Part shown: in pieces, positions 1-64,000 of the stretch
How positions within the stretch are numbered: the stretch's first letter is position 1
Layout of the letters: each line of letters starts with the position of its first letter
NCBI GenBank assembly: GCA_965223845.1
Contig: CBDCXR010000004.1
Span: forward strand, 1,760,001-1,824,000
DNA from: Planctomycetota bacterium
GTDB taxonomy: Bacteria > Planctomycetota > UBA8108 > SXIK01
Length of the DNA stretch: 64,000 nt
Direction of reading: 5' to 3'
The notes under the pieces: model-generated
Told to the model about the DNA's origin: nothing
Seen by the model: the letters and a program-made list of their open reading frames with translations, nothing else
The model's database searches: none
Translations under genes and position numbers: made by a program

Positions 1-1078
1 TCGGGCCCGTTCCCTGAAAGCTCGAGAACAGTCGCGTGAAGCCTTCATTCTCGTAGTCGACGAATGCTGCGAGGGTCCACTCGCTCCCGAGCTCGGCCGT
101 CTCGGGAAACTCGATCGTACTGAAGAGCTGCGGCGGCGTGGGTAACTCGAGTCGAGCGGACTGCGCCCCGAAGAGCGGGTGCGCGCGGTTCGGATCGATC
201 GCGACGCGATTGCGCACCACTCCGTTCTGCGCGCCGTCGGCGTCGAATCGATCGGTGATGGTCGTCCCGGCGTCGGGGCTCTCGAAATCGTAGTAGACGG
301 CAAAGACGCCGTCGCCCGGCGTGAAGTTCCCCTCGACGCCGGAGTCCGCGATGGCTGCTATCTCTGCCGGTGAGAGCGCCTGTCCGACGACGATGAGATC
401 GTCGACGTTGCCGAGGAACTGCTCGTTTGCCGCGCCGCCGCCGTCGTGGGGATCCTCACCGAAGCGGAGGTTCACCGGCGCAAACGCGCTCGTCGCTTCG
501 AACTGATCGCGGTCCATCGCGACCGGGACACCGTTCAGATAGACAGCGATCTCTCCCAGCTCGAAGGTGACGGCGACGTGCTTGAATCCCGCCTCGCTCA
601 GCTCGGGCGGAACGACGGTGGACGTCGCTCCGTCCGAGCCGACGAGAAGGCGAATCCCGTTGATGGCGGCACCCGAGGGGTCGAAATCGAGAATGACTCG
701 ATTGGGTTCGACCGCACCCGTCCCCTGGTAGCTCGAAAAGAGTCGCGTGAATCCCGTGTTCTCGTAGTCGACAAAGGCGGCGAGAGTCCACTCGTCGCCC
801 AGCTCCGTCGAATCGGGGATCTCGATCGTGCTGAACTGCTCTGGCGGCCCGACGGGAGTGGGGGGAGAGAAGCGCGACGCTCGGTCTCCGAAGGGAACAT
901 CGTCCGACTGGATCTCGACGTTTCCGAGGAGGGTTCCGTCCTGAGCGCCGTCCTCGCTGAGCTTGTCGGTGGCGGTAGATCCGGAGTCGCCCTCGAAGTC
1001 GTAGAAGATCTCGATCGCCACGGCCGGAAGCGGCAGCAGTGACCCTACTGCGATCGCGCAAGCGTACAGCGTCCGCAT
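1..1078 (-). CDS. Secreted LamG/concanavalin-like jelly-roll repeat protein (3' end runs off the window)
   Basis: Not in the ORF track; read by hand. ATG at 1078 follows GGAGGGTGAGAC. Signal peptide MRTLYACAIAVGSLLPLPAVA. LamG-like motifs FYDFEG, FKHVAVTF..YLNG and FLGNVDDL. Internal repeat FSTIE.P..ELG.EWTLAAFVDYEN.GFTRLFSS occurs twice. Confidence 0.8.
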   Translation of the reverse strand, partial: MRTLYACAIAVGSLLPLPAVAIEIFYDFEGDSGSTATDKLSEDGAQDGTLLGNVEIQSDDVPFGDRASRFSPPTPVGPPEQFSTIEIPDSTELGDEWTLAAFVDYENTGFTRLFSSYQGTGAVEPNRVILDFDPSGAAINGIRLLVGSDGATSTVVPPELSEAGFKHVAVTFELGEIAVYLNGVPVAMDRDQFEATSAFAPVNLRFGEDPHDGGGAANEQFLGNVDDLIVVGQALSPAEIAAIADSGVEGNFTPGDGVFAVYYDFESPDAGTTITDRFDADGAQNGVVRNRVAIDPNRAHPLFGAQSARLELPTPPQLFSTIEFPETAELGSEWTLAAFVDYENEGFTRLFSSFQGTGP

Positions 1079-1177
1079 GTCTCACCCTCCAGTCTGCACT
1101 TCCACACGCGCCGAGAGTTCGACCGCTCGTCGACCGCGTGCCTCGATCCTACCCGAACTCCTCTGGGGCACGCACGA

Positions 1178-4100
1178 TCAAGGTGCGCAAAGGTCGGGAC
1201 AGCCGGGAATCCGCACGCACTCCACCCCGAGTGCAGGCGGCCTGCCGTCGCCGAAGAGAAAATTGAGAATGCTGATGACGTCGGAAATATCGACCGATGC
1301 ATCTCCGTTCACGTCCGCGACGAGAGCGCTCGCACCTTCGGTGATCAACGCGTCACCGCACGGCGTCGCGAGGACGGGGCCGCCACCGAACAGATCGCGA
1401 ATCAGCCGGAGGGCGTCGGCGATGTTGAGTCCTCCGTCCTGATTCGTGTCGCCGGGAATCTGCGTTCCCGCATCCTCCGGATCCGCGTCGACGACGCCCG
1501 GCGTACCTCCGATTGCAGCGCTCGGTCGCCACGCGTCTTCGTCGCCCCACGCGGACGCGGGTCCCCCTGGATCTTCGGCGATGAGCGAGAAGCCGGGTCC
1601 GTCGGTGATCGCGTACCACTCGTCGTCGTACTCGAACTCGAGAAGAGGTTCGTCGACGGGTCCGAAAAGAATGAGCGTTTCGCCGCCGTTACTGAGTCGT
1701 CCGTCGAACTCGCCGACGACCGCGCCCAACGCGTCGGGGTAGCGCTCTCCAAACGCCTCTTCGTTGTGGACGACGACGACGGCCTCGCCGGGATCGAGTA
1801 CGCGAGCCGGAAACTCGAAGCGGATTCCTCCGTCGATGCGGAGCCCCTCGAGGTTGAACTCCGCGCCCGTCATGTTCGCCACCTCGACGAACTCGAACGC
1901 GTCTTCGAGCCAGGGGGAATCGTCGGGCGGCTCGGCCGGATGGTAGAGGATCTCGGTGATGCGAACGCCGAGATCGAAGAAGTAGAGCGCGTCCCGACGA
2001 GCGCTCCAACTGTTGCCGTCGCGCGCGCGAGCGAAGACTCGCGCCGGAGCCTCCACGACGAACGCGGCGCTCCCTTCGCCTTCGACCGCGTCCGGGGACA
2101 CCTCTCCTCCCGGAAGTCGGGGGTCGGTGCCGTCGGTCGTGAAGACGACGGTCGCGTTCGGCGCGGTGATCGTGATCTCCGTTCCCGGCGCGACGGAGCC
2201 CTCGGGAAGACTCAGACTCGGCGGGGGAAGAGGAGGGTAGAGTCCGCGTCGACGAAACTGGTCGAGGACGATGTCTGGTCGCCGAGGAAAGAATGTTTCG
2301 ACGATCCACCGACGCTGGCTCTCCCACCGGCCGTCGGGAACGTCGGGCGGTTCGCGCCGGACGTCTCCCCAGCGCGCGGACTCTCCGTGAAGCGCGGCGA
2401 AGATTTCGTCCGTGCGCCGGCCGTACAGCTCGATTGCGTTTTCGGGCGCTAAGACTCCGCCGTCGACGATGTGTTGCTGAAGACGATCGGCGAATCGGAC
2501 GCGGAAGTCCGCGTGACCGCGGAAGCGGTTGTAGATCTCGCCGGGTCCGTTCGCGAGCGCGGATGCCGATACGTCCGCCCGCGAGCCGGTGAGATCGACG
2601 GTGAGAACGTTCGGGCGGATCGGGCCGGGGATGTTGACGTCGAGCCCTAGGCCGACTTCTGCGTCCCATACGACGAACCGGAACTTCTCGTCGAGTGCGC
2701 GCCTGCGGACTGCGTGCCAGTTGTGATCCGGCCAATCCCAGTTCCCGGTGAACATGTTGACGAGCATGTAGTCGATGAAGTTGTCGACATCGAGAAGCTC
2801 GGTCACGCCCGGGTAGTCGTTCGCGCGCACTCGCTGAATCAGCGTGCTCCACGCCCGCGTGTCGCCGCTGAACGCCGCGCGATCGATGATGACATCGTAG
2901 TCCTCGGAATCTCCGCCGAAATGCTCGGCCGCGAACGACTCGTCGACGCGCTCGACGAGGTTGTAGAGGCCCCAGTAGAGTCCGTTCAGATAGAGGTGAA
3001 CGAAGATTCCGGCGACGTGCTCGTGTCCCATGTCGCGGTGAACGTCGCGGGCCCACTGGTCGCGGATGAACTGGGCGTTCTGGCCGGTCGCGAGATTTGC
3101 GCTCGTCCAGTTGTCGCTCGAGCTCGCGCTGAGGACGAGGGTGTCGAAGCGGTCGACGGAGCTGTCGTCGAAGAGCGCAAAGTCGAGTTTCGGAGCGCCG
3201 TACTCGCTTCGAAAGTGGAGCCGGAGCGAATGCTGAGGGGTGATGCTCGGATCGCGGCTGCTTCCACCGTGGGCTCGCAGTCCGGCGTCGATCTGAAACT
3301 CTCCCGGTCCTGCGTCACCAAAGAGCTCGACCGAACACTCGCGCTCCCAGGCGCGCCCGCGCTGCGTCGGATTCGAGTAGACGCCTTCGGGGCCAAAGAG
3401 ATCTTCGACGGGCGCGACGACGCTCACGGTCGGGATCGCCTGGAGATCGTGTGCGAGGCGATCGGAGTACCTCGCGTCGTCGACGACGTTCGGGTCCATC
3501 GCGTAGTCGGGACGCGTGCCGTTCCAGCTCGCGGGGAATCCCGCGCCCGTCTGCTCTATGACTTCCTCGGGGAAGAGATACGTCTGCGTGTCGACGTTCG
3601 TCGGAAAAAACCCGGGCCGAGTCGCGCAGGCGCGGAGCACCGTCGTACCCGTAATCGTGATCGGTCCGGTGTAGAGACTTGCGGCCGGTCCCCGGGGATC
3701 GCTTCCGTCGAGCGAGAAGTGGATCGCCGCGCCGTTCGTGTCGCTCTCGATCTCCACCTCGAACGGTTCGGAGAAGAAACCGCGATCGACGGTGAATCGC
3801 GTGTCGCCGACGAACCCGAAGAGCCCGGGCCCGTTCGGCGCCCCCGGCGTCGGTCGGGGAAAATAGAGCCGTCGACTGGTCTCGCGAGGCTCGAGCCCGA
3901 TATCGAGGAGGAAATCGGGGCTGTCCGGACCGTCGTTCAGCGCGTGCACCCCGAGGACGTTCCGTCCCGGGACGAGCGCGTCCAGGTGGCCGCCGATGTC
4001 GATCGTCTCGACTCTCAGCGCATCGAGACGGGGGCGATCACTCTCGGCAGCCGAACTCGAGTCGAGAACTGCGGGCGCGTTTCGGCGGACGACCTCACGC

Positions 4101-5584
4101 CCGTTGAGATAGAGAGCGCAGCCGTCGTCGTAGCGAAGATGAACGAGGAGGGACTCGAGGCCGCCGGGGTCGTCGATCTCGAACGTGAACCGGGCGTAGA
4201 GTGACGAGCTCACACCGCGGAGCTCGGTCTCGACGTCAGTGCGAACGATCTCATCGAAGCCGCGGGGCTCGATCCCGGCCGCGAAATGATCTGCGATCTC
4301 AGCGGGGCCGAGCGCGCGCCGATAGATCGCTACCTCGTCCAGTCCACCGCGATACCTCTGACTCGTCCCGAACGGGCGATCGCCGATCCGAAGAAGCGAC
4401 GATGGCTCGACCCCCCGCTCCTCGAGCTCGGCCGCTGCGACGAGATCGCCGTTTACGTAGAGCGCCAATGACTCCGCGGCGAGATCTTGGATACCGACGA
4501 CGTGAAACCAGGTGTCACCATCGAAGGTGTAGGTCGCTGGAGACGTCAAGACGTTCGCGAGCCCCTGAGTGATGAAGCGAAACTGATCCGCGCTCGTGAT
4601 GCCGAGCAAGAAGTCGGTGGCGGAAGCACTCGAACCTTTGGCCGTGATCCACTGAAAGCTGCCGCCCGACAACGGCTTCACCCACGCTTCGATCGAGATC
4701 GACTCTCCGATTGCGGTCAGGTCCCCGGCGTCCGAGATGTCGAGATAGCCGCCCGCGAGCTCGGCCGCGGGATCATCGTCTCCGACGAGCGCGCCGGCGG
4801 CGCCGAGCGACACGTCGCCCTGATACTCGCCCGGGTAGCGGCCGGTTTCGTCAGCCGCGGCATCCGGTTCTGAGTCGCCGAGTCGCCAGTAGGCGCCGAG
4901 TCGATCGCTCGCGCGCACGATGGCTGCGTATACGCTCACGCCTTCGACCTCGCCGTCGGCTTCGTACCCGAGGGGTAGCGCCGCTCGAGTGCCGCTCGGA
5001 GCGTGCGACCAGCTCGAATCGTCGAATTCGATCGCCGTCCACTCGAGGTCCGCGTCACCGGGGACGGGGACCAGCCACGAGAGCCCGCCATCGATCGGCT
5101 CCGGCGCGTCTGGCCGGCCGAGGCCGTAAGAGATGTCTTCCCGCTGGGGTGGATAGCTCGGCGCAAATTCATGCGCGAGTTCCCCATTCGGACGAACGAG
5201 CGCGAGATGTTCGCCGGCGCTCCGCAGACTGAAGCTCGCGTGAAGCTCGCCGAACGCCGGACTCCGATCTTTTCCCGACGCGAAGACGACGAGGTAATCG
5301 CCCGGACTGAGAACGCGCTCCGGGAACACCCACGGTTCGCCGCGGTCGTCGACGATCGCCCAGCCGGCTAGGTCGACGTCGCCGCCGCTTCGATTGCAAA
5401 TCTCGATCCAGTCGGAGGCGTCGCCGTCCTCGTCCTCGATGCCGCTCCGGTTGGACGCGAGAAGCTCGCTGATCACGAGGTCTTCCGGGAGACCCGCGCG
5501 CGCTTCTGTTCCGACCGACACCCACGCCATCGTCGCGATCGCGAACGCGAGGAGACCGGGCGAGTGCATCGAGGAACGGATCAT
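1178..5584 (-). CDS. Secreted lamin-tail-domain / LamG / CotH-kinase-like protein with C-terminal dockerin-like domain
   Basis: Signal peptide. LTD motifs ISELLASN..DWIEI and ITEILYHP..FEFVEV. LamG domain. CotH-like YLNGLYWGLYNLVE, NWDWPDHNW and WDAE. C-terminal DTNQDG..I.D / DVNGD..DISD repeats. Start set at ATG 5584 with GGAG upstream. Confidence 0.85.
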   Translation of the reverse strand: MIRSSMHSPGLLAFAIATMAWVSVGTEARAGLPEDLVISELLASNRSGIEDEDGDASDWIEICNRSGGDVDLAGWAIVDDRGEPWVFPERVLSPGDYLVVFASGKDRSPAFGELHASFSLRSAGEHLALVRPNGELAHEFAPSYPPQREDISYGLGRPDAPEPIDGGLSWLVPVPGDADLEWTAIEFDDSSWSHAPSGTRAALPLGYEADGEVEGVSVYAAIVRASDRLGAYWRLGDSEPDAAADETGRYPGEYQGDVSLGAAGALVGDDDPAAELAGGYLDISDAGDLTAIGESISIEAWVKPLSGGSFQWITAKGSSASATDFLLGITSADQFRFITQGLANVLTSPATYTFDGDTWFHVVGIQDLAAESLALYVNGDLVAAAELEERGVEPSSLLRIGDRPFGTSQRYRGGLDEVAIYRRALGPAEIADHFAAGIEPRGFDEIVRTDVETELRGVSSSLYARFTFEIDDPGGLESLLVHLRYDDGCALYLNGREVVRRNAPAVLDSSSAAESDRPRLDALRVETIDIGGHLDALVPGRNVLGVHALNDGPDSPDFLLDIGLEPRETSRRLYFPRPTPGAPNGPGLFGFVGDTRFTVDRGFFSEPFEVEIESDTNGAAIHFSLDGSDPRGPAASLYTGPITITGTTVLRACATRPGFFPTNVDTQTYLFPEEVIEQTGAGFPASWNGTRPDYAMDPNVVDDARYSDRLAHDLQAIPTVSVVAPVEDLFGPEGVYSNPTQRGRAWERECSVELFGDAGPGEFQIDAGLRAHGGSSRDPSITPQHSLRLHFRSEYGAPKLDFALFDDSSVDRFDTLVLSASSSDNWTSANLATGQNAQFIRDQWARDVHRDMGHEHVAGIFVHLYLNGLYWGLYNLVERVDESFAAEHFGGDSEDYDVIIDRAAFSGDTRAWSTLIQRVRANDYPGVTELLDVDNFIDYMLVNMFTGNWDWPDHNWHAVRRRALDEKFRFVVWDAEVGLGLDVNIPGPIRPNVLTVDLTGSRADVSASALANGPGEIYNRFRGHADFRVRFADRLQQHIVDGGVLAPENAIELYGRRTDEIFAALHGESARWGDVRREPPDVPDGRWESQRRWIVETFFPRRPDIVLDQFRRRGLYPPLPPPSLSLPEGSVAPGTEITITAPNATVVFTTDGTDPRLPGGEVSPDAVEGEGSAAFVVEAPARVFARARDGNSWSARRDALYFFDLGVRITEILYHPAEPPDDSPWLEDAFEFVEVANMTGAEFNLEGLRIDGGIRFEFPARVLDPGEAVVVVHNEEAFGERYPDALGAVVGEFDGRLSNGGETLILFGPVDEPLLEFEYDDEWYAITDGPGFSLIAEDPGGPASAWGDEDAWRPSAAIGGTPGVVDADPEDAGTQIPGDTNQDGGLNIADALRLIRDLFGGGPVLATPCGDALITEGASALVADVNGDASVDISDVISILNFLFGDGRPPALGVECVRIPGCPDLCAP

Positions 5585-5677
5585 AGTACTCTCCGAAGCG
5601 GGAGGTCTCACTCCATCGTAGCACTAAGCATTTCCGGTCCGCCGTCCTTTCCCCCGCGATCCGAAGAGCGATCCCGC

Positions 5678-6469
5678 ATGAGAAAAAGCCGCATTCTGCC
5701 GAAGCTGCGTCGGGACGAGCCGGTGCTCCTCACCCAGCTTCACTTCACCGACGAGTCCGTATGGGAGCTCGCGAGTGGAATGGGGTTCGACGGGATCTGG
5801 ATGGACCTCGAGCACCACTTCTACAGTGCGGAAACCGCGGCGCGGCTGATGCGGGCGACGCGGGTGGGGGACTGCGACGTCGTGGCACGCGCGGCGCGCG
5901 GCGAATTCATGCGATTCGCGCGACTACTCGAGGCGGGCGCGACTGGCGTGATGTATCCGCGCTGTGAGAGCGCGGACGAGGCGGTCGAGATCGTCCGGAA
6001 CGCGAAGTTCGCCCCGGAAGGCGTCCGAGGATTTGACGGCGGCAATCCCGATATGCCGTACTGCTCGATGCCGATCGCCGAGTACGTGAAGGAGGCAAAC
6101 GCGGAGACTTTCGTCGTCGTTCAGATCGAGAGTCCCGCTGCGCTCGAGAATGTCGAAGCGATCGCCGCGGTCCAAGGTGTCGACGTGATCTTCTTCGGGC
6201 CGGCCGACTTCTCGGTGCTTGCGGGAATCCCGGGGCAGTTCGGCCACGAGCGGATCCGGTCGGCGGTCGACCGGGTGGCGAACGCCGCCCGTTCTGCGGG
6301 GAAGCACTGGGGAACGCCCTGTTTCTCTGTCGACCACGCGCGTGAGCTCGTGGATCGCGGCGCGCGGTTCCTGTGTCACTCGGCGGACCTGATTCTCGTC
6401 AAGGAGGGGTTCGAATCGATCCGCGACGAGTTTGCCGCAATCGGTGTCGGCTCTCCGCGCGCGGAATGA
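5678..6469 (+). CDS. HpcH/HpaI-family class II pyruvate aldolase
   Basis: Motifs WMDLEH, GATGVMYP, GVRG, VQIE and FGPADF. Start set at ATG 5678. Confidence 0.9.
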   Translation: MRKSRILPKLRRDEPVLLTQLHFTDESVWELASGMGFDGIWMDLEHHFYSAETAARLMRATRVGDCDVVARAARGEFMRFARLLEAGATGVMYPRCESADEAVEIVRNAKFAPEGVRGFDGGNPDMPYCSMPIAEYVKEANAETFVVVQIESPAALENVEAIAAVQGVDVIFFGPADFSVLAGIPGQFGHERIRSAVDRVANAARSAGKHWGTPCFSVDHARELVDRGARFLCHSADLILVKEGFESIRDEFAAIGVGSPRAE

Positions 6470-6490
6470 CGAGCGCCCTCGTGCGGGCTC

Positions 6491-7207
6491 TTAGTTCCGG
6501 GTCGCCGACGAGCGTGCCTTGTCGTACGCCGCTTGTAACTCCGGGTCTACCGTGGTGTGACGACCGCGGTACACGACGACGATGCTCCGTCGCGCGCGTT
6601 CGCTCCGATTGGGGTGGCTGCGGTGAATGATCTGCGAATGATGGAGGAGCGCGTCTCCAGGTTCGAGCTCGGGCTGATACACCTCGAATCGGTTCGCCGG
6701 CGGTTCGTTCGCAAGTGCGAAAGAGTTGCCGCGGACTCCCGACGCCCGGTGGGGCTCGAGCTCGCGATGGGATCCTAGCAGGTACTCGACGGCGCCGTTC
6801 TCACGCGTGACGCGGTCGAGCGCGATCCAAAGCGTCACCACATCCGCAGGGCGCCGACAGAAGTACGCGTTGTCCTGGTGGTAGGGAACGACGGACCCCA
6901 CGCGCGCCGGCTTCCAGAACGTCTCGACACCGAGAGGTTCCGGCTCGCCCACGAGTTCGGCCGCGAGCTCGAGAAAGCTCGGCTGCACCATCCACCGCCG
7001 GAAGTACGGATCGTGCTTGTCCATGCGCCAAAAGTTCCGCACGCTCTCACCGTCTGATTCGAGAACGTAGTCGTCTTCCGGGAGTCGGGGGAGAACCTCG
7101 CGCCGGTAGCGATCGAGCGCGGCTTCGAGCTCGGCGACCGCGCCTGTGTCGAGGAGTCCCCGCTGCAGCACGACGCCGCGGCGATCGTAGTCATCTCGGA
7201 TTCGCAT
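6491..7207 (-). CDS. Phytanoyl-CoA dioxygenase (PhyH)-family Fe(II)/2-oxoglutarate oxygenase
   Basis: YHQDN...WIALD..T.ENG...GSH...IIHRS.PN.S..RRS (HxD...H facial triad). Start follows GGGAGGG. Confidence 0.88.
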   Translation of the reverse strand: MRIRDDYDRRGVVLQRGLLDTGAVAELEAALDRYRREVLPRLPEDDYVLESDGESVRNFWRMDKHDPYFRRWMVQPSFLELAAELVGEPEPLGVETFWKPARVGSVVPYHQDNAYFCRRPADVVTLWIALDRVTRENGAVEYLLGSHRELEPHRASGVRGNSFALANEPPANRFEVYQPELEPGDALLHHSQIIHRSHPNRSERARRSIVVVYRGRHTTVDPELQAAYDKARSSATRN

Positions 7208-7255
7208 CGGTCCCTCCCGGCGCTGATCCAATCGGCTCGCGGAGGGACGCGGCGG

Positions 7256-8596
7256 TCACAAGACCTCGCGACGCGTCGGTCGGATCTTTCTCGACCGCCC
7301 TCGCGTCGCGCGTCGTGCCTCCCGACTCTCCCACTCGCGAAGCGCGGGAAGATTCTCCTCGAGCTTCGTGAAGATCGACGCGAGACGGCGCATGCGACCG
7401 GCGTCCTGCCGGATGAAGTTCCATTCCATGTCGAGCGACTTCGAGATCTTCTCTTCGCAGGCCGGAAAACGCTGACCGCGAAAGCGCACGCGAGCGTCGC
7501 GAAGGTGCTTCGTCCAAATCGTCTTCGGCCCACGATAGCCACTCGCGCGAAGTCGCTCCCAATGCGGAATCGGTGCGGGCACGTAGCCGCCGACCTCGAG
7601 ACCCTCCGCTGCGAGCGCACGGATGTACGTCTCTCGGCGGATTCCGGCCGCAGCCTCGTCGAAATTGAGGCTCAGGGTGTAGTAGCCCGGCTTCTCGTCG
7701 GCACGAAAGTCTGGAAAGCGAACCGCGCTCACGCCGGCGAGGAGTCGTTTGAGCCGGGCGACGTTCTTTCGTCGACCTTCGACCTCGCGGTCGACCTTCT
7801 TCAGTTGCTCCGTGAGGAGCACGGCGGCCACGGGCGACAAACGATACGAGTAGACGAGCGAATCGACGTAGGGGAGAAGCGCGCGCGGGAAACCGGGATC
7901 CGGCGATCGACCCATGTGCTGACAACAGAGTGCGGCCTTCCAGTACACGTCTTCCTGCTTCGTTAGGAGATATCCCGCCTCGAGTGTCCCGAGGAGCTTG
8001 AATCCCATGCAGCTGAATCCCGCCGCATCGCCGAACTCTCCGACCTTGCGACCGCGCACCTCCGCTCCGTGGGCTTGACTTCCGTCCTCGACCACGGGGA
8101 TGCCGCGCTTTCTCGCGACGCGGAGAATCGCCGGCATGTCGCAGGGGTGGCCGTGGATGTGGACCGGGAGGATCGCCTTCGTGCGCCGCGTAATGAGCGG
8201 CTCGATCGTCGCTGGATCCATGACTCCGGTGTCGGGATCGACGTCCGTGAACACCGGGACCGCACCGCAGTGGAGGATGCAGGAGACCGACGCCCCCCAG
8301 GAATACGGGGTCGTGATCACTTCGTCCCCCGGCTCGATCTCGAGGCCGACGAGGGCCATCTGAAGCGACGCATGACCCGACGAGAGAACCATCGCGTGCT
8401 TCGCGTTCTGCCACTCGGCGATGGCTTCTTCCGCTTCGCGAATGATCGGGTGATGCTTCCCGAGACCGACCGTCATGCCGGTTTCGAGGAGCTTGGTCGC
8501 TCGCGCGATCGCACGACGGCTGAATTCCGGGTGTTGATCGGGATCGATCGAGCCCACCGGATCGCCGCCGAGAAGAGCGGCCTTGTTGTCAGTCAC
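7256..8596 (-). CDS. DegT/DnrJ/EryC1/StrS-family PLP aminotransferase
   Basis: SSGHASL, GDEVITT, VEDGSQAHG, and FSCMGFKLL with the PLP lysine. GTG start follows GGAGGG. Confidence 0.9.
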   Translation of the reverse strand: MTDNKAALLGGDPVGSIDPDQHPEFSRRAIARATKLLETGMTVGLGKHHPIIREAEEAIAEWQNAKHAMVLSSGHASLQMALVGLEIEPGDEVITTPYSWGASVSCILHCGAVPVFTDVDPDTGVMDPATIEPLITRRTKAILPVHIHGHPCDMPAILRVARKRGIPVVEDGSQAHGAEVRGRKVGEFGDAAGFSCMGFKLLGTLEAGYLLTKQEDVYWKAALCCQHMGRSPDPGFPRALLPYVDSLVYSYRLSPVAAVLLTEQLKKVDREVEGRRKNVARLKRLLAGVSAVRFPDFRADEKPGYYTLSLNFDEAAAGIRRETYIRALAAEGLEVGGYVPAPIPHWERLRASGYRGPKTIWTKHLRDARVRFRGQRFPACEEKISKSLDMEWNFIRQDAGRMRRLASIFTKLEENLPALREWESREARRATRGRSRKIRPTRREVL

Positions 8597-8734
8597 GGAT
8601 CTCTTCCCTCCTTTGCGCGATCGGCGGATCACACCCGTCGGGCGGGCGCATCGCCGACTCGCCGGTGTGCGTTCGCCCGCCGACGAAGCTCGATCATCGA
8701 ATTCTCCGCACCGCCCGCTCGAGCGTCAACGGTG

Positions 8735-9229
8735 TCAGGCGGGAGGCTTCGAGAGCGCCCGGACAAACGGCGTCCGTCCGAGCCGGGAGAGTCCGAGAAT
8801 CGCGGCGCACACGATCGCCGCCGCGATCGCCTCGTCGATCTCGGCCTTGACGGCGCAAGAGCCCGCGAGCGAGGCGACGTAGACCGAGAGGTTGGGCGCG
8901 AGACTCGACGCGGATTGTGCCTCCATGTCTTCGACGGCCTGGACGAGCGGGCCGAACACCGCCGCGGGGAGCTGCGGATCGGTCCGCTCGAGGTCGTCGA
9001 AGAAACTCTCGATGGACGCCTCCGGGTTCTCCTCGAACCAGTATCGCTCCGGCACGGTACGTCCGCCCGGAGGACCGGAGAGAAACTGCCTCACCGCGTC
9101 GCACCCGAGCCGCGCTCGTTCCGACGTGTCTCGAGCTTCGTGGTAGGCCTTGAGCACGAATTCGCGCAAGGCTTCCTCGTCGACAGCGAATCCGTTCCCC
9201 GCGGGAACGTTCTCTTCACCTTCCGTCAC
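8735..9229 (-). CDS. Hypothetical helical protein
   Basis: Codon usage matches real genes. Starts directly after the E1 stop codon with AAGGAG upstream. No recognised motif. Confidence 0.6.
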   Translation of the reverse strand: MTEGEENVPAGNGFAVDEEALREFVLKAYHEARDTSERARLGCDAVRQFLSGPPGGRTVPERYWFEENPEASIESFFDDLERTDPQLPAAVFGPLVQAVEDMEAQSASSLAPNLSVYVASLAGSCAVKAEIDEAIAAAIVCAAILGLSRLGRTPFVRALSKPPA

Positions 9230-9231
9230 CG

Positions 9232-11697
9232 TCAAACTCCTTCTCGCTGATCGCGGAGAAGTGCGCCGTCCGTCCGGTCGGTCGTCGGCTGGTACCCCGC
9301 GAGCGGCAGCATCCGCGTGTGGATCGCGTCGAGGATCCAGTCGGCGCTCGGAAAAAACAGATCCTCGCACTCTGCTGCGGGAGTGATCCAGTTCCGCGCG
9401 CCCACGATCGTGACCGGGGCGTCGAGGTCGTCGAACGCGAGCTGCTGGATGGTCGTCGCCATGGTCTGGAGCGCGCTCCCACGTTCGCAGGCGTCGGAGG
9501 CGAGCAGAATGCGTCCGGTCTTTCTCACCGAAGCGAGGACGAGGTCGTAGTCGAAGGGGACGAGGCTCCGCGCATCGATCAGTTCGACGCTCAACCCGAA
9601 TTCTCGCTCCAGCCGATCCGCGGCTTCGACCGCGCGGTAGAGCGTCGCGCCGACGGTGAGGATCGTCAGATCGCGCCCTTCGCGCTTCACATCGGGAAGG
9701 CCGATCGGAATCGTGTAGAGCTCCGCGGGAACTTCGTCGCGAAACTGCTCGGTGACTCCGTAGGTGCGCTGACTCTCGAAAAAGACGACCGGATCGTTGC
9801 CGCGGAGGGCCGACGCCATGAGCCCCTTTGCGTCGTACGGCGTCGCCGGGAAGACGACCTTCAGACCGGGGATGTGAGCCGTGAGCGCCGTCCAGTCCTG
9901 CGAATGCTGCGCGCCGTACTTGCTACCCACGCTCACGCGGAGCACGACCGGCATGCGGAGAACTCCCGCGGACATCGACTGCCACTTGGCGAGCTGATTG
10001 AAGATCTCGTCGCCCGCCCGGCCCATGAAGTCGCAGTACATGAGCTCGACGAGAGCCCGTCCACCCTCCATGGCGTACCCGACCGCCGTACCCACGATCG
10101 CTCCTTCGGAGATCGGGGCGTTGAAGAATCGGTGGTAGGGGAGGCTCTCCGTCATTCCGCGATAGACGGCGAACGCGCCGTCCCAGTCGCGGTTCTCTTC
10201 CCCGTACGCGACGAGTCGCTCGTCGTTGTAGAAGTGGTGAACGATGGACTCGAAGAGCGCATCGCGATACGAGACCGCACGGCTTTCCGGGAGCTCGGCG
10301 CCGGTCTCGGGGTCGCGGCCCGACCGACTCTTTCCCGCGATCGCGCGAACGCGCGAGTTCTCCTCCAGCGGCTTCAAAACCGCGTCCGGACCGATTCCAG
10401 GGAGATCGCTCTCCGGCGTGTGGCAGAACATCACGCGGGCGATGTCGTCCCCCCCGAGCCGCGGTGAGATCTCGAGATCGATCGCGAACCGGTACGCGCG
10501 TTCGAGCTTTCCGTCCACGTAACTTCCCGCGCGGTCGATATCCTCGTCGGAGGCGCATCCCGCCGCGAGAAGCTGTTCGGCGAACTCCTTGATCGGGTCG
10601 ACTTCGCGCCAGAGGGCGATCTCTTCCCGCGTCCGATAGGCACTCGCGTCGCTTGGCGAGTGACCGCTCTGCCGGTAGGTGAGGATGTCGAGCAGCACCG
10701 GCCCATCGCCGCCTTGGATGACCTCGATCTTGCGTCGGAACGCGTCTGCGACCGCGAGAGGGTTATTCCCGTCGACCGTCTCCGCGTGCAGGTTGAACCG
10801 ATTGAGCCCCGCCGCGATGCACGCGAGGCGCGCGAACCCCATCGTTTCGCCCTGAGTCTGGCCGCCCATGCCGTAGAAGTTGTTCATGAAGGCGAACACG
10901 ATGGGTAGTCCGCCGCGGTAAGGATCTTTCCAGAGGCTCCAGAGCTGCCCCATCGTCGCAAAATTGAACGACTCCCACACGGGACCGCAGCCGGTCGATG
11001 CATCGCCGATGTTCGCCACCGCGATCCCCGGCGCGCGTCGGACCCGCTTGTAGAGCGCTGCGCCCGTGGCGATATCGGCGCTGCCGCCGACGAGAGCGTT
11101 GTTCGGGAAAACGCCGAAAGGCGGAAAGAACGCGTGCATCGATCCGCCGAGTCCGCGATTGAACCCGGGGCTGCGCGCGAAGATCTCGGCGAGAAGTCCG
11201 TAGACGAGATAGTCGACGGCGCGGTCGCGGATGCTCTCGACCCGTTCTCGCTCGATCACTCGCAGGACGTCTCCGCCGAGGTACGACGTCATGATGCGCT
11301 CGAGGCTCGAGTCGTCGAGGGTCTCGATCGCGCGCATTCCCTTCGCGAGAATCTCGCCGTGGCTGCGGTGGCTTCCGAAGATGTGGTCGTCGACCGTCAG
11401 ATGAAAAGCTTCACCGACGGCGGCGGCCTCCTGGCCGACCGAGAGGTGCGCCGGGCCCTTGTGATCGTAGGCGACGCCGCCGAAGCTGCCGAGCTTCTTC
11501 ACCTCGCCGAGCATCTCCTCGAAGCGCCGGATGAGAAGCATGTCGCGGTACATGCGCAGCGCGTCGCCGGCGGAGAGCGCGCCGGCCGCGATCTCGTCCG
11601 CGAGCGATCTCGCGTACTGATTGACCGGAATCGATCCGAGCTCGACCTGTGTCGAACGGCGGACCTTGCTCGGATCTACGAGGATCTCTTTAACCAT
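9232..11697 (-). CDS. Fused alpha+beta 2-oxoacid/acetoin dehydrogenase E1 component (ThDP-dependent)
   Basis: Alpha-part motifs HLSVGQEA, SHRSHG, GGSMH, GDA...NN and TYRQSGHS. Beta-part motifs FNAPISE, ELMYCDF, QHSQ, DAKGL and ELIDARSL. Confidence 0.92.
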   Translation of the reverse strand: MVKEILVDPSKVRRSTQVELGSIPVNQYARSLADEIAAGALSAGDALRMYRDMLLIRRFEEMLGEVKKLGSFGGVAYDHKGPAHLSVGQEAAAVGEAFHLTVDDHIFGSHRSHGEILAKGMRAIETLDDSSLERIMTSYLGGDVLRVIERERVESIRDRAVDYLVYGLLAEIFARSPGFNRGLGGSMHAFFPPFGVFPNNALVGGSADIATGAALYKRVRRAPGIAVANIGDASTGCGPVWESFNFATMGQLWSLWKDPYRGGLPIVFAFMNNFYGMGGQTQGETMGFARLACIAAGLNRFNLHAETVDGNNPLAVADAFRRKIEVIQGGDGPVLLDILTYRQSGHSPSDASAYRTREEIALWREVDPIKEFAEQLLAAGCASDEDIDRAGSYVDGKLERAYRFAIDLEISPRLGGDDIARVMFCHTPESDLPGIGPDAVLKPLEENSRVRAIAGKSRSGRDPETGAELPESRAVSYRDALFESIVHHFYNDERLVAYGEENRDWDGAFAVYRGMTESLPYHRFFNAPISEGAIVGTAVGYAMEGGRALVELMYCDFMGRAGDEIFNQLAKWQSMSAGVLRMPVVLRVSVGSKYGAQHSQDWTALTAHIPGLKVVFPATPYDAKGLMASALRGNDPVVFFESQRTYGVTEQFRDEVPAELYTIPIGLPDVKREGRDLTILTVGATLYRAVEAADRLEREFGLSVELIDARSLVPFDYDLVLASVRKTGRILLASDACERGSALQTMATTIQQLAFDDLDAPVTIVGARNWITPAAECEDLFFPSADWILDAIHTRMLPLAGYQPTTDRTDGALLRDQREGV

Positions 11698-12026
11698 GGA
11701 GTTTGATTCTGCCTTGTCGCGATGCCGCGTGCTGCTCGGAGGAGCCGGTCACGACGGAGGACCGTCACCTCGGTCGCCCGTCCGCGCTTCGCGTCGCTGA
11801 CCTGGACCCGGTCAACATCGGCTTCGGCCGGTGTCTCGAACCGGCTCCCAGCGCGGGAGTGGGACTTATCCGAGTGCACCGCCGTAAATCGGTGACGCGC
11901 TCGAGAATCCCGTAGTGTAGGAACTGAGGCGCGACGCGACAAGAGAGGACCGCCCCGTGACGGGCCGAAGATGCGGGAATTGGGCCGCTGTTCGCCGAAC
12001 CAGACCCGCGAGCGCTCGATCGCCCG

Positions 12027-12659
12027 CTACCGCCCTAGGACCAGCGTGCGCTCCGGCACCGTGAGTCCGCTCACGTACTCGAAGCGGCTGACGTTCGCGA
12101 GGCGGTTGATGCCGACGCTATCGATCGAGTTCACCGCCAGTCGCTCGAGCTCAGCGGCGAGATCGATCACCAGCGTGCGCGCATCGCGCCAGGCGAGCGA
12201 ACCGGGGCTCGCGCGGGCGAATCCGTGCTCGAGCTCGCGCGAGTCGAGTCGGAGATTCTCGCCCCGCCGACGAGTGTCGTCCGGGAACTGCACCTCGATC
12301 ACCGTTCGGCCGTGCCGGTCGACAACGACGCTAGCGGTGAAGTCGGTTCCCCGGATGCGATCGCCGATCTCCGGGTAGACGACCTGAACGAGCCAGGGCG
12401 CGCAGAGGAGCCCCGAAAGTACGGCGACGGGAAACGCGATCCACGCGAGCGTCGTCGCCGGTTCACGGCGCGCGCTCTGGCGGACGACGACTTCCCACGC
12501 GAGCCCGGAGACAAGCGCGAACCCCGCTGCCCAACCGAGCGGGACGAGAACGCGCTCCGCCGGGGTTCCCGTTGCGACGTGAACGAGACCGACCAGCGCG
12601 GCGACGACGACGAGCAGTCCGAGCGCTCGCGAGTACCGCCGCGACGCCGCGGACGTCAA
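12027..12659 (-). CDS. Hypothetical membrane protein (about three N-terminal TM helices plus a soluble domain)
   Basis: Hydrophobic segments ALGLLVVVAALVGLVHV, LVPLGWAAGFALVSGLAW and LAWIAFPVAVLSGLLCAPW. TTG start overlaps the upstream stop (TTGA). Confidence 0.6.
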   Translation of the reverse strand: MTSAASRRYSRALGLLVVVAALVGLVHVATGTPAERVLVPLGWAAGFALVSGLAWEVVVRQSARREPATTLAWIAFPVAVLSGLLCAPWLVQVVYPEIGDRIRGTDFTASVVVDRHGRTVIEVQFPDDTRRRGENLRLDSRELEHGFARASPGSLAWRDARTLVIDLAAELERLAVNSIDSVGINRLANVSRFEYVSGLTVPERTLVLGR

Positions 12660-13114
12660 TCGCCGATCCGCCGGAGCGTCCACCGTCCCTCGACGACCAG
12701 ATTCTCGTACTCGAGCGCCCGCGCGAGGAATGCGCCGCCGGTGACGGTCTGAGGATCGGCGACGACGCCGCTCATGCGCCAAAACCAATCTTCGCTCCGG
12801 TGCTCGACCAAGACGACGGTCGCCGGCTTCTCTCCGTCGCGAGACTTGGCCGTCTTGACGTCGCCGTAGAGGGGCGGAATGCCCGGAGCCGTCAGCTCGA
12901 TGAGCTCGTTCTTCTCACCCCAGCCGATCCGCAGGTCGACGTCTCGATCCTCGATTGGAAACGGGAGGAGGTTTTGACTCCGCTGAAGGTGAAAGCTGAG
13001 GCGCCACTTTCCGGGTTCGAGGCTGTGCGACGCGCAACCGGACGATCCGAGCGCGATCGCTGCGAGAACGAGGCCTCGAGAAATCCAGACAGAATTCGTG
13101 TGCGTTCGTTCCAT
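12656..13114 (-). CDS. Hypothetical lipoprotein
   Basis: ATG at 13114. Hydrophobic core plus a lipobox-like GSSGC; beta-rich mature region. Confidence 0.65.
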   Translation of the reverse strand: MERTHTNSVWISRGLVLAAIALGSSGCASHSLEPGKWRLSFHLQRSQNLLPFPIEDRDVDLRIGWGEKNELIELTAPGIPPLYGDVKTAKSRDGEKPATVVLVEHRSEDWFWRMSGVVADPQTVTGGAFLARALEYENLVVEGRWTLRRIGD

Positions 13115-13356
13115 AGTATTTCGTTTATCGGTGGGGCCGCCGCGGAATCTCCACCCAATCGGTAAAGAATGACGAGGTCCGGCTGCGGGAAGGAGGAGGG
13201 ACCTCTTTCGTACCACGAAGACGCCCCGAATCAAGCTCGTCGCCCCTTGTGCACGTCCCTTTCAGATCGCTCCCGCTGTGGTATCGTGCGGGCGCGAAGC
13301 GAGTTCGAAGAGCGGGATCGCGGACTCGAGCTTCTCGGCCCGCCAAGGATGAAGGC

Positions 13357-14142
13357 ATGGACCAGGACGAACTCGATCGAAGGCGGAGCCTGGCGGAAGC
13401 CGCGGCGGTCGACGCCGGACGGATCACCCTCCGCTACTTTCAGTCCGCGGATCTCGAGACCGAGCTCAAGGCGGACGACACCCCGGTGACCGTCGCTGAC
13501 CGCGAGGCCGAGGCGCTCCTCTTCGATCGCCTCCTCGGTGAATTCCCCGCGGATGCCTTCCTCGGCGAGGAGCGGGGGGATCGCCCCGGAACCTCTCCCT
13601 ACCGGTGGATCGTCGATCCGATCGACGGCACGCGATCGTTCGTGCAGGGCGTTCCCCTGTACGGTGTTCTCGTCGCTCTGGTGGACGCGAGCGGCGAGCC
13701 TCTCATCGGCGTGGCGCACTTCCCGGCGCTCGACGAGACGGTTTCGGCCGCTAAGGGACGCGGCTGTCGCTGGAATGATCGACCGGCGCGCGTCTCGGAC
13801 ACGAGAACGCTCGACGAGGCTTGCGTTGTTTTCACGGGGCTCGAGACCGTTGCCGAAGGAGATGCGAACGCGGCCTTCGACGCGGTCAGCCGGCGTGCCC
13901 GACTGGTCCGCAACTGGGGTGATTGCTACGGCCACATCCTCGTCGCGACCGGCCGCGCCGAAGTGATGCTCGACCCGGTCCTCTCCGACTGGGACTGCGC
14001 CGCGCTGCTTCCGATCCTCGAGGAAGCCGGTGGATCCTTCACCGATTGGCGCGGCGCGCGGACCGTGTTCGGAAAGAGCGGAATCTCGACGAATGCTCGC
14101 GTCCGCGCCGAGATCTCGCACCTGCTCGAACCGCCGTCGTGA
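13357..14142 (+). CDS. hisN: Histidinol-phosphatase, inositol monophosphatase family
   Basis: KADDTPVTVAD, GEE, WIVDPIDGT, WGDCYG and WDCAA..PI.EEAGG are typical of the HisN subgroup. Confidence 0.8.
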   Translation: MDQDELDRRRSLAEAAAVDAGRITLRYFQSADLETELKADDTPVTVADREAEALLFDRLLGEFPADAFLGEERGDRPGTSPYRWIVDPIDGTRSFVQGVPLYGVLVALVDASGEPLIGVAHFPALDETVSAAKGRGCRWNDRPARVSDTRTLDEACVVFTGLETVAEGDANAAFDAVSRRARLVRNWGDCYGHILVATGRAEVMLDPVLSDWDCAALLPILEEAGGSFTDWRGARTVFGKSGISTNARVRAEISHLLEPPS

Positions 14143-14157
14143 CCCGGTCGAGTCGCT

Positions 14158-14244
14158 ACCCGGTGATTCAACCCCGGTTATTCAACCCCGGTTATTCAAC
14201 CCCGGTTATTCAACCCCGGTTATTCAACCCCGGTTATTCAACCC
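14158..14244. repeat. Tandem repeat, 14-bp unit ACCCCGGTTATTCA, 5 perfect copies (14171-14240) plus partial flanking copies
   Basis: Read directly from the sequence. Lies between the convergent stops of hisN and the DksA/TraR gene; the last unit overlaps that gene's GTT GAA TAA end. Confidence 0.97.
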
Positions 14245-14647
14245 TGTCGACGAGGCTCGACGTGACGTCCGCCTGGCGCTGACAGTCGATGCACAGCCGA
14301 GCGAACGGAAGAAACTCGAGTCGTGCGGGGGCGATCGCGCCGCCGCAGTCCTCGCACCGGCCGTAGGTGCCGGCCGCGATCTTCTCGAGAGCGGAATCGA
14401 TCTGATCGATGTTGCTCGCACCGAGATCGACGATGGCGCAGAGCGAATCGGCGTCCGACGAGTCGCCGGACATCTCCTCGAGATCGGCGATGTGGTGTCG
14501 GTCGGCGCTCCGCAGAGCGCTCAACTGACTGTTTTGCTGCTGCACGAGCTGCTCACGGCGCGCGAGCAGCGCACCGCGGATGGACTTCAACTGCGACGCG
14601 GTGAACGACGGTCCCGAGTCGTTCCCTGACTCATTCTTTCTCGTCAC
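14234..14647 (-). CDS. DksA/TraR-family C4 zinc-finger protein
   Basis: Coiled coil with HIADLEE, then IDSALEKIAAGTYGRCEDCG..I..ARL..LP.ARLCIDC. GTG start at 14647 is estimated. Confidence 0.88.
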   Translation of the reverse strand: MTRKNESGNDSGPSFTASQLKSIRGALLARREQLVQQQNSQLSALRSADRHHIADLEEMSGDSSDADSLCAIVDLGASNIDQIDSALEKIAAGTYGRCEDCGGAIAPARLEFLPFARLCIDCQRQADVTSSLVDRVE

Positions 14648-15001
14648 TGATTTCTCGTTGGCTGACGTTGTGCTCGAAGCTTCTACGTCTTCTCGACGTC
14701 TCGGTTCGAAGCCTTGAGTGTTGCTCTTCGATTCGAATCCCGGTTCTGCGGTGGGATTTCGGAGAGCCCTCTCGAGTTCCTCGCTCGATGACACTCTCCA
14801 GCCTACCACCGCCGAGACACTCTCGCACTTTCTCCGGCCGGCGCGATGCGGGGAAGTGGTTGTAACGATGTCCGAGGGAAAAACCCAGTCGCAATCTCGC
14901 GCGAAGTGTGCTTCCTCTCGCCGTCGACTTCGATCGGGTGGCGGGCGAGAATGTGTTCGTCGTGGCGATCGCGCCGTCCCCCATCTCGACGAACCGACTC
15001 G

Positions 15002-16924
15002 ATGTCCCGGAAACGAAGCTCCGTTCCAACTCACGATCGCGATGCCCGCGAATTCTTTCACGCGCAGGCCAACGCACCACTCGCCGCGCGAATGCGTCCG
15101 CGCACGCTCGAGGAGTTTGTCGGTCAGCGCCATATTCTCGGATCTGGGATGCTGCTCCGCCGCGCGATCGAAGCGGATCGACTCGGTTCTCTCGTCTTCG
15201 CCGGCCCACCGGGTTCCGGGAAAACGACGCTCGCGCGCGTGATCGCCGGGACGACGCACGCGGAGTTCGAGAGTCTGAACGCGGTGTTCGCGGGCGTGAA
15301 GGACATCCGGGAAGTCGTCGCCCGCGCGAAGGAGCGCCTCGAAACGGGCCTCGCCGGCTCACAGCGAACGATGCTCTTCGTCGACGAGGTGCACCGATTC
15401 AATAAGGCGCAGCAAGACGCCCTCCTCCCGCACGTCGAGAACGGCACGCTCACGTTCGTCGGCGCGACGACGGAGAACCCGTACTTCGAAGTCAACAAAG
15501 CGCTCGTCAGCCGCTCGCGCGTCTTCGAGCTTCGACCGCTCAGCGATGACGAAGTCGGAGAGGTTCTTCGTGCGGCCCTCGCCGATTCCGATCGCGGGTA
15601 CGGCTCACGTTCGGTCGAGCTCGCTTCCGACGCCCTCCGGCACCTCGCTCTTATGGCGCAGGGCGACGCTCGGAACGCCCTCAATGCGCTCGAGCTCGCC
15701 GTCGAGACGACTCCGGAGAACGAGGCCGGGGTGATCGAGGTGACTCTCGCCGTGGCGGAGGAGTCGATTCAGCGGCGGGCGCTCCTTTACGACAAAGACG
15801 GCGACGCTCACTACGACATGGTGAGCGCCTTCATTAAGAGCCTGCGGGGTTCCGATCCGGACGCGGCCCTCTACTGGATGGCGCGCATGCTCGCCGCCGG
15901 CGAAGACCCGCGCTTCATCGCCCGTCGACTCGTCATCTTCGCGAGCGAGGACGTCGGCCTCGCAGATCCGGGGGCCCTCGCGGTCGCGACCGGGGCGGCG
16001 CACGCGGTCGAGTACGTCGGAATGCCGGAGTGCCAGTGGTCCCTCTCGCAGGCTAGCCTCTACCTCGCGCTCGCGCCCAAATCGAACAGTACCGCGGGCT
16101 ACTTCGCCGCCCGGCGCGCGGTGGAGGAAGGAGCCTCGGACGAGGTTCCGAATCACTTGAAGGATCCTTCGCGCGATCGGCACGGTCTCGGACACGGGAA
16201 GGGATACCGGTATCCGCACGCGTTTCGCGAGCACTGGGTGCCGCAGCAGTATCTTCCCGGCGAGCTCCAGGGGGCGCGGTTTTACGAACCGGGGCGCATC
16301 GGCCGGGAGCGCGAGCTCGCCGACGGGCTGGATGGGCGCCGAGAGCGTCAGGGCGTAGCGCTCCCAGCCGCGGCGCGCCTCGACGCCGAACGCGATCGGG
16401 TCGAGCGGGCGATGCGCGATCTCGCGAGCGAGTTCGGTAAGGGCGCAGTCGAGCTCGCCGGTGAGCTCGCGCGTTCGATCGCCCTCGATCGCGCCGATCG
16501 CGTGCTCGTCCTCGGACGAGAGCGACTCCTCGCGTGGGCACTCGCAGCCGAGAACCCCCTCGTAAAGATTTATGGGACACAATCCGAGATGGAGGAAGCG
16601 AAGGCGCAGCGGTCCCGACTCGCGCGGGAAGGCGTTGATCGACTCGTTCGGTACGTGGTCGATCGAACCGGAACGCAGTGCTTCCGAGCGGCAGGCATCG
16701 ACGCGGTCGCCGGCTGGAGGCTCGTCGGAGCACGATCTGATCGAGTCCGCGTGTGTGCCGAGCTCGCCCGGATCCTCGCGCCGGGCGGCGAGCTCGCGCT
16801 CGCCGAGCGAAGCACGGAGAGCGACGACCTCGAGCGCGTCGTTCGCGAGAACGGAGCGTTCGAGTCCGTCGAGGTACACAAAAAGGGCGGCGCGCTTCTT
16901 CTCTGGGCGCGAAAATCAGAATGA
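15002..16924 (+). CDS. rarA: Replication-associated recombination protein A (RarA/MgsA AAA+ ATPase) with C-terminal methyltransferase-like domain
   Basis: PLAARMRP, Walker A GPPGSGKTT, FVDEVHRFNKAQQD, GATTENP, KSLRGSDPDAA and LAPKSN. Extra ~190-aa tail ends ARILAPGG. Confidence 0.93.
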   Translation: MSRKRSSVPTHDRDAREFFHAQANAPLAARMRPRTLEEFVGQRHILGSGMLLRRAIEADRLGSLVFAGPPGSGKTTLARVIAGTTHAEFESLNAVFAGVKDIREVVARAKERLETGLAGSQRTMLFVDEVHRFNKAQQDALLPHVENGTLTFVGATTENPYFEVNKALVSRSRVFELRPLSDDEVGEVLRAALADSDRGYGSRSVELASDALRHLALMAQGDARNALNALELAVETTPENEAGVIEVTLAVAEESIQRRALLYDKDGDAHYDMVSAFIKSLRGSDPDAALYWMARMLAAGEDPRFIARRLVIFASEDVGLADPGALAVATGAAHAVEYVGMPECQWSLSQASLYLALAPKSNSTAGYFAARRAVEEGASDEVPNHLKDPSRDRHGLGHGKGYRYPHAFREHWVPQQYLPGELQGARFYEPGRIGRERELADGLDGRRERQGVALPAAARLDAERDRVERAMRDLASEFGKGAVELAGELARSIALDRADRVLVLGRERLLAWALAAENPLVKIYGTQSEMEEAKAQRSRLAREGVDRLVRYVVDRTGTQCFRAAGIDAVAGWRLVGARSDRVRVCAELARILAPGGELALAERSTESDDLERVVRENGAFESVEVHKKGGALLLWARKSE

Positions 16925-17089
16925 ACGAACCGGGGCTCGCTCGGAGGATTCTCTGCGATCCCGACCGAGTGCAGCGAGTCCGAACCGCATCCGCGAACGA
17001 GGCATCCCGACACACGACACCGACGCGATCGTCCAGTCGCGACCGAAGGGACGCGAGGGTCTGAGCTCGTCCGGCGAAGGGAGAGTGCA

Positions 17090-19474
17090 ATGATCAAGAA
17101 AGCCGCCGTCATCGGCGCCGGAACGATGGGAGCGGGCATCGCCGCTCAACTCGCCAACACGGGTGTGTCCTGTCTCCTCCTCGACATCGTGCCACCCGAC
17201 CTCCCGGATGCGGCGAAGAGCGATCCGCGCGCGCGCTCGAAGTTCGCGATCGACGGTGTCGATCGGATGGCGAAGGGAAGGCCGCCGGGGTTCATGACGG
17301 CCGCTCAGCGCGACCTCGTCGACGTCGGCAACATCGATGACGATCTCGAGCGGATCTCCGACTGCGACTGGATCGTCGAAGCGGTGACGGAGAACCTCGA
17401 GATCAAGCGTTCGCTCTACGAGAAGATCGCGCGCGTGAAGCGTCCGGACGCCGTTGTCTCTTCGAATACGTCGGGGCTCGCGCTCCGCCTGCTGACCGAA
17501 GGCTTCGATGAGACCTTCCGCAAGAACTTCCTCATCACGCACTTCTTCAACCCGCCGCGGTACATGCACCTCCTCGAGATCGTTCCCGGTCCCGAGACCG
17601 CTCCGGAAGTCGTCGCGGAGATCGAGCGATTCTGTGACGTCCGGCTCGGGAAGGGGGTCGTCCACTGCAAGGACAGTCCGAACTTCATCGCGAACCGCAT
17701 CGGCGTCTACGTCATGGGAGTGGGCGCCCAGCTCATGGCGGAGGAGGGCCTCAACATCGAGGAGATCGACGCGATCACCGGTCCGGTGCTCGGCCGCCCC
17801 AAGACGGCGTCGTTCAAGCTCCAGGATCTAGTCGGAATCGATGTGTCGGTCCTCGTCATGGAGAATGCGAAGCGTCTGCTGCCGGACGACGAAAGCCTCG
17901 CCGGATTCGAAGTGCCCGAGATTCTTCGCCGGCTCGTCGACGCGGGACGTCTCGGCCGAAAGAGCGGGGCCGGCTTCTACAAGAAAGTAGGGCGCGACAT
18001 TCTCGTTCTCGATCTCGAGACGTTCGAATACCGCGAATCGAAGCCGGTGGAGTTCGCAAGCCTCGCTGCCGCGTCCAAGGTGCGGACGCCGGGCGAGCGG
18101 ATTCGAGCGCTCGTCGGTGGCGACGATGCCGCGGCGCGTTACGCCTGGAAGTTGCTCGCGGCTACGCTTCTCTACTCGGCGCGGCGCATCCCGGAAATTT
18201 CGGACGATCTTGTCAGTGTCGACCGCGCGCTTCGCTGGGGATTCAACTGGGAGCTCGGCCCGTTCGAGACGTGGGACGCGATCGGTGTCCGTGAGTCTGT
18301 CGAGAGGATGCGAGCCGACGGTCACGACATTCCCCCTCTCTGCACGCAGCTTCTCGACGCCGGACACGAGTCGTTCTACGGCTACATCGAGAGTTCGTCC
18401 GGAAAGACGCGCTCGGTCTTCGATCCCGGTACGAGAGAGTTTGCGCCGATAGAGGAACGGCCAGGCGTCCTCTCCCTGACGGCGCTGCGCGATCGTAGTC
18501 GACCGATCGACGGCTGTGACGACGCGAGCATCTGGGATCTCGGGGACGGAGTCCTCGGCGTCGAATTCCACTCGAAGATGAACTCGATCTCAGGCGACAC
18601 GCTCGACACGATTCAGCGCGCCGTCGAACTGGCCGAGACGGGTGGATACGAGGGCGTCGTGGTGGGGAACGAGGCTCCGCACTTCTCGGTCGGAGCGAAC
18701 CTCAAGCAAGTCGTCGCGGCGATGGACCAGGAACAGTGGGATGGAATCGACGCGATGATCCGCCGTTTCCACCGAACCGCACTCGCGATGCGATACTCCG
18801 CGGCGCCGGTCGTCGTTGCGACGCAGGGCATGGCGCTCGGCGGCGGCTGCGAGATCGCGCTCGCGGGCACTCGGGTCCAGTCGGCGGCAGAAACCTACAT
18901 GGGCCTCGTCGAGCTCGGCGTCGGATTGATCCCGGCGGGCGGAGGAACGCGCGAGCTCGCGTGCCGCGCGCATGAACGCGCACCGGGAAAGTCGCCGAAC
19001 GCGGTGTTCGCGTATCTCCAAGAGTTTTTCGATACGGTGGCGAACGCGAAGACTTCGAGCAGCGCCGATGACGCCCGAGCGCTCGGGTTTCTCGAGCGCG
19101 AGGATGCCGTCACGATGAGTCCGGATCGCGTCATCGCCGATGCGAAGGCGCGCGTCCTCGCACTCGCCGCGACGGGATACCGTCCGCCTCTCCCCCGACG
19201 TTCCGTGCGCGTTGCGGGTCGTCCCGGATGGGCAGAGTTCAAGGTTCTCCTTCACCAGTACCGCGAGGGAGAGTTCATCAGCGACTACGACCTCCACCTC
19301 GGAAAGAAGTTCGCCTACGTCCTCTGCGGCGGAGACATCGACCACGAGTTCACGGTCTCGGAGGAGTACTTGCTCGACCTCGAACGCGAGGTGTTCCTCG
19401 AACTCGTCCGGGAAAAGAAAACTCAGGAGCGCATCGCGCACACGCTGAAGACCGGAAAACCGCTCCGGAATTGA
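17090..19474 (+). CDS. fadN: 3-hydroxyacyl-CoA dehydrogenase / enoyl-CoA hydratase fusion (FadN-type, dehydrogenase first)
   Basis: GAGTMGAG, EAVTE, SNTSG, HFFNPPRYM and FIANRIG, then crotonase motifs FSVGANL, ALGGGCE and VELGVGLIPAGGG. Ends KTGKPLRN. Confidence 0.9.
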   Translation: MIKKAAVIGAGTMGAGIAAQLANTGVSCLLLDIVPPDLPDAAKSDPRARSKFAIDGVDRMAKGRPPGFMTAAQRDLVDVGNIDDDLERISDCDWIVEAVTENLEIKRSLYEKIARVKRPDAVVSSNTSGLALRLLTEGFDETFRKNFLITHFFNPPRYMHLLEIVPGPETAPEVVAEIERFCDVRLGKGVVHCKDSPNFIANRIGVYVMGVGAQLMAEEGLNIEEIDAITGPVLGRPKTASFKLQDLVGIDVSVLVMENAKRLLPDDESLAGFEVPEILRRLVDAGRLGRKSGAGFYKKVGRDILVLDLETFEYRESKPVEFASLAAASKVRTPGERIRALVGGDDAAARYAWKLLAATLLYSARRIPEISDDLVSVDRALRWGFNWELGPFETWDAIGVRESVERMRADGHDIPPLCTQLLDAGHESFYGYIESSSGKTRSVFDPGTREFAPIEERPGVLSLTALRDRSRPIDGCDDASIWDLGDGVLGVEFHSKMNSISGDTLDTIQRAVELAETGGYEGVVVGNEAPHFSVGANLKQVVAAMDQEQWDGIDAMIRRFHRTALAMRYSAAPVVVATQGMALGGGCEIALAGTRVQSAAETYMGLVELGVGLIPAGGGTRELACRAHERAPGKSPNAVFAYLQEFFDTVANAKTSSSADDARALGFLEREDAVTMSPDRVIADAKARVLALAATGYRPPLPRRSVRVAGRPGWAEFKVLLHQYREGEFISDYDLHLGKKFAYVLCGGDIDHEFTVSEEYLLDLEREVFLELVREKKTQERIAHTLKTGKPLRN

Positions 19475-19525
19475 GAGCTGAGCTCGACTCGACGGCGAGA
19501 CGGCGATGCACGGAGGAATCGACTC

Positions 19526-20704
19526 ATGAAAGAAGCAGTGATCGTCAGCGGTGCACGGACCGCGATGGGAAAGGGACGCAAGGGAACGCTGCGGACAGTG
19601 CGACCCGACGACCTCGCCGCGGCGGTGATCCGCGAGTGCGTCGAGCGCGCCCCCGGGCTCGAGCCGAAGGATGTCGGTGACGTTCTCCTCGGGTGCGCGA
19701 TTCCCGAGCAGGAGCAAGGGATGAACGTCGCGCGCATCGCGAGCCTGAGGGCCGGTCTTCCGCCCGTGGTCCCGGCGGCGACGGTCAACCGGTTCTGCTC
19801 GTCGGGGCTGCAGACGATCGCGATGGGAGTGGACGCGATTCAGTGCGGGCGTACCGACTGCGTCATCGCGGGCGGAACGGAGACGATGAGCCGCATCGAA
19901 ATGTTCGCTCGCGCGTACCCGAATCCAGAGCTGGCCGAGGCCTGGCCGGACGTGTATCTCGGGATGGGACTCACCGCCGAGAATCTCGCCAGAAAGTACG
20001 GAGTCTCCCGCGAGGACGCGGACGCCTTCGCTGTCGAGAGCCATCAGAAGGCGCTCGCGGCGATCGACGCCGGGAACTTCGATGCCGAGATCGTGCCCTA
20101 CCCGGTCGCGATTCGGCGTCCCGGCGCGGAGGGAGCGACCGTCGTCGAGACCATCGAGTTCAAGCGCGACGAATGTCCGCGGGCCGACACCTCGCTCGAA
20201 GGACTCGGACGGCTGCGGCCGGTCTTTCACCGAAAAGGGACCGTCACCGCAGGAAACGCGTCCCAGATGAGCGACGGCGCCGCGGCGGTTGCCCTTCTCT
20301 CGCGCGAGAAGGCCGACGCCCTCGGACTCAAGCCGCGCGCCGTGCTGCGGAGTTTCGCGGTCGCGGGCGTCCTCCCGGAGATCATGGGGATCGGTCCGGT
20401 CGCCGCGGTTCCGAAGGCGCTCGACCAATGCGGACTTTCGCTCGCGGACATGGATTTCATCGAGCTCAACGAAGCCTTCGCGTGTCAGGCGCTCAGCGTC
20501 ATTAAGGAGCTCGAGCTCGATCCTGAAAAGGTGAACGTCAACGGTGGGGCGGTCGCGCTCGGGCATCCTCTCGGATGCACGGGAGCGCGTCTCTCGCTCA
20601 GCGCGGTCCACGAGCTCGAGCGCCGATCCGCTCGGTTCGCCCTCGTCACGATGTGCATCGGCGGGGGCATGGGTGCGGCGGGAGTGTTCGAACGGGTCGC
20701 CTGA
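19526..20704 (+). CDS. fadA: Acetyl-CoA C-acyltransferase (3-ketoacyl-CoA thiolase)
   Basis: NRFCSSG, NEAFA, GHPLGCTG and CIGGGMG catalytic motifs; adjacent to fadN. Confidence 0.93.
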   Translation: MKEAVIVSGARTAMGKGRKGTLRTVRPDDLAAAVIRECVERAPGLEPKDVGDVLLGCAIPEQEQGMNVARIASLRAGLPPVVPAATVNRFCSSGLQTIAMGVDAIQCGRTDCVIAGGTETMSRIEMFARAYPNPELAEAWPDVYLGMGLTAENLARKYGVSREDADAFAVESHQKALAAIDAGNFDAEIVPYPVAIRRPGAEGATVVETIEFKRDECPRADTSLEGLGRLRPVFHRKGTVTAGNASQMSDGAAAVALLSREKADALGLKPRAVLRSFAVAGVLPEIMGIGPVAAVPKALDQCGLSLADMDFIELNEAFACQALSVIKELELDPEKVNVNGGAVALGHPLGCTGARLSLSAVHELERRSARFALVTMCIGGGMGAAGVFERVA

Positions 20705-20869
20705 CACCGCCGCGGATCGCCGAAAGGCCGTAGTTCGAGGGTCGGCGCGGTAGAATCCAGCCCGCGACCCGGGATAAAATCGGGCGTTTCGTCCCGCCCG
20801 AGGGGCGAGCGCGGTCGCCACCGGGCGCGCGCCAAACCCGATTCCTCTCGACCGGACAAGCATCGACCG

Positions 20870-22174
20870 GTGACCCGCGCTCACCTCGCCCGCGTCCAGC
20901 TAGCTAGACTCACCGCGCTCCTCCGCGCGCTCTGGGAGCGGAATCCGTTCTACACGCGGAAGCTGCGCGCGGCGGGATGGTCGCCTTCGGTGCTCGACGG
21001 CCCGCTCGAGCTCGACTCGCTTCTCGACTCGCTCCCGCTCACGACGAAGGCGGAGCTTCAAGCCGCGCAAGCCGAGCATCCGCCGTTCGGCGACAACCTC
21101 ACGTCGCCGCTCGAGGAGTACGTGCGCGTCCACCAGACCTCGGGATCGACGGGCGAGCCGCTCCGCTGGGTCGACACTCGCGAGAGTTGGGATTGGGTGG
21201 TCCGCTGCTGGAGCGAAGTCCTCCACGGAGCGGCGGTCACCCCCGGTGATCGCGCCCTATTCCCGTTTTCATTCGGTCCGTTTCTCGGGTTCTGGGCTGG
21301 CTTCGAAGCGGCGGAACGACTCGGAGTGTTCGTGATCGCCGGCGGCGGAATGCGATCGACGCAGCGGCTCCGATGCATCGTCGATCAGGATGTGTCCGTC
21401 ATCGCTTGTACGCCGACTTACGCGCTCCATCTGGCGGAAGTCGCGCGCGACGAGGGGATCGAGCTCGCGCAGTCGAGTGTACGCGCGGTAATCGTCGCCG
21501 GTGAGCCGGGCGGTTGCATTCCCGCGACGCGAAGCCGCATCGAGGAATCATGGGGTGCGCGCTGCTTCGATCACTGCGGCATGACGGAGGTCGGACCGTT
21601 TGGTGTCGACGATGGCTCGCGCGGGCAGTGCCTTCGCGTCCTCGAGGATGAGTTCATCGTCGAAGTGCTCGCGCCCGATTCGCAATCGCGCGCCGCAGAC
21701 GGTGAAGGCGAACTCGTCATCACCAATCTCGGTCGAACCGCGAGCCCCGTCGTTCGCTACCGAACGGGCGACTCGGTCCGCTGGGTCACGGGAACCGGTG
21801 ACGACGGCTCGGCGTGCGGCTGGCTCGATGGTGGGATCCGGGGGCGCATCGACGAGATGGTGATTGTGAAGGGAAACAACGTATACCCGTCGGCGATCGA
21901 ATCCGTGCTGCGCGAGTTCGACGACGTCGCCGAGTATCGCGTCCGCGTTCTCCCGAGTGGAGAAATGGCGGAGCTTGTCGTAGAGATCGAGCCTCGAGCG
22001 GGATCTAAGCGGTCGGTTTCGCATCGAGGCGAGCTCGCGGCCGCAGTGGCCGCGAGGCTCGAGACGCGCCTCCTCTTCCGCGCGGAAGTGAAGGAAGTGT
22101 CCCCGGGCTCGCTCCCGAGATTCGAGCTCAAGGGACGGCGCGTCGTCCGTGAATCCTCGGGAGAGAATCAGTAA
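20870..22174 (+). CDS. Phenylacetate-CoA-ligase (PaaK)-family aryl-CoA ligase
   Basis: QTSGSTG P-loop, CTPTYALHL, GEPG, GMTEVG, RYRTGD and GRIDEM..VKGNNVYP. Confidence 0.88.
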   Translation: MTRAHLARVQLARLTALLRALWERNPFYTRKLRAAGWSPSVLDGPLELDSLLDSLPLTTKAELQAAQAEHPPFGDNLTSPLEEYVRVHQTSGSTGEPLRWVDTRESWDWVVRCWSEVLHGAAVTPGDRALFPFSFGPFLGFWAGFEAAERLGVFVIAGGGMRSTQRLRCIVDQDVSVIACTPTYALHLAEVARDEGIELAQSSVRAVIVAGEPGGCIPATRSRIEESWGARCFDHCGMTEVGPFGVDDGSRGQCLRVLEDEFIVEVLAPDSQSRAADGEGELVITNLGRTASPVVRYRTGDSVRWVTGTGDDGSACGWLDGGIRGRIDEMVIVKGNNVYPSAIESVLREFDDVAEYRVRVLPSGEMAELVVEIEPRAGSKRSVSHRGELAAAVAARLETRLLFRAEVKEVSPGSLPRFELKGRRVVRESSGENQ

Positions 22175-22277
22175 GGAACACGCGCCGGAAGTGGATCCAA
22201 CCTCTTCTGCGTGGGATGCAAACTGGACGGTAGACACCCTCTCCGACGGTGATCACCGACGGAGGGGAAGGAGATCG

Positions 22278-24518
22278 ATGGTGATACCTAAAGTGGCTCG
22301 AGCGAAGACCGAAAGTCCGCGGACTCGCAGTGTCGCGATCGGAGCGGTAAGCGTCGTCGCGGCGCTCCTCAGTGTTTCTGCGTTTGCCGGTGACTGGCCC
22401 AACTGGCGAGGCCCCGAGAACAACGGCGCGGCGCGAGAGACGAAGCTGCCCGGTGAATGGGAGCTGCGCTGGAAGGCGCCCTTCGGAGGTCGTTCGACCC
22501 CCGTCGTGCACAACGGGCGCGTCTATGTTCTCAACCGGGCTGGTTCGGGTGTGAACGAGCAGGAGCGGGTCCTTTGCGTCGACGCCAAGAGCGGCGATGT
22601 CCTCTGGGAGCACCGCTTCGGCGTCTACCTCACCGACATCCCTTCGACTCGCATCGGATGGGCGAGTCCGGTCGTCGATCCGGAGACAGGACACGTTTAC
22701 GCGCACGGCGTCCAGAACACGTTCATCTGTCTCGACCGCGACGGCAAAGTCATTTGGCGTCGCCAGCTTCACGAAGAGTACGGGACGATCAACGGGTACG
22801 GTGGTCGCACGCATACTCCCATCATCGACGAAGACCGCGTCGTGATCAGCTTCCTCAACTCGAGCTGGGGACCGCAGGCACCGGGTCGACATCGCTATGT
22901 CGCTTTCGACAAGCGCACCGGCGCCGTGCAGTGGTGGGCGACGCCCGGGGGGCCTCCCCTCGACACGACCTATTCCGTTCCGGTCGTCGCCGTCGTCGGC
23001 GGCGTGCGACAACTCATCGCGGGAAACGCCGATGGCAACGTCTACGGTATGGAGGCGCGCACCGGCCGTCGGCTGTGGACATTCCGCGTGTCGAAGCGAG
23101 GCATCAATGCCTCGCTGGTCGAGTGGAACGGGAAGGTCTTCGTCTCGCACAGCGAGGAGAACATCGACGAAGCTTCGATGGGGCGCGTGATCTGCATCGA
23201 TGCGACCGGACGCGGCGACATCACGAAGACTCACGAAGTGTGGCGCCAGGACGGAATCACGGCCGGCTACGCCTCTCCAGCGATCTCGAATGGACGATGC
23301 TACGTCGCGGACAACTCCGCGAATCTTCACTGCTACGATGCAACGACCGGAACTGAACTCTGGGCGATCAACTTCGGCACGGTTGCCAAGGGGTCGCCCG
23401 TCGTCGCGGACGGGAAGATTTACATCTGCGAAGTCAACGGCAAGTTCCTGATCCTCGATGCGGGCGAAACGAAGAGCAAGATTCTGAGCACCAAGGAGTT
23501 CCACACCGACGACGGCGTCGTCGAAATGTTCGGATCACCGGCGATCGCGGGCGGCCGCATCTACTTCAACACGCGCGACGAGCTCTACTGCTTGGGCGCG
23601 AAGGAATGGGACGGAAGCACCGCCGAAGCCCCCGCCGCGCCGACCGAGGTCGCTTCCGCGGATGCGAAGGCGACTCTGCTTCACGTCGTGCCGGCGGACG
23701 TCGTCCTCGAGCCCGGTCAGTCGATCGCGTTCGGAACGAAGGCGTTCGACGACACCGGCCGCGCCGTCGAGCTCTCGGGCGAGGCGGAGTGGTCGGTCGT
23801 GGGGGTCGAGGGTGAAATCTCCGCAAGCGGGAAGCTGACGGTGTCCGCCGCGAATTCCTTCGGGCAGGGCTTCGTCGTCGCGAAGCTCGGAGATCTCGAG
23901 GGGCGCGCACGGATTCGTACGACGCCACCGATCCCATTCAGCGTGGACTTCTCGGGGGTGGCTGCGACGAAGCCGCCGGCGGGTTGGGTCGGTGCAGGGA
24001 TCAAGTTCGTCGGCGCAGAGTACAAGGGCGAAGCGGTTCTCACAAAGCCGGGGACTCGCTCTAAGTTCATGGACGCCGAGACGTTCTTCGGACTGTCGAC
24101 GTGGCGCAATTACACCATCGAAGCCGATGTGCTCGCGATCGAGCGCAAGCGGAATCTGCCCAACATCGGCGTGATCAACTCCGGATACGAGTTCGTGCTG
24201 ATGGGAAACCATCAGCGCCTCCGCATCGTGTCGTGGGTGCCGCAGCCGCGCATCGAGAAGAAGGTGCGCTTCAAGTGGGACCCGGAAGTTTGGTACCGTA
24301 TGAAGTTTCGTGTCGCGGAGAAGGGGGGAGTCGCGACCCTTCAGGGAAAAGTCTGGAAGCGCGACGATGCCGAGCCGGAAGCGTGGACGGTCGAACTCGA
24401 AGACCCGAACCCGAACGGGGGCGGGGCTCCGGCTCTCCACGGTTACTCGGCGGGGGCGCGAGCCAAGTCGGCGGGCGCTCAGATTTATTACGACAACGTC
24501 AAGGTGACGCGAAATTGA
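22278..24518 (+). CDS. Secreted BamB/PQQ-like beta-propeller protein with Ig-like and C-terminal jelly-roll domains
   Basis: ATG 22278 after GGAGGGGAAGGAG. Signal peptide ends AFA. DWPNWRGP plus repeated D..TG...W and SP.V..G.IY blades. Confidence 0.88.
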   Translation: MVIPKVARAKTESPRTRSVAIGAVSVVAALLSVSAFAGDWPNWRGPENNGAARETKLPGEWELRWKAPFGGRSTPVVHNGRVYVLNRAGSGVNEQERVLCVDAKSGDVLWEHRFGVYLTDIPSTRIGWASPVVDPETGHVYAHGVQNTFICLDRDGKVIWRRQLHEEYGTINGYGGRTHTPIIDEDRVVISFLNSSWGPQAPGRHRYVAFDKRTGAVQWWATPGGPPLDTTYSVPVVAVVGGVRQLIAGNADGNVYGMEARTGRRLWTFRVSKRGINASLVEWNGKVFVSHSEENIDEASMGRVICIDATGRGDITKTHEVWRQDGITAGYASPAISNGRCYVADNSANLHCYDATTGTELWAINFGTVAKGSPVVADGKIYICEVNGKFLILDAGETKSKILSTKEFHTDDGVVEMFGSPAIAGGRIYFNTRDELYCLGAKEWDGSTAEAPAAPTEVASADAKATLLHVVPADVVLEPGQSIAFGTKAFDDTGRAVELSGEAEWSVVGVEGEISASGKLTVSAANSFGQGFVVAKLGDLEGRARIRTTPPIPFSVDFSGVAATKPPAGWVGAGIKFVGAEYKGEAVLTKPGTRSKFMDAETFFGLSTWRNYTIEADVLAIERKRNLPNIGVINSGYEFVLMGNHQRLRIVSWVPQPRIEKKVRFKWDPEVWYRMKFRVAEKGGVATLQGKVWKRDDAEPEAWTVELEDPNPNGGGAPALHGYSAGARAKSAGAQIYYDNVKVTRN

Positions 24519-24595
24519 GTGTCTCGGGAGACTCCCGAACGCTCGCGCGAGCACGGAACGAATTCATCAACCCACGAGAAGAGATCAGCGAAGCA

Positions 24596-26215
24596 ATGAG
24601 GTATCTCTCGAGTCGCACCGTCGGTGGCTGGATCGCCGCCGCTCTGGTTTTCGCGGTGGCCATCGGCTGCCATTCGTCGGCGAGCGTCGAGGATGTCGAC
24701 GCGGCCGAGTCCGCGTCCGAGTCGGCCGGCGATGGCGATGCGGAATCGGCGGCCGTCGAGGTCGCTTCCGATGCCGCTTCTTCGAATTCGGCCGGCGGGA
24801 CCAACGCCGAACCGGAGCCCACCCCTGAACCTGCTCCCGCGCGAACGGACTGGACGATGTGGGGTGGCACACCCGGGCGGAACATGATCAACACCGTCGC
24901 GAAGAACATCCCCGCCGAGTGGGACCTCGAATCGAAGAAGAACATCCTCTGGGCGCAGGCGCTCGGCTCGCAGTCCTACGGGAACACGGTCGTTCACGAC
25001 GGCAGGATCTTCATCGGCACGAACAACGAAGGCCACCGGAACCCGGAAATCAAGGGCGACAAGGGCGTGATCATGTGCTTTCGGGAGAAGGACGGCGAGT
25101 TCCTTTGGCAGATGGTGCACGACAAGCTGGAAGCGGGGCGAGTGAACGACTGGCCGGAGCAGGGGATTTGCTCGTCACCGGTTTGCGAGGACGGCCGGAT
25201 CTACTACGTGAGCAACCGCGCCGAGGTCGTGTGCGCCGACGTCGAGGGGTTCCTCGACGGCGAAAACGATGGACCCTACAAGGACGAAAAGTACACGAGC
25301 AAGATCGACGGAGACGCCATCTGGGTCTTCGACATGATGGACGAGCTCGGAGTCTTTCCTCACAATCTCGCGACCTGCTCTCCGCTCGTCATCGGTGACC
25401 TCATCTTCGTGATCACTTCGAACGGAGTCGAGCGCGACCACATTACGATCCCGAACCCGCGCGCGCCGAGCCTCCTCGCGCTCGATAAGAATACGGGCGA
25501 GCTGAAGTGGGATCGCGCCGATCCCGGCGAGGACATCCTGCACGGGCAGTGGTCGGCACCCTCCTTCATTCGAGCGGGAGGGAAGGACCAGATCATCTTC
25601 CCGGCGGGAGACGGCTGGGTCCGCAGCCACAAACCGGAAGACGGCGAGATCATTTGGGAATTCGATACCAACCCGAAAGACTCCGTGTGGGAGCTCGGAG
25701 GTCGCGGCACCCGCAACAACTTGATCTCGACCGCGGCGTGCGTCGACGGAGTGGTCTACATCGCGGTCGGACAGGATCCCGAGCACGGTGAGGGAATCGG
25801 CCATCTCTACGCGATCGACGCATCGAAGACGGGCGATATCACCGAGTCCGGAAAGCTCTGGCACTACGGGGGCAAGGAGTTCAAGCGAACGATCTCCTCG
25901 TTTGCGGTCGCGGACGGCCTCGTCTACGCGGCGGACTTGAGCGGATTCCTCCACTGCATCGACGCGTCGACCGGCCGTCCGTACTGGATTCACGATACCT
26001 TCGCCGCCGTCTGGGGCTCGCCGACGGTCATCGACGGCAAGGTGTTTCTCGGCGACGAGGACGGCGACGTCGTCGTGCTGCGCCACAGCAAGGACGCGAA
26101 GGAAGTCCTCTTCGAGACGAACATGGAGGACTCCGTCTACACGACACCGATCGTCGCCAACGGAATCCTCTACATCTCGACGCGTACGCACCTGTACGCG
26201 ATCGGAGCGAAGTAG
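24596..26215 (+). CDS. Lipoprotein with BamB/PQQ-like beta-propeller
   Basis: ATG 24596. Lipobox-like VAIGC, an acidic Ala/Ser linker, DWTMWGG..RN and repeated propeller blades. Confidence 0.88.
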   Translation: MRYLSSRTVGGWIAAALVFAVAIGCHSSASVEDVDAAESASESAGDGDAESAAVEVASDAASSNSAGGTNAEPEPTPEPAPARTDWTMWGGTPGRNMINTVAKNIPAEWDLESKKNILWAQALGSQSYGNTVVHDGRIFIGTNNEGHRNPEIKGDKGVIMCFREKDGEFLWQMVHDKLEAGRVNDWPEQGICSSPVCEDGRIYYVSNRAEVVCADVEGFLDGENDGPYKDEKYTSKIDGDAIWVFDMMDELGVFPHNLATCSPLVIGDLIFVITSNGVERDHITIPNPRAPSLLALDKNTGELKWDRADPGEDILHGQWSAPSFIRAGGKDQIIFPAGDGWVRSHKPEDGEIIWEFDTNPKDSVWELGGRGTRNNLISTAACVDGVVYIAVGQDPEHGEGIGHLYAIDASKTGDITESGKLWHYGGKEFKRTISSFAVADGLVYAADLSGFLHCIDASTGRPYWIHDTFAAVWGSPTVIDGKVFLGDEDGDVVVLRHSKDAKEVLFETNMEDSVYTTPIVANGILYISTRTHLYAIGAK

Positions 26216-26275
26216 CGCTGATCCTGTCCTCGAGAACACCTCCTTACGGCGCGCCCGCCGCCTCCCGAGTACATC

Positions 26276-27379
26276 ATGACGAATGACGTTAGAGAACTGA
26301 CGGCTCCCGCGTCCGAGGAGCAGATCCGTACCGCCCGGGAACGCCTCGACGCTTGGGTTGTCGAGGTCGTCGACTGGCACTTCGATCCCGCGACGGGCTG
26401 TCCGTTTTGGCTCGACTACGCATCGAAGCTCGATTGGGATCCGCGAAAAGAGGTGCGCTGCTTCGCCGATCTCAACAAATTCGACGAGTTCGAGGACGAG
26501 TGGCTCCGAGGCGGTCCGGTCCAGCGCTGGGTTCCGAAGGGACTCGAAGGAAAACCCGTCTACGTGTTCGAAACGGGTGGGACGACCGGCGTTCCGAAGT
26601 CACGCATCAACATCGAAGACTTCCGCACCGACTACTCGATGTTCAGTGAGACGCTCTCGGACGACGGCTTCCCGCGCGGCGCCGATTGGCTGTCGCTCGG
26701 GCCGACCGGTCCACGGCGACTTCGCCTCGCGGTCGAGCACCTAGCCCAGGTGCGCGGAGGCATCTGTTTCTGCCTCGACATGGACCCACGCTGGTTCACG
26801 AAGTGTCTCAAGCGAGGCTGGCTCGACGTCGCCGAGGCGTACAAGACTCACGTGATCGACCAAGCTCTCACGCTTCTCAAGGCGCACGAGAACATTCAGT
26901 GTCTCTTCACGACGCCGAAGCTGCTCGAGGCGCTCTGCGAGAAGATCTCGCTCAAGCAGGTCGGCATCAAAGGCATATTCTGCGGCGGCACGCAGATGAC
27001 TCCCCAGTTCCATCGTTTCGCGCGAGAGGAGCTCCTCGAGGGCGTCGAGTTCGTCCCGACCTACGGGAACACGCTCATGGGGCTCGCGTGTCACAAGCCG
27101 TACATTCCGGAGGACGACTACGCGATCATCTACTTCCCACCGCATCCGCGAGCCGTTCTCTCGGTGGTGGATCCCGACGATCCGAAGCGCGACGTCGATG
27201 TGGGCGGAGTGGGCCGCGTGAAGCTCACCACGCTCACCAAGGAGTTTTTCGTACCGGGCTTTCTCGAGCGCGACGAAGCCGAACTCGTCGGACCGATCGC
27301 AAGATACCCCTGGCCGGGAGTGAAGAACGTCCGTCCGTTCTCCCGCTTCCAAACGGCCGTGATCGAGGGAGTTTACTGA
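26276..27379 (+). CDS. Atypical ANL adenylating enzyme, EhpF/LuxE-like
   Basis: WHFDPATGCPFW N-terminus, ETGGTTG.PK P-loop, TTPKLLE, GGT, YGNTL and LERD. Lacks the C-terminal ANL lid, as EhpF does. Confidence 0.75.
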   Translation: MTNDVRELTAPASEEQIRTARERLDAWVVEVVDWHFDPATGCPFWLDYASKLDWDPRKEVRCFADLNKFDEFEDEWLRGGPVQRWVPKGLEGKPVYVFETGGTTGVPKSRINIEDFRTDYSMFSETLSDDGFPRGADWLSLGPTGPRRLRLAVEHLAQVRGGICFCLDMDPRWFTKCLKRGWLDVAEAYKTHVIDQALTLLKAHENIQCLFTTPKLLEALCEKISLKQVGIKGIFCGGTQMTPQFHRFAREELLEGVEFVPTYGNTLMGLACHKPYIPEDDYAIIYFPPHPRAVLSVVDPDDPKRDVDVGGVGRVKLTTLTKEFFVPGFLERDEAELVGPIARYPWPGVKNVRPFSRFQTAVIEGVY

Positions 27380-27382
27380 GCG

Positions 27383-28801
27383 ATGCTTCACATTCCGATC
27401 CTCCGCGGCGGCCGGCCCTACGAGAGTATCGACAAGACCGAAGTGCGGGACTACCGAACGGGCGAGCCCGTCGCGATGCTCAGCGTCGCGAACGGTGGGC
27501 TCATTTCGCGTGACCTCCGCGACCAGAGCATCGCGACGAGCCCACTTCGCCACGTGTCGACGACCGAGCTGATCTCCCGCACGCAGGAAGCGGCGGAGCA
27601 TTTCCTTCACGGTGAGCTTCCGCTCGGGGACTCCACGCAGAGCTACGACGACTACATCGAGCAGCTCTCGTGGACGACGGGATTGCCGAAGACTCTCTGC
27701 CGAGCGAATGCGGAAAAGATCTACCATGTGATGGCGAAGATCGACGAGGTGCTCGGAGGGCTCACGCGAGGCCTTGACCTCTCGATCCTCGATCGCGGCT
27801 TCGGCGAGCAGAACGGACGGACTCTCTGCTTCATGCAGCAGGCGCGCACGCTCGGTGCGGTTCTTCCGAGCAACTCGCCCGGAGTTCATTCGCTGTGGGT
27901 GCCGGCGATCGCTCTCAAGGCGTGCCTCTGCCTGAAGCCGGGGCGGGAGGAGCCGTGGTCTCCGTACCGAGTGCTCCAGGCCTTCCTCAAGGCGGGGATC
28001 CCGGGCGATGCGTGCGGTTTCTATCCGACGACGCACGACGGTGCGCGCGAGATTCTCATGCGTTCCGGTCGCGCGATGGTGTTCGGCGACGCGTCGACGA
28101 CCCGACAGTGGGAAAACAATCCCGCCGTCCAGGTTCACGGACCTGGTTTCAGCAAGGTGATCTTCGGGCCGGATACCGCCGCGAGTTGGCGCGAGCATCT
28201 CGATGTCCTCGCCGAGTCGGTGGCCCTCAACGGCGGACGCTCCTGCATCAATGCCTCGGCGATCTGGACGCCTTCGCACGGACGCGAGCTCGCCGCTGCG
28301 CTCGCCGAACGCCTGGCGTCGATCGCGCCGCGTCCGGCAGACGATCCCGCCGCGGAGCTCCCGGCCTTCGTGAACCCGAAGTTCGCGGAGATGATGGACG
28401 CCGCGATCACGGCTGGTCTCGGAACGCCGGGCGCCGAGGACTTGTCGCTCGCTCACCGGCCGGAGCGCCTCGTTCGACAAGACGGCTGCACGTATCTACT
28501 CCCAACGGTGATTTGGTGCCGCGATCGCGAGCATCCACTGGCGGGGAAGGAGTTTCTCTTCCCGTACGTCGCGGTCGTCGAGTGTCCACCGGAGGACATG
28601 CTCGAAAGCATCGGCCCCACTCTCGTCGCGACCGTCATCACGGATGATCCCGCGCTGAAGGCCGCTCTCATGACTTGCCCGCACGTCGACCGCCTCAACA
28701 TCGGCCCTCAGCCGACCTGCCGCATCAGCTGGGATCAACCGCACGAAGGGAATCTCTTCGAGCACCTCTACCGCCAGCGCGCGTTCCAGTACGTGGCGTA
28801 G
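27383..28801 (+). CDS. ALDH-fold acyl reductase, EhpG/LuxC-like
   Basis: LPSNSPG, LKPG, NGGRSCINAS (catalytic Cys) and EFLFP. HGPGFSK replaces the ELGGK general-base motif. Confidence 0.75.
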   Translation: MLHIPILRGGRPYESIDKTEVRDYRTGEPVAMLSVANGGLISRDLRDQSIATSPLRHVSTTELISRTQEAAEHFLHGELPLGDSTQSYDDYIEQLSWTTGLPKTLCRANAEKIYHVMAKIDEVLGGLTRGLDLSILDRGFGEQNGRTLCFMQQARTLGAVLPSNSPGVHSLWVPAIALKACLCLKPGREEPWSPYRVLQAFLKAGIPGDACGFYPTTHDGAREILMRSGRAMVFGDASTTRQWENNPAVQVHGPGFSKVIFGPDTAASWREHLDVLAESVALNGGRSCINASAIWTPSHGRELAAALAERLASIAPRPADDPAAELPAFVNPKFAEMMDAAITAGLGTPGAEDLSLAHRPERLVRQDGCTYLLPTVIWCRDREHPLAGKEFLFPYVAVVECPPEDMLESIGPTLVATVITDDPALKAALMTCPHVDRLNIGPQPTCRISWDQPHEGNLFEHLYRQRAFQYVA

Positions 28802-28825
28802 ACGAAGCCCGAGTACGCCGCACCC

Positions 28826-29989
28826 ATGTCGAAATCGATTCTCGATCGCCTCCACTTCCAGTACGCACCGAGGACGCGGATCCTCTTCGGGAACGGAACG
28901 ATCGACGAGCTCGGTCCGACGGCAGTACTCGAAGGCGGGACGAGCGTCCTCCTCGTCACCGACCCGGGAATCGAACGCGCCGGCCACGTCGCCCGCGCCG
29001 TCGCCAGCCTCGACGCGGCGGGGGTTCGCACGCGCGTCTTCAGCGGAGTCGCGGAGAATCCGACCTCGAATCACGTCGCGGAAGGCGTCCAGTTCGCGCA
29101 GCGAGAGGCGTTCGACATGATCGTCGGACTCGGTGGCGGAAGCGCGATGGATTGCGCGAAGGGGATCAACTTCATCCACTCGTGCGGCGGCACGATGCGC
29201 GATTACCTCGGGGTCGGCAAGGCGACCGGACCGATGCTGCCGATGATCGCCGTGCCGACCACCGCCGGAACGGGGAGCGAGTCCCAGTCCTTCGCCCTGA
29301 TCTCCGATCCGGACACGCACCAGAAGATGGCCTGCGGCGACTCACGGGCGGCATTCCGAGTCGCTATCCTCGATCCTCTGCTGACGTTGTCGCAACCGAA
29401 CGCGGTCACGGCAGCGACCGGGATCGACGCACTAGCGCACGCGGTCGAGAGCTTCGTGACGACGAAGCGCACCCCGTTCTCAGAGGTGTTTTCGCGAGAA
29501 GCCTTCCGGTTGATCGCGGGGAGCCTCGAGCGAGTCCTCGAAGCACCCGATGACGTGGACGCCCGCGGCCGGATGCAGCTCGGCGCGACGTTCGCCGGCA
29601 TCGGAATCGAAAACTCGATGCTCGGGGCAACCCACTCGGCCGCGAATCCCGTCACGGCGCATTACGGCACCGTGCACGGCGTTGCGATCGGAATTCTTCT
29701 TCCTCACGTCGTCCGCTACAACGCGCCCGACGTCGGCGAACGCTACGCCGAGCTCGCGGCGCTCGCCGGGGTTCAAGTCGACGAGCTCGGGGCCGGCGCG
29801 GCGCTCGCGGGGCTTCTCGAGCGCATCCACGGGAGGACCGGACTTTCAGCGCGACTCGGTGATTGCGGGGTGACGGCGGACGCCGTCGCCGCGCTCGCCG
29901 CGGAGGCCGCGACGCAGTGGACGGCGCAGTTCAACCCGCGTCCGATCTCGAGTCCCGATTTCGAGGAGATCTATCGATGCGCTCTGTGA
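28826..29989 (+). CDS. Iron-containing (group III) alcohol dehydrogenase
   Basis: ENP, GLGGGSAMD.AK, PTTAGTGSE, and metal ligands in DALAH, THSAAN and HG. Confidence 0.92.
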   Translation: MSKSILDRLHFQYAPRTRILFGNGTIDELGPTAVLEGGTSVLLVTDPGIERAGHVARAVASLDAAGVRTRVFSGVAENPTSNHVAEGVQFAQREAFDMIVGLGGGSAMDCAKGINFIHSCGGTMRDYLGVGKATGPMLPMIAVPTTAGTGSESQSFALISDPDTHQKMACGDSRAAFRVAILDPLLTLSQPNAVTAATGIDALAHAVESFVTTKRTPFSEVFSREAFRLIAGSLERVLEAPDDVDARGRMQLGATFAGIGIENSMLGATHSAANPVTAHYGTVHGVAIGILLPHVVRYNAPDVGERYAELAALAGVQVDELGAGAALAGLLERIHGRTGLSARLGDCGVTADAVAALAAEAATQWTAQFNPRPISSPDFEEIYRCAL

Positions 29990-31443
29990 ATCGTTGCGCC
30001 CGGATCTGGATCGCGGGTCTCTGGCTCGCCGGTGGTGCGGGGATCTCCATCGCTCTTTCCTGCGGCGAGAGCGCTCCGCTCGTCGAACCGGCGGACGATC
30101 GACCCGAGCGCGAATCTACCGGTGCGAAGTCGGATGCCGGCGCCGCGTCGAGTCTCTTCGCGGGGGCCGAACCCTACACGGCCGACTGGCCGACGTTTCG
30201 GGGCGACCCGATGCTGCGCGGGTATCGCACCGGCCGCGTCGCGCGCGAACCGAAGCTTCTCTGGACATACGAGATCGACACCTACATCGAGTCGACGCCA
30301 GCCATCGTGGGGGACACCGTCTATGTCGGCACCGACGACCAGGGTCTACTCGCCCTCCGCCTTTCGCCGACGTCGAAGAGCGGCGAGCTCCGTTGGAAGT
30401 ACCCGGTCGAGCTGTCGATCCGCTCGTCTCCTTCGGTCCGCGACGGACGAGTGTACGTGACCTGCGACGAGGGATATCTCCACTGCGTCGATGCCGACTC
30501 CGGGGAACGGATCTGGCGCTTCGATACGGAGAGCGGAACGGAGACCCCGTCGTCTCCTCAATTCGCGGGCGACCTCGTTCTTTTCGGTTCGTACGACGCG
30601 TATCTCTACGCCGTGAACGCGACGAGCGGAAAGCTCGCGTGGAAGGTCGAGACGCTCGGTCCGATCCACTGCACTCCCGCCATCGCGAACGGCTACACCT
30701 TCGTCGCCGGCTGCGACGAGTCGCTCCGGGTGATTTCCTTCGCCGAGCGCGCTTGCGTCGGCGCGGCTCCGCTCGGTGCCTACAGTGCTGCGTCGCCGGC
30801 GATTCTCGGTGACCGCTTGTTCGTCGGAACCTACGCCAACCAGTTCGTCGCAGTCGACTGGAGGCGCGAGGGGAAGATCACTCTGCCCCCTCCGGAGGAC
30901 GATTTCGCCGTCGCGAGCACGTCGAACTCCGCCTCGGACGAACGCCCGTCGACGACCCCAGCACCCAGTCCGTCTCCGGCTCCGGCCCCCAGTCCCGCTC
31001 CGGCCCCGACCGCGGAGAAAGCCACACCGGACGTCTCGTCTCCCGTCGCGTGGGTCTACGAGCACGCGCGGCGCAAGTTCCCCTACCACGCGAGCGCCGC
31101 GATCGCTCCGATCGCGACCGCAGAAGGCGCGCCCGCGCGGACCGTCGTGATCGCGCCGGGACGGGACAAGCTCGTTCACTGCCTCGACGCGAACACCGGC
31201 GACCACCTCTGGGACTTTCCCACTCGGGCCCGCATCGACGCCTCTCCGGTCATCGTCGGGGAGACGGCGATCGTGTGTGGACTCGACGGGCGCGTCTACT
31301 TCCTCTCGGCGCGTTCCGGCGAGCTCGAATGGAGTTTCAACGCGGGGTCCCCTTTCCGGGCCTCGCCGGCCGTCGCGAGAGGTCGGCTCGTCGTCGCTTC
31401 GGACGAGGGACTCATCCACTGCTTCGATCTCACACCGCGTTGA
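29977..31443 (+). CDS. Lipoprotein with BamB/PQQ-like beta-propeller and a Pro/Ala-rich insertion
   Basis: Lipobox-like ALSC, DWPTFRGD and S(T/S)P.I....VY blades; PAPSPSPAPAPSPAPAP insertion near 30960-31010. Confidence 0.85.
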   Translation: MRSVNRCARIWIAGLWLAGGAGISIALSCGESAPLVEPADDRPERESTGAKSDAGAASSLFAGAEPYTADWPTFRGDPMLRGYRTGRVAREPKLLWTYEIDTYIESTPAIVGDTVYVGTDDQGLLALRLSPTSKSGELRWKYPVELSIRSSPSVRDGRVYVTCDEGYLHCVDADSGERIWRFDTESGTETPSSPQFAGDLVLFGSYDAYLYAVNATSGKLAWKVETLGPIHCTPAIANGYTFVAGCDESLRVISFAERACVGAAPLGAYSAASPAILGDRLFVGTYANQFVAVDWRREGKITLPPPEDDFAVASTSNSASDERPSTTPAPSPSPAPAPSPAPAPTAEKATPDVSSPVAWVYEHARRKFPYHASAAIAPIATAEGAPARTVVIAPGRDKLVHCLDANTGDHLWDFPTRARIDASPVIVGETAIVCGLDGRVYFLSARSGELEWSFNAGSPFRASPAVARGRLVVASDEGLIHCFDLTPR

Positions 31444-31477
31444 CGCCGTCCGCAGAGCGAGGGTGGACTCGCGAACG

Positions 31478-32830
31478 ATGAACATCGCTCTCGTAGCGGC
31501 CGGAGCGGCCGGGATGTACTGCGGCAGTTGCCTCCGCGACAACGCGCTCGCGCTCGCGCTCGTCGATCTCGGTCACGGCGTCACCTTCGTTCCGACGTAC
31601 ACTCCGCTCCGTGTCGACGGACGAGCGGCGCCGGCGGAGCGCGTGTTCCTCAATGGACTGCAGGTGTACGCGGAAAACTCGCTCGGAATCGCTCGACGCG
31701 CAGGGTGGTTCCGCCGTCTTCTCGGCTCGAACGCGCTTCTCCGCTGGGTGTCGCGGCTCGCCGTTGACAACGATCCACGGAAGCTCGGCTCGCTCACGGT
31801 TTCGATGCTCCGAGGGACGGACGGGAACCAGCGAACGAGCTGTCTCGAGCTCGTCGACTGGCTCGCGGCAAACGTCCGCGCGGACGTGATCCACCTCAGC
31901 AATCTTCTCCTCACCGGCCTCGCGCCGGCGCTTCGGGCCCGGCTCGGGGTACCGATGACCTGCGGACTCACGGGCGAGGATCAGTTCGTCGAGAACATTC
32001 CCGCGCCGCACCGCTCGCTCGCGCTCGATCTCATTCGTGCGAACGGGCGCTCCGTGGACGCGTTCCTCGCACCGAGTCGCGCCTACGCCGATCACATGGA
32101 GAAGTGGGCGGGTCTCGATCCGGACCGGATCGCGGTCGTCGAACCGGGCGTCGCGCTCTCTACCTCGAACGCGCCCGCAGACCCCGAGCGAAGTCTGCGG
32201 CGCGAGGACGGCGTGCTCGCGATCGGCTTTCTGTCGAGAATGGCGCCGGAAAAGGGACTCCATCTCCTCGTCGATGCATTCGTTCGCCTGGTGCAAACGG
32301 GCGATGTCCCCGGCCTCCGGCTTCGCATCGCAGGGTATTCGAGCCGCCGGAGCAGCGCCTACGTCCGCGCGCAGAGGCGGCGCGTCGATGCGGCGGGACT
32401 GAGCTCCCAGGTCGAGTTCCTCGGTACGCTCGACGGCGCAGCAAAACGCGACTTTTTTCGCTCGATCGACGTTTTTGCGATGCCTTCGGTCCACGTCGAA
32501 TCGAAGGCTCTCCCGGTCCTCGAGGCGCTCGCCCACGGAGTTCCGGTGGTCGTTCCGGCGGCCGGCTCGATCCCGGAGTGGATCCATGCGACCGAGGGAG
32601 GGCTCCTCCACTCACCGGATTCGACGGATGAGCTCACCGCCGGCCTGCGTAAGCTACTTCGCGACGCGGAGCTCCGCCGCAAGCTCGGAGCGAGCGGCTC
32701 GCGCGTCGTCCGCGAGCGCTTTGGCTCGCAGCACATGGCAGAGCGTGCCGTCGCCGTTTGGTCACGACTCGGCGAGTCACGCTCGGGTCCCGCCTCGTCT
32801 TCGGACTCGAAAAGGCCCACGATCGAATGA
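31478..32830 (+). CDS. Glycosyltransferase family 4 (GT-B) with N-terminal YCGSC motif
   Basis: FLSRMAPEKG and ES.ALPVLEALA.G.PVV (ExxxxxxxE). ATG 31478. Confidence 0.88.
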   Translation: MNIALVAAGAAGMYCGSCLRDNALALALVDLGHGVTFVPTYTPLRVDGRAAPAERVFLNGLQVYAENSLGIARRAGWFRRLLGSNALLRWVSRLAVDNDPRKLGSLTVSMLRGTDGNQRTSCLELVDWLAANVRADVIHLSNLLLTGLAPALRARLGVPMTCGLTGEDQFVENIPAPHRSLALDLIRANGRSVDAFLAPSRAYADHMEKWAGLDPDRIAVVEPGVALSTSNAPADPERSLRREDGVLAIGFLSRMAPEKGLHLLVDAFVRLVQTGDVPGLRLRIAGYSSRRSSAYVRAQRRRVDAAGLSSQVEFLGTLDGAAKRDFFRSIDVFAMPSVHVESKALPVLEALAHGVPVVVPAAGSIPEWIHATEGGLLHSPDSTDELTAGLRKLLRDAELRRKLGASGSRVVRERFGSQHMAERAVAVWSRLGESRSGPASSSDSKRPTIE

Positions 32831-33270
32831 CTCACGAGTTTCGCCACGAGCGGCGCGTCGAGTTCGCCGACACCGACTGCGCCGGTATCATTCACTTTTC
32901 CCGCTTCGCTTGCTACGCGGAAGAAGCAGAGCACGCATTTCTCCGCTCGCTCGGACTGAGCGTCCAGATGAAACACGAAGGACACACGATCGGCTTTCCG
33001 CGCCTCGCAAGTCGCTTTGAGTACTCGCGGCCGATCCGCTTCGAGGACGTCGTCGACATCCGGCTCCGGGTCGTGCGACTCGGTGCGAGCACCGTCACGT
33101 ATCAATTCCTTTTCGAGAAGGACGGCGACGAGGTCGCTCGTGGGGAGTTTACCGTCATCGCGTGTCGTGTGTATCCTGAGGGACGCATCGAGAAGACCGC
33201 GCTCCCGAACGCGTTCACGGATCTCGTTGAAATCGCGCCCGAGGGGGCACTCGATTTTCGCGAACGATGA
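32827..33270 (+). CDS. Hotdog-fold acyl-CoA thioesterase (4-hydroxybenzoyl-CoA thioesterase/YbgC family)
   Basis: RVEFADTDCAGIIHF..F..Y.E motif. ATGA overlap with the GT4 stop. Confidence 0.88.
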   Translation: MTHEFRHERRVEFADTDCAGIIHFSRFACYAEEAEHAFLRSLGLSVQMKHEGHTIGFPRLASRFEYSRPIRFEDVVDIRLRVVRLGASTVTYQFLFEKDGDEVARGEFTVIACRVYPEGRIEKTALPNAFTDLVEIAPEGALDFRER

Positions 33271-33312
33271 CCCCGATCGACGGATCGACCGAGCGAGACG
33301 CCGGAGGATCGA

Positions 33313-34032
33313 TTGCCCGAACTCGAAGTTCACGCCCTCTCTAAGGAATACCCCACCCCGGCCGAGCCGCTCGTCGTCCTCGATGGCGTCGAGTTCGAGC
33401 TCGAGATCGGCGACGCGGCGGCGATCACCGGTCCGTCCGGATGCGGGAAGAGTACCCTGCTCCACATCCTCGGCGCTCTCGACACGCCGACATCCGGTCG
33501 CGTCACACTCGGAGGCGAGGACCCGTCGACTCTGAACGAGACGGATCTCGCGCGCTTTCGCGGCGAGAAGATCGGATTCGTCTTCCAGGACCATCATCTT
33601 CTGCCGCAGTGCTCGGCGCTCGAGAACGTGCTCGTACCGACGCTCGTCGAGCGAAGTGCGGCCGCGTCGGGCGAGAAGCGCGCGCGCGACCTTCTCGAGC
33701 GTGTCGGACTCTCGGACCGCAGCGACCACCTGCCGTCCGAGCTCTCGGGAGGTGAGCGGCAGCGCGTGGCCATCGCTCGCGCGCTCATTCGGTCGCCGCA
33801 GCTTCTCCTTTGCGATGAGCCGACCGGGAACCTCGACCCGGCGAGCGCGCGCCACGTCGGAGACCTCTTTCTCGAGCTCGCGGGATCGCGCGACCACGCG
33901 CTCGTCGTCGTCACGCACAGCGTCGAGCTGGCCGAGCGTTTTCCCCGCCGCTTCGTTCTCGACGACGGGAAGCTCCGAGCAGTGGGCGACGAGGCCCGTC
34001 GCGACGCTCCGCGAGCGCCGACTGCGACATGA
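33313..34032 (+). CDS. ABC transporter ATP-binding protein, LolD/MacB-like
   Basis: GPSGCGKST, FVFQDHHL, LSGGERQR, CDEPTGNLD and VTH. TTG start follows GGAGG. Confidence 0.93.
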   Translation: MPELEVHALSKEYPTPAEPLVVLDGVEFELEIGDAAAITGPSGCGKSTLLHILGALDTPTSGRVTLGGEDPSTLNETDLARFRGEKIGFVFQDHHLLPQCSALENVLVPTLVERSAAASGEKRARDLLERVGLSDRSDHLPSELSGGERQRVAIARALIRSPQLLLCDEPTGNLDPASARHVGDLFLELAGSRDHALVVVTHSVELAERFPRRFVLDDGKLRAVGDEARRDAPRAPTAT

Positions 34033-37000
34033 GCTCCGGGCGTGCGTTCGATCTCCGCGCGCTCGCGCTCCGCGGACTCCGGTGGCACCGCCGCTCGTAT
34101 CTCGCTTCGGTAGCGATGATCGCCGTCGCGACGGCGGTCGTGACCGGCGCCCTACTCGTCGGTGATTCGGTGCGGGGAAGCCTGCGCGACCGCGCGCTCG
34201 AGCGTTTCGGCGCCGTCGACTTCGCTCTCTCGAGTCGCACGGGTTTCTTCCGCGAGGAGTTGCTGCGGGACGAGTCGTCTCAGGCTCGCAGCCCGGACCG
34301 TGGCGACGAGGACGGCGCCCGGGACGAGAGCTCGATCCGCGCGACGTCCGTCATCCTCCTCCGGGGGTCGGCGGTCCACGCAGAGTCGCGTCAGCGCTCC
34401 GCCCGCGTTCACATCATCGGAGTGGACTCGACGTTTTGGTCGTTCTGGGAGGAGACGGAGTCGCTCGCCGAGCCGTTTCGAGGCGAAGAAGGTCGGCGCT
34501 GGTGCTGGGTGAATCCCGCCCTCGCCGCCGCGATCGGCAGCGAAGCGACCGACACGCTCCTGCTCTCTCTCGGCAAGGCGGAGTCCGTCGCATCCGAACA
34601 CCTCCTCGGCGCGCGCGACGACGCCGTTCGCACGCTCCGAGTCGCGTGCCGCCGGGTGATCCCTGCGGCCGGTCCGGCGTACTTCCGGCTCGATCAGGGG
34701 CAGGACGATCCGCACGTCGTTTACGTTCCCCTCTCGTTTCTTCAGCGAACTCTCGAGCGAGAGGGGGAAGCGAACGTCGCTCTCATCGCGGCCGGCGGAC
34801 CACAGGACGAAGCCTCGAGCGCCCTGCGGGCGCGGATCCGCGAGAGGCTTCAGGTCGGAGATCTCGGACTCGCGGTGCGGTCGGTCGCAGCCCGGGGCGA
34901 TCCCGCGTCTCCGGAATCGGCGCGGAGCGAGCTCGTGCTCGAAAGTCGAGAGCTCGTGCTCCCGGACGCGGTCGTCGAATCCGCCGAGCAGACCGCGCGC
35001 GCGCTCGGGGCGACGACCCGCCGCGTGTTGACGTATCTAGCGAACACGGTTCGCGTCGGTGAGCGCGAGATTCCCTATTCGACGATCACTGCCGTCGAGG
35101 ATGGCGGTTCAGCGGAACGACTCTTCGCTGAAGCGGTGTCCGGACCGCTCGCCGGAGAGAGCATCGTCCTCAATGATTGGGCCGCCCGCGAGCTCGACGC
35201 GAAGGTGGGGGAGAGCGTGACCCTTCGCTACTTCGTCGTCGTCGCCGGGAATGAGCTGCGCGAAGCCGAGGCGACGTTTCAGCTCGCGGGAATCGTTCCG
35301 ATCGACGAGGGACCGTTCGACGCGTCCTGGACTCCGACCTTTCCCGGAATCTCGGACAGCGCATCGCTGCGTGACTGGGACCCGCCGTTCCCCGTCGATT
35401 TCGATCGCATCGAGGATCGCGATGAAGAGTACTGGGATGAGTACCGCGCGACGCCGAAGGGCGCGATCGCGCTCGCCGAGGGAATCGAGCTCTGGGCGAC
35501 GCGATTTGGGCGGGCGACGTCCGTGCGTGTCGACCCCGCGGAGACTGGGCTTTCGGCGGAGACGTTCGCGAGCGCCCTCCTCGATCGACTCGATCCCGGA
35601 GCGGCCGGACTTTCGCTCGACGCCGTCAAGGCTCGAGCCCTCACCGCCGCGCGCGGAGCGACGGATTTTGCGATGCTCTTCGTCGCGTTCAGCTTCTTTC
35701 TCATCGTGAGCGCCCTCGTGCTTCTCTCGCTCGTCTTTCGACTGGCGGCTGAGCTGCGCGCGCGCGAACTCGGTACGCTTCTCGCGACGGGGTTTACCGC
35801 ACGAGACGCGACGACGCTTCTTCTTCGCGAAGGGAGAGGGCTCGTGGTGATCGGCGCCATCGTCGGCGCGGTCGGCGGAGTCGGCTACGCCGCCGCGCTC
35901 GTCGCGGGCCTTCGCACGCTCTGGAGTGGGGCCGTCAGCGCGCCCTTTCTCGAGCTTCACGTCACCGCCGGCTCGATCGCGATCGGGCTCTCGGTGACAG
36001 CGATTCTCGCGTTCGCCGTCATCATCGTCGTTGCCCGGCGGATCACGAGGACTGCGCCCCGCGCTCTCCTCGCCGGTGTTACGCGCGACGACCCGGTTCT
36101 CAGGCGAACGTCGACCCGTAGCCGAGGCTTCGTCGTCGTCGCCGGCGGCGTTGCCTGCGCAGTGCTGACTCTTGTGGGGACGCTCGATGCGTGGGCCCCG
36201 GAGGCGTGCTTTTTCGGCGCGGGAGCGGCGGGTCTCGTCGCGGGACTCGCGGCGCTCGACGTCGCGCTCCGCAAGCTCGCGCCCCAGGGGTTCGCCGGTC
36301 GGGGCGTCCGCGCCCTGATCGTCCTCGGTGTGCGCAACGCGGGCCGTCGCCCGGCCCGTAGTCTCCTCACGGCGTCCGTGCTCGCCGTCGCGGCGTTCAT
36401 CGTCATCGCCGTGGCCGCACAGCGGCGCGATGTCCGGCACGACGATCCCCAGCGCGATTCCGGCGACGGCGGGTATTCGCTTGTCGCACGGTCGGCCGTG
36501 CCCCTCACACGCTCCCTCGGGTCACGCGACGGTCGGGAGGCCCTCAATCTCGTCGGCGCGGCGGATGCGCTGGTCGGTGCGGCGGAGATCCACGCGCTCC
36601 GCGTGAAGCCCGGTGACGACTCGAGCTGCCTCAATCTCTACCGACCGCAGTCTCCGCGCATCGTCGGTGTTGAGAGCTCGTTTCGCGCCGCGGGAGGTTT
36701 TCGTTGGGCGAAGACCCTCGCGGACTCCGCCGAAGAGCGCGCGAACCCGTGGCTCCTCCTAGAGCGCACGCTTCCGGACGGCGCGATTCCCGCGATCGCC
36801 GACCTCAACACCGCCCAGTGGATTCTTCACGTCGGACTCGGAGACGAGATCGAAGTCCTCGCGGAAGACGCTCGACCGGTGAAGATTCGCCTTGTCGGAC
36901 TCCTAGCTCACAGCATTTTCCAGAGCGAGCTCGTCATCGCATCGGAGACCTTCGTCCGCGCGTTTCCGCGCGAGACCGGTTGGAGTCAGTTCCTCTTTCG

Positions 37001-37523
37001 CACCGATGTCCCGAACGGACCCGCGCCCGTCGACCTTTCCGGCGCGCTCGAGTCGGCGCTCGCGGATTACGGGTTCGACGTTCGGACGACGGGGGAAGTC
37101 CTCGCGGCGTTCAAGCGCGTCGAGAACACGTACCTCTCAACGTTTCAGATCCTCGGCGGACTCGGACTCCTCCTCGGGACGCTCGGCCTCGCCGTCGTTC
37201 TCGTCCGCAACGTCAACGAGAGACGCGCGGAGATCGGGCTGCTGAGGGCGGTCGGGTATACGCCGGCCGCGGTGCGGTGGGTCGTTTTCAGCGAGACCGG
37301 CACGCTTCTGGCCGGTGGCCTCGTTGTCGGTGGCGGTGCCGCGCTGCTCGCGTCCGTGCCCGTTTTCTTGAGCGGCGCCGGCGAGGTATCGGTCTCCGGC
37401 GTGCTCGGGACGGTTGCGGTGATCGCCGCCGCCGGGCTCGGCGCCGCGGCTCTGTCCATGCAGCGCGCGCTCGCGAGCTCATCCCCGGTGGACGCCCTCC
37501 GGGGCGAGAGCCGTCCCCGCTAG
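34029..37523 (+). CDS. ABC transporter permease, duplicated FtsX/LolE-type (type VII) with two large periplasmic domains
   Basis: Two repeats of TM + periplasmic domain + R.RE.G.L.A.G(F/Y) + three TM helices. ATGA coupling to the ATPase. Confidence 0.9.
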   Translation: MSSGRAFDLRALALRGLRWHRRSYLASVAMIAVATAVVTGALLVGDSVRGSLRDRALERFGAVDFALSSRTGFFREELLRDESSQARSPDRGDEDGARDESSIRATSVILLRGSAVHAESRQRSARVHIIGVDSTFWSFWEETESLAEPFRGEEGRRWCWVNPALAAAIGSEATDTLLLSLGKAESVASEHLLGARDDAVRTLRVACRRVIPAAGPAYFRLDQGQDDPHVVYVPLSFLQRTLEREGEANVALIAAGGPQDEASSALRARIRERLQVGDLGLAVRSVAARGDPASPESARSELVLESRELVLPDAVVESAEQTARALGATTRRVLTYLANTVRVGEREIPYSTITAVEDGGSAERLFAEAVSGPLAGESIVLNDWAARELDAKVGESVTLRYFVVVAGNELREAEATFQLAGIVPIDEGPFDASWTPTFPGISDSASLRDWDPPFPVDFDRIEDRDEEYWDEYRATPKGAIALAEGIELWATRFGRATSVRVDPAETGLSAETFASALLDRLDPGAAGLSLDAVKARALTAARGATDFAMLFVAFSFFLIVSALVLLSLVFRLAAELRARELGTLLATGFTARDATTLLLREGRGLVVIGAIVGAVGGVGYAAALVAGLRTLWSGAVSAPFLELHVTAGSIAIGLSVTAILAFAVIIVVARRITRTAPRALLAGVTRDDPVLRRTSTRSRGFVVVAGGVACAVLTLVGTLDAWAPEACFFGAGAAGLVAGLAALDVALRKLAPQGFAGRGVRALIVLGVRNAGRRPARSLLTASVLAVAAFIVIAVAAQRRDVRHDDPQRDSGDGGYSLVARSAVPLTRSLGSRDGREALNLVGAADALVGAAEIHALRVKPGDDSSCLNLYRPQSPRIVGVESSFRAAGGFRWAKTLADSAEERANPWLLLERTLPDGAIPAIADLNTAQWILHVGLGDEIEVLAEDARPVKIRLVGLLAHSIFQSELVIASETFVRAFPRETGWSQFLFRTDVPNGPAPVDLSGALESALADYGFDVRTTGEVLAAFKRVENTYLSTFQILGGLGLLLGTLGLAVVLVRNVNERRAEIGLLRAVGYTPAAVRWVVFSETGTLLAGGLVVGGGAALLASVPVFLSGAGEVSVSGVLGTVAVIAAAGLGAAALSMQRALASSSPVDALRGESRPR

Positions 37524-37555
37524 CCGGAATGAAACCGCACATCCGACGGTGGAGT

Positions 37556-37584
37556 CTCCGCCGACGGCGTTCGGCGCGGCGGAG
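37556..37584. terminator. GC-rich hairpin between convergent transcripts (possible terminator)
   Basis: CTCCGCCG (37556-63) pairs with CGGCGGAG (37577-84). No U-tract. Confidence 0.3.
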
Positions 37585-37638
37585 GTCACCTGAGAGGCGG
37601 GATCCGCGCGGGCCGAGAGTCGGAAGTCTCTAGGCCGC

Positions 37639-37722
37639 TTACCGCGCGGGGCGGGTGTAGCGGAAGAGATCAGCGAAGGAGTTCAACAATCCGGCGAGAA
37701 GAGATCGCAGTGAACGCATCAT
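37639..37722 (-). CDS. Putative 27-aa amphipathic peptide MMRSLRSLLAGLLNSFADLFRYTRPAR
   Basis: ATGATG start preceded by GTGAGGTAGGC (SD-like) and an AT-rich tract; TAA stop. Below the ORF-track length cutoff. Confidence 0.45.
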   Translation of the reverse strand: MMRSLRSLLAGLLNSFADLFRYTRPAR

Positions 37723-38025
37723 GCCTACCTCACTTCTTTTCGCCCCGCCAAACAAAACACTAACCCAGACGCTCGTCCGTTCCCAGCCCAAACCTTAGGG
37801 CTCAGACCGGACCTTACGGCCCGGACCTTTACGGCACCGCGCAGCTCCGTCGAGCGGCTCGAGGCGGACATCCGTCTCGCCTGTGGGCAACGCTCGGCCG
37901 GACGCGGCGACGGCGGCACTCTTCGAACGGGATGCTCCGGATGGCCGGCGCCTCGAACCCTCTCGCCGTCCTCTGAGACCCGTGAGGACGACCCGAGCCG
38001 CTACCGTTACCGGAACTACGTTCAC

Positions 38026-38054
38026 TTGTTAAGTGTTTCACGCCCGGATGTCAA
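38026..38054 (-). promoter_or_regulatory. Putative sigma70 promoter TTGACA-N17-TAACAA facing the 27-aa ORF
   Basis: Perfect -35 hexamer at 38054-38049, 17-nt spacer, weak -10 at 38031-38026. Confidence 0.35.
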
Positions 38055-38058
38055 CCGT

Positions 38059-39873
38059 TCACCGGCTCGCCAGGCGGCCTAGCGCGCGCCGGAGGGCCGC
38101 TGCCGCGTAGACCGGAGGATAGAGGCGCTCGAAGTACCAGAGGTCGGCGAAGTAGAAGCCGATCGGGGTCGGATCCTCGAGTCCGCCCGCCTCGACCGTG
38201 CCCACGAGCCACTCGAGCCCCCGCTGGACGGCATCCTCGCCCGAGAGATCGCCGTCCGTTTCCGCCCCGAGCAACGCGTAGAGCGCGAGCGCCGACTCCT
38301 CGACGCTCGACGGCGCCCCGTGGTCGCCACCCCAGCCGCCGTCCTCGTTCTGCGCGTCGACGAGCCAACGCTGCGCGTTTCGCCGCACGGACTCCCCGAT
38401 CGGAACCTCCGCGTCCTCGAGGGCGATGAGGACCCGACTCGTCCCGTAGACGGGGCTCTCGTTCTGGGGGACGTGTTCGTTCCCGAACCAGAGCGGAAGC
38501 CACGCGCCGTCGGCCCGTTGCGTGCGCTCGAGGAATGCTCCCATCGCGCGAGTCGCCCGGTCGAGCCTCGGGGCGAGATCCGGAAACGTCCCGCGCCACG
38601 CGGAGAACGCTCGCAGGGCGTGAGCGGTCAGGTCCGCGCCGCTCCGATCGAACGGCAGCCGTCCCCAACCGCGGCAAAACGTCGGAATTCCACCGTCGCG
38701 ATTCTGCAGGTCGAGAAGCCAAGAGAGTCCCGCGGCCGAGGCGCGCCGCGACTCGGCATCGCCTTCGCCGAGGCACTTGAGAGCGAGGAGCGCACCCGCT
38801 GTATCGTCCGCGTCGGGAACGCCGCCGGGAAGATCGGTCCAAGCCCATCCCCCCGGCGCCGCCCCGGTGTACGGATGAACGGTTCGGTACTGCTGACTGA
38901 GAAGCCAACGGCGGATCGGTTCTCGGTCAGCGGGAGAGAGCGCGGACGCCCCCGCTTCAGCGAGCGCTCCAACCGCGAGCGTCGTCACCCAGGTCGCGAG
39001 ATCGGTGTCGATCGGCCAGCTTCCGTCCTTCCGTACTGAGTGCTCGAGGAACCGCGTCGCTTCGCGCACGACGGGGTGGCCCGCCGAACCGCTCGCGGCA
39101 AGACTCATCGTAACGAATGCCGTCAACGGCACCGCTTCGAGAAAACCGCCGCTCGCCGGCTGGATCTCGCGCAGAACGTTCAGCGTACGCGCGCGTGCCG
39201 CTGCGCGCGCCACTCGGGTCAAGGGATTCCGCGTGGGGCGATGGTGGTGGTGTACTTGCCCGACGGCGATCAAGGCCGGGAGGGCGTAGCTGACGACGGG
39301 AAGCCCGAGGAAACGAAACCAGCGACGGGGGAGCGCGGCGAGCTCGAACGGGAGAGACTTCACTGACCTCCAAGCATCGCGTCCCTCGCCTAGGCATCCG
39401 GCGAGGGCGCAGTGGGTGAGGATAGGCACGCTGAACGTTCGATCCTCACCGTAGACGGCGAGGATCGCCGCGGCGAGAGCGTCGGGCGAAGTCGAGCCGG
39501 CGCGCGCCGCGATCCAGTCCTCGGCACCCCGAATGGCGGACTCGACCTTCCCCTCTGACCGTGCGACCGCTCGCAGCGTCGCCCAACAGAGCGTCGTCGT
39601 GCTGATGTTGCTCCGGCTCGCCGGCGTGTCGCCCCAGCCGCCGTCCGTGTGAACGTTTTCCGCTAGCCAATGTGCTCCCCGCGCGACGAGCTCGCGGTGC
39701 TCCGGTCCACCGTGCTTCTCCACGAGTGCAAGCGCGAGAGTAGCGGTCGCGGTCGAGAGCGCACTCGTCGAGAGCTCGCCGCGCCAGTGGCCATCGGAAG
39801 TGCGTTCACCGAGCAGTCGCTGCTCGACGAGATCCGCGGCGCGCTTGAGTCTGTTGTCGAAGTCGTCCGTCAT
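38059..39873 (-). CDS. Squalene-hopene-cyclase-like class II terpene cyclase (beta-gamma didomain)
   Basis: GHWRGEL, DGGWG and GGWAW...VPDADDTA (DxDD). QW motifs QNRDGG, QRADGAW and QNEDGGWG; C-terminal IGFYF..LWY.E.LYP. Confidence 0.88.
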   Translation of the reverse strand: MTDDFDNRLKRAADLVEQRLLGERTSDGHWRGELSTSALSTATATLALALVEKHGGPEHRELVARGAHWLAENVHTDGGWGDTPASRSNISTTTLCWATLRAVARSEGKVESAIRGAEDWIAARAGSTSPDALAAAILAVYGEDRTFSVPILTHCALAGCLGEGRDAWRSVKSLPFELAALPRRWFRFLGLPVVSYALPALIAVGQVHHHHRPTRNPLTRVARAAARARTLNVLREIQPASGGFLEAVPLTAFVTMSLAASGSAGHPVVREATRFLEHSVRKDGSWPIDTDLATWVTTLAVGALAEAGASALSPADREPIRRWLLSQQYRTVHPYTGAAPGGWAWTDLPGGVPDADDTAGALLALKCLGEGDAESRRASAAGLSWLLDLQNRDGGIPTFCRGWGRLPFDRSGADLTAHALRAFSAWRGTFPDLAPRLDRATRAMGAFLERTQRADGAWLPLWFGNEHVPQNESPVYGTSRVLIALEDAEVPIGESVRRNAQRWLVDAQNEDGGWGGDHGAPSSVEESALALYALLGAETDGDLSGEDAVQRGLEWLVGTVEAGGLEDPTPIGFYFADLWYFERLYPPVYAAAALRRALGRLASR

Positions 39874-40015
39874 CGCGCGGCGGCGCCGCCCTCCTGTCGT
39901 TCGGCGAGCGACCTACGACAGGACCGCGACGACTCGTCGTAGAGCCTCGGTACGGAGGTGAGCTGCACTCGCCGGTTCGGTGTGCAGGACTCCCCGCGAG
40001 ACCGCGCGTTCGCGT

Positions 40016-40765
40016 TCAACCGCCCGCCCCCCGGATCTTCGTTCCCATCCATCCCGAACGCGTCCGCGTCGCGATCACGAGTCCCGAGCCAACTCCGCTG
40101 AGGCGCGCGACGAGTTCGCCTCCTTCGGACCAGATCGAGCTCCCGCCCGCGGTGTCGAGCGTCGTCGACGGAGCGCCGTGATTCGCGAGAACTACGGCCA
40201 TCGAGTGCTCCCGAGCGTATCCGGAGAGCTTCTCCGAGACCGACTCGAACTCCGCCGGCGAGAAGAGCACGCCCGCGAGGTACAGCGTCGCGCCGCGCGC
40301 CGCGGCACTCCGGGGATGGGACGCGTGATTCGTGTCGGCGCAGATCGCGACCGCCGCGACGTCGTGCCCGATTCGAGTGAGCGGGTCACGCTCAGCCGGA
40401 TCGAACACGTCCAGCTCGTCGCCCCCGAGGTGGCGCTTCGTGTAGATCGCCTCCCGGCCATCCGCCCCGACGATGAACGCGCCGATGTGAAGTCCCGACG
40501 CGAGCCGGATCGGCGCGCCGACGACGAGCGTCACGCCGTGCTCGGCGGCCGCGTCACGGAGCGGGGCCAGCCGGTCGTCGCGCTCGGAGAACGCGAGGGC
40601 GTCGGCGAGATCCAATTCGTATCCCGTGAGCGACAATTCGGGAAAGACGAGAAGCTGGACGTCGTGTGCCGCCGCGACCGCGACCAGTCGGATGTGACGA
40701 TCGAGGTTATCGCGAACATCTCCCCGGAGTGACTCGATCTGGGCGGCACCGACGGTCACGCTCAT
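40016..40765 (-). CDS. Carbon-nitrogen hydrolase (nitrilase/amidase superfamily)
   Basis: E-K-C triad in FPELSLTGY, YTKRHL and ICAD. Confidence 0.9.
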   Translation of the reverse strand: MSVTVGAAQIESLRGDVRDNLDRHIRLVAVAAAHDVQLLVFPELSLTGYELDLADALAFSERDDRLAPLRDAAAEHGVTLVVGAPIRLASGLHIGAFIVGADGREAIYTKRHLGGDELDVFDPAERDPLTRIGHDVAAVAICADTNHASHPRSAAARGATLYLAGVLFSPAEFESVSEKLSGYAREHSMAVVLANHGAPSTTLDTAGGSSIWSEGGELVARLSGVGSGLVIATRTRSGWMGTKIRGAGG

Positions 40766-40802
40766 CTCGCGCGTCCCTTTGTCCTTTAGCATCCGGCGCC
40801 TG

Positions 40803-41687
40803 TCAGAGACTCAAGTGACCGAGCGCGAGGAGCCCGTAGTACGTGTACTCGCAGTCGAGCGTGTCTTCGGCCCAGTGGCCGTAGAAGCTCCCGCGACTCG
40901 TCCAAAGGGTATCGATGAACTCGAGGCAATCGTCGCGAATCGAGTCGAGAGGACACTCGAGCGCAGCGAGCGCGTGGAGCGCCGTCGCCGTCGACAAGAG
41001 GTCGGGCACCGGCGTGCGCGGCCCGGCGCAGAATCCGCCGGCGCGACGGCAGCTACGGACGAGCCACTCGCCCGCCGAGGCGGGACAATCGATCCCGAGA
41101 GTCCGCGCGACGGTCACCGCGGCCGCCGTCGCGGGCGTCGCGCCCTCGGCGACGCGGGCGTCGTTCGCATAGCCTCCGTCGCTCTGCCGGCGTGCCGACA
41201 GAAACTCAGCGATCCGGGACGACGGGATTTCGCTCCCGAGGTCCTGGAGCGCACCGACGGCGAGAAAGACTCCGTAGACGTTCCCCATGTCCGCTCCGCG
41301 TTCGGTCGCGTAACCGCCGTCTGGGGTTCGGTGTCGGTCGATCTCGGCCTCGAAAGCGGCGCGGGCCGCGGTCGAAACCTCGAGCCCGCGGCTCGCCGTC
41401 GCTCGCACCGCAGAGGACAGATGGACGAGATCGAGGCTCGCGATCGTCTCCGGATCGGTGAAGGAGCACAGATACTCTCGCGTATCCGGAGGAAACTCCG
41501 TTCTCAGCGCGAGAAGGCATTCCGTGCCGAACAGCGTGTAATAGAGATCGGCCGCGCCGTCGCGATCACGAAACCCACCGTTCGGTGCGAGCTGGTCGAG
41601 AACGAACGCAGCGACGAGCTCCGTCGACTCACGCAGAAGCTGCGGCGCCAGTCTCGCGACCTGCAGCATTTCGAGTCTCATGCTCAC
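40803..41687 (-). CDS. Prenyltransferase/squalene-oxidase repeat (alpha/alpha barrel) protein
   Basis: Repeats NGGF..RDG.ADLYYT, DGGY, QSDGGY, AGGF...PDLLST and GSFYG...DCEYTYY. No DxDD. Confidence 0.82.
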   Translation of the reverse strand: MSMRLEMLQVARLAPQLLRESTELVAAFVLDQLAPNGGFRDRDGAADLYYTLFGTECLLALRTEFPPDTREYLCSFTDPETIASLDLVHLSSAVRATASRGLEVSTAARAAFEAEIDRHRTPDGGYATERGADMGNVYGVFLAVGALQDLGSEIPSSRIAEFLSARRQSDGGYANDARVAEGATPATAAAVTVARTLGIDCPASAGEWLVRSCRRAGGFCAGPRTPVPDLLSTATALHALAALECPLDSIRDDCLEFIDTLWTSRGSFYGHWAEDTLDCEYTYYGLLALGHLSL

Positions 41688-43353
41688 GGCACCAGCCCTT
41701 GATCTCGGCGTCGCCGAACATCTTGCCGATGACGCGCCGGAGGAGACCCTTCACGCTCGCGTTGCCGAGCGGCCAGAGAGACCGTATCGCCTCTTCCTTG
41801 TAGGCGTCGAAGAGCTCGCGGCAGCGAGCGACCGCGCCGAGCTCTTCCATGCGGCGCCGCACGGTGTCGGCGGGAACGGCCGCCTCGCGTCGCCAGAGTG
41901 CGTCGAAGAGCTCCCGATCGACTCCCTTCGCCTTTTCCCGCGCCACCGCGAGCGGAAGCGTCGGACGCAGAGCTTCGAGGTCGCCGGCCTCCGCCGTTTC
42001 GGCGAGATCGTCGAGGTCGTCGCGAATCTGGTACGCGATGCCGAGGGAGCGACTGAAATCCGTCACCACCTTCGCCGTCGCGTCGTCGCCGCCGCCGTAG
42101 AGAAGTCCGATCTGGAGCGCGACCTCGAATGCGGGCGCCGTCTTCTCGCGAAAGATGTTCACCACATCGATCGGCGCGAGTGGAGCGGGCCGGCGGGCCC
42201 AGCAGAGTTCTGCACCCTGGCCGCGGCAGAGCGTCCGGTGTCCTTCGGCCGCGACGCGAAGCATCGCGGCGCGCGTTTCAGGCGCCGCCTCGCACTCCGC
42301 GAGGATTCGGTACCCTTCGCCGATCAGAAGGTCGCCGACGTTGAGCGCGACCGGGACGCCGAGCTCGGCGTGGAGAGTCTCTTCGCCGTAGCGCACCGCA
42401 TCGTCGTCCTCGATGTCGTCGTGGACGAGCGATGCCTTGTGGAAACACTCGACGGCGATCGCGACGCGACGAAGATCGTCCGCGAGCTCCGCGTCGGGTT
42501 CCGCAGCGAGCGCCTGCTGCATCGCCACCGTCAGAATCGGACGCCAGCGCTTTCCGCTCCGTGCGAGCCAGGCGCGCGCGATCTCCTCCGTCTCCCCGGT
42601 CGGCTTGCCGAGAAGACGATCGAGCGACTCGCGCGTAAACCACTCGCGCACCTCGTCGCGGAGCGCGGCGAGGTCGAGGCGGCGCGTGCGATCGTCAGCC
42701 GTGAGCTGGATGACGTCCCAAATCCACTCCAGGTCGACGTTCGTATCCACGCAGTCGTCCTGCAGAAGCGGAATCGCCACGCCCGGGATCGCGGCCGCCT
42801 CCATGTACGGAAACGCGCGCTCGAGCACGCTGAGACAGCTCACCCCGACGATCGCATCGATCTTGCCGGTCTCGATGATCGACATCACGATGGGCGATCC
42901 CTCGGCGACCAGAACGGCGTAGCCGAGCCGCTCTGCCTCGGACTGGAGATCCTGAATCGAGCACATGCCGCACTTCTTGCAGAGGAGCCCGAACTCGTCG
43001 AAGGGCGCCGGACAGTGGGACTCGAGTCGGAGGCACTTCGGGAGGAGGAGAAGACGGCGCTCGAACGGAATCGTCGCGAGAGTCTCTCGCCAGAGCTCGT
43101 TGTTGAGAAGCACGCCGGTGAAGTCGACGAAGTTCTGGTCGATGCCAGTCTTCTTCAGAAGCTCGAGCGTCCTCTCACGCAGGGCGTCGATCGGAACCGG
43201 CGGAACGAGATCGTTCTCGGCGACGTAGCCGCGGACGAGTTCGCGCAGTCGCTCGCGCTCGGCGGCGGTCGCGGGGATGTTGCTCTGCGTGGGCCGACTC
43301 GGAATCTCGGCCGGCAGAGTCGGCAGCAGCTTGAGCGGAGGGGGGCTCGACAC
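41629..43353 (-). CDS. Polyprenyl-diphosphate synthase fused to an N-terminal Cys-rich DUF116-like domain
   Basis: N-terminal LLLPKCLR..CPA...CKKCG.C...GVSC...C. C-terminal GKRWRP, FARM SLVHDDIED, GD, GQ, KTA and SARM YQIRDDLDD. Confidence 0.88.
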   Translation of the reverse strand: MSSPPPLKLLPTLPAEIPSRPTQSNIPATAAERERLRELVRGYVAENDLVPPVPIDALRERTLELLKKTGIDQNFVDFTGVLLNNELWRETLATIPFERRLLLLPKCLRLESHCPAPFDEFGLLCKKCGMCSIQDLQSEAERLGYAVLVAEGSPIVMSIIETGKIDAIVGVSCLSVLERAFPYMEAAAIPGVAIPLLQDDCVDTNVDLEWIWDVIQLTADDRTRRLDLAALRDEVREWFTRESLDRLLGKPTGETEEIARAWLARSGKRWRPILTVAMQQALAAEPDAELADDLRRVAIAVECFHKASLVHDDIEDDDAVRYGEETLHAELGVPVALNVGDLLIGEGYRILAECEAAPETRAAMLRVAAEGHRTLCRGQGAELCWARRPAPLAPIDVVNIFREKTAPAFEVALQIGLLYGGGDDATAKVVTDFSRSLGIAYQIRDDLDDLAETAEAGDLEALRPTLPLAVAREKAKGVDRELFDALWRREAAVPADTVRRRMEELGAVARCRELFDAYKEEAIRSLWPLGNASVKGLLRRVIGKMFGDAEIKGWCREHETRNAAGRETGAAASA

Positions 43354-43383
43354 GGTGTTCAGTCTCCCGGTGCTTCTCTCTCG

Positions 43384-44271
43384 TCAAGAGGACTCGCCCG
43401 AAGGCGCGTCCGCGCTCCCAGTGTTCGGCCCTCGAGCTCCCGCCTCAGCGGCTCGGGCGCGAATCTCGTCCATCGACGGAAGCGACATCAGCACTTCCTC
43501 GGGGATGTCGAGATCGGACTGCAGCTTCTTCAGGCAGCGCATTCGCTCCTTGAGAGCCTTGCTCTCATCGCGCTCTTTCGAGAATCGCGACTCCGCCCGT
43601 CGATGGCGCTCCCGGAGAGCGCTGTAGATATCGCCGCCGAGTAGGGCGGAGATGTCGACCTTCATTTTCTCGCGCTCGACGTCCTCGTCACTCACGTTCG
43701 CGCCGTTGATGGGGCCGGCGCCGTATTTCGGGAAGAGGATGGCGACTTCCGGGCAAACCCGCGAGCAGGCCGGGCAGTTCGTCTTACACTTGTCCGGGTT
43801 CTTCACTTCGATCTGCGAATCCGCGTCGACCCCGTAGACGTCGAACAGGCAGAAGCTGAGGCACTGCATGCAGTTCGTGCAGCGCTCGAAGTCGATAACG
43901 GGAAACCACGGCTTCCACGCGCCCGGCTCGGGCGCACCGGCGTCTCGCGCCACGGATTCGACGAGCTCCGCCACGGCCGTCGGCTCGACCGAAGCGATGT
44001 CGTGCACTCCGTTGTGTTCGGCGGAGGATTCCGGCTTCTCGTCACGACCGTCGCGAAGAACGATCGTATCGGCCGGGAGAGCCTCGTTCCCTCCGCCCGC
44101 GAACGACGAGGCATCGCTGCCGGCGTACCGCACGGCGAAGCCCTTCTCGAGCACGGCCTTCAAGACGTCGCGCCGGCGCTCGACGGCCGCGTCCGAGTCG
44201 GCGACGGGGCCGCGCAAGAGCACGGGAACTCTCGCCCGCGAGGGGGCTGGGGTCGCTGCTTGGGGCGGCAC
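43384..44271 (-). CDS. 2x[4Fe-4S] ferredoxin-domain protein
   Basis: CTNCMQCLSFC and CKTNCPACSRVCP motifs. GTG start follows GGAGG. Confidence 0.85.
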   Translation of the reverse strand: MPPQAATPAPSRARVPVLLRGPVADSDAAVERRRDVLKAVLEKGFAVRYAGSDASSFAGGGNEALPADTIVLRDGRDEKPESSAEHNGVHDIASVEPTAVAELVESVARDAGAPEPGAWKPWFPVIDFERCTNCMQCLSFCLFDVYGVDADSQIEVKNPDKCKTNCPACSRVCPEVAILFPKYGAGPINGANVSDEDVEREKMKVDISALLGGDIYSALRERHRRAESRFSKERDESKALKERMRCLKKLQSDLDIPEEVLMSLPSMDEIRARAAEAGARGPNTGSADAPSGESS

Positions 44272-44349
44272 TGGGCTTCCTCCGACTCGGTCGGCTCCGC
44301 GGTTAGTGTTCCCGACCGAGCCGCGTCGCTCGGTCGCGCCGTCGTCGAT

Positions 44350-44721
44350 TCAGGTCTCCGCACTCGCGGGTCGCGCGGAAGGCTCGCGAAGAAGCGTCTC
44401 GACGATCGTCTTCGGATCCTCTTCGCGCATGTTGCAGATCTCGACCGGAGGTGCAGACTCCCCCTCAGCCAGCGGCGCTCCCGCCGCCTTGAAGAGCCAC
44501 TTCACCGACCGGGGAAAACAGGCCGCGATGCGAACCTCGGCGTTCGGTTCCGCCAATCGCGCGAGAGACGGGTCGCGCCGAGCCGAGAGTTCACACAGGT
44601 CGGCGACCGCCTCGAACGGTTCGCCCGAGCGGGCGAGCTCCGCGAGAACCGCATCCTTTACGCCAGGCGAGATGATCTTCGCGTAGGCGCAATGGCAGTA
44701 GAGGATCCGAGTCGGTGCCAT
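44350..44721 (-). CDS. Small Cys protein resembling the N-terminal Fe-S domain of HdrA
   Basis: YCHC...DLC...AACFPR...NMRE matches the HdrA-N pattern VCHC...MC...AACSPR...NIRE. Confidence 0.65.
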   Translation of the reverse strand: MAPTRILYCHCAYAKIISPGVKDAVLAELARSGEPFEAVADLCELSARRDPSLARLAEPNAEVRIAACFPRSVKWLFKAAGAPLAEGESAPPVEICNMREEDPKTIVETLLREPSARPASAET

Positions 44722-44779
44722 GAGAAGTACCACGAGATAAACCCCGGTCGAGGAGACGACTCTCGGGCCGAATCCCGAC

Positions 44780-44808
44780 ATGCTATCAGGATCGGCGGAG
44801 GATGTCAG
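44780..44808 (-). promoter_or_regulatory. Putative internal sigma70 promoter CTGACA-N17-TAGCAT
   Basis: 5/6 match at -35 (44808-44803), 17-nt spacer and 4/6 match at -10 (44785-44780), in the 210-nt gap before the Fe-S/terpene genes. Confidence 0.35.
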
Positions 44809-44931
44809 CTCCCGTGCCAGGGAAGCCAAGACGGGATAGGGAGTTACGTCGATTGCGCGGAGCTCGGAGCGCGCTCGGCGGCGGCCGGGCGCACGAGTCC
44901 CGAGATTCTCCTCGGGGCTTCGCTCCTCCCG

Positions 44932-46029
44932 TCATTCCTCCATGCGGTGCGTCGGCTGGGGCTCGCCCGGACGGAAGCTCTCGAGATCGTCGACCCGGAC
45001 GTCGGGGACCGAGATCTCCTCGAGGACCGACGCGACGGCTTCGCGGAGGACCGCGGGATCGGCCTCGGCGCGCAGATTGATGATCAGCTCGCCCGAACGA
45101 ATCGGGGTAGAGAGGCGCATTCCCGTCTCGGGGACGAATTCATTGCCGACGAGCTGACTCACCGCGAGCTCGCCGAGCACGGTACCGCTCGAGAGCGTGA
45201 GTTTCAGGTGCGCGATGTCGCGGACGTCACCCCGCAGGCGCTCCTGCAGCGACGCCATGATCCCGTCGACGAACGCGTTGCCGTCGAACTCTTCGGCGTG
45301 GCTCACGGTCGCGGTCGCGTTCAGCCACCCGAGGAGAGCCTCGCCCTCGCCGTAGATCGCGTAGTCGAGGTCCATCGCTTTCCCGCCCGGGAGATCCTCC
45401 GCGAGGATCCGATCGAGCCACGCGTCGAGGCCCTCGCCGCTCCGCGCCGAGACCTGAATCACGTCCGCACGCGCAAAGCGTTCCGCGAGAGCGCTCTCGA
45501 GCGCACGTCTCTCGTCCGGCGAGAGCAGATCGATCTTGTTGATCGCGATGAGGTGCGCCTCCTCGAGCTGCTTCTCGTAGATGTAGACGACTTTGCGCGA
45601 GAATTGCCGTCCGGATTCGAGCCCGAGTACCCGCATCGCTCGGCGCGGATCGACGAGCACGGTGAGCGGGGCGATCCGATAGCGCTCACCGTACATTCGC
45701 CGTAGCGGGTAACTGACCGAGGCGACGAGATCGGTGCAACTACCGACCGGCTCAGCGAGGAATACGTCGGGGCGATTCGCCGCGCTGAGATTGTCCGCCG
45801 CCGCGAGGAGGGAGCTGAACCGGCAGCAGAAACAACCGCCCGCGATCTCTTCAACGGCGTAGCCGCGCGCGCGGAGGAACCGCGTATCGACGAGGCCCTC
45901 TCCCTGATCGTTCGTGATCAATCCCACGGAGAGTCCCCGGGCGACGATCCGCTTCGCGAGCTCGGCGAGGGCCGTCGATTTACCCGCGCCGAGGAAGCCG
46001 CCGACCATGATGTAGTGTGCTCGATCCAA
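44932..46029 (-). CDS. CobW/COG0523-family G3E metallochaperone GTPase
   Basis: GGFLGAGKST, ITND.G, GGCFCC, EPVG and INKID. Confidence 0.9.
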   Translation of the reverse strand: MDRAHYIMVGGFLGAGKSTALAELAKRIVARGLSVGLITNDQGEGLVDTRFLRARGYAVEEIAGGCFCCRFSSLLAAADNLSAANRPDVFLAEPVGSCTDLVASVSYPLRRMYGERYRIAPLTVLVDPRRAMRVLGLESGRQFSRKVVYIYEKQLEEAHLIAINKIDLLSPDERRALESALAERFARADVIQVSARSGEGLDAWLDRILAEDLPGGKAMDLDYAIYGEGEALLGWLNATATVSHAEEFDGNAFVDGIMASLQERLRGDVRDIAHLKLTLSSGTVLGELAVSQLVGNEFVPETGMRLSTPIRSGELIINLRAEADPAVLREAVASVLEEISVPDVRVDDLESFRPGEPQPTHRMEE

Positions 46030-46059
46030 GGGATCCTCGAGTTTTCTCGTATCGGTGGG

Positions 46060-46566
46060 TCAGCAGTCGGCGCCACCCGCGCCGAGGTCCACTCCGCTCC
46101 GCCAGGGTTGCTCGAGCATCTTGTCGATCGTCGCGTGGAGCTGCGCGACGTATCCCTCGACGTCGACGGCCTTCGGATCGGGCGTCCCGCGGAGCGCGAA
46201 CAGCCAACCGTCGCCGTACGGATCCTTGCAGATCAGCTCGGGGTCCTCGCGGACGGCGGGATTCACGCCAGCGAATTCACCGCCCGCCACAGAATAGATA
46301 TCCGAGACCGCCTTAAACCCTTCGATCCAGCCGAGGGCCTGCGCGACCTCGACTTTTTGCCCCTCGTCGACTTCAAACTCGAACTCCACGATTTCGCCGA
46401 GCATTCGAGTTGCGAACCCGGTGAGTCCGACTCGCCACGTGGATGCGTCCTTCTCGTCGGGGCACGTGAGCCAGTAGTGCGAGAGCGTGTAGACGTACTC
46501 GCGGGGCAGTCGAGTCGAGAAGTGGTTTCGCTTGAAGCGAATCGGGCCGTCGTCCGGGGCGGTCAT
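46060..46566 (-). CDS. Glycine-cleavage H-protein-like (lipoyl-domain) carrier protein
   Basis: SHYW...RVGLT.FA..LG.I, IEGFKAVSD (lipoyl-site Lys), VN and DPYGDGWLF. No gcvT or gcvP in the window. Confidence 0.85.
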   Translation of the reverse strand: MTAPDDGPIRFKRNHFSTRLPREYVYTLSHYWLTCPDEKDASTWRVGLTGFATRMLGEIVEFEFEVDEGQKVEVAQALGWIEGFKAVSDIYSVAGGEFAGVNPAVREDPELICKDPYGDGWLFALRGTPDPKAVDVEGYVAQLHATIDKMLEQPWRSGVDLGAGGADC

Positions 46567-46580
46567 CGGTGTGACTTTTC

Positions 46581-47786
46581 TCAGCGCTCGCCGGTTGGAA
46601 GGCAGTGATCGGCGCGCGGGGCCGATCGGGGTCGAGCGCGCAGCTCGGTCACGGCCGCGATCACCGAGTCGGCGGCTCGCTCGATCTCGTCGGGCGTCGT
46701 CGTTCGTCCGAGACCGAATCGCAGCGACCCCTCCGCGGCCGCGCTCGAGCCGTAGAGCATCTGGAGGACGTAGGAGCCGGTTTGCTTCGCCGACGAACAC
46801 GCGGCGCCGGACGAGACCGCGACGCTGGGGATGGCGCGGAGGAGGTCCTCGCTGTGAACGCCGAATCCGACGCTCAGATTGTTCGGGAGACGATCCGTCA
46901 TCGTTCCGTGGAGGGTGACACCCTCGAGCCCCGTGCGCAGACGGTGCCAGAGGCGGTCCCGCAGTTTGGAGATGCGTTCGCTGTCGCGGTCTCGCTCCTC
47001 GGCGACGATCGCGGCCGCGCAGCCGAAGCCCACGATCCCCGGAACGTTGAGTGTTCCCGACCGCAGACCGCGCTCGTGTCCACCCCCGTCGATTTGCGCG
47101 CGCAGTCGCACCCGCGGCCGACGCCGGCGCACATAGAGGGCGCCGACGCCTTTCGGCCCGTACATCTTATGCGCGGAAAGCGAGAGGAGATCGACGCCGA
47201 GCTCGTCGACCCCGAGCGGAAGATGCGCTCCGGCCTGGGCGGCGTCCGAATGAAGGAGCGTGCCGTGCCGACGACAAATCGCCGAGATCTCTCGGAGCGG
47301 ATGCACCGTGCCGATCTCGTTGTTCGCGTACATGAGGGAAACGAGCGCAGTCTCGTCGCGAATCGCATTCTCGAGTCGATCGAGGTCGAGCGTTCCGTCC
47401 GCGTCGACTCCGAGATAGGTCACCTCGAACCCGTCTTCCTCGAGGCGTGCGCAGGTATCGAGAACCGCTTTGTGCTCGGTCCCACAGGTGACCAGGTGTC
47501 GTCCGCGCGCACCGGTCGCGGTCATGACGCCTTTGAGCGCGAGGTTGTTCGATTCCGTCGCGCCCGAGGTGAATACGATCTCGCGGGGATCCGCGGCGAG
47601 CAGATCGGCGACTTCCGCGCGTGCGCGCTCGACGTGGCGAGCCGCGGCCCGTCCGGCCGCGTGCTGTGCGCTCGCGGCGTTTCCGAACGTCTCCGCGAAC
47701 ATCGGGAGCATCGCTTCGACGACGCGGGGATCGCACGGCGTCGTCGCGTGGTGATCGAGATAAATCGGTGAAAATTCAGCGGCCAA
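46581..47786 (-). CDS. iscS: Cysteine desulfurase, IscS/NifS group I
   Basis: IYLDHHATTP, FTSGATESNN, EHKAV, ANNEIG, DAAQ, SAHKMYGPKG, RSGTLN and SSGAACSS. TTG start is estimated. Confidence 0.88.
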   Translation of the reverse strand: MAAEFSPIYLDHHATTPCDPRVVEAMLPMFAETFGNAASAQHAAGRAAARHVERARAEVADLLAADPREIVFTSGATESNNLALKGVMTATGARGRHLVTCGTEHKAVLDTCARLEEDGFEVTYLGVDADGTLDLDRLENAIRDETALVSLMYANNEIGTVHPLREISAICRRHGTLLHSDAAQAGAHLPLGVDELGVDLLSLSAHKMYGPKGVGALYVRRRRPRVRLRAQIDGGGHERGLRSGTLNVPGIVGFGCAAAIVAEERDRDSERISKLRDRLWHRLRTGLEGVTLHGTMTDRLPNNLSVGFGVHSEDLLRAIPSVAVSSGAACSSAKQTGSYVLQMLYGSSAAAEGSLRFGLGRTTTPDEIERAADSVIAAVTELRARPRSAPRADHCLPTGER

Positions 47787-48208
47787 GAGAGGTCCGAACG
47801 GGGACGTGGCGAGGTCGGAGAGCAGTCTCGGTGGTGGTCTACGCGGTGCCGGAGATTCTATCGCGACTCGCACGATCGATCCAAAACCGTCGGCGACGCG
47901 AGCCGCTTGGGCCGCGGCGGCCGCCCGAGCGTTTTCGGTACTTGTCGGGAGCGGTTCCCGACCGACCGCTCGCGACGAGCACCGGCGCGACTCCCGCGCG
48001 GCGGGGCGATTCCCGTCGCATCCTTCGGGCGAGGAGGATCTCAATCTTGCCCGCTCGAGTCCGAGCGCGCCTCGGCGCGCTGTGGGTCGAAATCCTTTCT
48101 TGTCCGGCAGCCGCCCTCTTATGATCACTCTGTCCCGACTTCAAACGCTGAGACAGCCGAGTCGAGTGACGTCGATTTCTCCATCTCTCCGCGACTCTCA
48201 CCAACGCG

Positions 48209-49513
48209 ATGACGACGCCCCTCTCCGAAGAAGATACCGAAGTCGGTAGTTACTTCATCTCGAACTACCCGCCGTTCAGCTTTTGGAAGCCGGAGCACGT
48301 AGATTCCGCCCGGGCGGCCATCGATCGATCGCCCGCGCCGGACGTACCGCTCGGACTCTATCTCCACATCCCGTTTTGCCGAAAACGGTGCAAGTTCTGC
48401 TACTTTCGGGTCTACACCGAAAAGAACAGCCGTGAAGTGGAGCGCTATCTAGCCGCACTCGTTCGCGAGATCGCTCTATACAGCGAGCGGCCCGTCCTCG
48501 AGGGGCGACCGTTTCGATTCGCGTATTTCGGCGGTGGAACGCCGTCGTTCCTCAGCGAGAAGCAGCTCCTCTCCCTGGTCGATCGACTGCGCGCGTCGAT
48601 CGATTGGGACGACGCCGAGGAGGTCACGTTCGAGTGCGAGCCGGGAACGCTCACCGAACGAAAGCTGCGGGCGATCCGCGAGCTGGGAGTGACGCGCCTC
48701 AGTCTCGGCATCGAGAATTTCGACGACGCCATTCTCGAAGAGAACGGACGGGCACACCGCAGTCCGGAAGTGTTTCGCGCGTACGAGTGGGCTCGGGCGA
48801 TCGGATTCCCACAGATCAACGTCGATCTCATCGCCGGGATGGTCGGTGAAACGACAGAGAACTGGCACGAGTGTGTGCGGAAGACGATCGAGCTCGCGCC
48901 CGATTCGGTGACGATCTACCAGCTCGAGCTTCCGTTCAACGCGGTGTACTCGAGCGAGCTCCGAACGGGCGGCGAAGTCTCCGTCGCGACGTGGGGGCGG
49001 AAGCGGGAGTGGGTGGCCTACGCGTTCGACGCGCTGCGCGAAGCCGGCTATTCCGTCTCGAGCGCTTACACCATGGTGAAGGACCCCGACGCCAAGTTCG
49101 TCTATCGCGATGCGCTCTGGCGCGGCGCCGACATGCTCGGGACGGGGGTCGCTTCGTTTTCGCACGTCGCCGGCGTGCATTTTCAGAATCTTGACACCGA
49201 CACGCAGTACCTGGAGTCGCTCGAGAGCGGCGAGCTTCCGATCGGACGCGCGCTTCCCGTCACGGATCGCCAACGCATGATTCGCGAATTGATCCTCCAG
49301 CTCAAGCTCGGCTCGGTGGACCCGGCGTACTTTGAGCGCAAATTCGGGTTAAGGATCACGCGAGAGTTCGGTTCGGTCTGGGACGACCTTCGTGACCACG
49401 GGTATCTCGAGTCCGGCGACCCGCCCACTTTGACGCGAGACGGGCTTTTGCGCGTCGACGCGTTCCTCCCGCGATTCTTCGAGCCGGAGCACCAAGGCGC
49501 TCGGTATACGTAA
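48209..49513 (+). CDS. HemN-like radical SAM enzyme (class C methyltransferase-like)
   Basis: LYLHIPFCRKRCKFCYF (CxxxCxxC), FGGGTPS, ECEP, RLSLG and NVDLIAG. N-terminus has SNYPP rather than the HemN PRYTSYP. Confidence 0.88.
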   Translation: MTTPLSEEDTEVGSYFISNYPPFSFWKPEHVDSARAAIDRSPAPDVPLGLYLHIPFCRKRCKFCYFRVYTEKNSREVERYLAALVREIALYSERPVLEGRPFRFAYFGGGTPSFLSEKQLLSLVDRLRASIDWDDAEEVTFECEPGTLTERKLRAIRELGVTRLSLGIENFDDAILEENGRAHRSPEVFRAYEWARAIGFPQINVDLIAGMVGETTENWHECVRKTIELAPDSVTIYQLELPFNAVYSSELRTGGEVSVATWGRKREWVAYAFDALREAGYSVSSAYTMVKDPDAKFVYRDALWRGADMLGTGVASFSHVAGVHFQNLDTDTQYLESLESGELPIGRALPVTDRQRMIRELILQLKLGSVDPAYFERKFGLRITREFGSVWDDLRDHGYLESGDPPTLTRDGLLRVDAFLPRFFEPEHQGARYT

Positions 49514-49526
49514 GTCGAATTCGGCC

Positions 49527-50084
49527 ATGACACCGACCGTTCAGCTGACGACTCTCCTCGATTCTTTCCCGGACGGTCCTTTCCGTTCGAGCGATCTAGA
49601 GCTCATCTCACCAGCCGAGGTGCCGGAGCCCTACGCGCGGCTCCTCGTCCACAACCACCACATGACGGTGACGCTCGAAGATTTCCACCGAGCGACGCTT
49701 TCTCTCCAGGTGCTTGGCGAGAAGCGGACGGACGACAGCTACACGCGGCGGCTCACGCTGAGCGTGGGCTCTCCTGAAGAAGACCGACGGGTCGTCCTCG
49801 CAGGAATCATGCGCATCGCGCTCGATCGCTGCAGCGACCGAGTACGGCACGAGATCCTCTCCGGGGCGACACCCCTCGGGCGAATCCTAATCTCGAATCG
49901 CGTTCTTCGCCGAGTCGAGTCCAACGCGTATCTTCGCGTGAAGCTGAGCGCGCCCATCCGGACGATGTTCGCGCTCGCCGATGACACCAAGGGGTTCGCC
50001 TACGGACGCATCGCGCGCATCTTCTGCGACGGTGAGCAGGCGATCGAGCTGCTCGAGATCGTTCCGCCGGAGCCGGAAGAATGA
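49527..50084 (+). CDS. Chorismate-lyase (UbiC/UTRA-fold)-like protein
   Basis: LLVH..HMT.TLE, YTRR..L, EILSGATPLGRIL, YGR and final LLEI resemble the chorismate pyruvate-lyase pattern. Confidence 0.6.
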   Translation: MTPTVQLTTLLDSFPDGPFRSSDLELISPAEVPEPYARLLVHNHHMTVTLEDFHRATLSLQVLGEKRTDDSYTRRLTLSVGSPEEDRRVVLAGIMRIALDRCSDRVRHEILSGATPLGRILISNRVLRRVESNAYLRVKLSAPIRTMFALADDTKGFAYGRIARIFCDGEQAIELLEIVPPEPEE

Positions 50085-51343
50085 ACGATCGAGTCCCGGT
50101 AGTGGTGATCGGCGGTGGGCCGGCGGGCTCGACGGTCGCGGCGCTTCTCGCGGACGCGGGAGTCGGCGTGCGGCTCTTAGAGCGTGCGACGATGCCGCGC
50201 TTTCACATCGGAGAGTCTCTCATCACGGAAACCTACTGGACGTTCGAGCGCCTCGGGGTTCTCGATCGCTTGAAGGCCTCGGACTTCCCGAAGAAGTACA
50301 GCGTTCAGTTCATCTCCGAGAGCGGGCGTGCCTCTCGTCCGTTTTATTTCTACGAGCGGGATCCGCACGAGAGCTCGATGACTTGGCAGGTCGACCGCGC
50401 GGAGTTCGACCAGATGCTCCTTCAGAACGCGGCCGCGAAGGGGGCAGATGTCCGTACCGGCTACGGAGTTCGCCGCGTCCGCTTCGACGGCGAGCGCGCC
50501 GTGGGGGTCGAAGGGACGGACTCCGCGGGCGAACCATTCGCACTCGACGCGGATGTCGTGGTCGACGCGACGGGCCTTCACGCGCTCCTCGCTCGCCAAG
50601 AAAACCTCCTCCAGCGGGACCCGCATCTCGTCAAGGCCGCCGTATTCACGCACTTCGAAGGGGCGAGGCGAGACGAGGGAATCGACGAGGGCGCGACGCT
50701 CATCATCCACACGAAGGGAAACCGCGGCTGGTTTTGGTACATCCCGCTCAGTCGGGATCGCGTGAGCGTCGGAGTGGTCGGATCATCGCGGGAACTCATG
50801 CAGGGAGGCGTGAAACCGGACGAGATCCTCGCGCGCGAGATCGAAGCCTGCGCCGCGGTCAAGGATCGCGTTGCCGGCGCGCGACGCGTCAGCGACGTCC
50901 ATGTCACGAGCGACTATACCTACCGGGCGACGCGCTGTGCGGGCGACGGTTACGTGCTCGTCGGCGACGCGTTCGGGTTTCTCGATCCGATCTACTCCTC
51001 CGGCGTCCTGCTCGCGCTGAAATCGGGAGAGCTCGCGGCGGATACGATCGCGGCAGCCCTCGCCGACGGCGACATGTCGGCCGAACGTCTCAGCGCGATG
51101 GGCGCTCCGATCGCGACGGGAATGGAAGCGTTTCGGAAGATGGTCTACGCGTTCTACACACCGGGGTTCAGCTTCGCGAATTTCGTCGCGCAGCATCCGG
51201 AACATCGCGATGCCCTCGTTCGCGTCCTCATCGGAGACGTGTTCAAGGGTGACACCGATGAGATCTTTCAGGCGATGGGCGCGATGTGCGAGCTTCCCGA
51301 GGAAGTTCCTCTCGGCGGGGAAGGACCCGAGCACCGGGCGTGA
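50081..51343 (+). CDS. FAD-dependent oxidoreductase, flavin-dependent halogenase-like
   Basis: GGGPAG, PRFHIGESL, FPKK (Lys at the halogenase catalytic position), GWFWYIP (WxWxIP) and GDA.GFLDPIYSSG. Confidence 0.8.
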   Translation: MNDRVPVVVIGGGPAGSTVAALLADAGVGVRLLERATMPRFHIGESLITETYWTFERLGVLDRLKASDFPKKYSVQFISESGRASRPFYFYERDPHESSMTWQVDRAEFDQMLLQNAAAKGADVRTGYGVRRVRFDGERAVGVEGTDSAGEPFALDADVVVDATGLHALLARQENLLQRDPHLVKAAVFTHFEGARRDEGIDEGATLIIHTKGNRGWFWYIPLSRDRVSVGVVGSSRELMQGGVKPDEILAREIEACAAVKDRVAGARRVSDVHVTSDYTYRATRCAGDGYVLVGDAFGFLDPIYSSGVLLALKSGELAADTIAAALADGDMSAERLSAMGAPIATGMEAFRKMVYAFYTPGFSFANFVAQHPEHRDALVRVLIGDVFKGDTDEIFQAMGAMCELPEEVPLGGEGPEHRA

Positions 51344-51397
51344 TCGGAAAGAGCTCGACCACAATCTGCGGAGCGGCTTCGGGCCGAGAATGAGTCC

Positions 51398-52966
51398 TTA
51401 GAGGGTCGGTCCCAGTGACCACGGGCAAAACTCTTCCTCTCCGACGCCGTGGAGCTCGCTCTTCGTTTTCTGCCCGCTCGCGACGGCCAGCATCAATTCG
51501 AAGAGTTCGTCACCAACCTCGGGAAGCGGGACGCCTTCGAGCACCTTCCCGGCGTTGACGTCCATGTCGTCCTTCATGCGCTCGTACATCGGCGTGTTCG
51601 AAGCAATCTTGATGCACGGCGTCGGGCGGCAGCCGTAGACGGATCCCCGGCCGGTCGTGAACGCGCAGATGTTGGCCCCGCCGGCAACGATCCCCGTCAT
51701 CGACGCCGGATCGTAGCCCGGTGTATCCATTACGACGAAGCCCTTCTCGACGACGGGCTCGGCATACTTGTACACCGCTCGAAGCGCCGTCGAGCCGCCC
51801 TTCGCGATCGCTCCGAGTGATTTCTCGTAAATGGTCGTGAGGCCGCCTTCCTTGTTGCCGGGCGTGGGGTTGTTGTTGATCTCTGCGCCGAAGAGTTTCG
51901 TGTACCACTCCCACCAGCGGATGCGATCGAGAAGCGCTTCGCCGACTTCGCGGCTGATCGCCCGGCGCGTGAGAAGATGCTCCGCGCCGTAGATCTCGGT
52001 AGTCTCGCCGAGGATCGCCGTACCGCCGTGAGCGACGACGAGATCGGAGGCGAGACCGACCGCCGGATTCGCGGTGACGCCGCTGTAGCCGTCCGAGCCA
52101 CCACATTCCGTCCCGAAGACGAGGTGCGACGCCGGCACTTCGACTCTCTTCTCCGCCGCGGCTCGCGGGAGGAGCTCGGTGACCGCGCGAACTCCCGCCT
52201 CGACCGTTTTCGTGATGCCGCCGGCTTCTTGAATCGTCACGACGAGCGGGACACCTGCGTTCTCACCGTGCGAGGATACGCCGTCGACTTGAACGAGACG
52301 CTCAGTCTCGACCAGGTACGAAGCCTGACCGACTTCGCAGCCGAGGCCGATCAAGATGTAGCCGGCGATGTTCGGGTGGCGGGCGAATCCAGCGAGAGTG
52401 CGGCTGAGTTGCGCGTGGTCCGGGCTGTCGTACGCCATGCCGCAGCCGGTCTTGTGTGTGAGCGGAATCACGCCGTCGACTCCGGGGTACTCACGGAGAA
52501 CGTCGTCGCGAATTCGATCGGTGACGAAGCGGCTCGTCGACGCCGAGCAATTGACGGTGCTGATCACGGCGACGTAGTTTCGGGTGCCGACTCGGCCGTC
52601 GGCGCGGAGGTAGCCCCGAAAACTGCGAGTCTCCGGCGGAGCCGCCGGCGGGGGAGGGACATCCTCGGCGAACGCGTAGTCGCGCTCGAAGGCTTCCGCC
52701 GCGCAGTTGTCGACGTGAACGTGATCCCCCGGTGCGATGTCATTCGCCGCAAACCCGATCGTATGACCGTATTTCCGAATCGGATCTCCGGCGGGGATGC
52801 GCTCGGTCGCAATCTTGTGTCCGCGCGGGACGGCGGTCGTCGTCTCGATGTCGACTCCCGCGACACTCACGCACTCGCCGGGCCGCAGGTGGCGACAAAC
52901 GACGGCGATGTTGTCGTCGTCGCGGAGTCGAATCGCGGATCGGGTCGCGGCGTCCGGTGAAGGCAT
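51398..52966 (-). CDS. uxaA: Altronate/galactarate dehydratase, UxaA family
   Basis: SAF domain DNIAV..GHKIA..KYG..IG..HV; also VGTRNY, STVNCS, GCG, GLGCE, ECGGSD, NKEGGLTTI.EKSLG and FTTGRG. Confidence 0.85.
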   Translation of the reverse strand: MPSPDAATRSAIRLRDDDNIAVVCRHLRPGECVSVAGVDIETTTAVPRGHKIATERIPAGDPIRKYGHTIGFAANDIAPGDHVHVDNCAAEAFERDYAFAEDVPPPPAAPPETRSFRGYLRADGRVGTRNYVAVISTVNCSASTSRFVTDRIRDDVLREYPGVDGVIPLTHKTGCGMAYDSPDHAQLSRTLAGFARHPNIAGYILIGLGCEVGQASYLVETERLVQVDGVSSHGENAGVPLVVTIQEAGGITKTVEAGVRAVTELLPRAAAEKRVEVPASHLVFGTECGGSDGYSGVTANPAVGLASDLVVAHGGTAILGETTEIYGAEHLLTRRAISREVGEALLDRIRWWEWYTKLFGAEINNNPTPGNKEGGLTTIYEKSLGAIAKGGSTALRAVYKYAEPVVEKGFVVMDTPGYDPASMTGIVAGGANICAFTTGRGSVYGCRPTPCIKIASNTPMYERMKDDMDVNAGKVLEGVPLPEVGDELFELMLAVASGQKTKSELHGVGEEEFCPWSLGPTL

Positions 52967-53128
52967 GAGACGCTTCCTAACGGTGAACTCGAGTGTGGGC
53001 GATGGGCATGATAGCAGAGCCGCCCGGCGGTTTCCTGTTCGGCGATCTGGCCTTCACGTCCCCGCACGGTAGAATGCCCGGCTCCGCCCGAATGGTTCGG
53101 GTTTCTTTCCAACGCACTCGAGATCACG

Positions 53129-54325
53129 ATGACTGCCGGCGACCCCGTCTCGATCCCACCCGGTCTCCGCCGGGAGGTCGATCGTACGCTCGAATTCGCG
53201 AGCGACCAACTGCGTGTCACGTGCCAGAGGTGGCCCGCCGGGCTCGCCGCCCCGGTGTATACCGTCGAAGGAAGATGGTACCGCGCTAGAGATCTTTGGA
53301 CCGACTGGACACCCGGCTTTCTCGCCGGCCAGCAATGGATTCTCGCGAAGCTCCTTCGCGACGAAGAATGGCGAACGAGCGGCGAAGAGTACTCGCGGGC
53401 GCTCCGACCCCGCCGTTTCGACCGCGATGTTCACGACCTCGGGTTCATCTTTCTCTCATCGCACGGACGATGGCTCGACGCGATCGCGCCGGACGATCCC
53501 GAGTCCGCGCGAATTCGCGACGTTCTCGTCACCGCCGGGACCGTGCAGTCGTTTCGCTGGAACGGGATCGGCGAACGCGGGTTCATCTATTCCTTCAACG
53601 GTCCGCAATCGCTCTTCGTCGACATCATGATGAACGTCCGTCTCCTCTTCTGGGCGGCGCAGAACGGCGCGGAGGAGGAGGTCGGACGCCGCGCGGTCGA
53701 GCACTGTCTGACCTCCGCCCAGTTCCTCGTCCGGCGCGACGGCCCGGGCCTCGGCGAAGAGGACGGCAACACCGTGCACGAGGCGATTTTCAACACCGAC
53801 CCCGGGCGCGGCGAATTCCGGTGCTGGTCGACCCAGCAGGGATATTCTCCCTTCACGTGTTGGTCCCGCGGTCTCGGCTGGGCGCTGTACGGCTTCAGTG
53901 AGGCGTACCGCTATACGCGCGAACGAGAGTTTCTCGCCGCGGCGGAGCGGTGCGCCAACTACTACTTCGAGCACACTCCGGATCACGGCGTTCCGTACTG
54001 GGACTACGGGGCGCCCGGCATCCCGGATGAGCCGTTCGACAGCTCGGCCGCGGCGGTGATCGGCTGCGGCCTCTTCCTTCTCGCGGAACACGCGCAGCCG
54101 GAAGCCGCCGCGCGATATCGGCGCGGCGCGCTGCGAATCGTGGAATCGCTCACGTCGGACGAATTCCTCGCCCGGGGACGGCCCGGTGAAGAAGGGATCC
54201 TCCTCCAGGGCGTCTACCACCGGCCTCGCGGGTGGGGTGTGAACGCGTCGGTCATGTGGGGCGAGTACTTTTTCCTCGAGCTCCTCGAGCGCGTCGTAGA
54301 AGCTGACTCGGAGCTCGGCTCCTAG
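53129..54325 (+). CDS. GH88-family unsaturated glucuronyl hydrolase
   Basis: WT.GFL.G..W, HDLGF, VDIMMN, QGY...WSRG.GW..YG, YWDY, DSSA.A and WGEYFFLE. Confidence 0.85.
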   Translation: MTAGDPVSIPPGLRREVDRTLEFASDQLRVTCQRWPAGLAAPVYTVEGRWYRARDLWTDWTPGFLAGQQWILAKLLRDEEWRTSGEEYSRALRPRRFDRDVHDLGFIFLSSHGRWLDAIAPDDPESARIRDVLVTAGTVQSFRWNGIGERGFIYSFNGPQSLFVDIMMNVRLLFWAAQNGAEEEVGRRAVEHCLTSAQFLVRRDGPGLGEEDGNTVHEAIFNTDPGRGEFRCWSTQQGYSPFTCWSRGLGWALYGFSEAYRYTREREFLAAAERCANYYFEHTPDHGVPYWDYGAPGIPDEPFDSSAAAVIGCGLFLLAEHAQPEAAARYRRGALRIVESLTSDEFLARGRPGEEGILLQGVYHRPRGWGVNASVMWGEYFFLELLERVVEADSELGS

Positions 54326-54355
54326 ATCGACGCGGAGACCACCGGAAGGAATCAA

Positions 54356-54937
54356 ATGCCCAGCGAGACGGTCGCGTTTCTCCGTGAGTACTTTCGCGGT
54401 CCCCGCGCAGTCGGCGCCGTCGCGCCGAGCTCACGCTTCCTCGCGCGCACGATGGTCGAGAGTGGCGATCTCGCCGCGGCAAAGACGATCGTCGAGCTCG
54501 GACCCGGCACGGGCGCGTTTACTCAGGCCATCGCCGAAGCCGTCGATGACTCGGCGACGTTCCTCGCACTCGAAATCAATCCGGAGTTCGCCGAACGCGT
54601 CCGTGAGCGAGTGCCCCGCGCGACGGTGTACAACGACTCGGCCGCGAATCTCGCGTCGTATCTCGAGAGACACGGGAAAGACGGAGCCGATTGCGTCCTT
54701 TCCGGACTACCCTGGGCGAGCCTTCCGATGAAGGTGCAGGACAGCGTGATGGCGGCGGTGGTGGACAACCTCCGACCCGGCGGAATCTTCGCGACTTTCG
54801 CGTACATCCACGCGCTCGCGCTTCCGAATGCACGCAAGTTTCGCCGGCGGCTCGAGTCGCTCTTCGGCAAAGTCGAGTTGAGCCCAATCGTGTGGCGAAA
54901 CGTTCCGCCTGCGTTCGTCTATCGTTGCCGACGGTGA
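54356..54937 (+). CDS. Phospholipid/ornithine-lipid N-methyltransferase-like SAM methyltransferase (PmtA/OlsG type)
   Basis: FLR..F..P..VGAVAPSS.FLA..M, VELGPGTG, LEIN, SGLP, F.Y and WRNVPPA. Confidence 0.8.
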   Translation: MPSETVAFLREYFRGPRAVGAVAPSSRFLARTMVESGDLAAAKTIVELGPGTGAFTQAIAEAVDDSATFLALEINPEFAERVRERVPRATVYNDSAANLASYLERHGKDGADCVLSGLPWASLPMKVQDSVMAAVVDNLRPGGIFATFAYIHALALPNARKFRRRLESLFGKVELSPIVWRNVPPAFVYRCRR

Positions 54938-54972
54938 CGGCGATGCGGCGCGAACCGAGAGGCGACCGGACG

Positions 54973-57900
54973 GTGAACTGGATTCGAACGCCGCGGCGCC
55001 TCACTCTCGCCCTCTTCGTGCTTGCATTCTCGACCGGCGCCGCGGCCGAGGACGTCACCTGGCTCGTGCGCGAAGGTAAGCCCGTCGGCGTTCACCTCGA
55101 CGCGGGGGAATGGTACCCGCGCGGACGGTTCGTTGAGGGGCGCGGCGTCGAGAACTATCTCTACGCGAAGGCGACCCCGGCGGGCGCGAATTTTCGCGTC
55201 GTTGCTCGGGTCCGCATCCTCGAGCAGCGGGGGAGTGCAGCTTCGTTCTTTCTCGGTCCGGGACACTTCGGTTTCGAGGGCGCGCGCGAGACGCTCTACG
55301 TGAACGGGGGAATCTTCGGCGGACTCTCGCTCCTCGGATCGCCGACGGAGTACTTCCCTCGCGGCGAGTGGTTCGACTTTGAGGTCGTCGGCAAAGAGGG
55401 CGAGATCGAATTTAGGCTGAACGGAAAACTCGCGCACCGAGTGACCTACGACGGATCCGGTTTCGAACGCGTCGGATTCAGCCCGTGGCGATCGCAGATG
55501 CAGATCGAGAAGTTCGTTCTCTACGGCGGGACGCGACCCTACGCGCTCCCGGCGTCGCGCGGGTACTCGGTCCCGACGCTCGATCTCTCGAGCGACCGAC
55601 ATCGTCAAATCGTCGTCGACCGGGAAGCAGGACAGTACCTCGGCCATCCCACCACGGTTCTCCTCGAGGACGGTCGAACTCTCCTCTGCGTGTATCCAAA
55701 GGGGCACGGTCGCGGCGGAATCGTCTACAAGCGAAGCCGCGACGGCGGCCGGACGTGGAGCGAGCGACTGCCGACGCCGGCGAGCTGGGCGACGAGCAAG
55801 GAGGTCCCGACGATCCATCGGGTCGTCGACGCCGCGGGGAAGAAGCGACTGATCCTTTGGTCGGGTCTTTACCCCGCCCGACTCGCTGTCAGCGAAGATG
55901 ACGGCGCGTCGTGGAGCGAGCTAGTCCCTGCGGGGGACTGGGGCGGCATCGTCGTGATGGGATTCGTCGAGAAGCTCAAAACGCCCGGGCGTTACCTCGC
56001 TATGTTCCACGACGATGGACGATTTCTTGGCGCACAGCCGAATCGTCGAAACCCGGCGCGATTTCAACTCCTCAAAACCTTCTCGGGTGACGGCGGGCTG
56101 ACGTGGTCGTCGCCCGAGGTCGTCTACGAGGACTCGAACGTGCATCTCTGCGAGCCAGGTTGCATCCGCTCTCCGGACGGCAAGCGGCTCGCGGTGCTCC
56201 TCCGCGAGAATTCGCGCCAGCGGAACTCGTTTGTGATCTTCAGCGACGACGAGGGAGCGACGTGGACGGCGCCGCGCGAACTTCCGGGATCTCTCACCGG
56301 AGATCGCCACACCGGGAAGTATCTCCCGGATGGTCGGTTGTTCGTTTCGTTTCGGGACCGCACGCACGACAGTCCGACGAAGGGGGACTGGGTCGCCTGG
56401 GTCGGCACGTTCGAGGACATCGTCGCGGGAAAGGAGGGGCAGTACCGCGTTCGGCTGATGCGGAACACGAAGGACGCGGATTGCGCGTACCCGGGAGTCG
56501 AGGTGCTCCCCGACGGGACGATCGTCGCGACGACCTACGGACACTGGACGAAGGGGGAACCTCCCTACGTCGTCAGCGTTCGGCTCAAGGTGGAAGAGCT
56601 GGACGCGCTCGCGGCGAAGCTCGAGCCCGAGCTCGAGCCCGCCGGAACGACGCGGAAGAACGTTCTGTTCATCGTCGTAGACGACCTCCGGCCGGAGCTA
56701 GGTTGCTACGGGTCGACCATCGTGAAGAGTCCAAATATCGACCGTCTCGCCCGAGAGGGAGTCCTCTTCGACCGGGCTTACTGTCAATTCGCTCTCTGCA
56801 ACCCGTCGCGCACGAGCGTGCTCACCGGGATGCGCCCCGATCGCGTGGGAGTCGTGGGAAACCACTCCCACTTTCGCGATCGGCATCCGAGCCTGGTCAC
56901 CCTGCCCGAACACTTCAAGCGGCACGGCTACGAGACGAGGGCCGTAGGAAAGATCTACCACGGAGTGTTTCCAACCGGATCGAGCGTGCAGCCGGCCGAC
57001 ACGATGGGAGATCTCGCGTCTTGGTCCGCTCGCCCCTACCGCCCAGGCCCGCGCTACTACTACACGAAAGAGGGAGTCGCGGCGGCGAAGCGGGCCTACG
57101 CGCGAATGTACCGGGTGGAAGATCCAGCGCCGCACGATTGGACCTCGCGTCTCGTCTTCGGCCCGATGACGGAAGCGCCGGATGTTCCGGACGAAGATCT
57201 CTACGACGGCGACGTCGCGCGGCGTGCAGTCGAGCTACTCCGCGAGCTTCGTGATCGACGTTTCTTTCTCGCCGTCGGTTTCATCAAGCCGCACACGCCG
57301 TTCGTCGCCCCGAAGCGCTATTGGGACCGCTACGATCCGCGGGAGATCGCGCTCGCCGCGCGAAGCACGTTGCCGGCGGACGCCGCCTCGTTCGCCGGAC
57401 ACTCGTCCGGGGAGGTGAGGCGGTACACGGATCAGCCGAAACGGGGTCCTTTCTCAGCGGAAAACCAGCGCCGGATGCGGCACGGCTACGCTGCGTGCGT
57501 TTCCTTCGTCGACGCGCAGGTCGGTCGGCTCCTCGACGAACTCGACCGTCTCCGGCTGAGAGAGAGCACCGCCATCGTTCTCTTCGGCGATCACGGCTGG
57601 CACCTCGGTGAGCACGGACTCTGGGGAAAGGTCACGAACTTCGAGCTCGCGACTCGCTCGCCGCTCATCGTGTCGGCGCCCGGACTCCCGCGGGGCGAGA
57701 AAACTCGATCGCTCACCGAGCTCCTCGATATCTATCCGTCGATCTGCGAGCTCGCGGGACTTCCGAATCCGCGGCACCTCGATGGGCGAAGCTTCGTGCC
57801 CGTGTTGCGAAAGAGCGAGTCGAACGTGAAGACGGCTGCGTTTTCTCAGATGTCTCGCGGCGGTGTCATGGGCTACTCCGTGCGAGTCGACGGGGCTCGC

Positions 57901-59544
57901 TACACGGAGTGGATCGATTCGTCGAGCGGGGCAGTTCGCGCGCGGGAACTCTATCACTATGAGGGCGGACCGGTAGAGAGCCGGAATCTCGCCGAGCAGC
58001 CGCAAAGTCGCGATCAAGTCGAGCGATTGTCGGCTCGACTGCGTGAGTCGCGGCGTCTCCCGAACGCCGGCCGTCTCTCGCTCGCACGAGTCTTTCAGGA
58101 CCATATGGTCCTCCAGCGCGATTCGCCGATTCGTGTTTGGGGTCGAGCTCCGCCGCGAGAGCGCGTGCACGTTCAGCTCGGAGAGTTGAGCCGCTCGAGC
58201 GTCGCGAACGATCGAGGAGATTGGCGCGTACAGTTTCCCGCGCTCGCAGCGAGCGACACGCCACGAAGACTTGTGGCTCGCACGAACAGCGATGCAGTCG
58301 TGATTCGAGATGTACTCGTCGGAGAGGTATGGCTCTGTGCGGGTCAGTCGAACATGGAGTGGCCGCTTTCGCAGTCGAACTCCGGACCGGCCTCGCTCTC
58401 GCAGCCTCTCAGTCCTCGCATTCGGCTCGTCGATCTGCGTGGAGCGGCGCGAGGCGGATCGGGCGTGTATTCACCCGAGACGATCGCACAGCTGAAACCG
58501 AAAGCGTTCGCTCGGGGCGCGTGGCGGGTGAGCTCGCCGCCCGCCGCTCGTGGATTCTCGGCCGTGGGTTTCTACTTCGGCCGGGCGATCGAGAGAGAGC
58601 TCGACGTGCCGGTCGGTCTCATCGATGTCTCGATCGGCGGGACGCCGATCGAGTCTTGGATTCGACGCTCGGCTATCGCCGCCGACCCCGAGCTCCGTGC
58701 GCTCGTCGATGGCGATTGGCTCGAGAACGAGCTCCTCGATGTGTGGTGTCGCAATCGAGCTCGACAGAACCTCGGTCGGGCGATGACGGCCGGGGAAGAG
58801 ATTCCGGGCGACGCTCTCGGTCCGAATCACTCGTTCAAGCCGGGATTCATGTGGTCGGCCTCCGTCGAGCCGCTCGTCCCGTTCAACGTTCGCGGCGTAC
58901 TCTGGTACCAAGGTGAATCGAACGCCGAATCCGTGGCCCAGGTTGCGCGCTACGGCCGCCTTTTTGAGCTCCTCGTCGGCGACTGGCGTGCGCGATGGGA
59001 TCGGAAGGACTTACCGTTCGCGTTTGTTCAGCTTCCCGCGCTCAGACGACCGCATTGGCCTCTGTTTCGAGAGGAACAGCGACGCGTGCTCGATCGCGTG
59101 CCCGGAACCGGCATGGTGGTGACGATGGATATCGGCGCCCCGTCGAACGTACATCCGACACTCAAGAAACCCGTTGGCGATCGACTCGCGCGGTGGGCGC
59201 TGGCGACGGTGTACGGGCGAGTGAATGCGGACGCGAACGGACCGCTCATCACATCGGCTCGCCGAAGCGGTCGACGTGTGATCCTGCGCTTTCACCAGGC
59301 GACTTCGGGACTCGATACGGCGGACGCCCGACCGCCCCGGCATTTTGAGCTTGCCGGCGAGGACGGCGAGTTCCGCGCTGCGGCGGCGCGAATCGACGGC
59401 GACGCGGTGATCGTTACCGCAGACGACGTCGCGATTCCGAAGACGGTGCGGTACGCGTGGACACCCTATCCGGAACCGCCGGTGAACTTTGTGAACGGAG
59501 ATCGGCTCCCGGCCTCCCCCTTCTCGGTCGACGTCGAGGACTGA
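54973..59544 (+). CDS. Secreted multidomain enzyme: jelly-roll + BNR/sialidase + S1 sulfatase + sialate O-acetylesterase
   Basis: Signal peptide ends GAAA. Asp boxes SRDGGRTW, SEDDGASW, SGDGGLTW and SDDEGATW. Sulfatase DDLRP, CNPSRTS and GDHGW. Esterase GQSNM, WYQGESN and VHP. Confidence 0.88.
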   Translation: MNWIRTPRRLTLALFVLAFSTGAAAEDVTWLVREGKPVGVHLDAGEWYPRGRFVEGRGVENYLYAKATPAGANFRVVARVRILEQRGSAASFFLGPGHFGFEGARETLYVNGGIFGGLSLLGSPTEYFPRGEWFDFEVVGKEGEIEFRLNGKLAHRVTYDGSGFERVGFSPWRSQMQIEKFVLYGGTRPYALPASRGYSVPTLDLSSDRHRQIVVDREAGQYLGHPTTVLLEDGRTLLCVYPKGHGRGGIVYKRSRDGGRTWSERLPTPASWATSKEVPTIHRVVDAAGKKRLILWSGLYPARLAVSEDDGASWSELVPAGDWGGIVVMGFVEKLKTPGRYLAMFHDDGRFLGAQPNRRNPARFQLLKTFSGDGGLTWSSPEVVYEDSNVHLCEPGCIRSPDGKRLAVLLRENSRQRNSFVIFSDDEGATWTAPRELPGSLTGDRHTGKYLPDGRLFVSFRDRTHDSPTKGDWVAWVGTFEDIVAGKEGQYRVRLMRNTKDADCAYPGVEVLPDGTIVATTYGHWTKGEPPYVVSVRLKVEELDALAAKLEPELEPAGTTRKNVLFIVVDDLRPELGCYGSTIVKSPNIDRLAREGVLFDRAYCQFALCNPSRTSVLTGMRPDRVGVVGNHSHFRDRHPSLVTLPEHFKRHGYETRAVGKIYHGVFPTGSSVQPADTMGDLASWSARPYRPGPRYYYTKEGVAAAKRAYARMYRVEDPAPHDWTSRLVFGPMTEAPDVPDEDLYDGDVARRAVELLRELRDRRFFLAVGFIKPHTPFVAPKRYWDRYDPREIALAARSTLPADAASFAGHSSGEVRRYTDQPKRGPFSAENQRRMRHGYAACVSFVDAQVGRLLDELDRLRLRESTAIVLFGDHGWHLGEHGLWGKVTNFELATRSPLIVSAPGLPRGEKTRSLTELLDIYPSICELAGLPNPRHLDGRSFVPVLRKSESNVKTAAFSQMSRGGVMGYSVRVDGARYTEWIDSSSGAVRARELYHYEGGPVESRNLAEQPQSRDQVERLSARLRESRRLPNAGRLSLARVFQDHMVLQRDSPIRVWGRAPPRERVHVQLGELSRSSVANDRGDWRVQFPALAASDTPRRLVARTNSDAVVIRDVLVGEVWLCAGQSNMEWPLSQSNSGPASLSQPLSPRIRLVDLRGAARGGSGVYSPETIAQLKPKAFARGAWRVSSPPAARGFSAVGFYFGRAIERELDVPVGLIDVSIGGTPIESWIRRSAIAADPELRALVDGDWLENELLDVWCRNRARQNLGRAMTAGEEIPGDALGPNHSFKPGFMWSASVEPLVPFNVRGVLWYQGESNAESVAQVARYGRLFELLVGDWRARWDRKDLPFAFVQLPALRRPHWPLFREEQRRVLDRVPGTGMVVTMDIGAPSNVHPTLKKPVGDRLARWALATVYGRVNADANGPLITSARRSGRRVILRFHQATSGLDTADARPPRHFELAGEDGEFRAAAARIDGDAVIVTADDVAIPKTVRYAWTPYPEPPVNFVNGDRLPASPFSVDVED

Positions 59545-59550
59545 GACGAA

Positions 59551-60744
59551 ATGCATCAAGACGATAAGGGAGGACGGGGCACCGCCGAGGTTCAGCGTCT
59601 GATCCGCGTCTATCGCGACGGGCTCCTCGAGGATGTCCTGCCGTTTTGGATCGAGCACTGCGTCGATCGGGAGCACGGCGGTTTTCACATGGCGCTAGAT
59701 CGCGACGGGACGCTTCTCGATACAGACAAGGGCGTCTGGCAGCAGTGTCGATTCACTTGGCTGCTCGGCGAGCTCTACAACAACGTGGAAGCGCGAAGCG
59801 ATTGGCTCGAGCTCGCGCGTCACGGAATCGATTTCATCGATCGCCACTGCTTCGATCCCGCCGACGGGCGCATGTGGTTCCACGTCGACCGGAAAGGCGC
59901 GCCGATTCGAAAGCGACGTTACGCGTTCTCCGAGAGCTTCGCGGCCATCGCTTACGGCGAGCTCGCGCGAGCGACTGGTGAAGCCCGGTACGCCGAGAAG
60001 GCGCGGAAAACGTTTCGGCGATTCATCGATCACCATCTGGAGCCGAAGAACATTTCGCCGAAATTCACGGACCTCCGGCCGACTCGAGGGCTCGGTTTCC
60101 CGATGATCACGATCAACACGGCGCAGGAACTCCGCGAGTCCATCGGACTCGAGGACGCCGACGCTTGGATCGATCGGAGCGTCGATGCGATTCGCCGCTA
60201 CCACGTGAAACCCGAGATCGAGTGTGTGATGGAGACCGTCGGCCCGAACGGCGAGCTGATCGACCATTTCGATGGTCGCACTCTCAATCCCGGACACGCC
60301 ATCGAAGGGGCATGGTTCATATTCGCCGAGGGGGAACATCGCGGAGATCGAGACCTGATCGAGCTCGGCTCTCGGATGCTCGACTGGATGTGGGGGCGCG
60401 GCTGGGACGAAGAGTACGGCGGTCTTCTCTACTTCACCGACGTCAAAGGACTGCCCGTCCAGGAGTACTGGCACGACATGAAGTTTTGGTGGCCGCACAA
60501 CGAGGCCATCATCGCGACGCTCTACGCCTACCGGCTCACGGGCGAAGAAAAGTACCGCGCGTGGCACCATGCCGTCCACGACTGGTCCTATCGCCACTTT
60601 CCCGATCCCGAGCACGGGGAGTGGTACGGTTACCTCCACCGCGATGGTCGCATCTCCGTTCCGCTCAAGGGGAATCTTTGGAAGGGTCCGTTTCACCTTC
60701 CGAGAATGCAACTGCGGTGCTGGAAGCTTCTCGAGCGCGATTGA
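59551..60744 (+). CDS. N-acylglucosamine 2-epimerase (AGE family)
   Basis: LPFW..HC.D.EHGG, DK.VWQQ.R, NPGHAIE, K.WWPHNE, EWYGYL and KGPFHLPR. Confidence 0.9.
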   Translation: MHQDDKGGRGTAEVQRLIRVYRDGLLEDVLPFWIEHCVDREHGGFHMALDRDGTLLDTDKGVWQQCRFTWLLGELYNNVEARSDWLELARHGIDFIDRHCFDPADGRMWFHVDRKGAPIRKRRYAFSESFAAIAYGELARATGEARYAEKARKTFRRFIDHHLEPKNISPKFTDLRPTRGLGFPMITINTAQELRESIGLEDADAWIDRSVDAIRRYHVKPEIECVMETVGPNGELIDHFDGRTLNPGHAIEGAWFIFAEGEHRGDRDLIELGSRMLDWMWGRGWDEEYGGLLYFTDVKGLPVQEYWHDMKFWWPHNEAIIATLYAYRLTGEEKYRAWHHAVHDWSYRHFPDPEHGEWYGYLHRDGRISVPLKGNLWKGPFHLPRMQLRCWKLLERD

Positions 60745-60760
60745 CGACGAGAACGTACGT

Positions 60761-61702
60761 TCAAACGGCGGTGGTCTCGTCCGGCTCTCGCACGCCAGAG
60801 AAACCAATGCGTTCGAGCTCTTTGGCCATCGCGTCGTATTCGTCGCGCTCCAGGGGACGGAGAGGCCGCCGCACCGGGCCGCAGTCGATTCCGGTCAGTT
60901 TCATCGCGGCTTTCATCGCTCGGTGGCCACCGTAGCGAAGAAACACATCGATGAACGACATGCTCTGTAGCTGAAGCTCCCGCGCCGTGCTCCAGTCTCC
61001 GGCCGCGAAGGCGTCGAGGAGACGGAGGTAGAGCGGAGCGGCGAACGCGTATGTGGTCCCGACGGCGCCGTCGCACCCGAAGGCGAGCCCGCTGAGCAGA
61101 ATCTCGTCGCAGCCGAAGAGGATGTTGTACCGGCCACCTTCGAGAGCGACGCACCGCGCGAGCTCCATCAGGTCGGTGTCGCTGAATTTGACGCCCGCGA
61201 GATTGGGAATCACGCTCGCACTGCGCTCTAGGAACTCGACTACGGATAGATGAACGCCACTTAGCGCGGGCAAGTGGTAGAAGTAGAATGGGAGCTCCGG
61301 CGCGCCGGCCGCCACCCCGGCGCAAAACTCGACGAGATCACTCGTGCTCGCCGGGGTGAAGAAGTACGGTGCTATGCATGCGATCGCGTCGGCGCCCACC
61401 GACTGAGCGGACTCCGCGAGCGCGCGACACTCCGCGATCGACGTACCGCCGACGTGAGCGACGATCGCGAGATCCGTTCCGGCTGCGGCGTCGACCCATC
61501 GGCGGCACACCGATCGGCGTTCATCCGCGGTGAGCGAGCTGAATTCGCCCGTCGTACCGCAGGGAAACGCGCCATTCACTCCGTCCGCCACGAGTCTCTC
61601 CGCGAGTGCATCGATCGTATCGAGAGCGAGCGAGCCGTCCGGCCGCATGGGTGTGTACGGCGCCGCGATCAATCCGGTCAGTTTTCGCTCGTATGCGCTC
61701 AT
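60761..61702 (-). CDS. nanA: N-acetylneuraminate lyase (DapA family)
   Basis: CGTTGE, AHVG, YFYHLPALSG, GVKFS (Schiff-base Lys), FGCDE and GAVGTTY; adjacent to the AGE and sialidase genes. Confidence 0.8.
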   Translation of the reverse strand: MSAYERKLTGLIAAPYTPMRPDGSLALDTIDALAERLVADGVNGAFPCGTTGEFSSLTADERRSVCRRWVDAAAGTDLAIVAHVGGTSIAECRALAESAQSVGADAIACIAPYFFTPASTSDLVEFCAGVAAGAPELPFYFYHLPALSGVHLSVVEFLERSASVIPNLAGVKFSDTDLMELARCVALEGGRYNILFGCDEILLSGLAFGCDGAVGTTYAFAAPLYLRLLDAFAAGDWSTARELQLQSMSFIDVFLRYGGHRAMKAAMKLTGIDCGPVRRPLRPLERDEYDAMAKELERIGFSGVREPDETTAV

Positions 61703-61718
61703 GTTCGTTCGGCCCACT

Positions 61719-64000
61719 TCAGGGGCAGATCTCCGGGCAGCCTGCGATGGGCACGCACGTCACGCCGCGAACGGGACGAGGGCCGCTCTGAAAGAGGTAA
61801 TTGAGTAGATAGATGACATCGGCGATATTCACGCCGTCATCGCCGTTCGCGTCAAGAAGCGCGACATTACCGGTATGCTCGAACGTGCCGTCGCCGCAGG
61901 GAACGGTGTCGTCTCCCGCGACGAAGAGTCGCTGAACGAGGAACACGGCGTCGGATATGTCGAGATTCGCATCTTGGTTCGCGTCGGAGGGAATCTGACG
62001 GCCTCCGGCCGGAGTCGGTGCGATTCCGGGCGTCCCGAGCGTTTCTCCACTCGCTCGCCACGCGGTCGAGTCGCTCCATTCGCTCGGATCACTCGTCGCG
62101 TCGACGATCTCGAGCGACGCGCCGTCTCCGTCTGCCGCCGGATACCAGTCATCGCGGTACGCAAATTCGAGGATCAACCGACCCGCGGCGTCGGTGAGCG
62201 CCACCACGTCGCCAGCGTTTCCCAGGTTACCGTCGTACTCCCCGGCTACGGATAAATCATCTCCGTAGCGGCTCTCGAACGCGGCGCGATTCTTGACGAG
62301 AAGCACGACCTCGCCTGGAGCGAGATCGTCGGCGGGGTCGGGAGAGGAGAAGCGAAATCGAATGCCGGTAAGCTCGACGCCGAACGCACTGAGCGGTTTC
62401 GCTCCTATGTTCTGGAGCTCGAGAAACTCGAATTCGTCGCGCGCGAACGGGCTGTCGGCTTGAGGAGCAGGGGGATGAAACATCAGCTCGGTGACCCGAA
62501 GTGGAGACGTATCGCCTACAAACGTCGCTTCGTTGAGCGCGCTCCAGGTTTCGCCGACGCGCGCGCGCGCACGGACGAGCGTCGTTCTTTCGAGGGAAAT
62601 TCCTCCTGCGGCGGTGCCGACAGCGACGAGTTCGGGCACGAACAATAGATCGCTGCTGTTCGCACCGGCGTTGAGCCCGTGGATCGCGAGGAGATTTTCG
62701 CCGGGGCGGAGCGCGTCGATGTGGGCGCTCACATCGACGCTTTCGAATTCGAGCGCCGCGCCGTCGGAGTGCCCGCGGGTCGCCCCTGCGTTCCAGACGA
62801 GGTCGTCCGGTGCATTTCGACTAGCCACGAGCCGACCGTTCAGATAGGCCGCGTAACCGTCGTCGTACTTCATTCGAAGAGTCAGAATCGAGAAGCCGGA
62901 GGGATCCTCGACCGAGAACGGGATGCGCACGTAAACGGACTCGTTTTGGTCGAACGCGTCCGCCTCGACGTCGAGACCGATCTCGTCTTCGAATCCGGAA
63001 GTACGTTCATAACCGACACCCGTCGTGCCGGCGATCCAACTCGCATCGTTGAACTCGATTTCCGTCCAGCTTCGACCGAGACCATCATCGCTCGGGACGA
63101 ACGCGCGCGCTGATGCACCCTCGGCAACGAGAACGAGACCCTGGTTCTCGACGCGCTGGGCTTCCGGGGAGATCGCACCGCCCTCGAGGCGTGGGTCGGC
63201 GCCGTCGAGCGTGTAGAACATCTCGCCCTCGGCCGCGTTGACCGCGAGCGCGAATCCGTTTCCGATCGGGCCGCCGTGCTGACTGAAGACCGGTGCGTCG
63301 ACGTCGGGATAGAGATCTACGCTCCGGAATTGACTGAGGACGATGTCCGTTCGGAGAGGAAAGTACCGCGTGAGCTTGTCAGCGATCACCACTTCCCACT
63401 GATCGATGCGGTTCCGGGGAGGTTCGATCCGAGTGTCGCCCCAACGCGCCGCCTCGGGATCCATCGCACGCTCGAGCTCCTCGACGATCCCGCGGAACCG
63501 CGCTGAGTTCGCTTCCGGAGTGAACGCCCCGGCGTGAAAGAAATGCCGGTGAACTCGATCCCCGAAGCGAACGCGAAACTCCGCATTGCGTCTCAGACGA
63601 TCGTAGAGAATCCCGGGAGAATGATCGACCGCGGTCGTGAGCTTTCCGCTTTCCGCGAGGCGAAACATGAAGTTTTCGGCATCCCACGAAACGAAGTGAA
63701 ATGGCTCGACGTCTTCCGCGTCCCGGATCGCGTACCAGTTGTTGTGCGGCCAGTCCTGGTTTCCGCCGAAGAGATTGAGAATCAGATAGTCGATGAAGGA
63801 ATCGAGCTCGAGGCGCTCGGATACCTCGGCGTAGACCGCATTCGAAGCGATATTGCCCTTCACAAGGGCGATCAACTCGTCCCACGCGTCGCGAGTTCCG
63901 CTCACGAGCTCCGGCGGACTCCCGTTCGCGGAGCCGCGCGGCCGCTGCTTGAGGACGTCGTAGTCCTCGGCGTCGCCGCCGAAATACGATGCCGCGAACT
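61719..64000 (-). CDS. Lamin-tail / CotH-kinase-like protein with C-terminal dockerin-like domain (5' end outside the window)
   Basis: Frame is open to the window edge (FAASYFGGDAEDYDVL). NQDWPHNNW, WDAE, RWGD, VTELMFHP..FEFLEL and DANQD/DANGD repeats. Paralogue of 1178-5584. Confidence 0.88.
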   Translation of the reverse strand, partial: FAASYFGGDAEDYDVLKQRPRGSANGSPPELVSGTRDAWDELIALVKGNIASNAVYAEVSERLELDSFIDYLILNLFGGNQDWPHNNWYAIRDAEDVEPFHFVSWDAENFMFRLAESGKLTTAVDHSPGILYDRLRRNAEFRVRFGDRVHRHFFHAGAFTPEANSARFRGIVEELERAMDPEAARWGDTRIEPPRNRIDQWEVVIADKLTRYFPLRTDIVLSQFRSVDLYPDVDAPVFSQHGGPIGNGFALAVNAAEGEMFYTLDGADPRLEGGAISPEAQRVENQGLVLVAEGASARAFVPSDDGLGRSWTEIEFNDASWIAGTTGVGYERTSGFEDEIGLDVEADAFDQNESVYVRIPFSVEDPSGFSILTLRMKYDDGYAAYLNGRLVASRNAPDDLVWNAGATRGHSDGAALEFESVDVSAHIDALRPGENLLAIHGLNAGANSSDLLFVPELVAVGTAAGGISLERTTLVRARARVGETWSALNEATFVGDTSPLRVTELMFHPPAPQADSPFARDEFEFLELQNIGAKPLSAFGVELTGIRFRFSSPDPADDLAPGEVVLLVKNRAAFESRYGDDLSVAGEYDGNLGNAGDVVALTDAAGRLILEFAYRDDWYPAADGDGASLEIVDATSDPSEWSDSTAWRASGETLGTPGIAPTPAGGRQIPSDANQDANLDISDAVFLVQRLFVAGDDTVPCGDGTFEHTGNVALLDANGDDGVNIADVIYLLNYLFQSGPRPVRGVTCVPIAGCPEICP

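Follow-up and report, generated by a model that had tools for sequence, protein, structure and literature searches.

Iron-sulfur and metal-handling genes that lie beside a polyprenyl synthase raise the question of what electrons would be used for at such a locus. The case considered here lies in a 64,000-nt stretch of a Planctomycetota bacterium genome (GCA_965223845.1, contig CBDCXR010000004.1, forward-strand positions 1,760,001-1,824,000), which we call the window and whose positions are used throughout. An original prediction, made from the sequence of this region, took the DUF116 domain fused to the synthase to be an Fe-S domain that performs reductive chemistry on the isoprenoid and is fed by a small electron chain. 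Both the idea that DUF116 binds metal and transfers electrons and the occurrence of a fusion with polyprenyl synthetase were published in 2015 (PMC5898192 section 3.6). Our analysis partly supports the original interpretation as a whole. We propose, as a reading with an even chance of being right, that these genes make up the Fe-S half of a biosynthetic cluster that is conserved in several phyla and makes a cyclic polyprenoid, with an electron wire that feeds the Fe-S proteins of the cluster. Its core enzymes would be the DUF116-polyprenyl diphosphate synthase fusion and a "SHC-like" class II cyclase. This proposal builds on what we observed of gene content, conserved gene order, co-occurrence, naturally occurring fusions and invariant residues; from these we infer which metals are bound, which way electrons flow and what chemistry is done.

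Gene content of the locus

Twelve proteins of the window were scanned against Pfam and NCBIfam families, with the following features.

46581..47786 (-): IscS/NifS-like cysteine desulfurase, an extra paralog (Pfam Aminotran_5, E 4.1e-76)
46060..46566 (-): GcvH-like protein (Pfam GCV_H, E 1.5e-21)
44932..46029 (-): COG0523/CobW-like G3E GTPase, putative metallochaperone (Pfam cobW, E 1e-23)
44350..44721 (-): 123-aa stand-alone four-Cys protein, like the HdrA N-terminal Fe-S domain (motifs)
43384..44271 (-): 295-aa ferredoxin with a 2x[4Fe-4S] core (Fer4 families)
41629..43353 (-): DUF116-polyprenyl synthase fusion (PF01976, E 2.3e-37; PF00348, E 3.3e-42)
40803..41687 (-): prenyltransferase-beta-like alpha-alpha toroid protein (Pfam Prenyltrans, E 1.2e-13)
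40016..40792 (-): carbon-nitrogen hydrolase (Pfam CN_hydrolase, E 1.2e-21)
38059..39873 (-): "SHC-like" class II terpene cyclase (SQHop_cyclase_C and _N)
48209..49513 (+): HemN-like radical SAM protein, divergently transcribed (Radical_SAM, E 1.6e-24)
49527..50084 (+): 185-aa chorismate-lyase-like protein (ESM Atlas neighbors; no Pfam match)
50081..51343 (+): FAD-dependent oxidoreductase, geranylgeranyl-reductase/halogenase-like (Trp_halogenase, E 8.8e-35; FAD_binding_3)

The desulfurase, GTPase, 123-aa protein, ferredoxin and fusion named in the original prediction are all present on the same strand, but its gene list had missed the GcvH-like gene between the desulfurase and the GTPase. Downstream of the fusion the operon runs on through the prenyltransferase-beta-like, CN hydrolase and cyclase genes. 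The desulfurase has SAHK and SGAACSS motifs and scores 480 bits against NCBIfam IscS, under the cut-off of 548; its reading frame is open as far as 48128, with homolog alignments starting at about 47786. Other IscS paralogs in the same genome are 49%, 38%, 33% and 35% identical to it, and a second GcvH elsewhere is 35% identical to the cluster copy. The cluster IscS is thus an extra paralog dedicated to the cluster, and both IscS and GcvH copies exist beside housekeeping ones. The GcvH-like protein (NCBIfam GcvH 81.6 bits, under the 117 cut-off) retains the lipoyl-lysine, the K of EGFKAVSD, in 13/13 aligned sequences. COG0523 GTPases are typical of zinc delivery, and the one encoded here, with a GGFLGAGKST P-loop and a CFCC motif, suits Zn delivery equally as well as Fe-S maturation.

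Within the fusion, PF01976 covers residues 65-214 (approximately 42712-43161), well above the Pfam cut-off, and PF00348 covers residues 256-491 (approximately 41881-42588), a trans-polyprenyl diphosphate synthase part with DDIED and DDLDD motifs. The Cys-rich pattern ascribed to DUF116, C..C..CxxCxxC..C..C, holds in full, as all seven cysteines (C107, C114, C125, C128, C131, C173 and C201) are invariant in 12/12 fused and stand-alone forms. The domain has a generic flavodoxin-like fold with the cysteines placed after beta-strands of the core, and the fused form is modeled with a soluble helical N-terminal extension. Both the CxxCxxC motif and the flavodoxin-like fold agree with what Makarova et al. 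(2015) predicted for DUF116/COG1852/arCOG02078, where the fusion was noted for Pirellula staleyi Psta_0175 and an electron-transfer role was proposed (PMC5898192). The archaeal forms described there differ in that they have a pair of transmembrane helices at the N terminus and "at least six" cysteines, and the section on this family does not name the 123-aa protein, ferredoxin, radical SAM and SHC-like cyclase partners reported here. DUF116 domains of fusions are 70-80% identical across phyla. Stand-alone seven-Cys DUF116 occurs in def-fmt(-rsmB) operons at four of the five Planctomycetota loci examined, and archaeal DUF116 is reported to adjoin sulfite/nitrite reductase or ATPase genes (PMC5898192). 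Thus, DUF116 appears not to be specific to isoprenoids, and the chemistry of the family would not be tied to them.

The cyclase scores 122 bits against TIGR01507, far under the squalene-hopene cyclase cut-off of 431, yet keeps the DxDDTA motif as DADDTA, and no second SHC-family gene was found in this genome at E<1e-8. It is of the "SHC-like" clade of Santana-Molina et al. (2020), whose planctomycete members are described as retaining catalytic residues and as having a genomic context that suggests a non-squalene precursor, with the substrate left open (PMC7306690; PMC12414744).

Conservation of gene order and co-occurrence

The order IscS-GcvH-CobW-123aa-Fdx-DUF116PS-PTbeta-SHC is found in 10/10 loci of relatives, some of them cut by contig ends, and the same order from IscS to the cyclase occurs in two more Planctomycetota loci (L034 and L035). 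The prenyltransferase-beta-like gene comes after the fusion in relatives too, and in one genome (G002) IscS has relocated to the opposite end while remaining inside the cluster. Verrucomicrobiota, Acidobacteriota and other phyla also carry the cluster, usually in the order GcvH-CobW-123aa-Fdx-rSAM2-DUF116PS-PTbeta. Here rSAM2 is a radical SAM enzyme whose gene adjoins those of the ferredoxin and the fusion, separating them, at most of the loci with the 123-aa/ferredoxin module. Among 24 loci of other phyla with full 10-kb flanks, rSAM2 is present in 15, the 123-aa protein, ferredoxin and prenyltransferase-beta-like protein in 14 each, CobW in 12, GcvH in 11, IscS in 8 and the SHC-like cyclase in 5 (within 10 kb); the 123-aa/ferredoxin module is missing from about 10. 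The arrangement, whose gene order recurs in the loci of relatives and in other phyla, is far beyond chance.

Co-occurrence was scored in 251 Planctomycetota genomes, with fused-size DUF116 defined as an open frame of at least 480 aa. Fused-size DUF116 is present in 65 genomes and an SHC-like cyclase in 64, with both in 62; only three genomes have the former without the latter, and two the reverse. The 123-aa protein occurs in 38 genomes, all of which have DUF116 (fused size in 37), and in 29 of these 38 the two are encoded on one contig within 12 kb. Orthologs of rSAM2 occur in 46 genomes, every one of which has the fusion. Synteny and co-occurrence together bear out the view that these genes form one unit with the fusion.

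The flanking genes were placed by the same comparison. The CN hydrolase has no homolog in 10/10 loci of relatives or in 80/80 loci of other phyla and is a local insertion outside the conserved gene set; its position is held in one relative (G005) by rSAM2, inside the operon. The present genome has its rSAM2 gene 1.09 Mb from the cluster, with unrelated genes around it. The HemN-like radical SAM protein, with HemN/HutW/HemW-like matches that all fall under cut-offs, is an occasional cluster neighbor that adjoins the cluster also in G003 and G258 and is absent from 80/80 loci of other phyla. Similarly, the 185-aa protein, whose ESM Atlas neighbors are chorismate-lyase clusters (score 0.95), is an occasional neighbor and not core, with a homolog after the fusion in L025 and L027 and an occurrence in 36/251 genomes, some without DUF116. 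The FAD oxidoreductase (GG-red-SF 129.6 bits, under the 158.8 cut-off) adjoins the cluster only in G003 among the loci examined, and its link to the cluster is uncertain.

A putative flavin-less counterpart of HdrA

The 123-aa protein carries the motifs YCHCAY, DLCE, AACFPR and NMRE, and its invariant residues across 30 homologs are C9, C11, C43, C68, P70, R71, N97, M98 and R99. In the ferredoxin, the Fer4 dicluster spans residues 122-178, and the HdrA C-terminal ferredoxin region (557-638) is among the best NCBIfam matches. A working partnership of the two is supported because many natural fusions join both, as in 11 of the 15 representatives inspected and in the majority of 100 longer forms of the 123-aa family. 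Additional natural fusions link the 123-aa domain to CobW (P0274) and to ferredoxin plus rSAM2 (P0311), the radical SAM part of the latter matching the rSAM2 whose gene adjoins that of the cyclase in L025 and L026. As originally predicted, the 123-aa protein has no flavin domain; no FAD or pyridine-nucleotide domain is listed in any of the 100 longer forms, and thus electron bifurcation is not possible.

The likeness of the 123-aa protein to the HdrA N-terminal domain, also part of the original prediction, stands for its motifs and for a collinear profile match but not for the domain alone. The motifs C...AACxPR...N[IM]RE are common to both proteins, and a profile of 24 fusions matches HdrA chains (HdrABC-MvhAGD/Fdh-Hdr; PDB 5ODC, 7BKB-7BKE, 8RVU-8RVY) with E values from 1.1e-3 to 4.6e-3 and in two parts that are collinear, one at each HdrA end. 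The N-domain part aligns with HdrA 46-133, where DLC/MC, AACyPR/AACSPR and NMRE/NIRE are matched, and the ferredoxin part with HdrA 562-652. However, the N-domain part is weak (9.2 bits, independent E 5.9), and for the domain alone the match is below significance: HdrA models match 1/30 members of the family (E 0.15), and a PDB profile search with the 123-aa domain by itself did not find HdrA. This is weak, concordant evidence for the HdrA pattern and not a significant family match. Together with the natural fusions, the collinear match makes the pair look like HdrA minus its flavin part. The pair differs from HdrA in having neither the thioredoxin-reductase/FAD domain nor the inserted ferredoxin domain; HdrB and HdrC are not present here, and no HdrA homolog was found in this genome. 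In HdrA, the N-terminal and C-terminal ferredoxin domains are reported to carry electron-conducting Fe-S clusters, the former borrowing one cysteine from a partner subunit (PMC9012536), whereas the 123-aa domain itself has four invariant cysteines.

From this likeness, the 123-aa protein and ferredoxin may act as one unit, a split counterpart of the two HdrA ends, with three [4Fe-4S] clusters in a row. Such a wire would pass low-potential electrons to the DUF116 domain and, where present, to rSAM2. The extra IscS and the COG0523 GTPase would mature these Fe-S centers, and the lipoyl-type GcvH-like protein would be a redox or sulfur carrier on the input side. DUF116 would then be a flavodoxin-like metallodomain of general use, with seven cysteines and most likely Fe-S as its metal center; in the fusion it would link prenyl-chain synthesis with a redox step or with redox partners.

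Possible destinations of electrons and sulfur

IspG and IspH of the MEP pathway are [4Fe-4S] enzymes that reduce isoprenoid diphosphates and need a small donor, ferredoxin or flavodoxin. In function they offer the closest analogy to a catalytic DUF116, and it is no more than an analogy; neither sequence nor fold related them to DUF116. The 123-aa/ferredoxin chain would here feed a DUF116 that is itself an Fe-S reductase acting on the prenyl diphosphate of its fused synthase, for example in an IspH/IspG-like reductive step at a cluster that three cysteines ligate and that has an open iron, and the odd number of invariant cysteines would fit one 4-Cys and one 3-Cys cluster. The constant company of DUF116 wherever the 123-aa protein occurs, the presence of that protein without an rSAM2 ortholog in 9 of its 38 genomes (including closed genomes G048 and G209), the identity of fusion DUF116 domains across phyla and the almost one-to-one occurrence of fusion and cyclase all favor this role. 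We nevertheless regard it as unlikely. The stand-alone def-fmt forms and archaeal contexts, the rSAM2 fusion, and the lack of a Cys-bearing 123-aa homolog in 28 of the 65 fusion genomes argue against an isoprenoid-specific function, as do three loci of a type B in which the homologous N-domain retains none of the four cysteines and its cluster is thus dispensable. Additionally, class II cyclases to our knowledge do not require a reduced substrate. Radical SAM enzymes, by comparison, do require a low-potential one-electron donor, and as acceptor of the module rSAM2 is as good as DUF116. The P0311 fusion, the usual position of rSAM2 in other phyla and its place in the G005 operon suggest that the wire could serve as reductase for radical SAM enzymes of the cluster, namely rSAM2 and, in this genome, perhaps the HemN-like protein, by reducing their SAM-binding clusters. 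DUF116 would then be non-catalytic in isoprenoid chemistry and serve as a structural, regulatory or docking metallodomain with Zn or a sensing Fe-S cluster, with which the Zn-delivery character of the GTPase agrees. This arrangement is doubtful in our view, given the nine genomes just mentioned, the distant rSAM2 of the present genome and the presence of rSAM2 with type-B ferredoxins, whose N-domain is Cys-less; it also leaves unexplained the invariance of seven cysteines in every DUF116.

The upstream genes may instead form a sulfur or lipoyl relay and not an electron chain, although we consider this quite improbable. In such a relay IscS would make persulfide, and the Hdr-like Fe-S proteins would receive sulfur or reducing equivalents from the lipoylated GcvH-like protein, as from LbpA in sHdr, with the sulfur ending in the product or a cofactor. 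The IscS paralog and the GcvH-like protein with its invariant lysine travel with the cluster, GcvH-like and ferredoxin genes are the most persistent pair in type-B loci, and a rhodanese gene lies near one of them. In the sHdr-LbpA systems an Hdr-related Fe-S protein is likewise tied genetically to a GcvH-like lipoate-binding protein and sulfur-mobilizing enzymes (PMC6067878, PMC11094781), and Hdr-like complexes of sulfur oxidizers are reported always to occur with lipoate-binding proteins (PMC6067878). However, the context here is terpenoid biosynthesis, and HdrB/HdrC (CCG) or their sHdr forms, DsrE, TusA and lipoate ligase were not seen among the 12 window proteins scanned. The absence of an HdrA homolog from the genome and the standing of IscS as the least conserved member (8/24 full-flank loci) also weigh against a relay, and we know of no sulfur-containing cyclic polyprenoid.

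For the biosynthetic cluster and electron wire that we propose, the present analysis adds to published work on SHC-like cyclases that they occur almost one-to-one with the DUF116 fusion and have Fe-S and radical SAM partners. Conserved Fe-S helper genes beside the synthase and cyclase are concrete handles on an unsolved lipid pathway.

The gene row around the DUF116 fusion

The contents of the window were defined from an ORF list together with Pfam and NCBIfam scans of 12 window proteins. The minus-strand genes are closely packed, as judged from the ORF list, and are accompanied by three divergent genes on the plus strand.

Genes of the minus-strand row and the divergent trio
46581-47786, minus: IscS/NifS-like cysteine desulfurase (Aminotran_5 E 4.1e-76; IscS model 480 bits, cut-off 548)
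46060-46566, minus: GcvH-like protein (GCV_H E 1.5e-21, 77 bits; NCBIfam GcvH 81.6 bits, cut-off 117)
44932-46029, minus: COG0523/CobW-like GTPase (cobW E 1e-23, 84.3 bits, cut-off 20.7; P-loop GAGKST, CFCC)
44350-44721, minus: 123-aa protein (matches no Pfam or NCBIfam family)
43384-44271, minus: ferredoxin, 295 aa (dicluster core at residues 122-178)
41629-43353, minus: DUF116-polyprenyl synthetase fusion, 574 aa (DUF116 E 2.3e-37; polyprenyl synthetase E 3.3e-42)
40803-41687, minus: prenyltransferase-beta-like (PT-beta) toroid protein
40016-40792, minus: CN hydrolase
38059-39873, minus: cyclase, 604 aa, with squalene-hopene cyclase (SHC) domains (122 bits, cut-off 431; DADDTA kept)
48209-49513, plus (divergent): HemN-like radical SAM protein
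49527-50084, plus (divergent): 185-aa protein
50081-51343, plus (divergent): FAD-dependent oxidoreductase, GG-reductase/halogenase-like

All elements named in the original prediction are present, and the Pfam and NCBIfam scans place the cysteine desulfurase and the COG0523 GTPase on the same strand as the DUF116 fusion, as it had stated; it overlooked the GcvH-like gene and ended the row short of the cyclase. Its reading of the protein after the 123-aa protein as 2x[4Fe-4S] also holds, as Fer4_10 and Fer4_2 exceed their cut-offs and the translation contains the two dicluster Cys motifs, CTNCMQCLSFC and CKTNCPACSRVCP. The CobW-like GTPase scores below cut-off with all NCBIfam equivalogs, and its CFCC conforms to CxCC, the COG0523 hallmark. 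The polyprenyl synthase part scores 144.9 bits with PF00348 (cut-off 27) and has DDIED and DDLDD in its translation, with all NCBIfam equivalogs below cut-off, the best being encapsulin cargo polyprenyl transferase (125.6 bits against 450). The gene at 46060-46566 is, judged by its sequence, a GcvH-like paralogue and not the housekeeping GcvH, and its lipoyl-lysine is invariant in 13 of 13 sequences. Since the genome holds further IscS paralogues and a second GcvH, the IscS and GcvH copies of the cluster are dedicated extras. The row differs from the sHdr-LbpA system in that sHdrB/C (CCG-domain) subunits and sulfur transferases are absent from the 12 window proteins by Pfam and NCBIfam.

A 123-aa protein and ferredoxin resembling the two ends of HdrA

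The 123-aa protein belongs to a large family, with 1697 homologues of similar length in one search and 687 cluster representatives. Residues C9, C11, C43, C68, P70, R71, N97, M98 and R99 are invariant in 30 aligned homologues, and the AF2 model (pLDDT 87.8) is a four-stranded alpha/beta structure with a flavodoxin-like fold. Longer homologues are common and carry the 123-aa-type domain at the N-terminus, followed by a 4Fe-4S dicluster domain in 11 of 15 representatives and in most of 100 longer forms; the eight dicluster Cys are invariant in 24 fusion proteins. These natural fusions, of which three further types are listed below, indicate that the 123-aa protein and the product of the following ferredoxin gene constitute one functional unit. 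An FAD or pyridine-nucleotide domain is listed for none of the 100 longer homologues, and the 123-aa protein itself was correctly described as having no flavin domain, its 123 aa containing no further domain. A relationship between the 123-aa family and DUF116 was considered and rejected (hhalign probability 0.04%).

Fusions of the 123-aa domain in homologous proteins
P0311, 772 aa: 123-aa domain, ferredoxin and a radical SAM domain of the type of rSAM2, the second radical SAM enzyme
P0274, 500 aa: 123-aa domain and CobW GTPase
P0125, 282 aa: 123-aa domain, Fer4 motif and PAS domain

The original prediction assigned the 123-aa protein the pattern of the HdrA N-terminal cluster domain, and this assignment stands in part. 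The motif set of the HdrA N-domain is CxC...C...AACxPR...NxRE. A phmmer search of the PDB with the 123-aa protein gave chance matches alone, and a profile of the 123-aa family (A1) gave 9 PDB matches at E of 10 or below, which were designed repeat proteins, with HdrA not among them; the NCBIfam HdrA model was matched by one of 30 family members, at E 0.15. A profile built from 24 natural fusions of N-domain and ferredoxin (A3) matches three HdrA sequences, with E values between 1.1e-3 and 4.6e-3. Each of these matches is collinear and in two parts, with the N-domain aligned to HdrA 46-133 and the ferredoxin to HdrA 562-652, and the N-domain segment is weak by itself (9.2 bits, independent E 5.9). 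In the three HdrA chains the alignment pairs DLC (C43) with MC, AACyPR (AAC68-PR) with AACSPR and NMR(E) with NIRE(Q/H), while the CHC part lies outside the region aligned by HMMER. Thus, the motifs do align to HdrA, with an N-domain segment that is weak at 9.2 bits and a domain-only profile that does not retrieve HdrA from the PDB. Foldseek and VIA comparisons of the 123-aa and DUF116 models gave matches no better than generic Rossmann/flavodoxin folds; HdrA, the chains in the MvhD position (5odc_D, 8rvu_F), 2-hydroxyacyl-CoA dehydratase and the double-cubane protein lie within this generic-fold background only. An HdrA gene was found neither in this genome, where the cluster's ferredoxin is the sole match, nor in five complete Planctomycetota genomes.

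HdrA is described as comprising two ferredoxin domains, a thioredoxin-reductase/FAD domain and, at the N-terminus, an Fe-S domain; electrons are stated to enter via the C-terminal ferredoxin domain, and a Cys of a partner subunit to complete the N-domain cluster (PMC9012536). Given this layout and the two-part collinear match, the pair would therefore represent the N- and C-terminal ends of HdrA, with the flavin core missing. Homology of the pair to HdrA is likely but not proven, and the 123-aa protein is not a true HdrA, since it lacks the FAD domain, one of the features that define HdrA. The 123-aa family, which has no Pfam or NCBIfam match, may be interpreted as an HdrA-type Fe-S module that stands alone; if the likely homology holds, the N- and C-terminal parts of HdrA would occur naturally as an electron wire in their own right.

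Conservation and co-occurrence of the cluster

DUF116 is present in 13 of 41 relatives, and the loci of ten DUF116-bearing relatives were compared with the window proteins by tblastn. As far as the contigs reach, all ten share the order IscS-GcvH-CobW-123aa-Fdx-DUF116PS-PTbeta-SHC (Fdx, ferredoxin; DUF116PS, the DUF116-polyprenyl synthase fusion); one relative (G002) has IscS at the opposite end, still inside the cluster, and a more distant family (f5) retains 123aa-Fdx-DUF116PS-PTbeta-SHC. The CN hydrolase has no counterpart by tblastn in the ten loci. In another relative (G005), rSAM2 lies between PT-beta and the cyclase, the position of the CN hydrolase in the window, which suggests local replacement or relocation. 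The rSAM2 gene of this genome is located at C4:716,697-717,908, 1.09 Mb from the cluster, and is 65% identical to the copy at locus L025; its neighbours are unrelated genes (FecCD/ABC transport and GGDEF), and this neighbourhood was consequently rejected as a source of core members. The enzyme weakly resembles SPASM/MoaA/HpnH-type enzymes (51 bits at most). Many rSAM2 matches in several genomes show one in-frame stop, most probably where the alignment overruns the natural stop, the query being longer at the C-terminus.

A scan of 185,579 species genomes with a pattern from the DUF116 alignment returned at least 588 matched stretches, at least 564 of them encoding a relative. The best 80 of these at least 564 loci are mostly from Verrucomicrobiota, including Chthoniobacter flavus Ellin428, and also from Sumerlaeota, Acidobacteriota, Methylomirabilota, Haliangiales and Tepidisphaeraceae. 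Components were counted in the 24 of these 80 that have full 10-kb flanks. Outside the relatives, GcvH-CobW-123aa-Fdx-rSAM2-DUF116PS-PTbeta is the commonest order among the best 80 of at least 564 loci. None of the 80 contains the CN hydrolase, the FAD enzyme or the genes for the 185-aa and HemN-like proteins.

Components at the 24 full-flank loci (from the best 80 of at least 564)
123-aa protein: 14/24
Ferredoxin: 14/24
CobW: 12/24
GcvH-like: 11/24
IscS: 8/24
PT-beta-like: 14/24
SHC-like cyclase: 5/24
rSAM2: 15/24

Co-occurrence was assessed in one sample of 251 Planctomycetota genomes by intersecting the lists from five queries; because related genomes are not independent, the counts are descriptive and not statistics. 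DUF116 was found in 105 genomes, 65 of which have it in an open frame of at least 480 aa; this size was our proxy for the fusion, which Pfam confirmed in six cases and full-length tblastn at the ten relatives' loci and a further set of Planctomycetota loci. SHC-like orthologues occur in 64 genomes, with fused-size DUF116 in 62 and alone in 2, the fusion being alone in 3. The 123-aa protein occurs in 38 genomes, invariably with DUF116 (38/38) and at fused size in 37/38; the two genes are on one contig and at most 12 kb apart in 29 of the 38 (at most 3.1 kb in 27). Orthologues of rSAM2 (E of 8e-87 or below, clearly separate from paralogues at E of 1e-60 or above) occur in 46 genomes, all 46 with the fusion; among the 38 genomes that carry the 123-aa protein they are present in 29, the other 9 including two single-contig genomes. 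Synteny and co-occurrence counts together rule out chance adjacency. Two genes were rejected as core members: the CN hydrolase, absent from the ten relatives' loci and from the best 80 of at least 564 other loci, and the 185-aa gene (chorismate lyase-like by language-model neighbours, score 0.95), which is found in 36/251 genomes, some without DUF116, and is usually far from the cluster.

The 123-aa family has no match in 28 of the 65 fusion-bearing genomes. These genomes carry clusters that we call type-B, in which the SHC-like gene directly precedes a DUF116 fusion of about 40% identity, with GcvH-like, CobW, rSAM2 and PT-beta-like genes nearby and, in single cases, a HemN-like gene, a 185-aa gene, an Rrf2 regulator or a GNAT gene. 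The type-B ferredoxin is 331-362 aa long and aligns to the fusion profile including the N-domain (99.95% probability, E 1.2e-38), with all four Cys positions of the N-domain substituted (IAQ, HLN/HLY, LAW/LSW-YPR). The first cluster of the wire is therefore dispensable in those lineages, and retention of the N-domain although it is unable to hold a cluster suggests a docking role. The divergent trio at 48209-51343 (plus) also adjoins the cluster in a further relative (G003), and some of its genes are found next to type-B clusters L025 and L027.

Features of type-B loci
L026:5040-6083, L027:6653-7738 and L028:2561-3553: long ferredoxins with Cys-less N-domain
L026:7381-7836: GNAT acetyltransferase between rSAM2 and the SHC-like gene
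L026:12667-13080: Rrf2-family regulator at the cluster end

DUF116, the cyclase and the proposed electron flow

The DUF116 domain (PF01976, 128.3 bits, cut-off 25, at residues 65-214 of the fusion) is 52-79% identical to that of the window among 30 fused-type sequences, a level that holds across phyla. The Cys constellation of the original prediction, including CxxCxxC, proved to be conserved, with seven Cys invariant in 30/30 fused-type sequences and in 12/12 sequences of type-A, type-B and stand-alone forms. They fit Fe-S binding, possibly split 4+3, and would be compatible with Zn as well. The AF2 model (pLDDT 79.5) has a helical N-terminal part and a Rossmann/flavodoxin-like core, with the Cys located at the usual cofactor edge, in the long loop that follows strand 1 and behind strands 3 and 4. 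A phmmer search of the PDB with the DUF116 region gave chance matches alone, and the ESM Atlas gave no usable match for the core beyond its own families. The model agrees with the prediction of Makarova et al. that DUF116 is a flavodoxin-like, metal-binding, electron-transfer domain; the same text already mentions its fusion to polyprenyl synthetase in Pirellula staleyi (PMC5898192). When a complex of the 123-aa protein and the DUF116 domain was predicted, the score was 0.00, which speaks neither for nor against binding.

Stand-alone DUF116 of 147-165 aa with all seven Cys directly follows def and fmt at four of five Planctomycetota loci, two of which continue with rsmB; this setting is translation-related. 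Additionally, a figure legend of a preprint shows that a Bipolaricaulota isolate has a DUF116 gene in the vicinity of a polyprenyl synthetase and of ispH, shc and hpnH (10.1101/2025.11.21.689855). The several genomic settings identify DUF116 as a general module, and its seven invariant Cys and three distinct settings limit what the domain can be.

Stand-alone DUF116 loci
L029:8417-11807, L030:8321-10373, L031:8312-11905 and L032:8202-10174: def-fmt-DUF116 rows
L033:9321-12027: tandem pair of DUF116 genes (229 and 249 aa) adjoining an Rce1-like CAAX prenyl protease family gene (fifth locus)

The SHC-like cyclase scores below the TIGR01507 equivalog cut-off (122 against 431 bits), contains DxDDTA and is assigned to the "SHC-like" clade. 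Since tblastn with this protein found no second SHC-family gene in this genome at E<1e-8, it may be the organism's sole class II triterpene-type cyclase. SHC-like cyclases form a large clade, and published work openly treats both their substrate and their product as not known (PMC12414744, PMC7306690); the genomic context of planctomycete SHC-like genes is said to point away from squalene (PMC7306690).

In the conserved unit, a seven-Cys prenyl synthase and an SHC-like cyclase are accompanied by a COG0523 GTPase, a desulfurase and a lipoyl-type carrier as well as by an HdrA-type Fe-S/ferredoxin module, and in many cases by a radical SAM enzyme. The module, together with maturation factors, most likely serves as a source of low-potential electrons dedicated to the predicted Fe-S proteins of the pathway. 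As to which of these accepts its electrons, the stricter association of the 123-aa protein with DUF116 (38/38) than with rSAM2 (29/38) favours DUF116, and the P0311 fusion together with the adjacency of ferredoxin and rSAM2 genes favours rSAM2; the module may serve both. The original prediction had DUF116 performing reductive chemistry on the isoprenoid, fed by a small electron chain. Such chemistry is a possibility that is weakened because the family also has non-isoprenoid contexts. An extended scheme appears improbable to us in its entirety: DUF116 would be a catalytic double-centre Fe-S domain, with a 4-Cys electron-transfer cluster and a 3-Cys open-iron cluster, that reductively processes the nascent allylic polyprenyl diphosphate and, with rSAM2, yields a squalene-independent substrate for the SHC-like cyclase, powered by the flavin-less HdrA-like wire that is possibly charged by a lipoyl protein.

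Earlier papers contain the DUF116-synthase fusion with an electron-transfer guess (2015, PMC5898192) and a remark on SHC-like context (PMC7306690). A literature search that covered few subscription journals found no published account of rSAM2, of the HdrA-type module as a stand-alone unit or its fusions, of the GcvH-like, IscS and CobW partners, or of the co-occurrence figures. The SHC-like cyclase is now tied almost one-to-one to one prenyl synthase with a seven-Cys domain, and it has further partners of Fe-S, radical SAM and lipoyl type that form a defined set. The list of genes to be tested by heterologous reconstitution is therefore short, and the question of the SHC-like product becomes directly testable; reducing power and anaerobic conditions are predicted to be necessary for the pathway. 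Any cyclic lipids made by SHC-like cyclases are potential biomarkers and, if the extended scheme is true, Planctomycetota, Verrucomicrobiota and Acidobacteriota would make polycyclic terpenoids by a new route.

Follow-up and report, generated by a model that had tools for sequence, protein, structure and literature searches.

The three genes and their immediate surroundings

Three genes lie close together on the plus strand of the window, i.e., the whole stretch of 64,000 nucleotides of planctomycete DNA that was analyzed. They encode a HemN-fold radical SAM enzyme (P0001, 434 aa; 48209..49513), a UbiC/DUF98-fold chorismate-lyase-like protein (P0002, 185 aa; 49527..50084), and a flavin-dependent halogenase family protein (P0003, 420 aa; 50081..51343). 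Read from the DNA, the radical SAM gene stops with TAA at 49511-49513 and is followed, after a 13-nt gap, by the ATG of the lyase-like gene at 49527; the lyase-like and flavoprotein genes share an ATGA start/stop overlap (50081-50084), and the latter ends with TGA at 51341-51343. An 80-nt intergenic region (48129..48208), in which a scan found no sigma-70-like site, separates the radical SAM gene from a cysteine desulfurase gene on the minus strand. The first-pass annotation had described three packed co-directional genes diverging from a terpene operon, and both points were confirmed. Third-position GC was 0.76-0.78 in all three genes, and neighboring genes were alike in this respect. Since radical SAM and flavoprotein orthologues occur in 39 of 201 sampled genomes and 9 of 19 other loci centered on the lyase-like gene have the same gene order, the triad goes beyond a chance arrangement.

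Predicted proteins of the triad

The radical SAM protein contains the motifs CRKRCKFC and YFGGGTPS and matches PF04055 at 87.4 bits (Pfam). It shares the CxxxCxxC and GGGTP motifs and the HemN fold with E. coli HemN and with class C methyltransferases such as NocN; Foldseek matched the full-length fold to 1olt (E 1.4e-30, TM 0.82), and sequence matches were obtained to E. coli HemN (PDB 1olt, E 4.7e-33) and the methyltransferase NocN (PDB 9p2u, E 5.6e-27). This full-length fold, and the fact that TIGR00538 was the best-scoring NCBIfam model, would fit an ordinary heme gene (coproporphyrinogen dehydrogenase or heme chaperone) that merely adjoins a halogenase locus, but we consider this extremely improbable. 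P0001 reached only 175 bits against TIGR00538 (cut-off, 324.95) and 166.7 bits against TIGR00539 (cut-off, 205.4), fell under the curated cut-offs of HemN, HemW, HemZ, and ChuW/HutW, and had no detectable PF06969 (HemN_C) domain in Pfam, while the same genome encodes genuine HemN (606.6 bits) and HemW (227 bits) proteins elsewhere and the conserved neighborhood is without any heme gene. The family has its own invariant motifs (N-terminal G.YF.SNYPP.S.W and C-terminal RY) and, unlike HemN and NocN, has a propeller, a GcvH-like protein, the lyase, and the halogenase as constant partners. Judged by its sequence, P0001 is neither HemN nor HemW, and we assign it as a third HemN-family paralogue.

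The middle protein, P0002, belongs to a family without a Pfam model and gave no Pfam match up to E 10. Its predicted structure (AF2, pLDDT 94.5) matched, by Foldseek, the DUF98 protein 2nwi (E 7.8e-9) and E. coli UbiC (1jd3/1fw9, approximately 5e-6). A weak hhalign match to E. coli UbiC (E 0.0058) lined up HMTVTLE with SMTKRFE, TPLGRILI with TPLGRYLF, and YGR with WGR, and placed a P0002 arginine at, or adjoining, the WLR(E) of UbiC. R74 and E177 were invariant in 26 sequences, with the invariant glutamate one column away from that of UbiC, and the family comprised 1339 cluster representatives at E ≤ 1e-10. On the basis of the model, P0002 is a UbiC-fold, chorismate-lyase-like protein.

The flavoprotein carries VVVIGGGPAGS, FPKKYS, GWFWYIPL, and FLDPIYSSGV, and it matched PF04820 at 120.9 bits and PDB 8zop at 8.8e-63. 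Matches to PltA, ChlB4, CmlS, 3e1t, 5buk, and 5bva (the last three of which we take to be CndH, Mpy16, and Bmp2) ranged from E 1e-41 to 1e-54, and these proteins share GxGxxG, the lysine at the catalytic position, WxWxIP, and FxDPxxSxG with P0003. The alignments to PltA and 5buk ended near the C terminus, at residues 402 and 408 of 420. Among 37 sequences of 41-71% identity, K72, W217, W219, I221, P222, and the GDA..F.DP..S.G block were at least 97% conserved. UbiH-type hydroxylases and geranylgeranyl reductases were matched as well, though below threshold, and the halogenase matches were better than those to hydroxylases by at least 20 orders of magnitude. By these sequence comparisons, P0003 is a PltA/CmlS-type member of the flavin-dependent halogenase family that keeps the signature residues. 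All three gene identities of the first-pass annotation hold, by fold and profile matches, and its observations on motif strings were confirmed: neither PRYTSYP nor HN..YW, which it took for HemN and HemW signatures, occurs in the radical SAM protein, and GxGxxG, the lysine, WxWxIP, and FxDPxxSSG are present in the flavoprotein.

The triad is the core of a larger conserved cluster

The survey of the phylum covered 201 genomes. Radical SAM orthologues (52-63% identity) were found in 39, and these same genomes held flavoprotein orthologues (42-58% identity); all 39 had a halogenase match at E ≤ 1e-50, and 38 at E ≤ 1e-84. The lyase-like gene was present in 28 genomes, with 26 strong matches, every one of them in a genome with the radical SAM orthologue. 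With P0002 as the query, 13 of the 39 radical-SAM-positive genomes were without a lyase-like gene, and chorismate is therefore not the sole possible source. Three complete genomes (G043, G156, and G190) keep all three triad genes although these lie more than 200 kb apart, and the genes recur in Acidobacteriota and Verrucomicrobiota. The triad is the core of an uncharacterized pathway common to several bacterial phyla, and in planctomycetes it is often found beside a cyclic-terpenoid operon.

Comparison of related loci extended the unit considerably. At least 564 relatives were listed and the best 80 analyzed; since these are the most similar to the query and 64 of the 80 are planctomycete-labelled, counts from them hold for planctomycetes only. 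Counterparts of the window genes at 22092-37523 adjoin the triad in loci L022-L026, and L025 has the full set, here called cluster A, on one strand. The window has these genes at 20705-37523, upstream of the terpene operon, with the triad on the other side of it. All on the plus strand, they encode a PaaK-like aryl/acyl-CoA ligase with an AMP-binding_C_2 domain (20705..22174; 48% identity to the L024 ligase), two PQQ_2/BamB-like beta-propeller proteins (22092-24518 and 24065-26215; ORF starts approximate), a short AMP-binding-like protein (26222-27379), a divergent aldehyde-dehydrogenase-like protein (27380-28801), an iron-containing alcohol dehydrogenase (Fe-ADH; 28802..29989), a third beta-propeller (29863..31443), a GT4 glycosyltransferase (31151-32830), a 4HBT-type thioesterase (32827-33159), an ABC ATPase (33271-34032), and an FtsX-type permease of 1234 aa (33819-37523). 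The ligase and thioesterase of cluster A are also present in the window. The position immediately before the radical SAM gene was usually taken by a counterpart of the third propeller (42 of the best 80 of at least 564 loci), and a solute symporter was often present. The conserved cluster around the triad amounts to 12-14 genes. The three-gene set that the first-pass annotation treated as a unit is real, but it had missed the rest at 20705-37523: the triad does not stand alone but forms the center of a larger orphan cluster.

Two features of cluster A invite comparison with known systems. The AMP-binding/aldehyde-dehydrogenase-like pair, with weak AMP-binding and Aldedh matches only and no LuxE/LuxC match in Pfam even at E ≤ 1, may be likened by description to the carboxylate reductases GriC/GriD and EhpF/EhpG, in which an ANL-type adenylating protein and an aldehyde-dehydrogenase-like protein stand beside an aromatic-acid pathway. 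PltA, ChlB4, CmlS, 3e1t, 5buk, and 5bva belong to NRPS/PKS clusters, where their substrates are pyrrolyl- or tyrosyl-S-carrier proteins, and PltA and 5buk, the closest solved halogenases, are carrier-dependent. Cluster A, in contrast, has no acyl- or peptidyl-carrier protein or megasynthase; the CoA ligase/thioesterase pair occupies the carrier's place in the gene order here, and a GcvH-like protein does so in many genomes.

Operon B and its link to cluster A

The divergent operon, here called operon B, lies entirely on the minus strand. Its terpenoid half encodes an SHC-like cyclase (38059-39912), a CN hydrolase (40016-40792), a single-barrel prenyltransferase-toroid protein (40803-41687), and a DUF116::polyprenyl synthase (PPS) fusion (41629-43353). 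The Fe-S/carrier half encodes a 4Fe-4S dicluster protein (43384-44271), a small Cys protein (44350-44829), a CobW-like CFCC GTPase (44932-46029), a GcvH-like protein with the conserved lysine (about 46060-46569), and the IscS-type cysteine desulfurase (46581-48128). The usual second radical SAM gene of operon B is not in the window but 1.09 Mb away. The cyclase is a sub-threshold SHC homologue that adjoins the polyprenyl synthase and keeps the DxDD motif (DADD at residue 367). Longestin bears both an aromatic acid and a sugar. According to the text available from two papers, Lon15, which acts in a meroterpenoid pathway, and AtoE are epoxy-polyprenyl cyclases sister to an SHC-like clade of unknown function (McShea et al. 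2025, PMC12414744; Santana-Molina et al. 2020, PMC7306690), and planctomycete SHC-like enzymes probably take a non-squalene precursor (PMC7306690). The polyprenyl synthase context of that clade in planctomycetes (PMC12414744, PMC7306690) resembles operon B, a likeness of context and DxDD motif. The terms "halogenase" and "radical SAM" do not occur in the available text of PMC12414744, and our literature search, which covered Santana-Molina et al. for "SHC-like" only, found no paper tying this clade to the lyase/halogenase/radical SAM set.

Several observations connect A and B. Among the best 80 of at least 564 loci, the next gene detected after the radical SAM gene was GcvH-like in 40, UbiC-like in 15, FDH in 8, and none in 13, and terpene genes lay within 10 kb in 7. 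The alignment gap between radical SAM and GcvH-like genes had a median of 14 nt (≤150 nt in 34 of 36). These GcvH-like neighbors are 25-38% identical to the window GcvH-like protein (66% in L048) and match the other GcvH of the window genome (C4:697306-697677), which its flanking ORFs suggest is the housekeeping gcv copy, about equally well. L048 repeats the window's layout (radical SAM protein 71% identical), while L056 has radical SAM-GcvH-Fer4-SHC-PPS-UbiC-like-MFS-GT4-4HBT on one strand and L030 has SHC-PPS-UbiC-like-SSF-4HBT-toroid-ABC-FtsX, also on one strand; in these last two loci, as in L052 and L070, the UbiC-like gene comes right after the prenyl synthase gene. By hand count, the DUF116-PPS fusion was present in 31 of the 39 radical-SAM-positive genomes versus 22 of 162 others, with related genomes not being independent. 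When mapped onto a tree of 97 orthologues, proximity of terpene genes required 8 changes and GcvH adjacency 6, at least 4 of the latter forced by well-supported branches.

Other observations loosen the connection. In L027 and L051, the nearest relatives, the order FtsX-radical SAM-lyase-halogenase runs on without an intervening terpene operon; 8 of the 39 radical-SAM-positive genomes carry A without the DUF116-prenyl synthase fusion, and 22 genomes carry B without A. Seven single-contig genomes (G008, G043, G070, G095, G156, G173, and G176) have A and B separated by 155 kb or more, and so does the multi-contig G066, with both on one contig. The DUF116-PPS match was absent from 3 of 5 A-bearing Acidobacteriota/Verrucomicrobiota genomes, and none of 13 loci from these phyla had a B gene within 10 kb. 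Neither gene set includes or adjoins a UbiA-type aromatic prenyltransferase; the genome has four UbiA-family genes, all on C4 and approximately 1.07-1.53 Mb upstream of the window. The earlier suggestion that the triad serves the terpene operon, therefore, has gene-order and phyletic support but, given the L027/L051 layout, the 8 genomes without the fusion, and the lack of a nearby UbiA, is not established. What is new is that the divergent operon B splits cluster A in this lineage and that the A-B link recurs. Because the radical SAM gene of planctomycetes habitually precedes GcvH-like and ferredoxin-type genes of operon-B type, whose orthology to the window copy is putative, A and B probably work together, either through a redox/carrier system shared by radical SAM enzymes or toward a joint envelope product.

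Proposed pathway and alternative readings

The best reading of the triad product is a halogenated, C1-modified 4-hydroxybenzoate unit, with every step of the route deduced from family membership and gene context. The UbiC-fold enzyme would convert chorismate to 4-hydroxybenzoate (4-HB) and pyruvate, the PaaK-like ligase (20705-22174) would make the thioester of 4-HB, and the PltA/CmlS-type halogenase would put Cl or Br on the ring beside the hydroxyl. In the least certain step, the HemN-fold enzyme may act like class C radical SAM methyltransferases and transfer a one-carbon unit from SAM to an sp2 carbon. The 4HBT thioesterase could then free the acid, the AMP-binding/aldehyde-dehydrogenase-like pair and Fe-ADH reduce it, GT4 glycosylate the reduced product, and the ABC/FtsX transporter pass it to the secreted propeller proteins; in this lineage, operon B has come to sit between the FtsX gene and the triad. 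Taken whole, i.e., the triad as the aromatic-unit module of a conserved, uncharacterized cluster A pathway with this route and A-B cooperation, we give the proposal about an even chance.

A single hybrid pathway, a strong form of the first-pass reading in which the aromatic head group built and decorated by the triad is covalently joined to a chain that the DUF116-prenyl synthase makes and the SHC-like enzyme cyclizes, giving a halogenated, glycosylated meroterpenoid lipid, is the strongest competitor, though we think it rather unlikely. The alternation of A and B genes on one strand in L030 and L056, the UbiC-like gene following the prenyl synthase gene in four loci, the phyletic association, and the DADD motif of the cyclase agree with it, as do the non-squalene precursor proposed for planctomycete SHC-like enzymes (PMC7306690) and, in the text available, McShea et al. 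(PMC12414744). Set against these are the distant UbiA-family genes, the genomes that have A without B or B without A, the wide separation of A and B in eight genomes, the displaced second radical SAM gene, and a placement of the window cyclase in the published clade that is itself putative. The prenyl synthase also features in a reading without halogenation, in which P0003 is a ring hydroxylase or reductase, the radical SAM enzyme a MenK/MqnK-like C-methylase, and the product a new prenylated quinone or redox cofactor for the propellers. Lyase, ring hydroxylase, C-methylase, and polyprenyl synthase are the logic of ubiquinone synthesis, PQQ_2-type propellers are constant neighbors, and P0003 has the below-threshold hydroxylase and reductase matches noted above. 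We nevertheless judge it improbable, given the conservation of the halogenase-specific lysine and WxWxIP, the far better halogenase matches, the lack of a linked UbiA-type prenyltransferase, and the GT4, thioesterase, and exporter, which are out of keeping with a quinone pathway.

Equally improbable, in our view, is a small stand-alone locus in which the lyase and halogenase together yield a hydroxybenzoate allelochemical bearing bromine or chlorine, while the radical SAM gene and all other neighbors are bystanders. Bmp5, a single-component decarboxylating brominase, belongs to a different subfamily, and bmp-type clusters, which have a P450 coupling enzyme, are not known to include a radical SAM enzyme, reductase pair, GT4, propellers, or FtsX exporter. 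As far as the available text goes, bmp-type bromophenol clusters (Bmp5/Bmp6 are named) combine a chorismate lyase, which supplies 4-HB to a flavin halogenase as proposed for the triad, with that halogenase and a P450, and such a cluster from a marine gammaproteobacterium was verified by heterologous expression (PMC10579414). In the planctomycete Planctomycetales strain 10988, which makes a dibromo compound, baaA, a chorismate-lyase-like gene, adjoins the flavin halogenase gene baaB, much as in the window by description, and the two were proposed for 3,5-dibromo-p-anisic acid by way of chorismate, 4-HB, and ring-halogenated 4-HB (Panter et al., bioRxiv 10.1101/723874). In its available text, that preprint reports that no mutant could be made, leaving the assignment without a genetic test, and presents the two genes as a small locus of their own; "radical" occurs nowhere in it. 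The window pair, in contrast, comes with a HemN-like enzyme and a conserved cluster of 12-14 genes, and is linked to a terpenoid operon. Of the three triad genes, the radical SAM gene also has the widest distribution (39 genomes; the lyase-like gene was found in 26-28) and co-occurs with the halogenase in every one of them, and the triad genes recur in Acidobacteriota and Verrucomicrobiota and, unlike a mobile secondary-metabolite locus, are kept even when dispersed across the genome.

The triad is compact and its enzymes belong to known families

Three forward-strand genes were called as open reading frames: a radical SAM gene (48209-49513, stop TAA at 49511-49513), a chorismate-lyase-like gene (49527-50084, start ATG at 49527), and a flavin halogenase gene (50081-51343, stop at 51341-51343). 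As the first-pass annotation had proposed, they form a tightly spaced triad that diverges from a terpene operon. Read from the DNA, 13 nt separate the radical SAM stop from the lyase-like ATG, and the second and third genes share the ATGA at 50081-50084; 80 nt lie between the radical SAM gene and the oppositely transcribed cysteine desulfurase gene. The third-position GC of the triad genes (0.76 to 0.78) was like that of the surrounding genes. A sigma-70 promoter scan of 47900-51600 returned no sites, compared to 0.2 in shuffles, and the two terminator-like sites in this interval were both intragenic, a number within the shuffle expectation.

The radical SAM protein matched PF04055. Its best NCBIfam models were HemN, STM4012, ChuW/HutW, HemW, and HemZ, all of which it scored well under the curated cut-offs (HemN, TIGR00538, 175 bits against 324.95; HemW, TIGR00539, 166.7 bits against 205.4; ChuW/HutW, 171.2 against 400). 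Since genuine HemN (606.6 bits) and HemW (227 bits) proteins are encoded at other sites in the genome, we regard this radical SAM protein as a third, specialised paralogue. Neither PRYTSYP nor HN..YW, the HemN and HemW signatures already reported missing, was present in the translation, which does contain CRKRCKFC (CxxxCxxC) and YFGGGTPS (GGGTP, the second SAM site). The protein combines a HemN-like fold with similarity to a characterised class C radical SAM methyltransferase: its AF2 model (pLDDT 89.2) matched the full HemN fold when compared by Foldseek with E. coli HemN (1olt; E 1.4e-30, TM 0.82, 444 columns), and residues 47-239 matched the class C methyltransferase NocN (9p2u) in sequence (E 5.6e-27). 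Class C enzymes, among them NosN/NocN, MenK/MqnK, and ChuW/HutW, use two SAM and transfer a C1 unit onto an sp2 carbon. Eighteen aligned orthologues had a mean column identity of 64% and shared motifs particular to them, an invariant N-terminal G.YF.SNYPP.S.W and C-terminal RY; the ESM Atlas returned "coproporphyrinogen oxidase family" clusters only. Apparent radical SAM fusions (open frames of 898, 883, and 774 aa) were rejected: these frames are GC-rich DNA that happens to be free of stops, and each gene ends at its own stop codon.

For the 185-aa middle protein, no family match was found in Pfam (up to E 10) or NCBIfam, including UbiC (PF04345) and the DUF98/Rv2949c-type family (PF01947), and a profile search of PDB sequences with its family reached 2nwi at E 0.23. 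Its earlier description as chorismate-lyase-like was borne out by structure instead, as Foldseek assigned it a UbiC/UTRA fold. The top match of its AF2 model (pLDDT 94.5) was the DUF98 protein 2nwi (E 7.8e-9, TM 0.64/0.73), followed by E. coli chorismate lyase (1jd3, 1fw9, 1g81, and 1g1b; 5e-6 to 5e-5), with GntR-type effector domains ranking lower. In a weak profile-to-sequence hhalign alignment of the family with E. coli UbiC (E 0.0058), invariant blocks were paired with UbiC SMTKRFE, WLRE, TPLGRYLF, and WGR; Arg75 aligned with the Arg of WLRE and was adjoined by the invariant Arg74, while the invariant Glu177 lay one column off the Glu of LLTELF. These UbiC residues, Arg and Glu, are presumably the catalytic ones. 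The family comprises 1339 representatives at E≤1e-10, among 1.84 billion.

The third protein contains all of the halogenase motifs that had been listed for it (GxGxxG, a Lys at the catalytic position, WxWxIP, and FxDPxxSxG), and PF04820 (120.9 bits, cut-off 21) and the PDB matches make it a clear member of the family. The latter were 8zop (8.8e-63; a literature search for this entry found no paper), 5buk, PltA, 3e1t, ChlB4, 3nix, and CmlS, and the score against the CmlS equivalog model was far below its cut-off (179.7 against 900). FPKKYS aligned with FPKKF of PltA and 5buk and FPIKR of 3e1t, the segment GWFWYIPL is the same as that of 3e1t, and the alignments with PltA and 5buk extended nearly to the C-terminus. 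Across 37 sequences (41-71% identity), K72, W217/W219/I221/P222, and the GDA..F.DP..S.G block were at least 97% conserved. We take the closest solved relatives to act on thioester-tethered substrates.

The triad is part of a larger, widely retained gene set

Among 201 sampled genomes of the window's phylum, the lyase-like gene was detected in 28, of which 26 gave strong matches, and the radical SAM orthologue in 39, including all 26 of these. A halogenase match accompanied it in 39/39 (E≤1e-84 in 38), and 15 more genomes had weaker halogenase matches only (31-41% identity). Flavin halogenases are usually scattered accessories of secondary metabolism; here, a signature-complete halogenase is retained with a HemN-like radical SAM protein in about one-fifth of the sampled planctomycete genomes. 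At Acidobacteriota and Verrucomicrobiota loci the radical SAM orthologue was also present, mostly with the halogenase. The complete genomes G043, G156, and G190 retain all three triad genes at distances of >200 kb. Such broad retention, even upon chromosomal dispersal, suggests a physiological rather than a niche role.

Nineteen other loci centred on the lyase-like gene carried the triad in the same order (nine), radical SAM and lyase genes (three), or the lyase gene alone (seven). The recurrent genes, here called cluster A, encode a solute symporter, a short AMP-binding protein, an aldehyde-dehydrogenase-like protein, an Fe-ADH, propellers, the radical SAM, lyase, and halogenase proteins, a GT4 glycosyltransferase, a 4HBT thioesterase, a 180-200-aa protein, a PaaK-like ligase, an ABC ATPase, and a giant FtsX permease. 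All of them lie on a single strand in locus L025, and the window copies outside the triad occupy 20705-37523. Two loci, L027 (from G183, a same-order genome) and L051, have the arrangement propeller-GT4-4HBT-ABC-FtsX-radical SAM-lyase-halogenase, and a galactarate-dehydratase-like gene is found farther downstream in both L027 and the window. A LuxE/LuxC or GriC/GriD identity for the reductase-like pair drew no support from Pfam, even at E≤1, and the PDB matches were to generic aldehyde dehydrogenases only.

Variants of cluster A were also seen. Five loci (L033, L034, L035, L037, and L041) are without the lyase-like gene, the radical SAM gene being followed directly by the halogenase or 4HBT gene, which suggests that the aromatic acid can have another source. 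At L040 (G012:C3, 5946-7883), one stop-free frame of 714 aa takes in both the lyase-like and the halogenase gene; it could be a genuine lyase::halogenase fusion or a mere open frame in GC-rich DNA. In the window, a FadB-like gene (3-hydroxyacyl-CoA dehydrogenase and enoyl-CoA hydratase; 16925-19474) and a thiolase gene (19475-20704) are directly upstream of the PaaK-like ligase gene on the same strand; their products may trim a side chain to supply the pathway, or have nothing to do with it.

The divergent operon B carries cyclase, prenyl synthase, and Fe-S genes

Operon B (38059-48128, minus strand) encodes a squalene-hopene cyclase (SHC) homologue, a carbon-nitrogen hydrolase, a single-barrel toroid protein, a DUF116::polyprenyl synthase (PPS) fusion, a 4Fe-4S dicluster protein, a small Cys protein, a CobW-like CFCC GTPase, a GcvH-like protein, and an IscS-type desulfurase. 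The cyclase scored under the SHC and OSC cut-offs, carries DADD at residue 367, and has the DUF116-PPS context alongside; literature searches for DUF116 found nothing but unrelated DUF116x papers. The GcvH-like protein keeps the Lys at the lipoyl position (IEGFKAVSD), which was invariant in 25/25 aligned GcvH-like proteins. The longest ORF of its gene (46060-46800) overlaps the desulfurase gene by ~220 nt, and the true start is likely the Met near 46566, giving ~168 aa.

The carbon-nitrogen hydrolase gene (40016-40792) sits between the cyclase and toroid genes, and tblastn found none in other B-bearing loci. The operon's usual second radical SAM gene lies outside the window, on contig C4 of the same genome (716685-717908), 1.09 Mb from the operon, and is 66% identical to the copy adjoining SHC in G190. 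The idea that the HemN-like gene of the triad substitutes for it was therefore discarded.

Cluster A and operon B are probably connected in planctomycetes, in variable arrangements

The radical SAM alignment was scanned against species-level genomes, giving at least 564 relatives, of which the best 80 loci (64 labelled planctomycete, 11 Acidobacteriota, 2 Verrucomicrobiota, and 3 others) were analysed; many of these stop at contig ends. Among these best 80 loci, the first gene detected downstream of the radical SAM gene was GcvH-like in 40; it was the lyase gene in 15 loci and the halogenase gene in 8, and 4 had a different gene there and 13 had none. The preceding gene was a propeller in 42. 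The alignment gap to the GcvH-like gene had a median of 14 nt and was ≤150 nt in 34/36. A ferredoxin-type gene was present in 15 of the best 80, and SHC, prenyl synthase, or toroid genes in 7. Some loci interleave the two sets: L056 reads radical SAM-GcvH-Fer4-SHC-PPS-lyase-MFS-GT4-4HBT on one strand, L030 has SHC-PPS-lyase-symporter-4HBT-toroid-ABC-FtsX, and L033 has halogenase, radical SAM, and 4HBT genes beside desulfurase-SHC-toroid-PPS-Fer4. Both the window and L048, whose radical SAM protein is 71% identical, have the 10-kb operon B inverted between the FtsX and radical SAM genes. By a hand count in which related genomes are not independent, the DUF116-PPS fusion occurred in 31/39 radical-SAM-positive genomes compared to 22/162 others. 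On a FastTree phylogeny of 97 orthologues, GcvH adjacency required 6 changes, of which well-supported branches force no fewer than 4, and terpene-gene proximity required 8 changes, spread over several clades. Neighbourhood, interleaving, and phyletic pattern together argue for a connection of A and B in planctomycetes.

Against a fixed link, A occurred without B in 8 genomes and B without A in 22. The two sets were at least 155 kb apart in the single-contig genomes G008, G043, G070, G095, G156, G173, and G176, as well as in G066, where one contig carries both. No B gene was found within 10 kb in the 13 Acidobacteriota and Verrucomicrobiota loci, and a DUF116-PPS match was absent from 3/5 A-bearing genomes of these phyla. 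The GcvH-like proteins encoded next to radical SAM genes were 25-38% identical to that of the window and about equally like the other GcvH of the genome, which is probably the housekeeping one. One record labelled as an Alcaligenaceae MAG (betaproteobacterial; L077) has a radical SAM orthologue of 61% identity that falls in a Gemmataceae-type clade on the tree, and its label is probably a binning error.

The evidence linking the A and B gene sets is what the window newly contributes. As a rule, GcvH-like and ferredoxin genes accompany the radical SAM gene, and the SHC-like cyclase and DUF116-prenyl synthase genes often do so too, which gives a concrete, testable link. A defined gene set occurs in cultured planctomycetes, the named records including Allorhodopirellula solitaria CA85 and Planctomycetaceae bacterium SH139, which makes both A and B amenable to knock-out and metabolomics.

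A possible route to a halogenated aromatic unit

Judged by enzyme family, the UbiC-fold enzyme would convert chorismate to 4-hydroxybenzoate, the PaaK-like ligase would form a thioester, and the PltA/CmlS-type enzyme would halogenate the ring. Transfer of a C1 unit by the HemN-fold enzyme, the weakest step, is proposed by analogy to NocN/NosN, MenK/MqnK, and ChuW. The 4HBT thioesterase would release the acid, which may then be reduced, glycosylated by GT4, and exported.

Operon B could be tied to this route in two ways. Its GcvH-like and ferredoxin proteins could serve both radical SAM enzymes as a source of electrons or as a carrier, with the desulfurase and the CobW-like protein as maturation factors. 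Alternatively, as the first-pass annotation had it, the aromatic unit could end up on a cyclic polyprenoid. This second reading gains weight from the accessible parts of Santana-Molina et al. 2020 (PMC7306690), where planctomycete SHC-like enzymes are said to retain the catalytic residues and, judged by context, to use a precursor other than squalene, and of McShea et al. 2025 (PMC12414744), both of which list the SHC-like cyclase clade as of unknown function. Two points weaken it: the many genomes that have one set only, and the lack of any UbiA-type prenyltransferase near cluster A or operon B. The claim that the triad builds and decorates an aromatic head group beside the terpene operon stands in part: the three enzyme families and the A-B linkage speak for it, and the frequent separation of A and B and the missing prenyltransferase against it. 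We consider it rather improbable that A and B jointly encode a single pathway to an envelope lipid of a new class, in which a halogenated, C1-modified hydroxybenzyl or benzoyl unit would be glycosylated and linked to a non-squalene cyclic polyprenoid, and in which the GcvH-like protein (lipoyl-type, with its invariant Lys) would replace an acyl or peptidyl carrier and present the aryl thioester to the PltA-type halogenase and the HemN-like radical SAM enzyme. If true, such a pathway would give the "SHC-like" cyclases a substrate and product context.

Comparable systems are known for parts of this set. The ambigol pathway employs a lyase, an adenylating enzyme, a carrier, and a halogenase. Clusters of the bmp type (lyase, flavin halogenase, and P450) have been verified by heterologous expression, according to the accessible part of PMC10579414. 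The closest published precedent is baaA/baaB of Planctomycetales strain 10988, put forward in the absence of a mutant as the locus for 3,5-dibromo-p-anisic acid (Panter et al., bioRxiv 10.1101/723874); a radical SAM gene is nowhere mentioned in the accessible part of that paper. Our literature searches found no paper on a set of lyase, halogenase, and HemN-like radical SAM genes, and none on the A-B combination, for which the SHC-like, polyprenyl, radical SAM, and Planctomycetes matches were two phylogeny papers only. The triad enzymes are of known families, and the pathway is an orphan.

Another locus in the window

Downstream of the triad, a 1617-aa multidomain ORF (54691-59544) carries BNR_2, sulfatase, SGSH_C, and SASA (sialate acetylesterase-like) domains; a GlcNAc 2-epimerase-like gene and a DHDPS-family gene come after it. 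From these domains and neighbours, the region looks like a locus for the degradation of sulfated or sialylated glycans.
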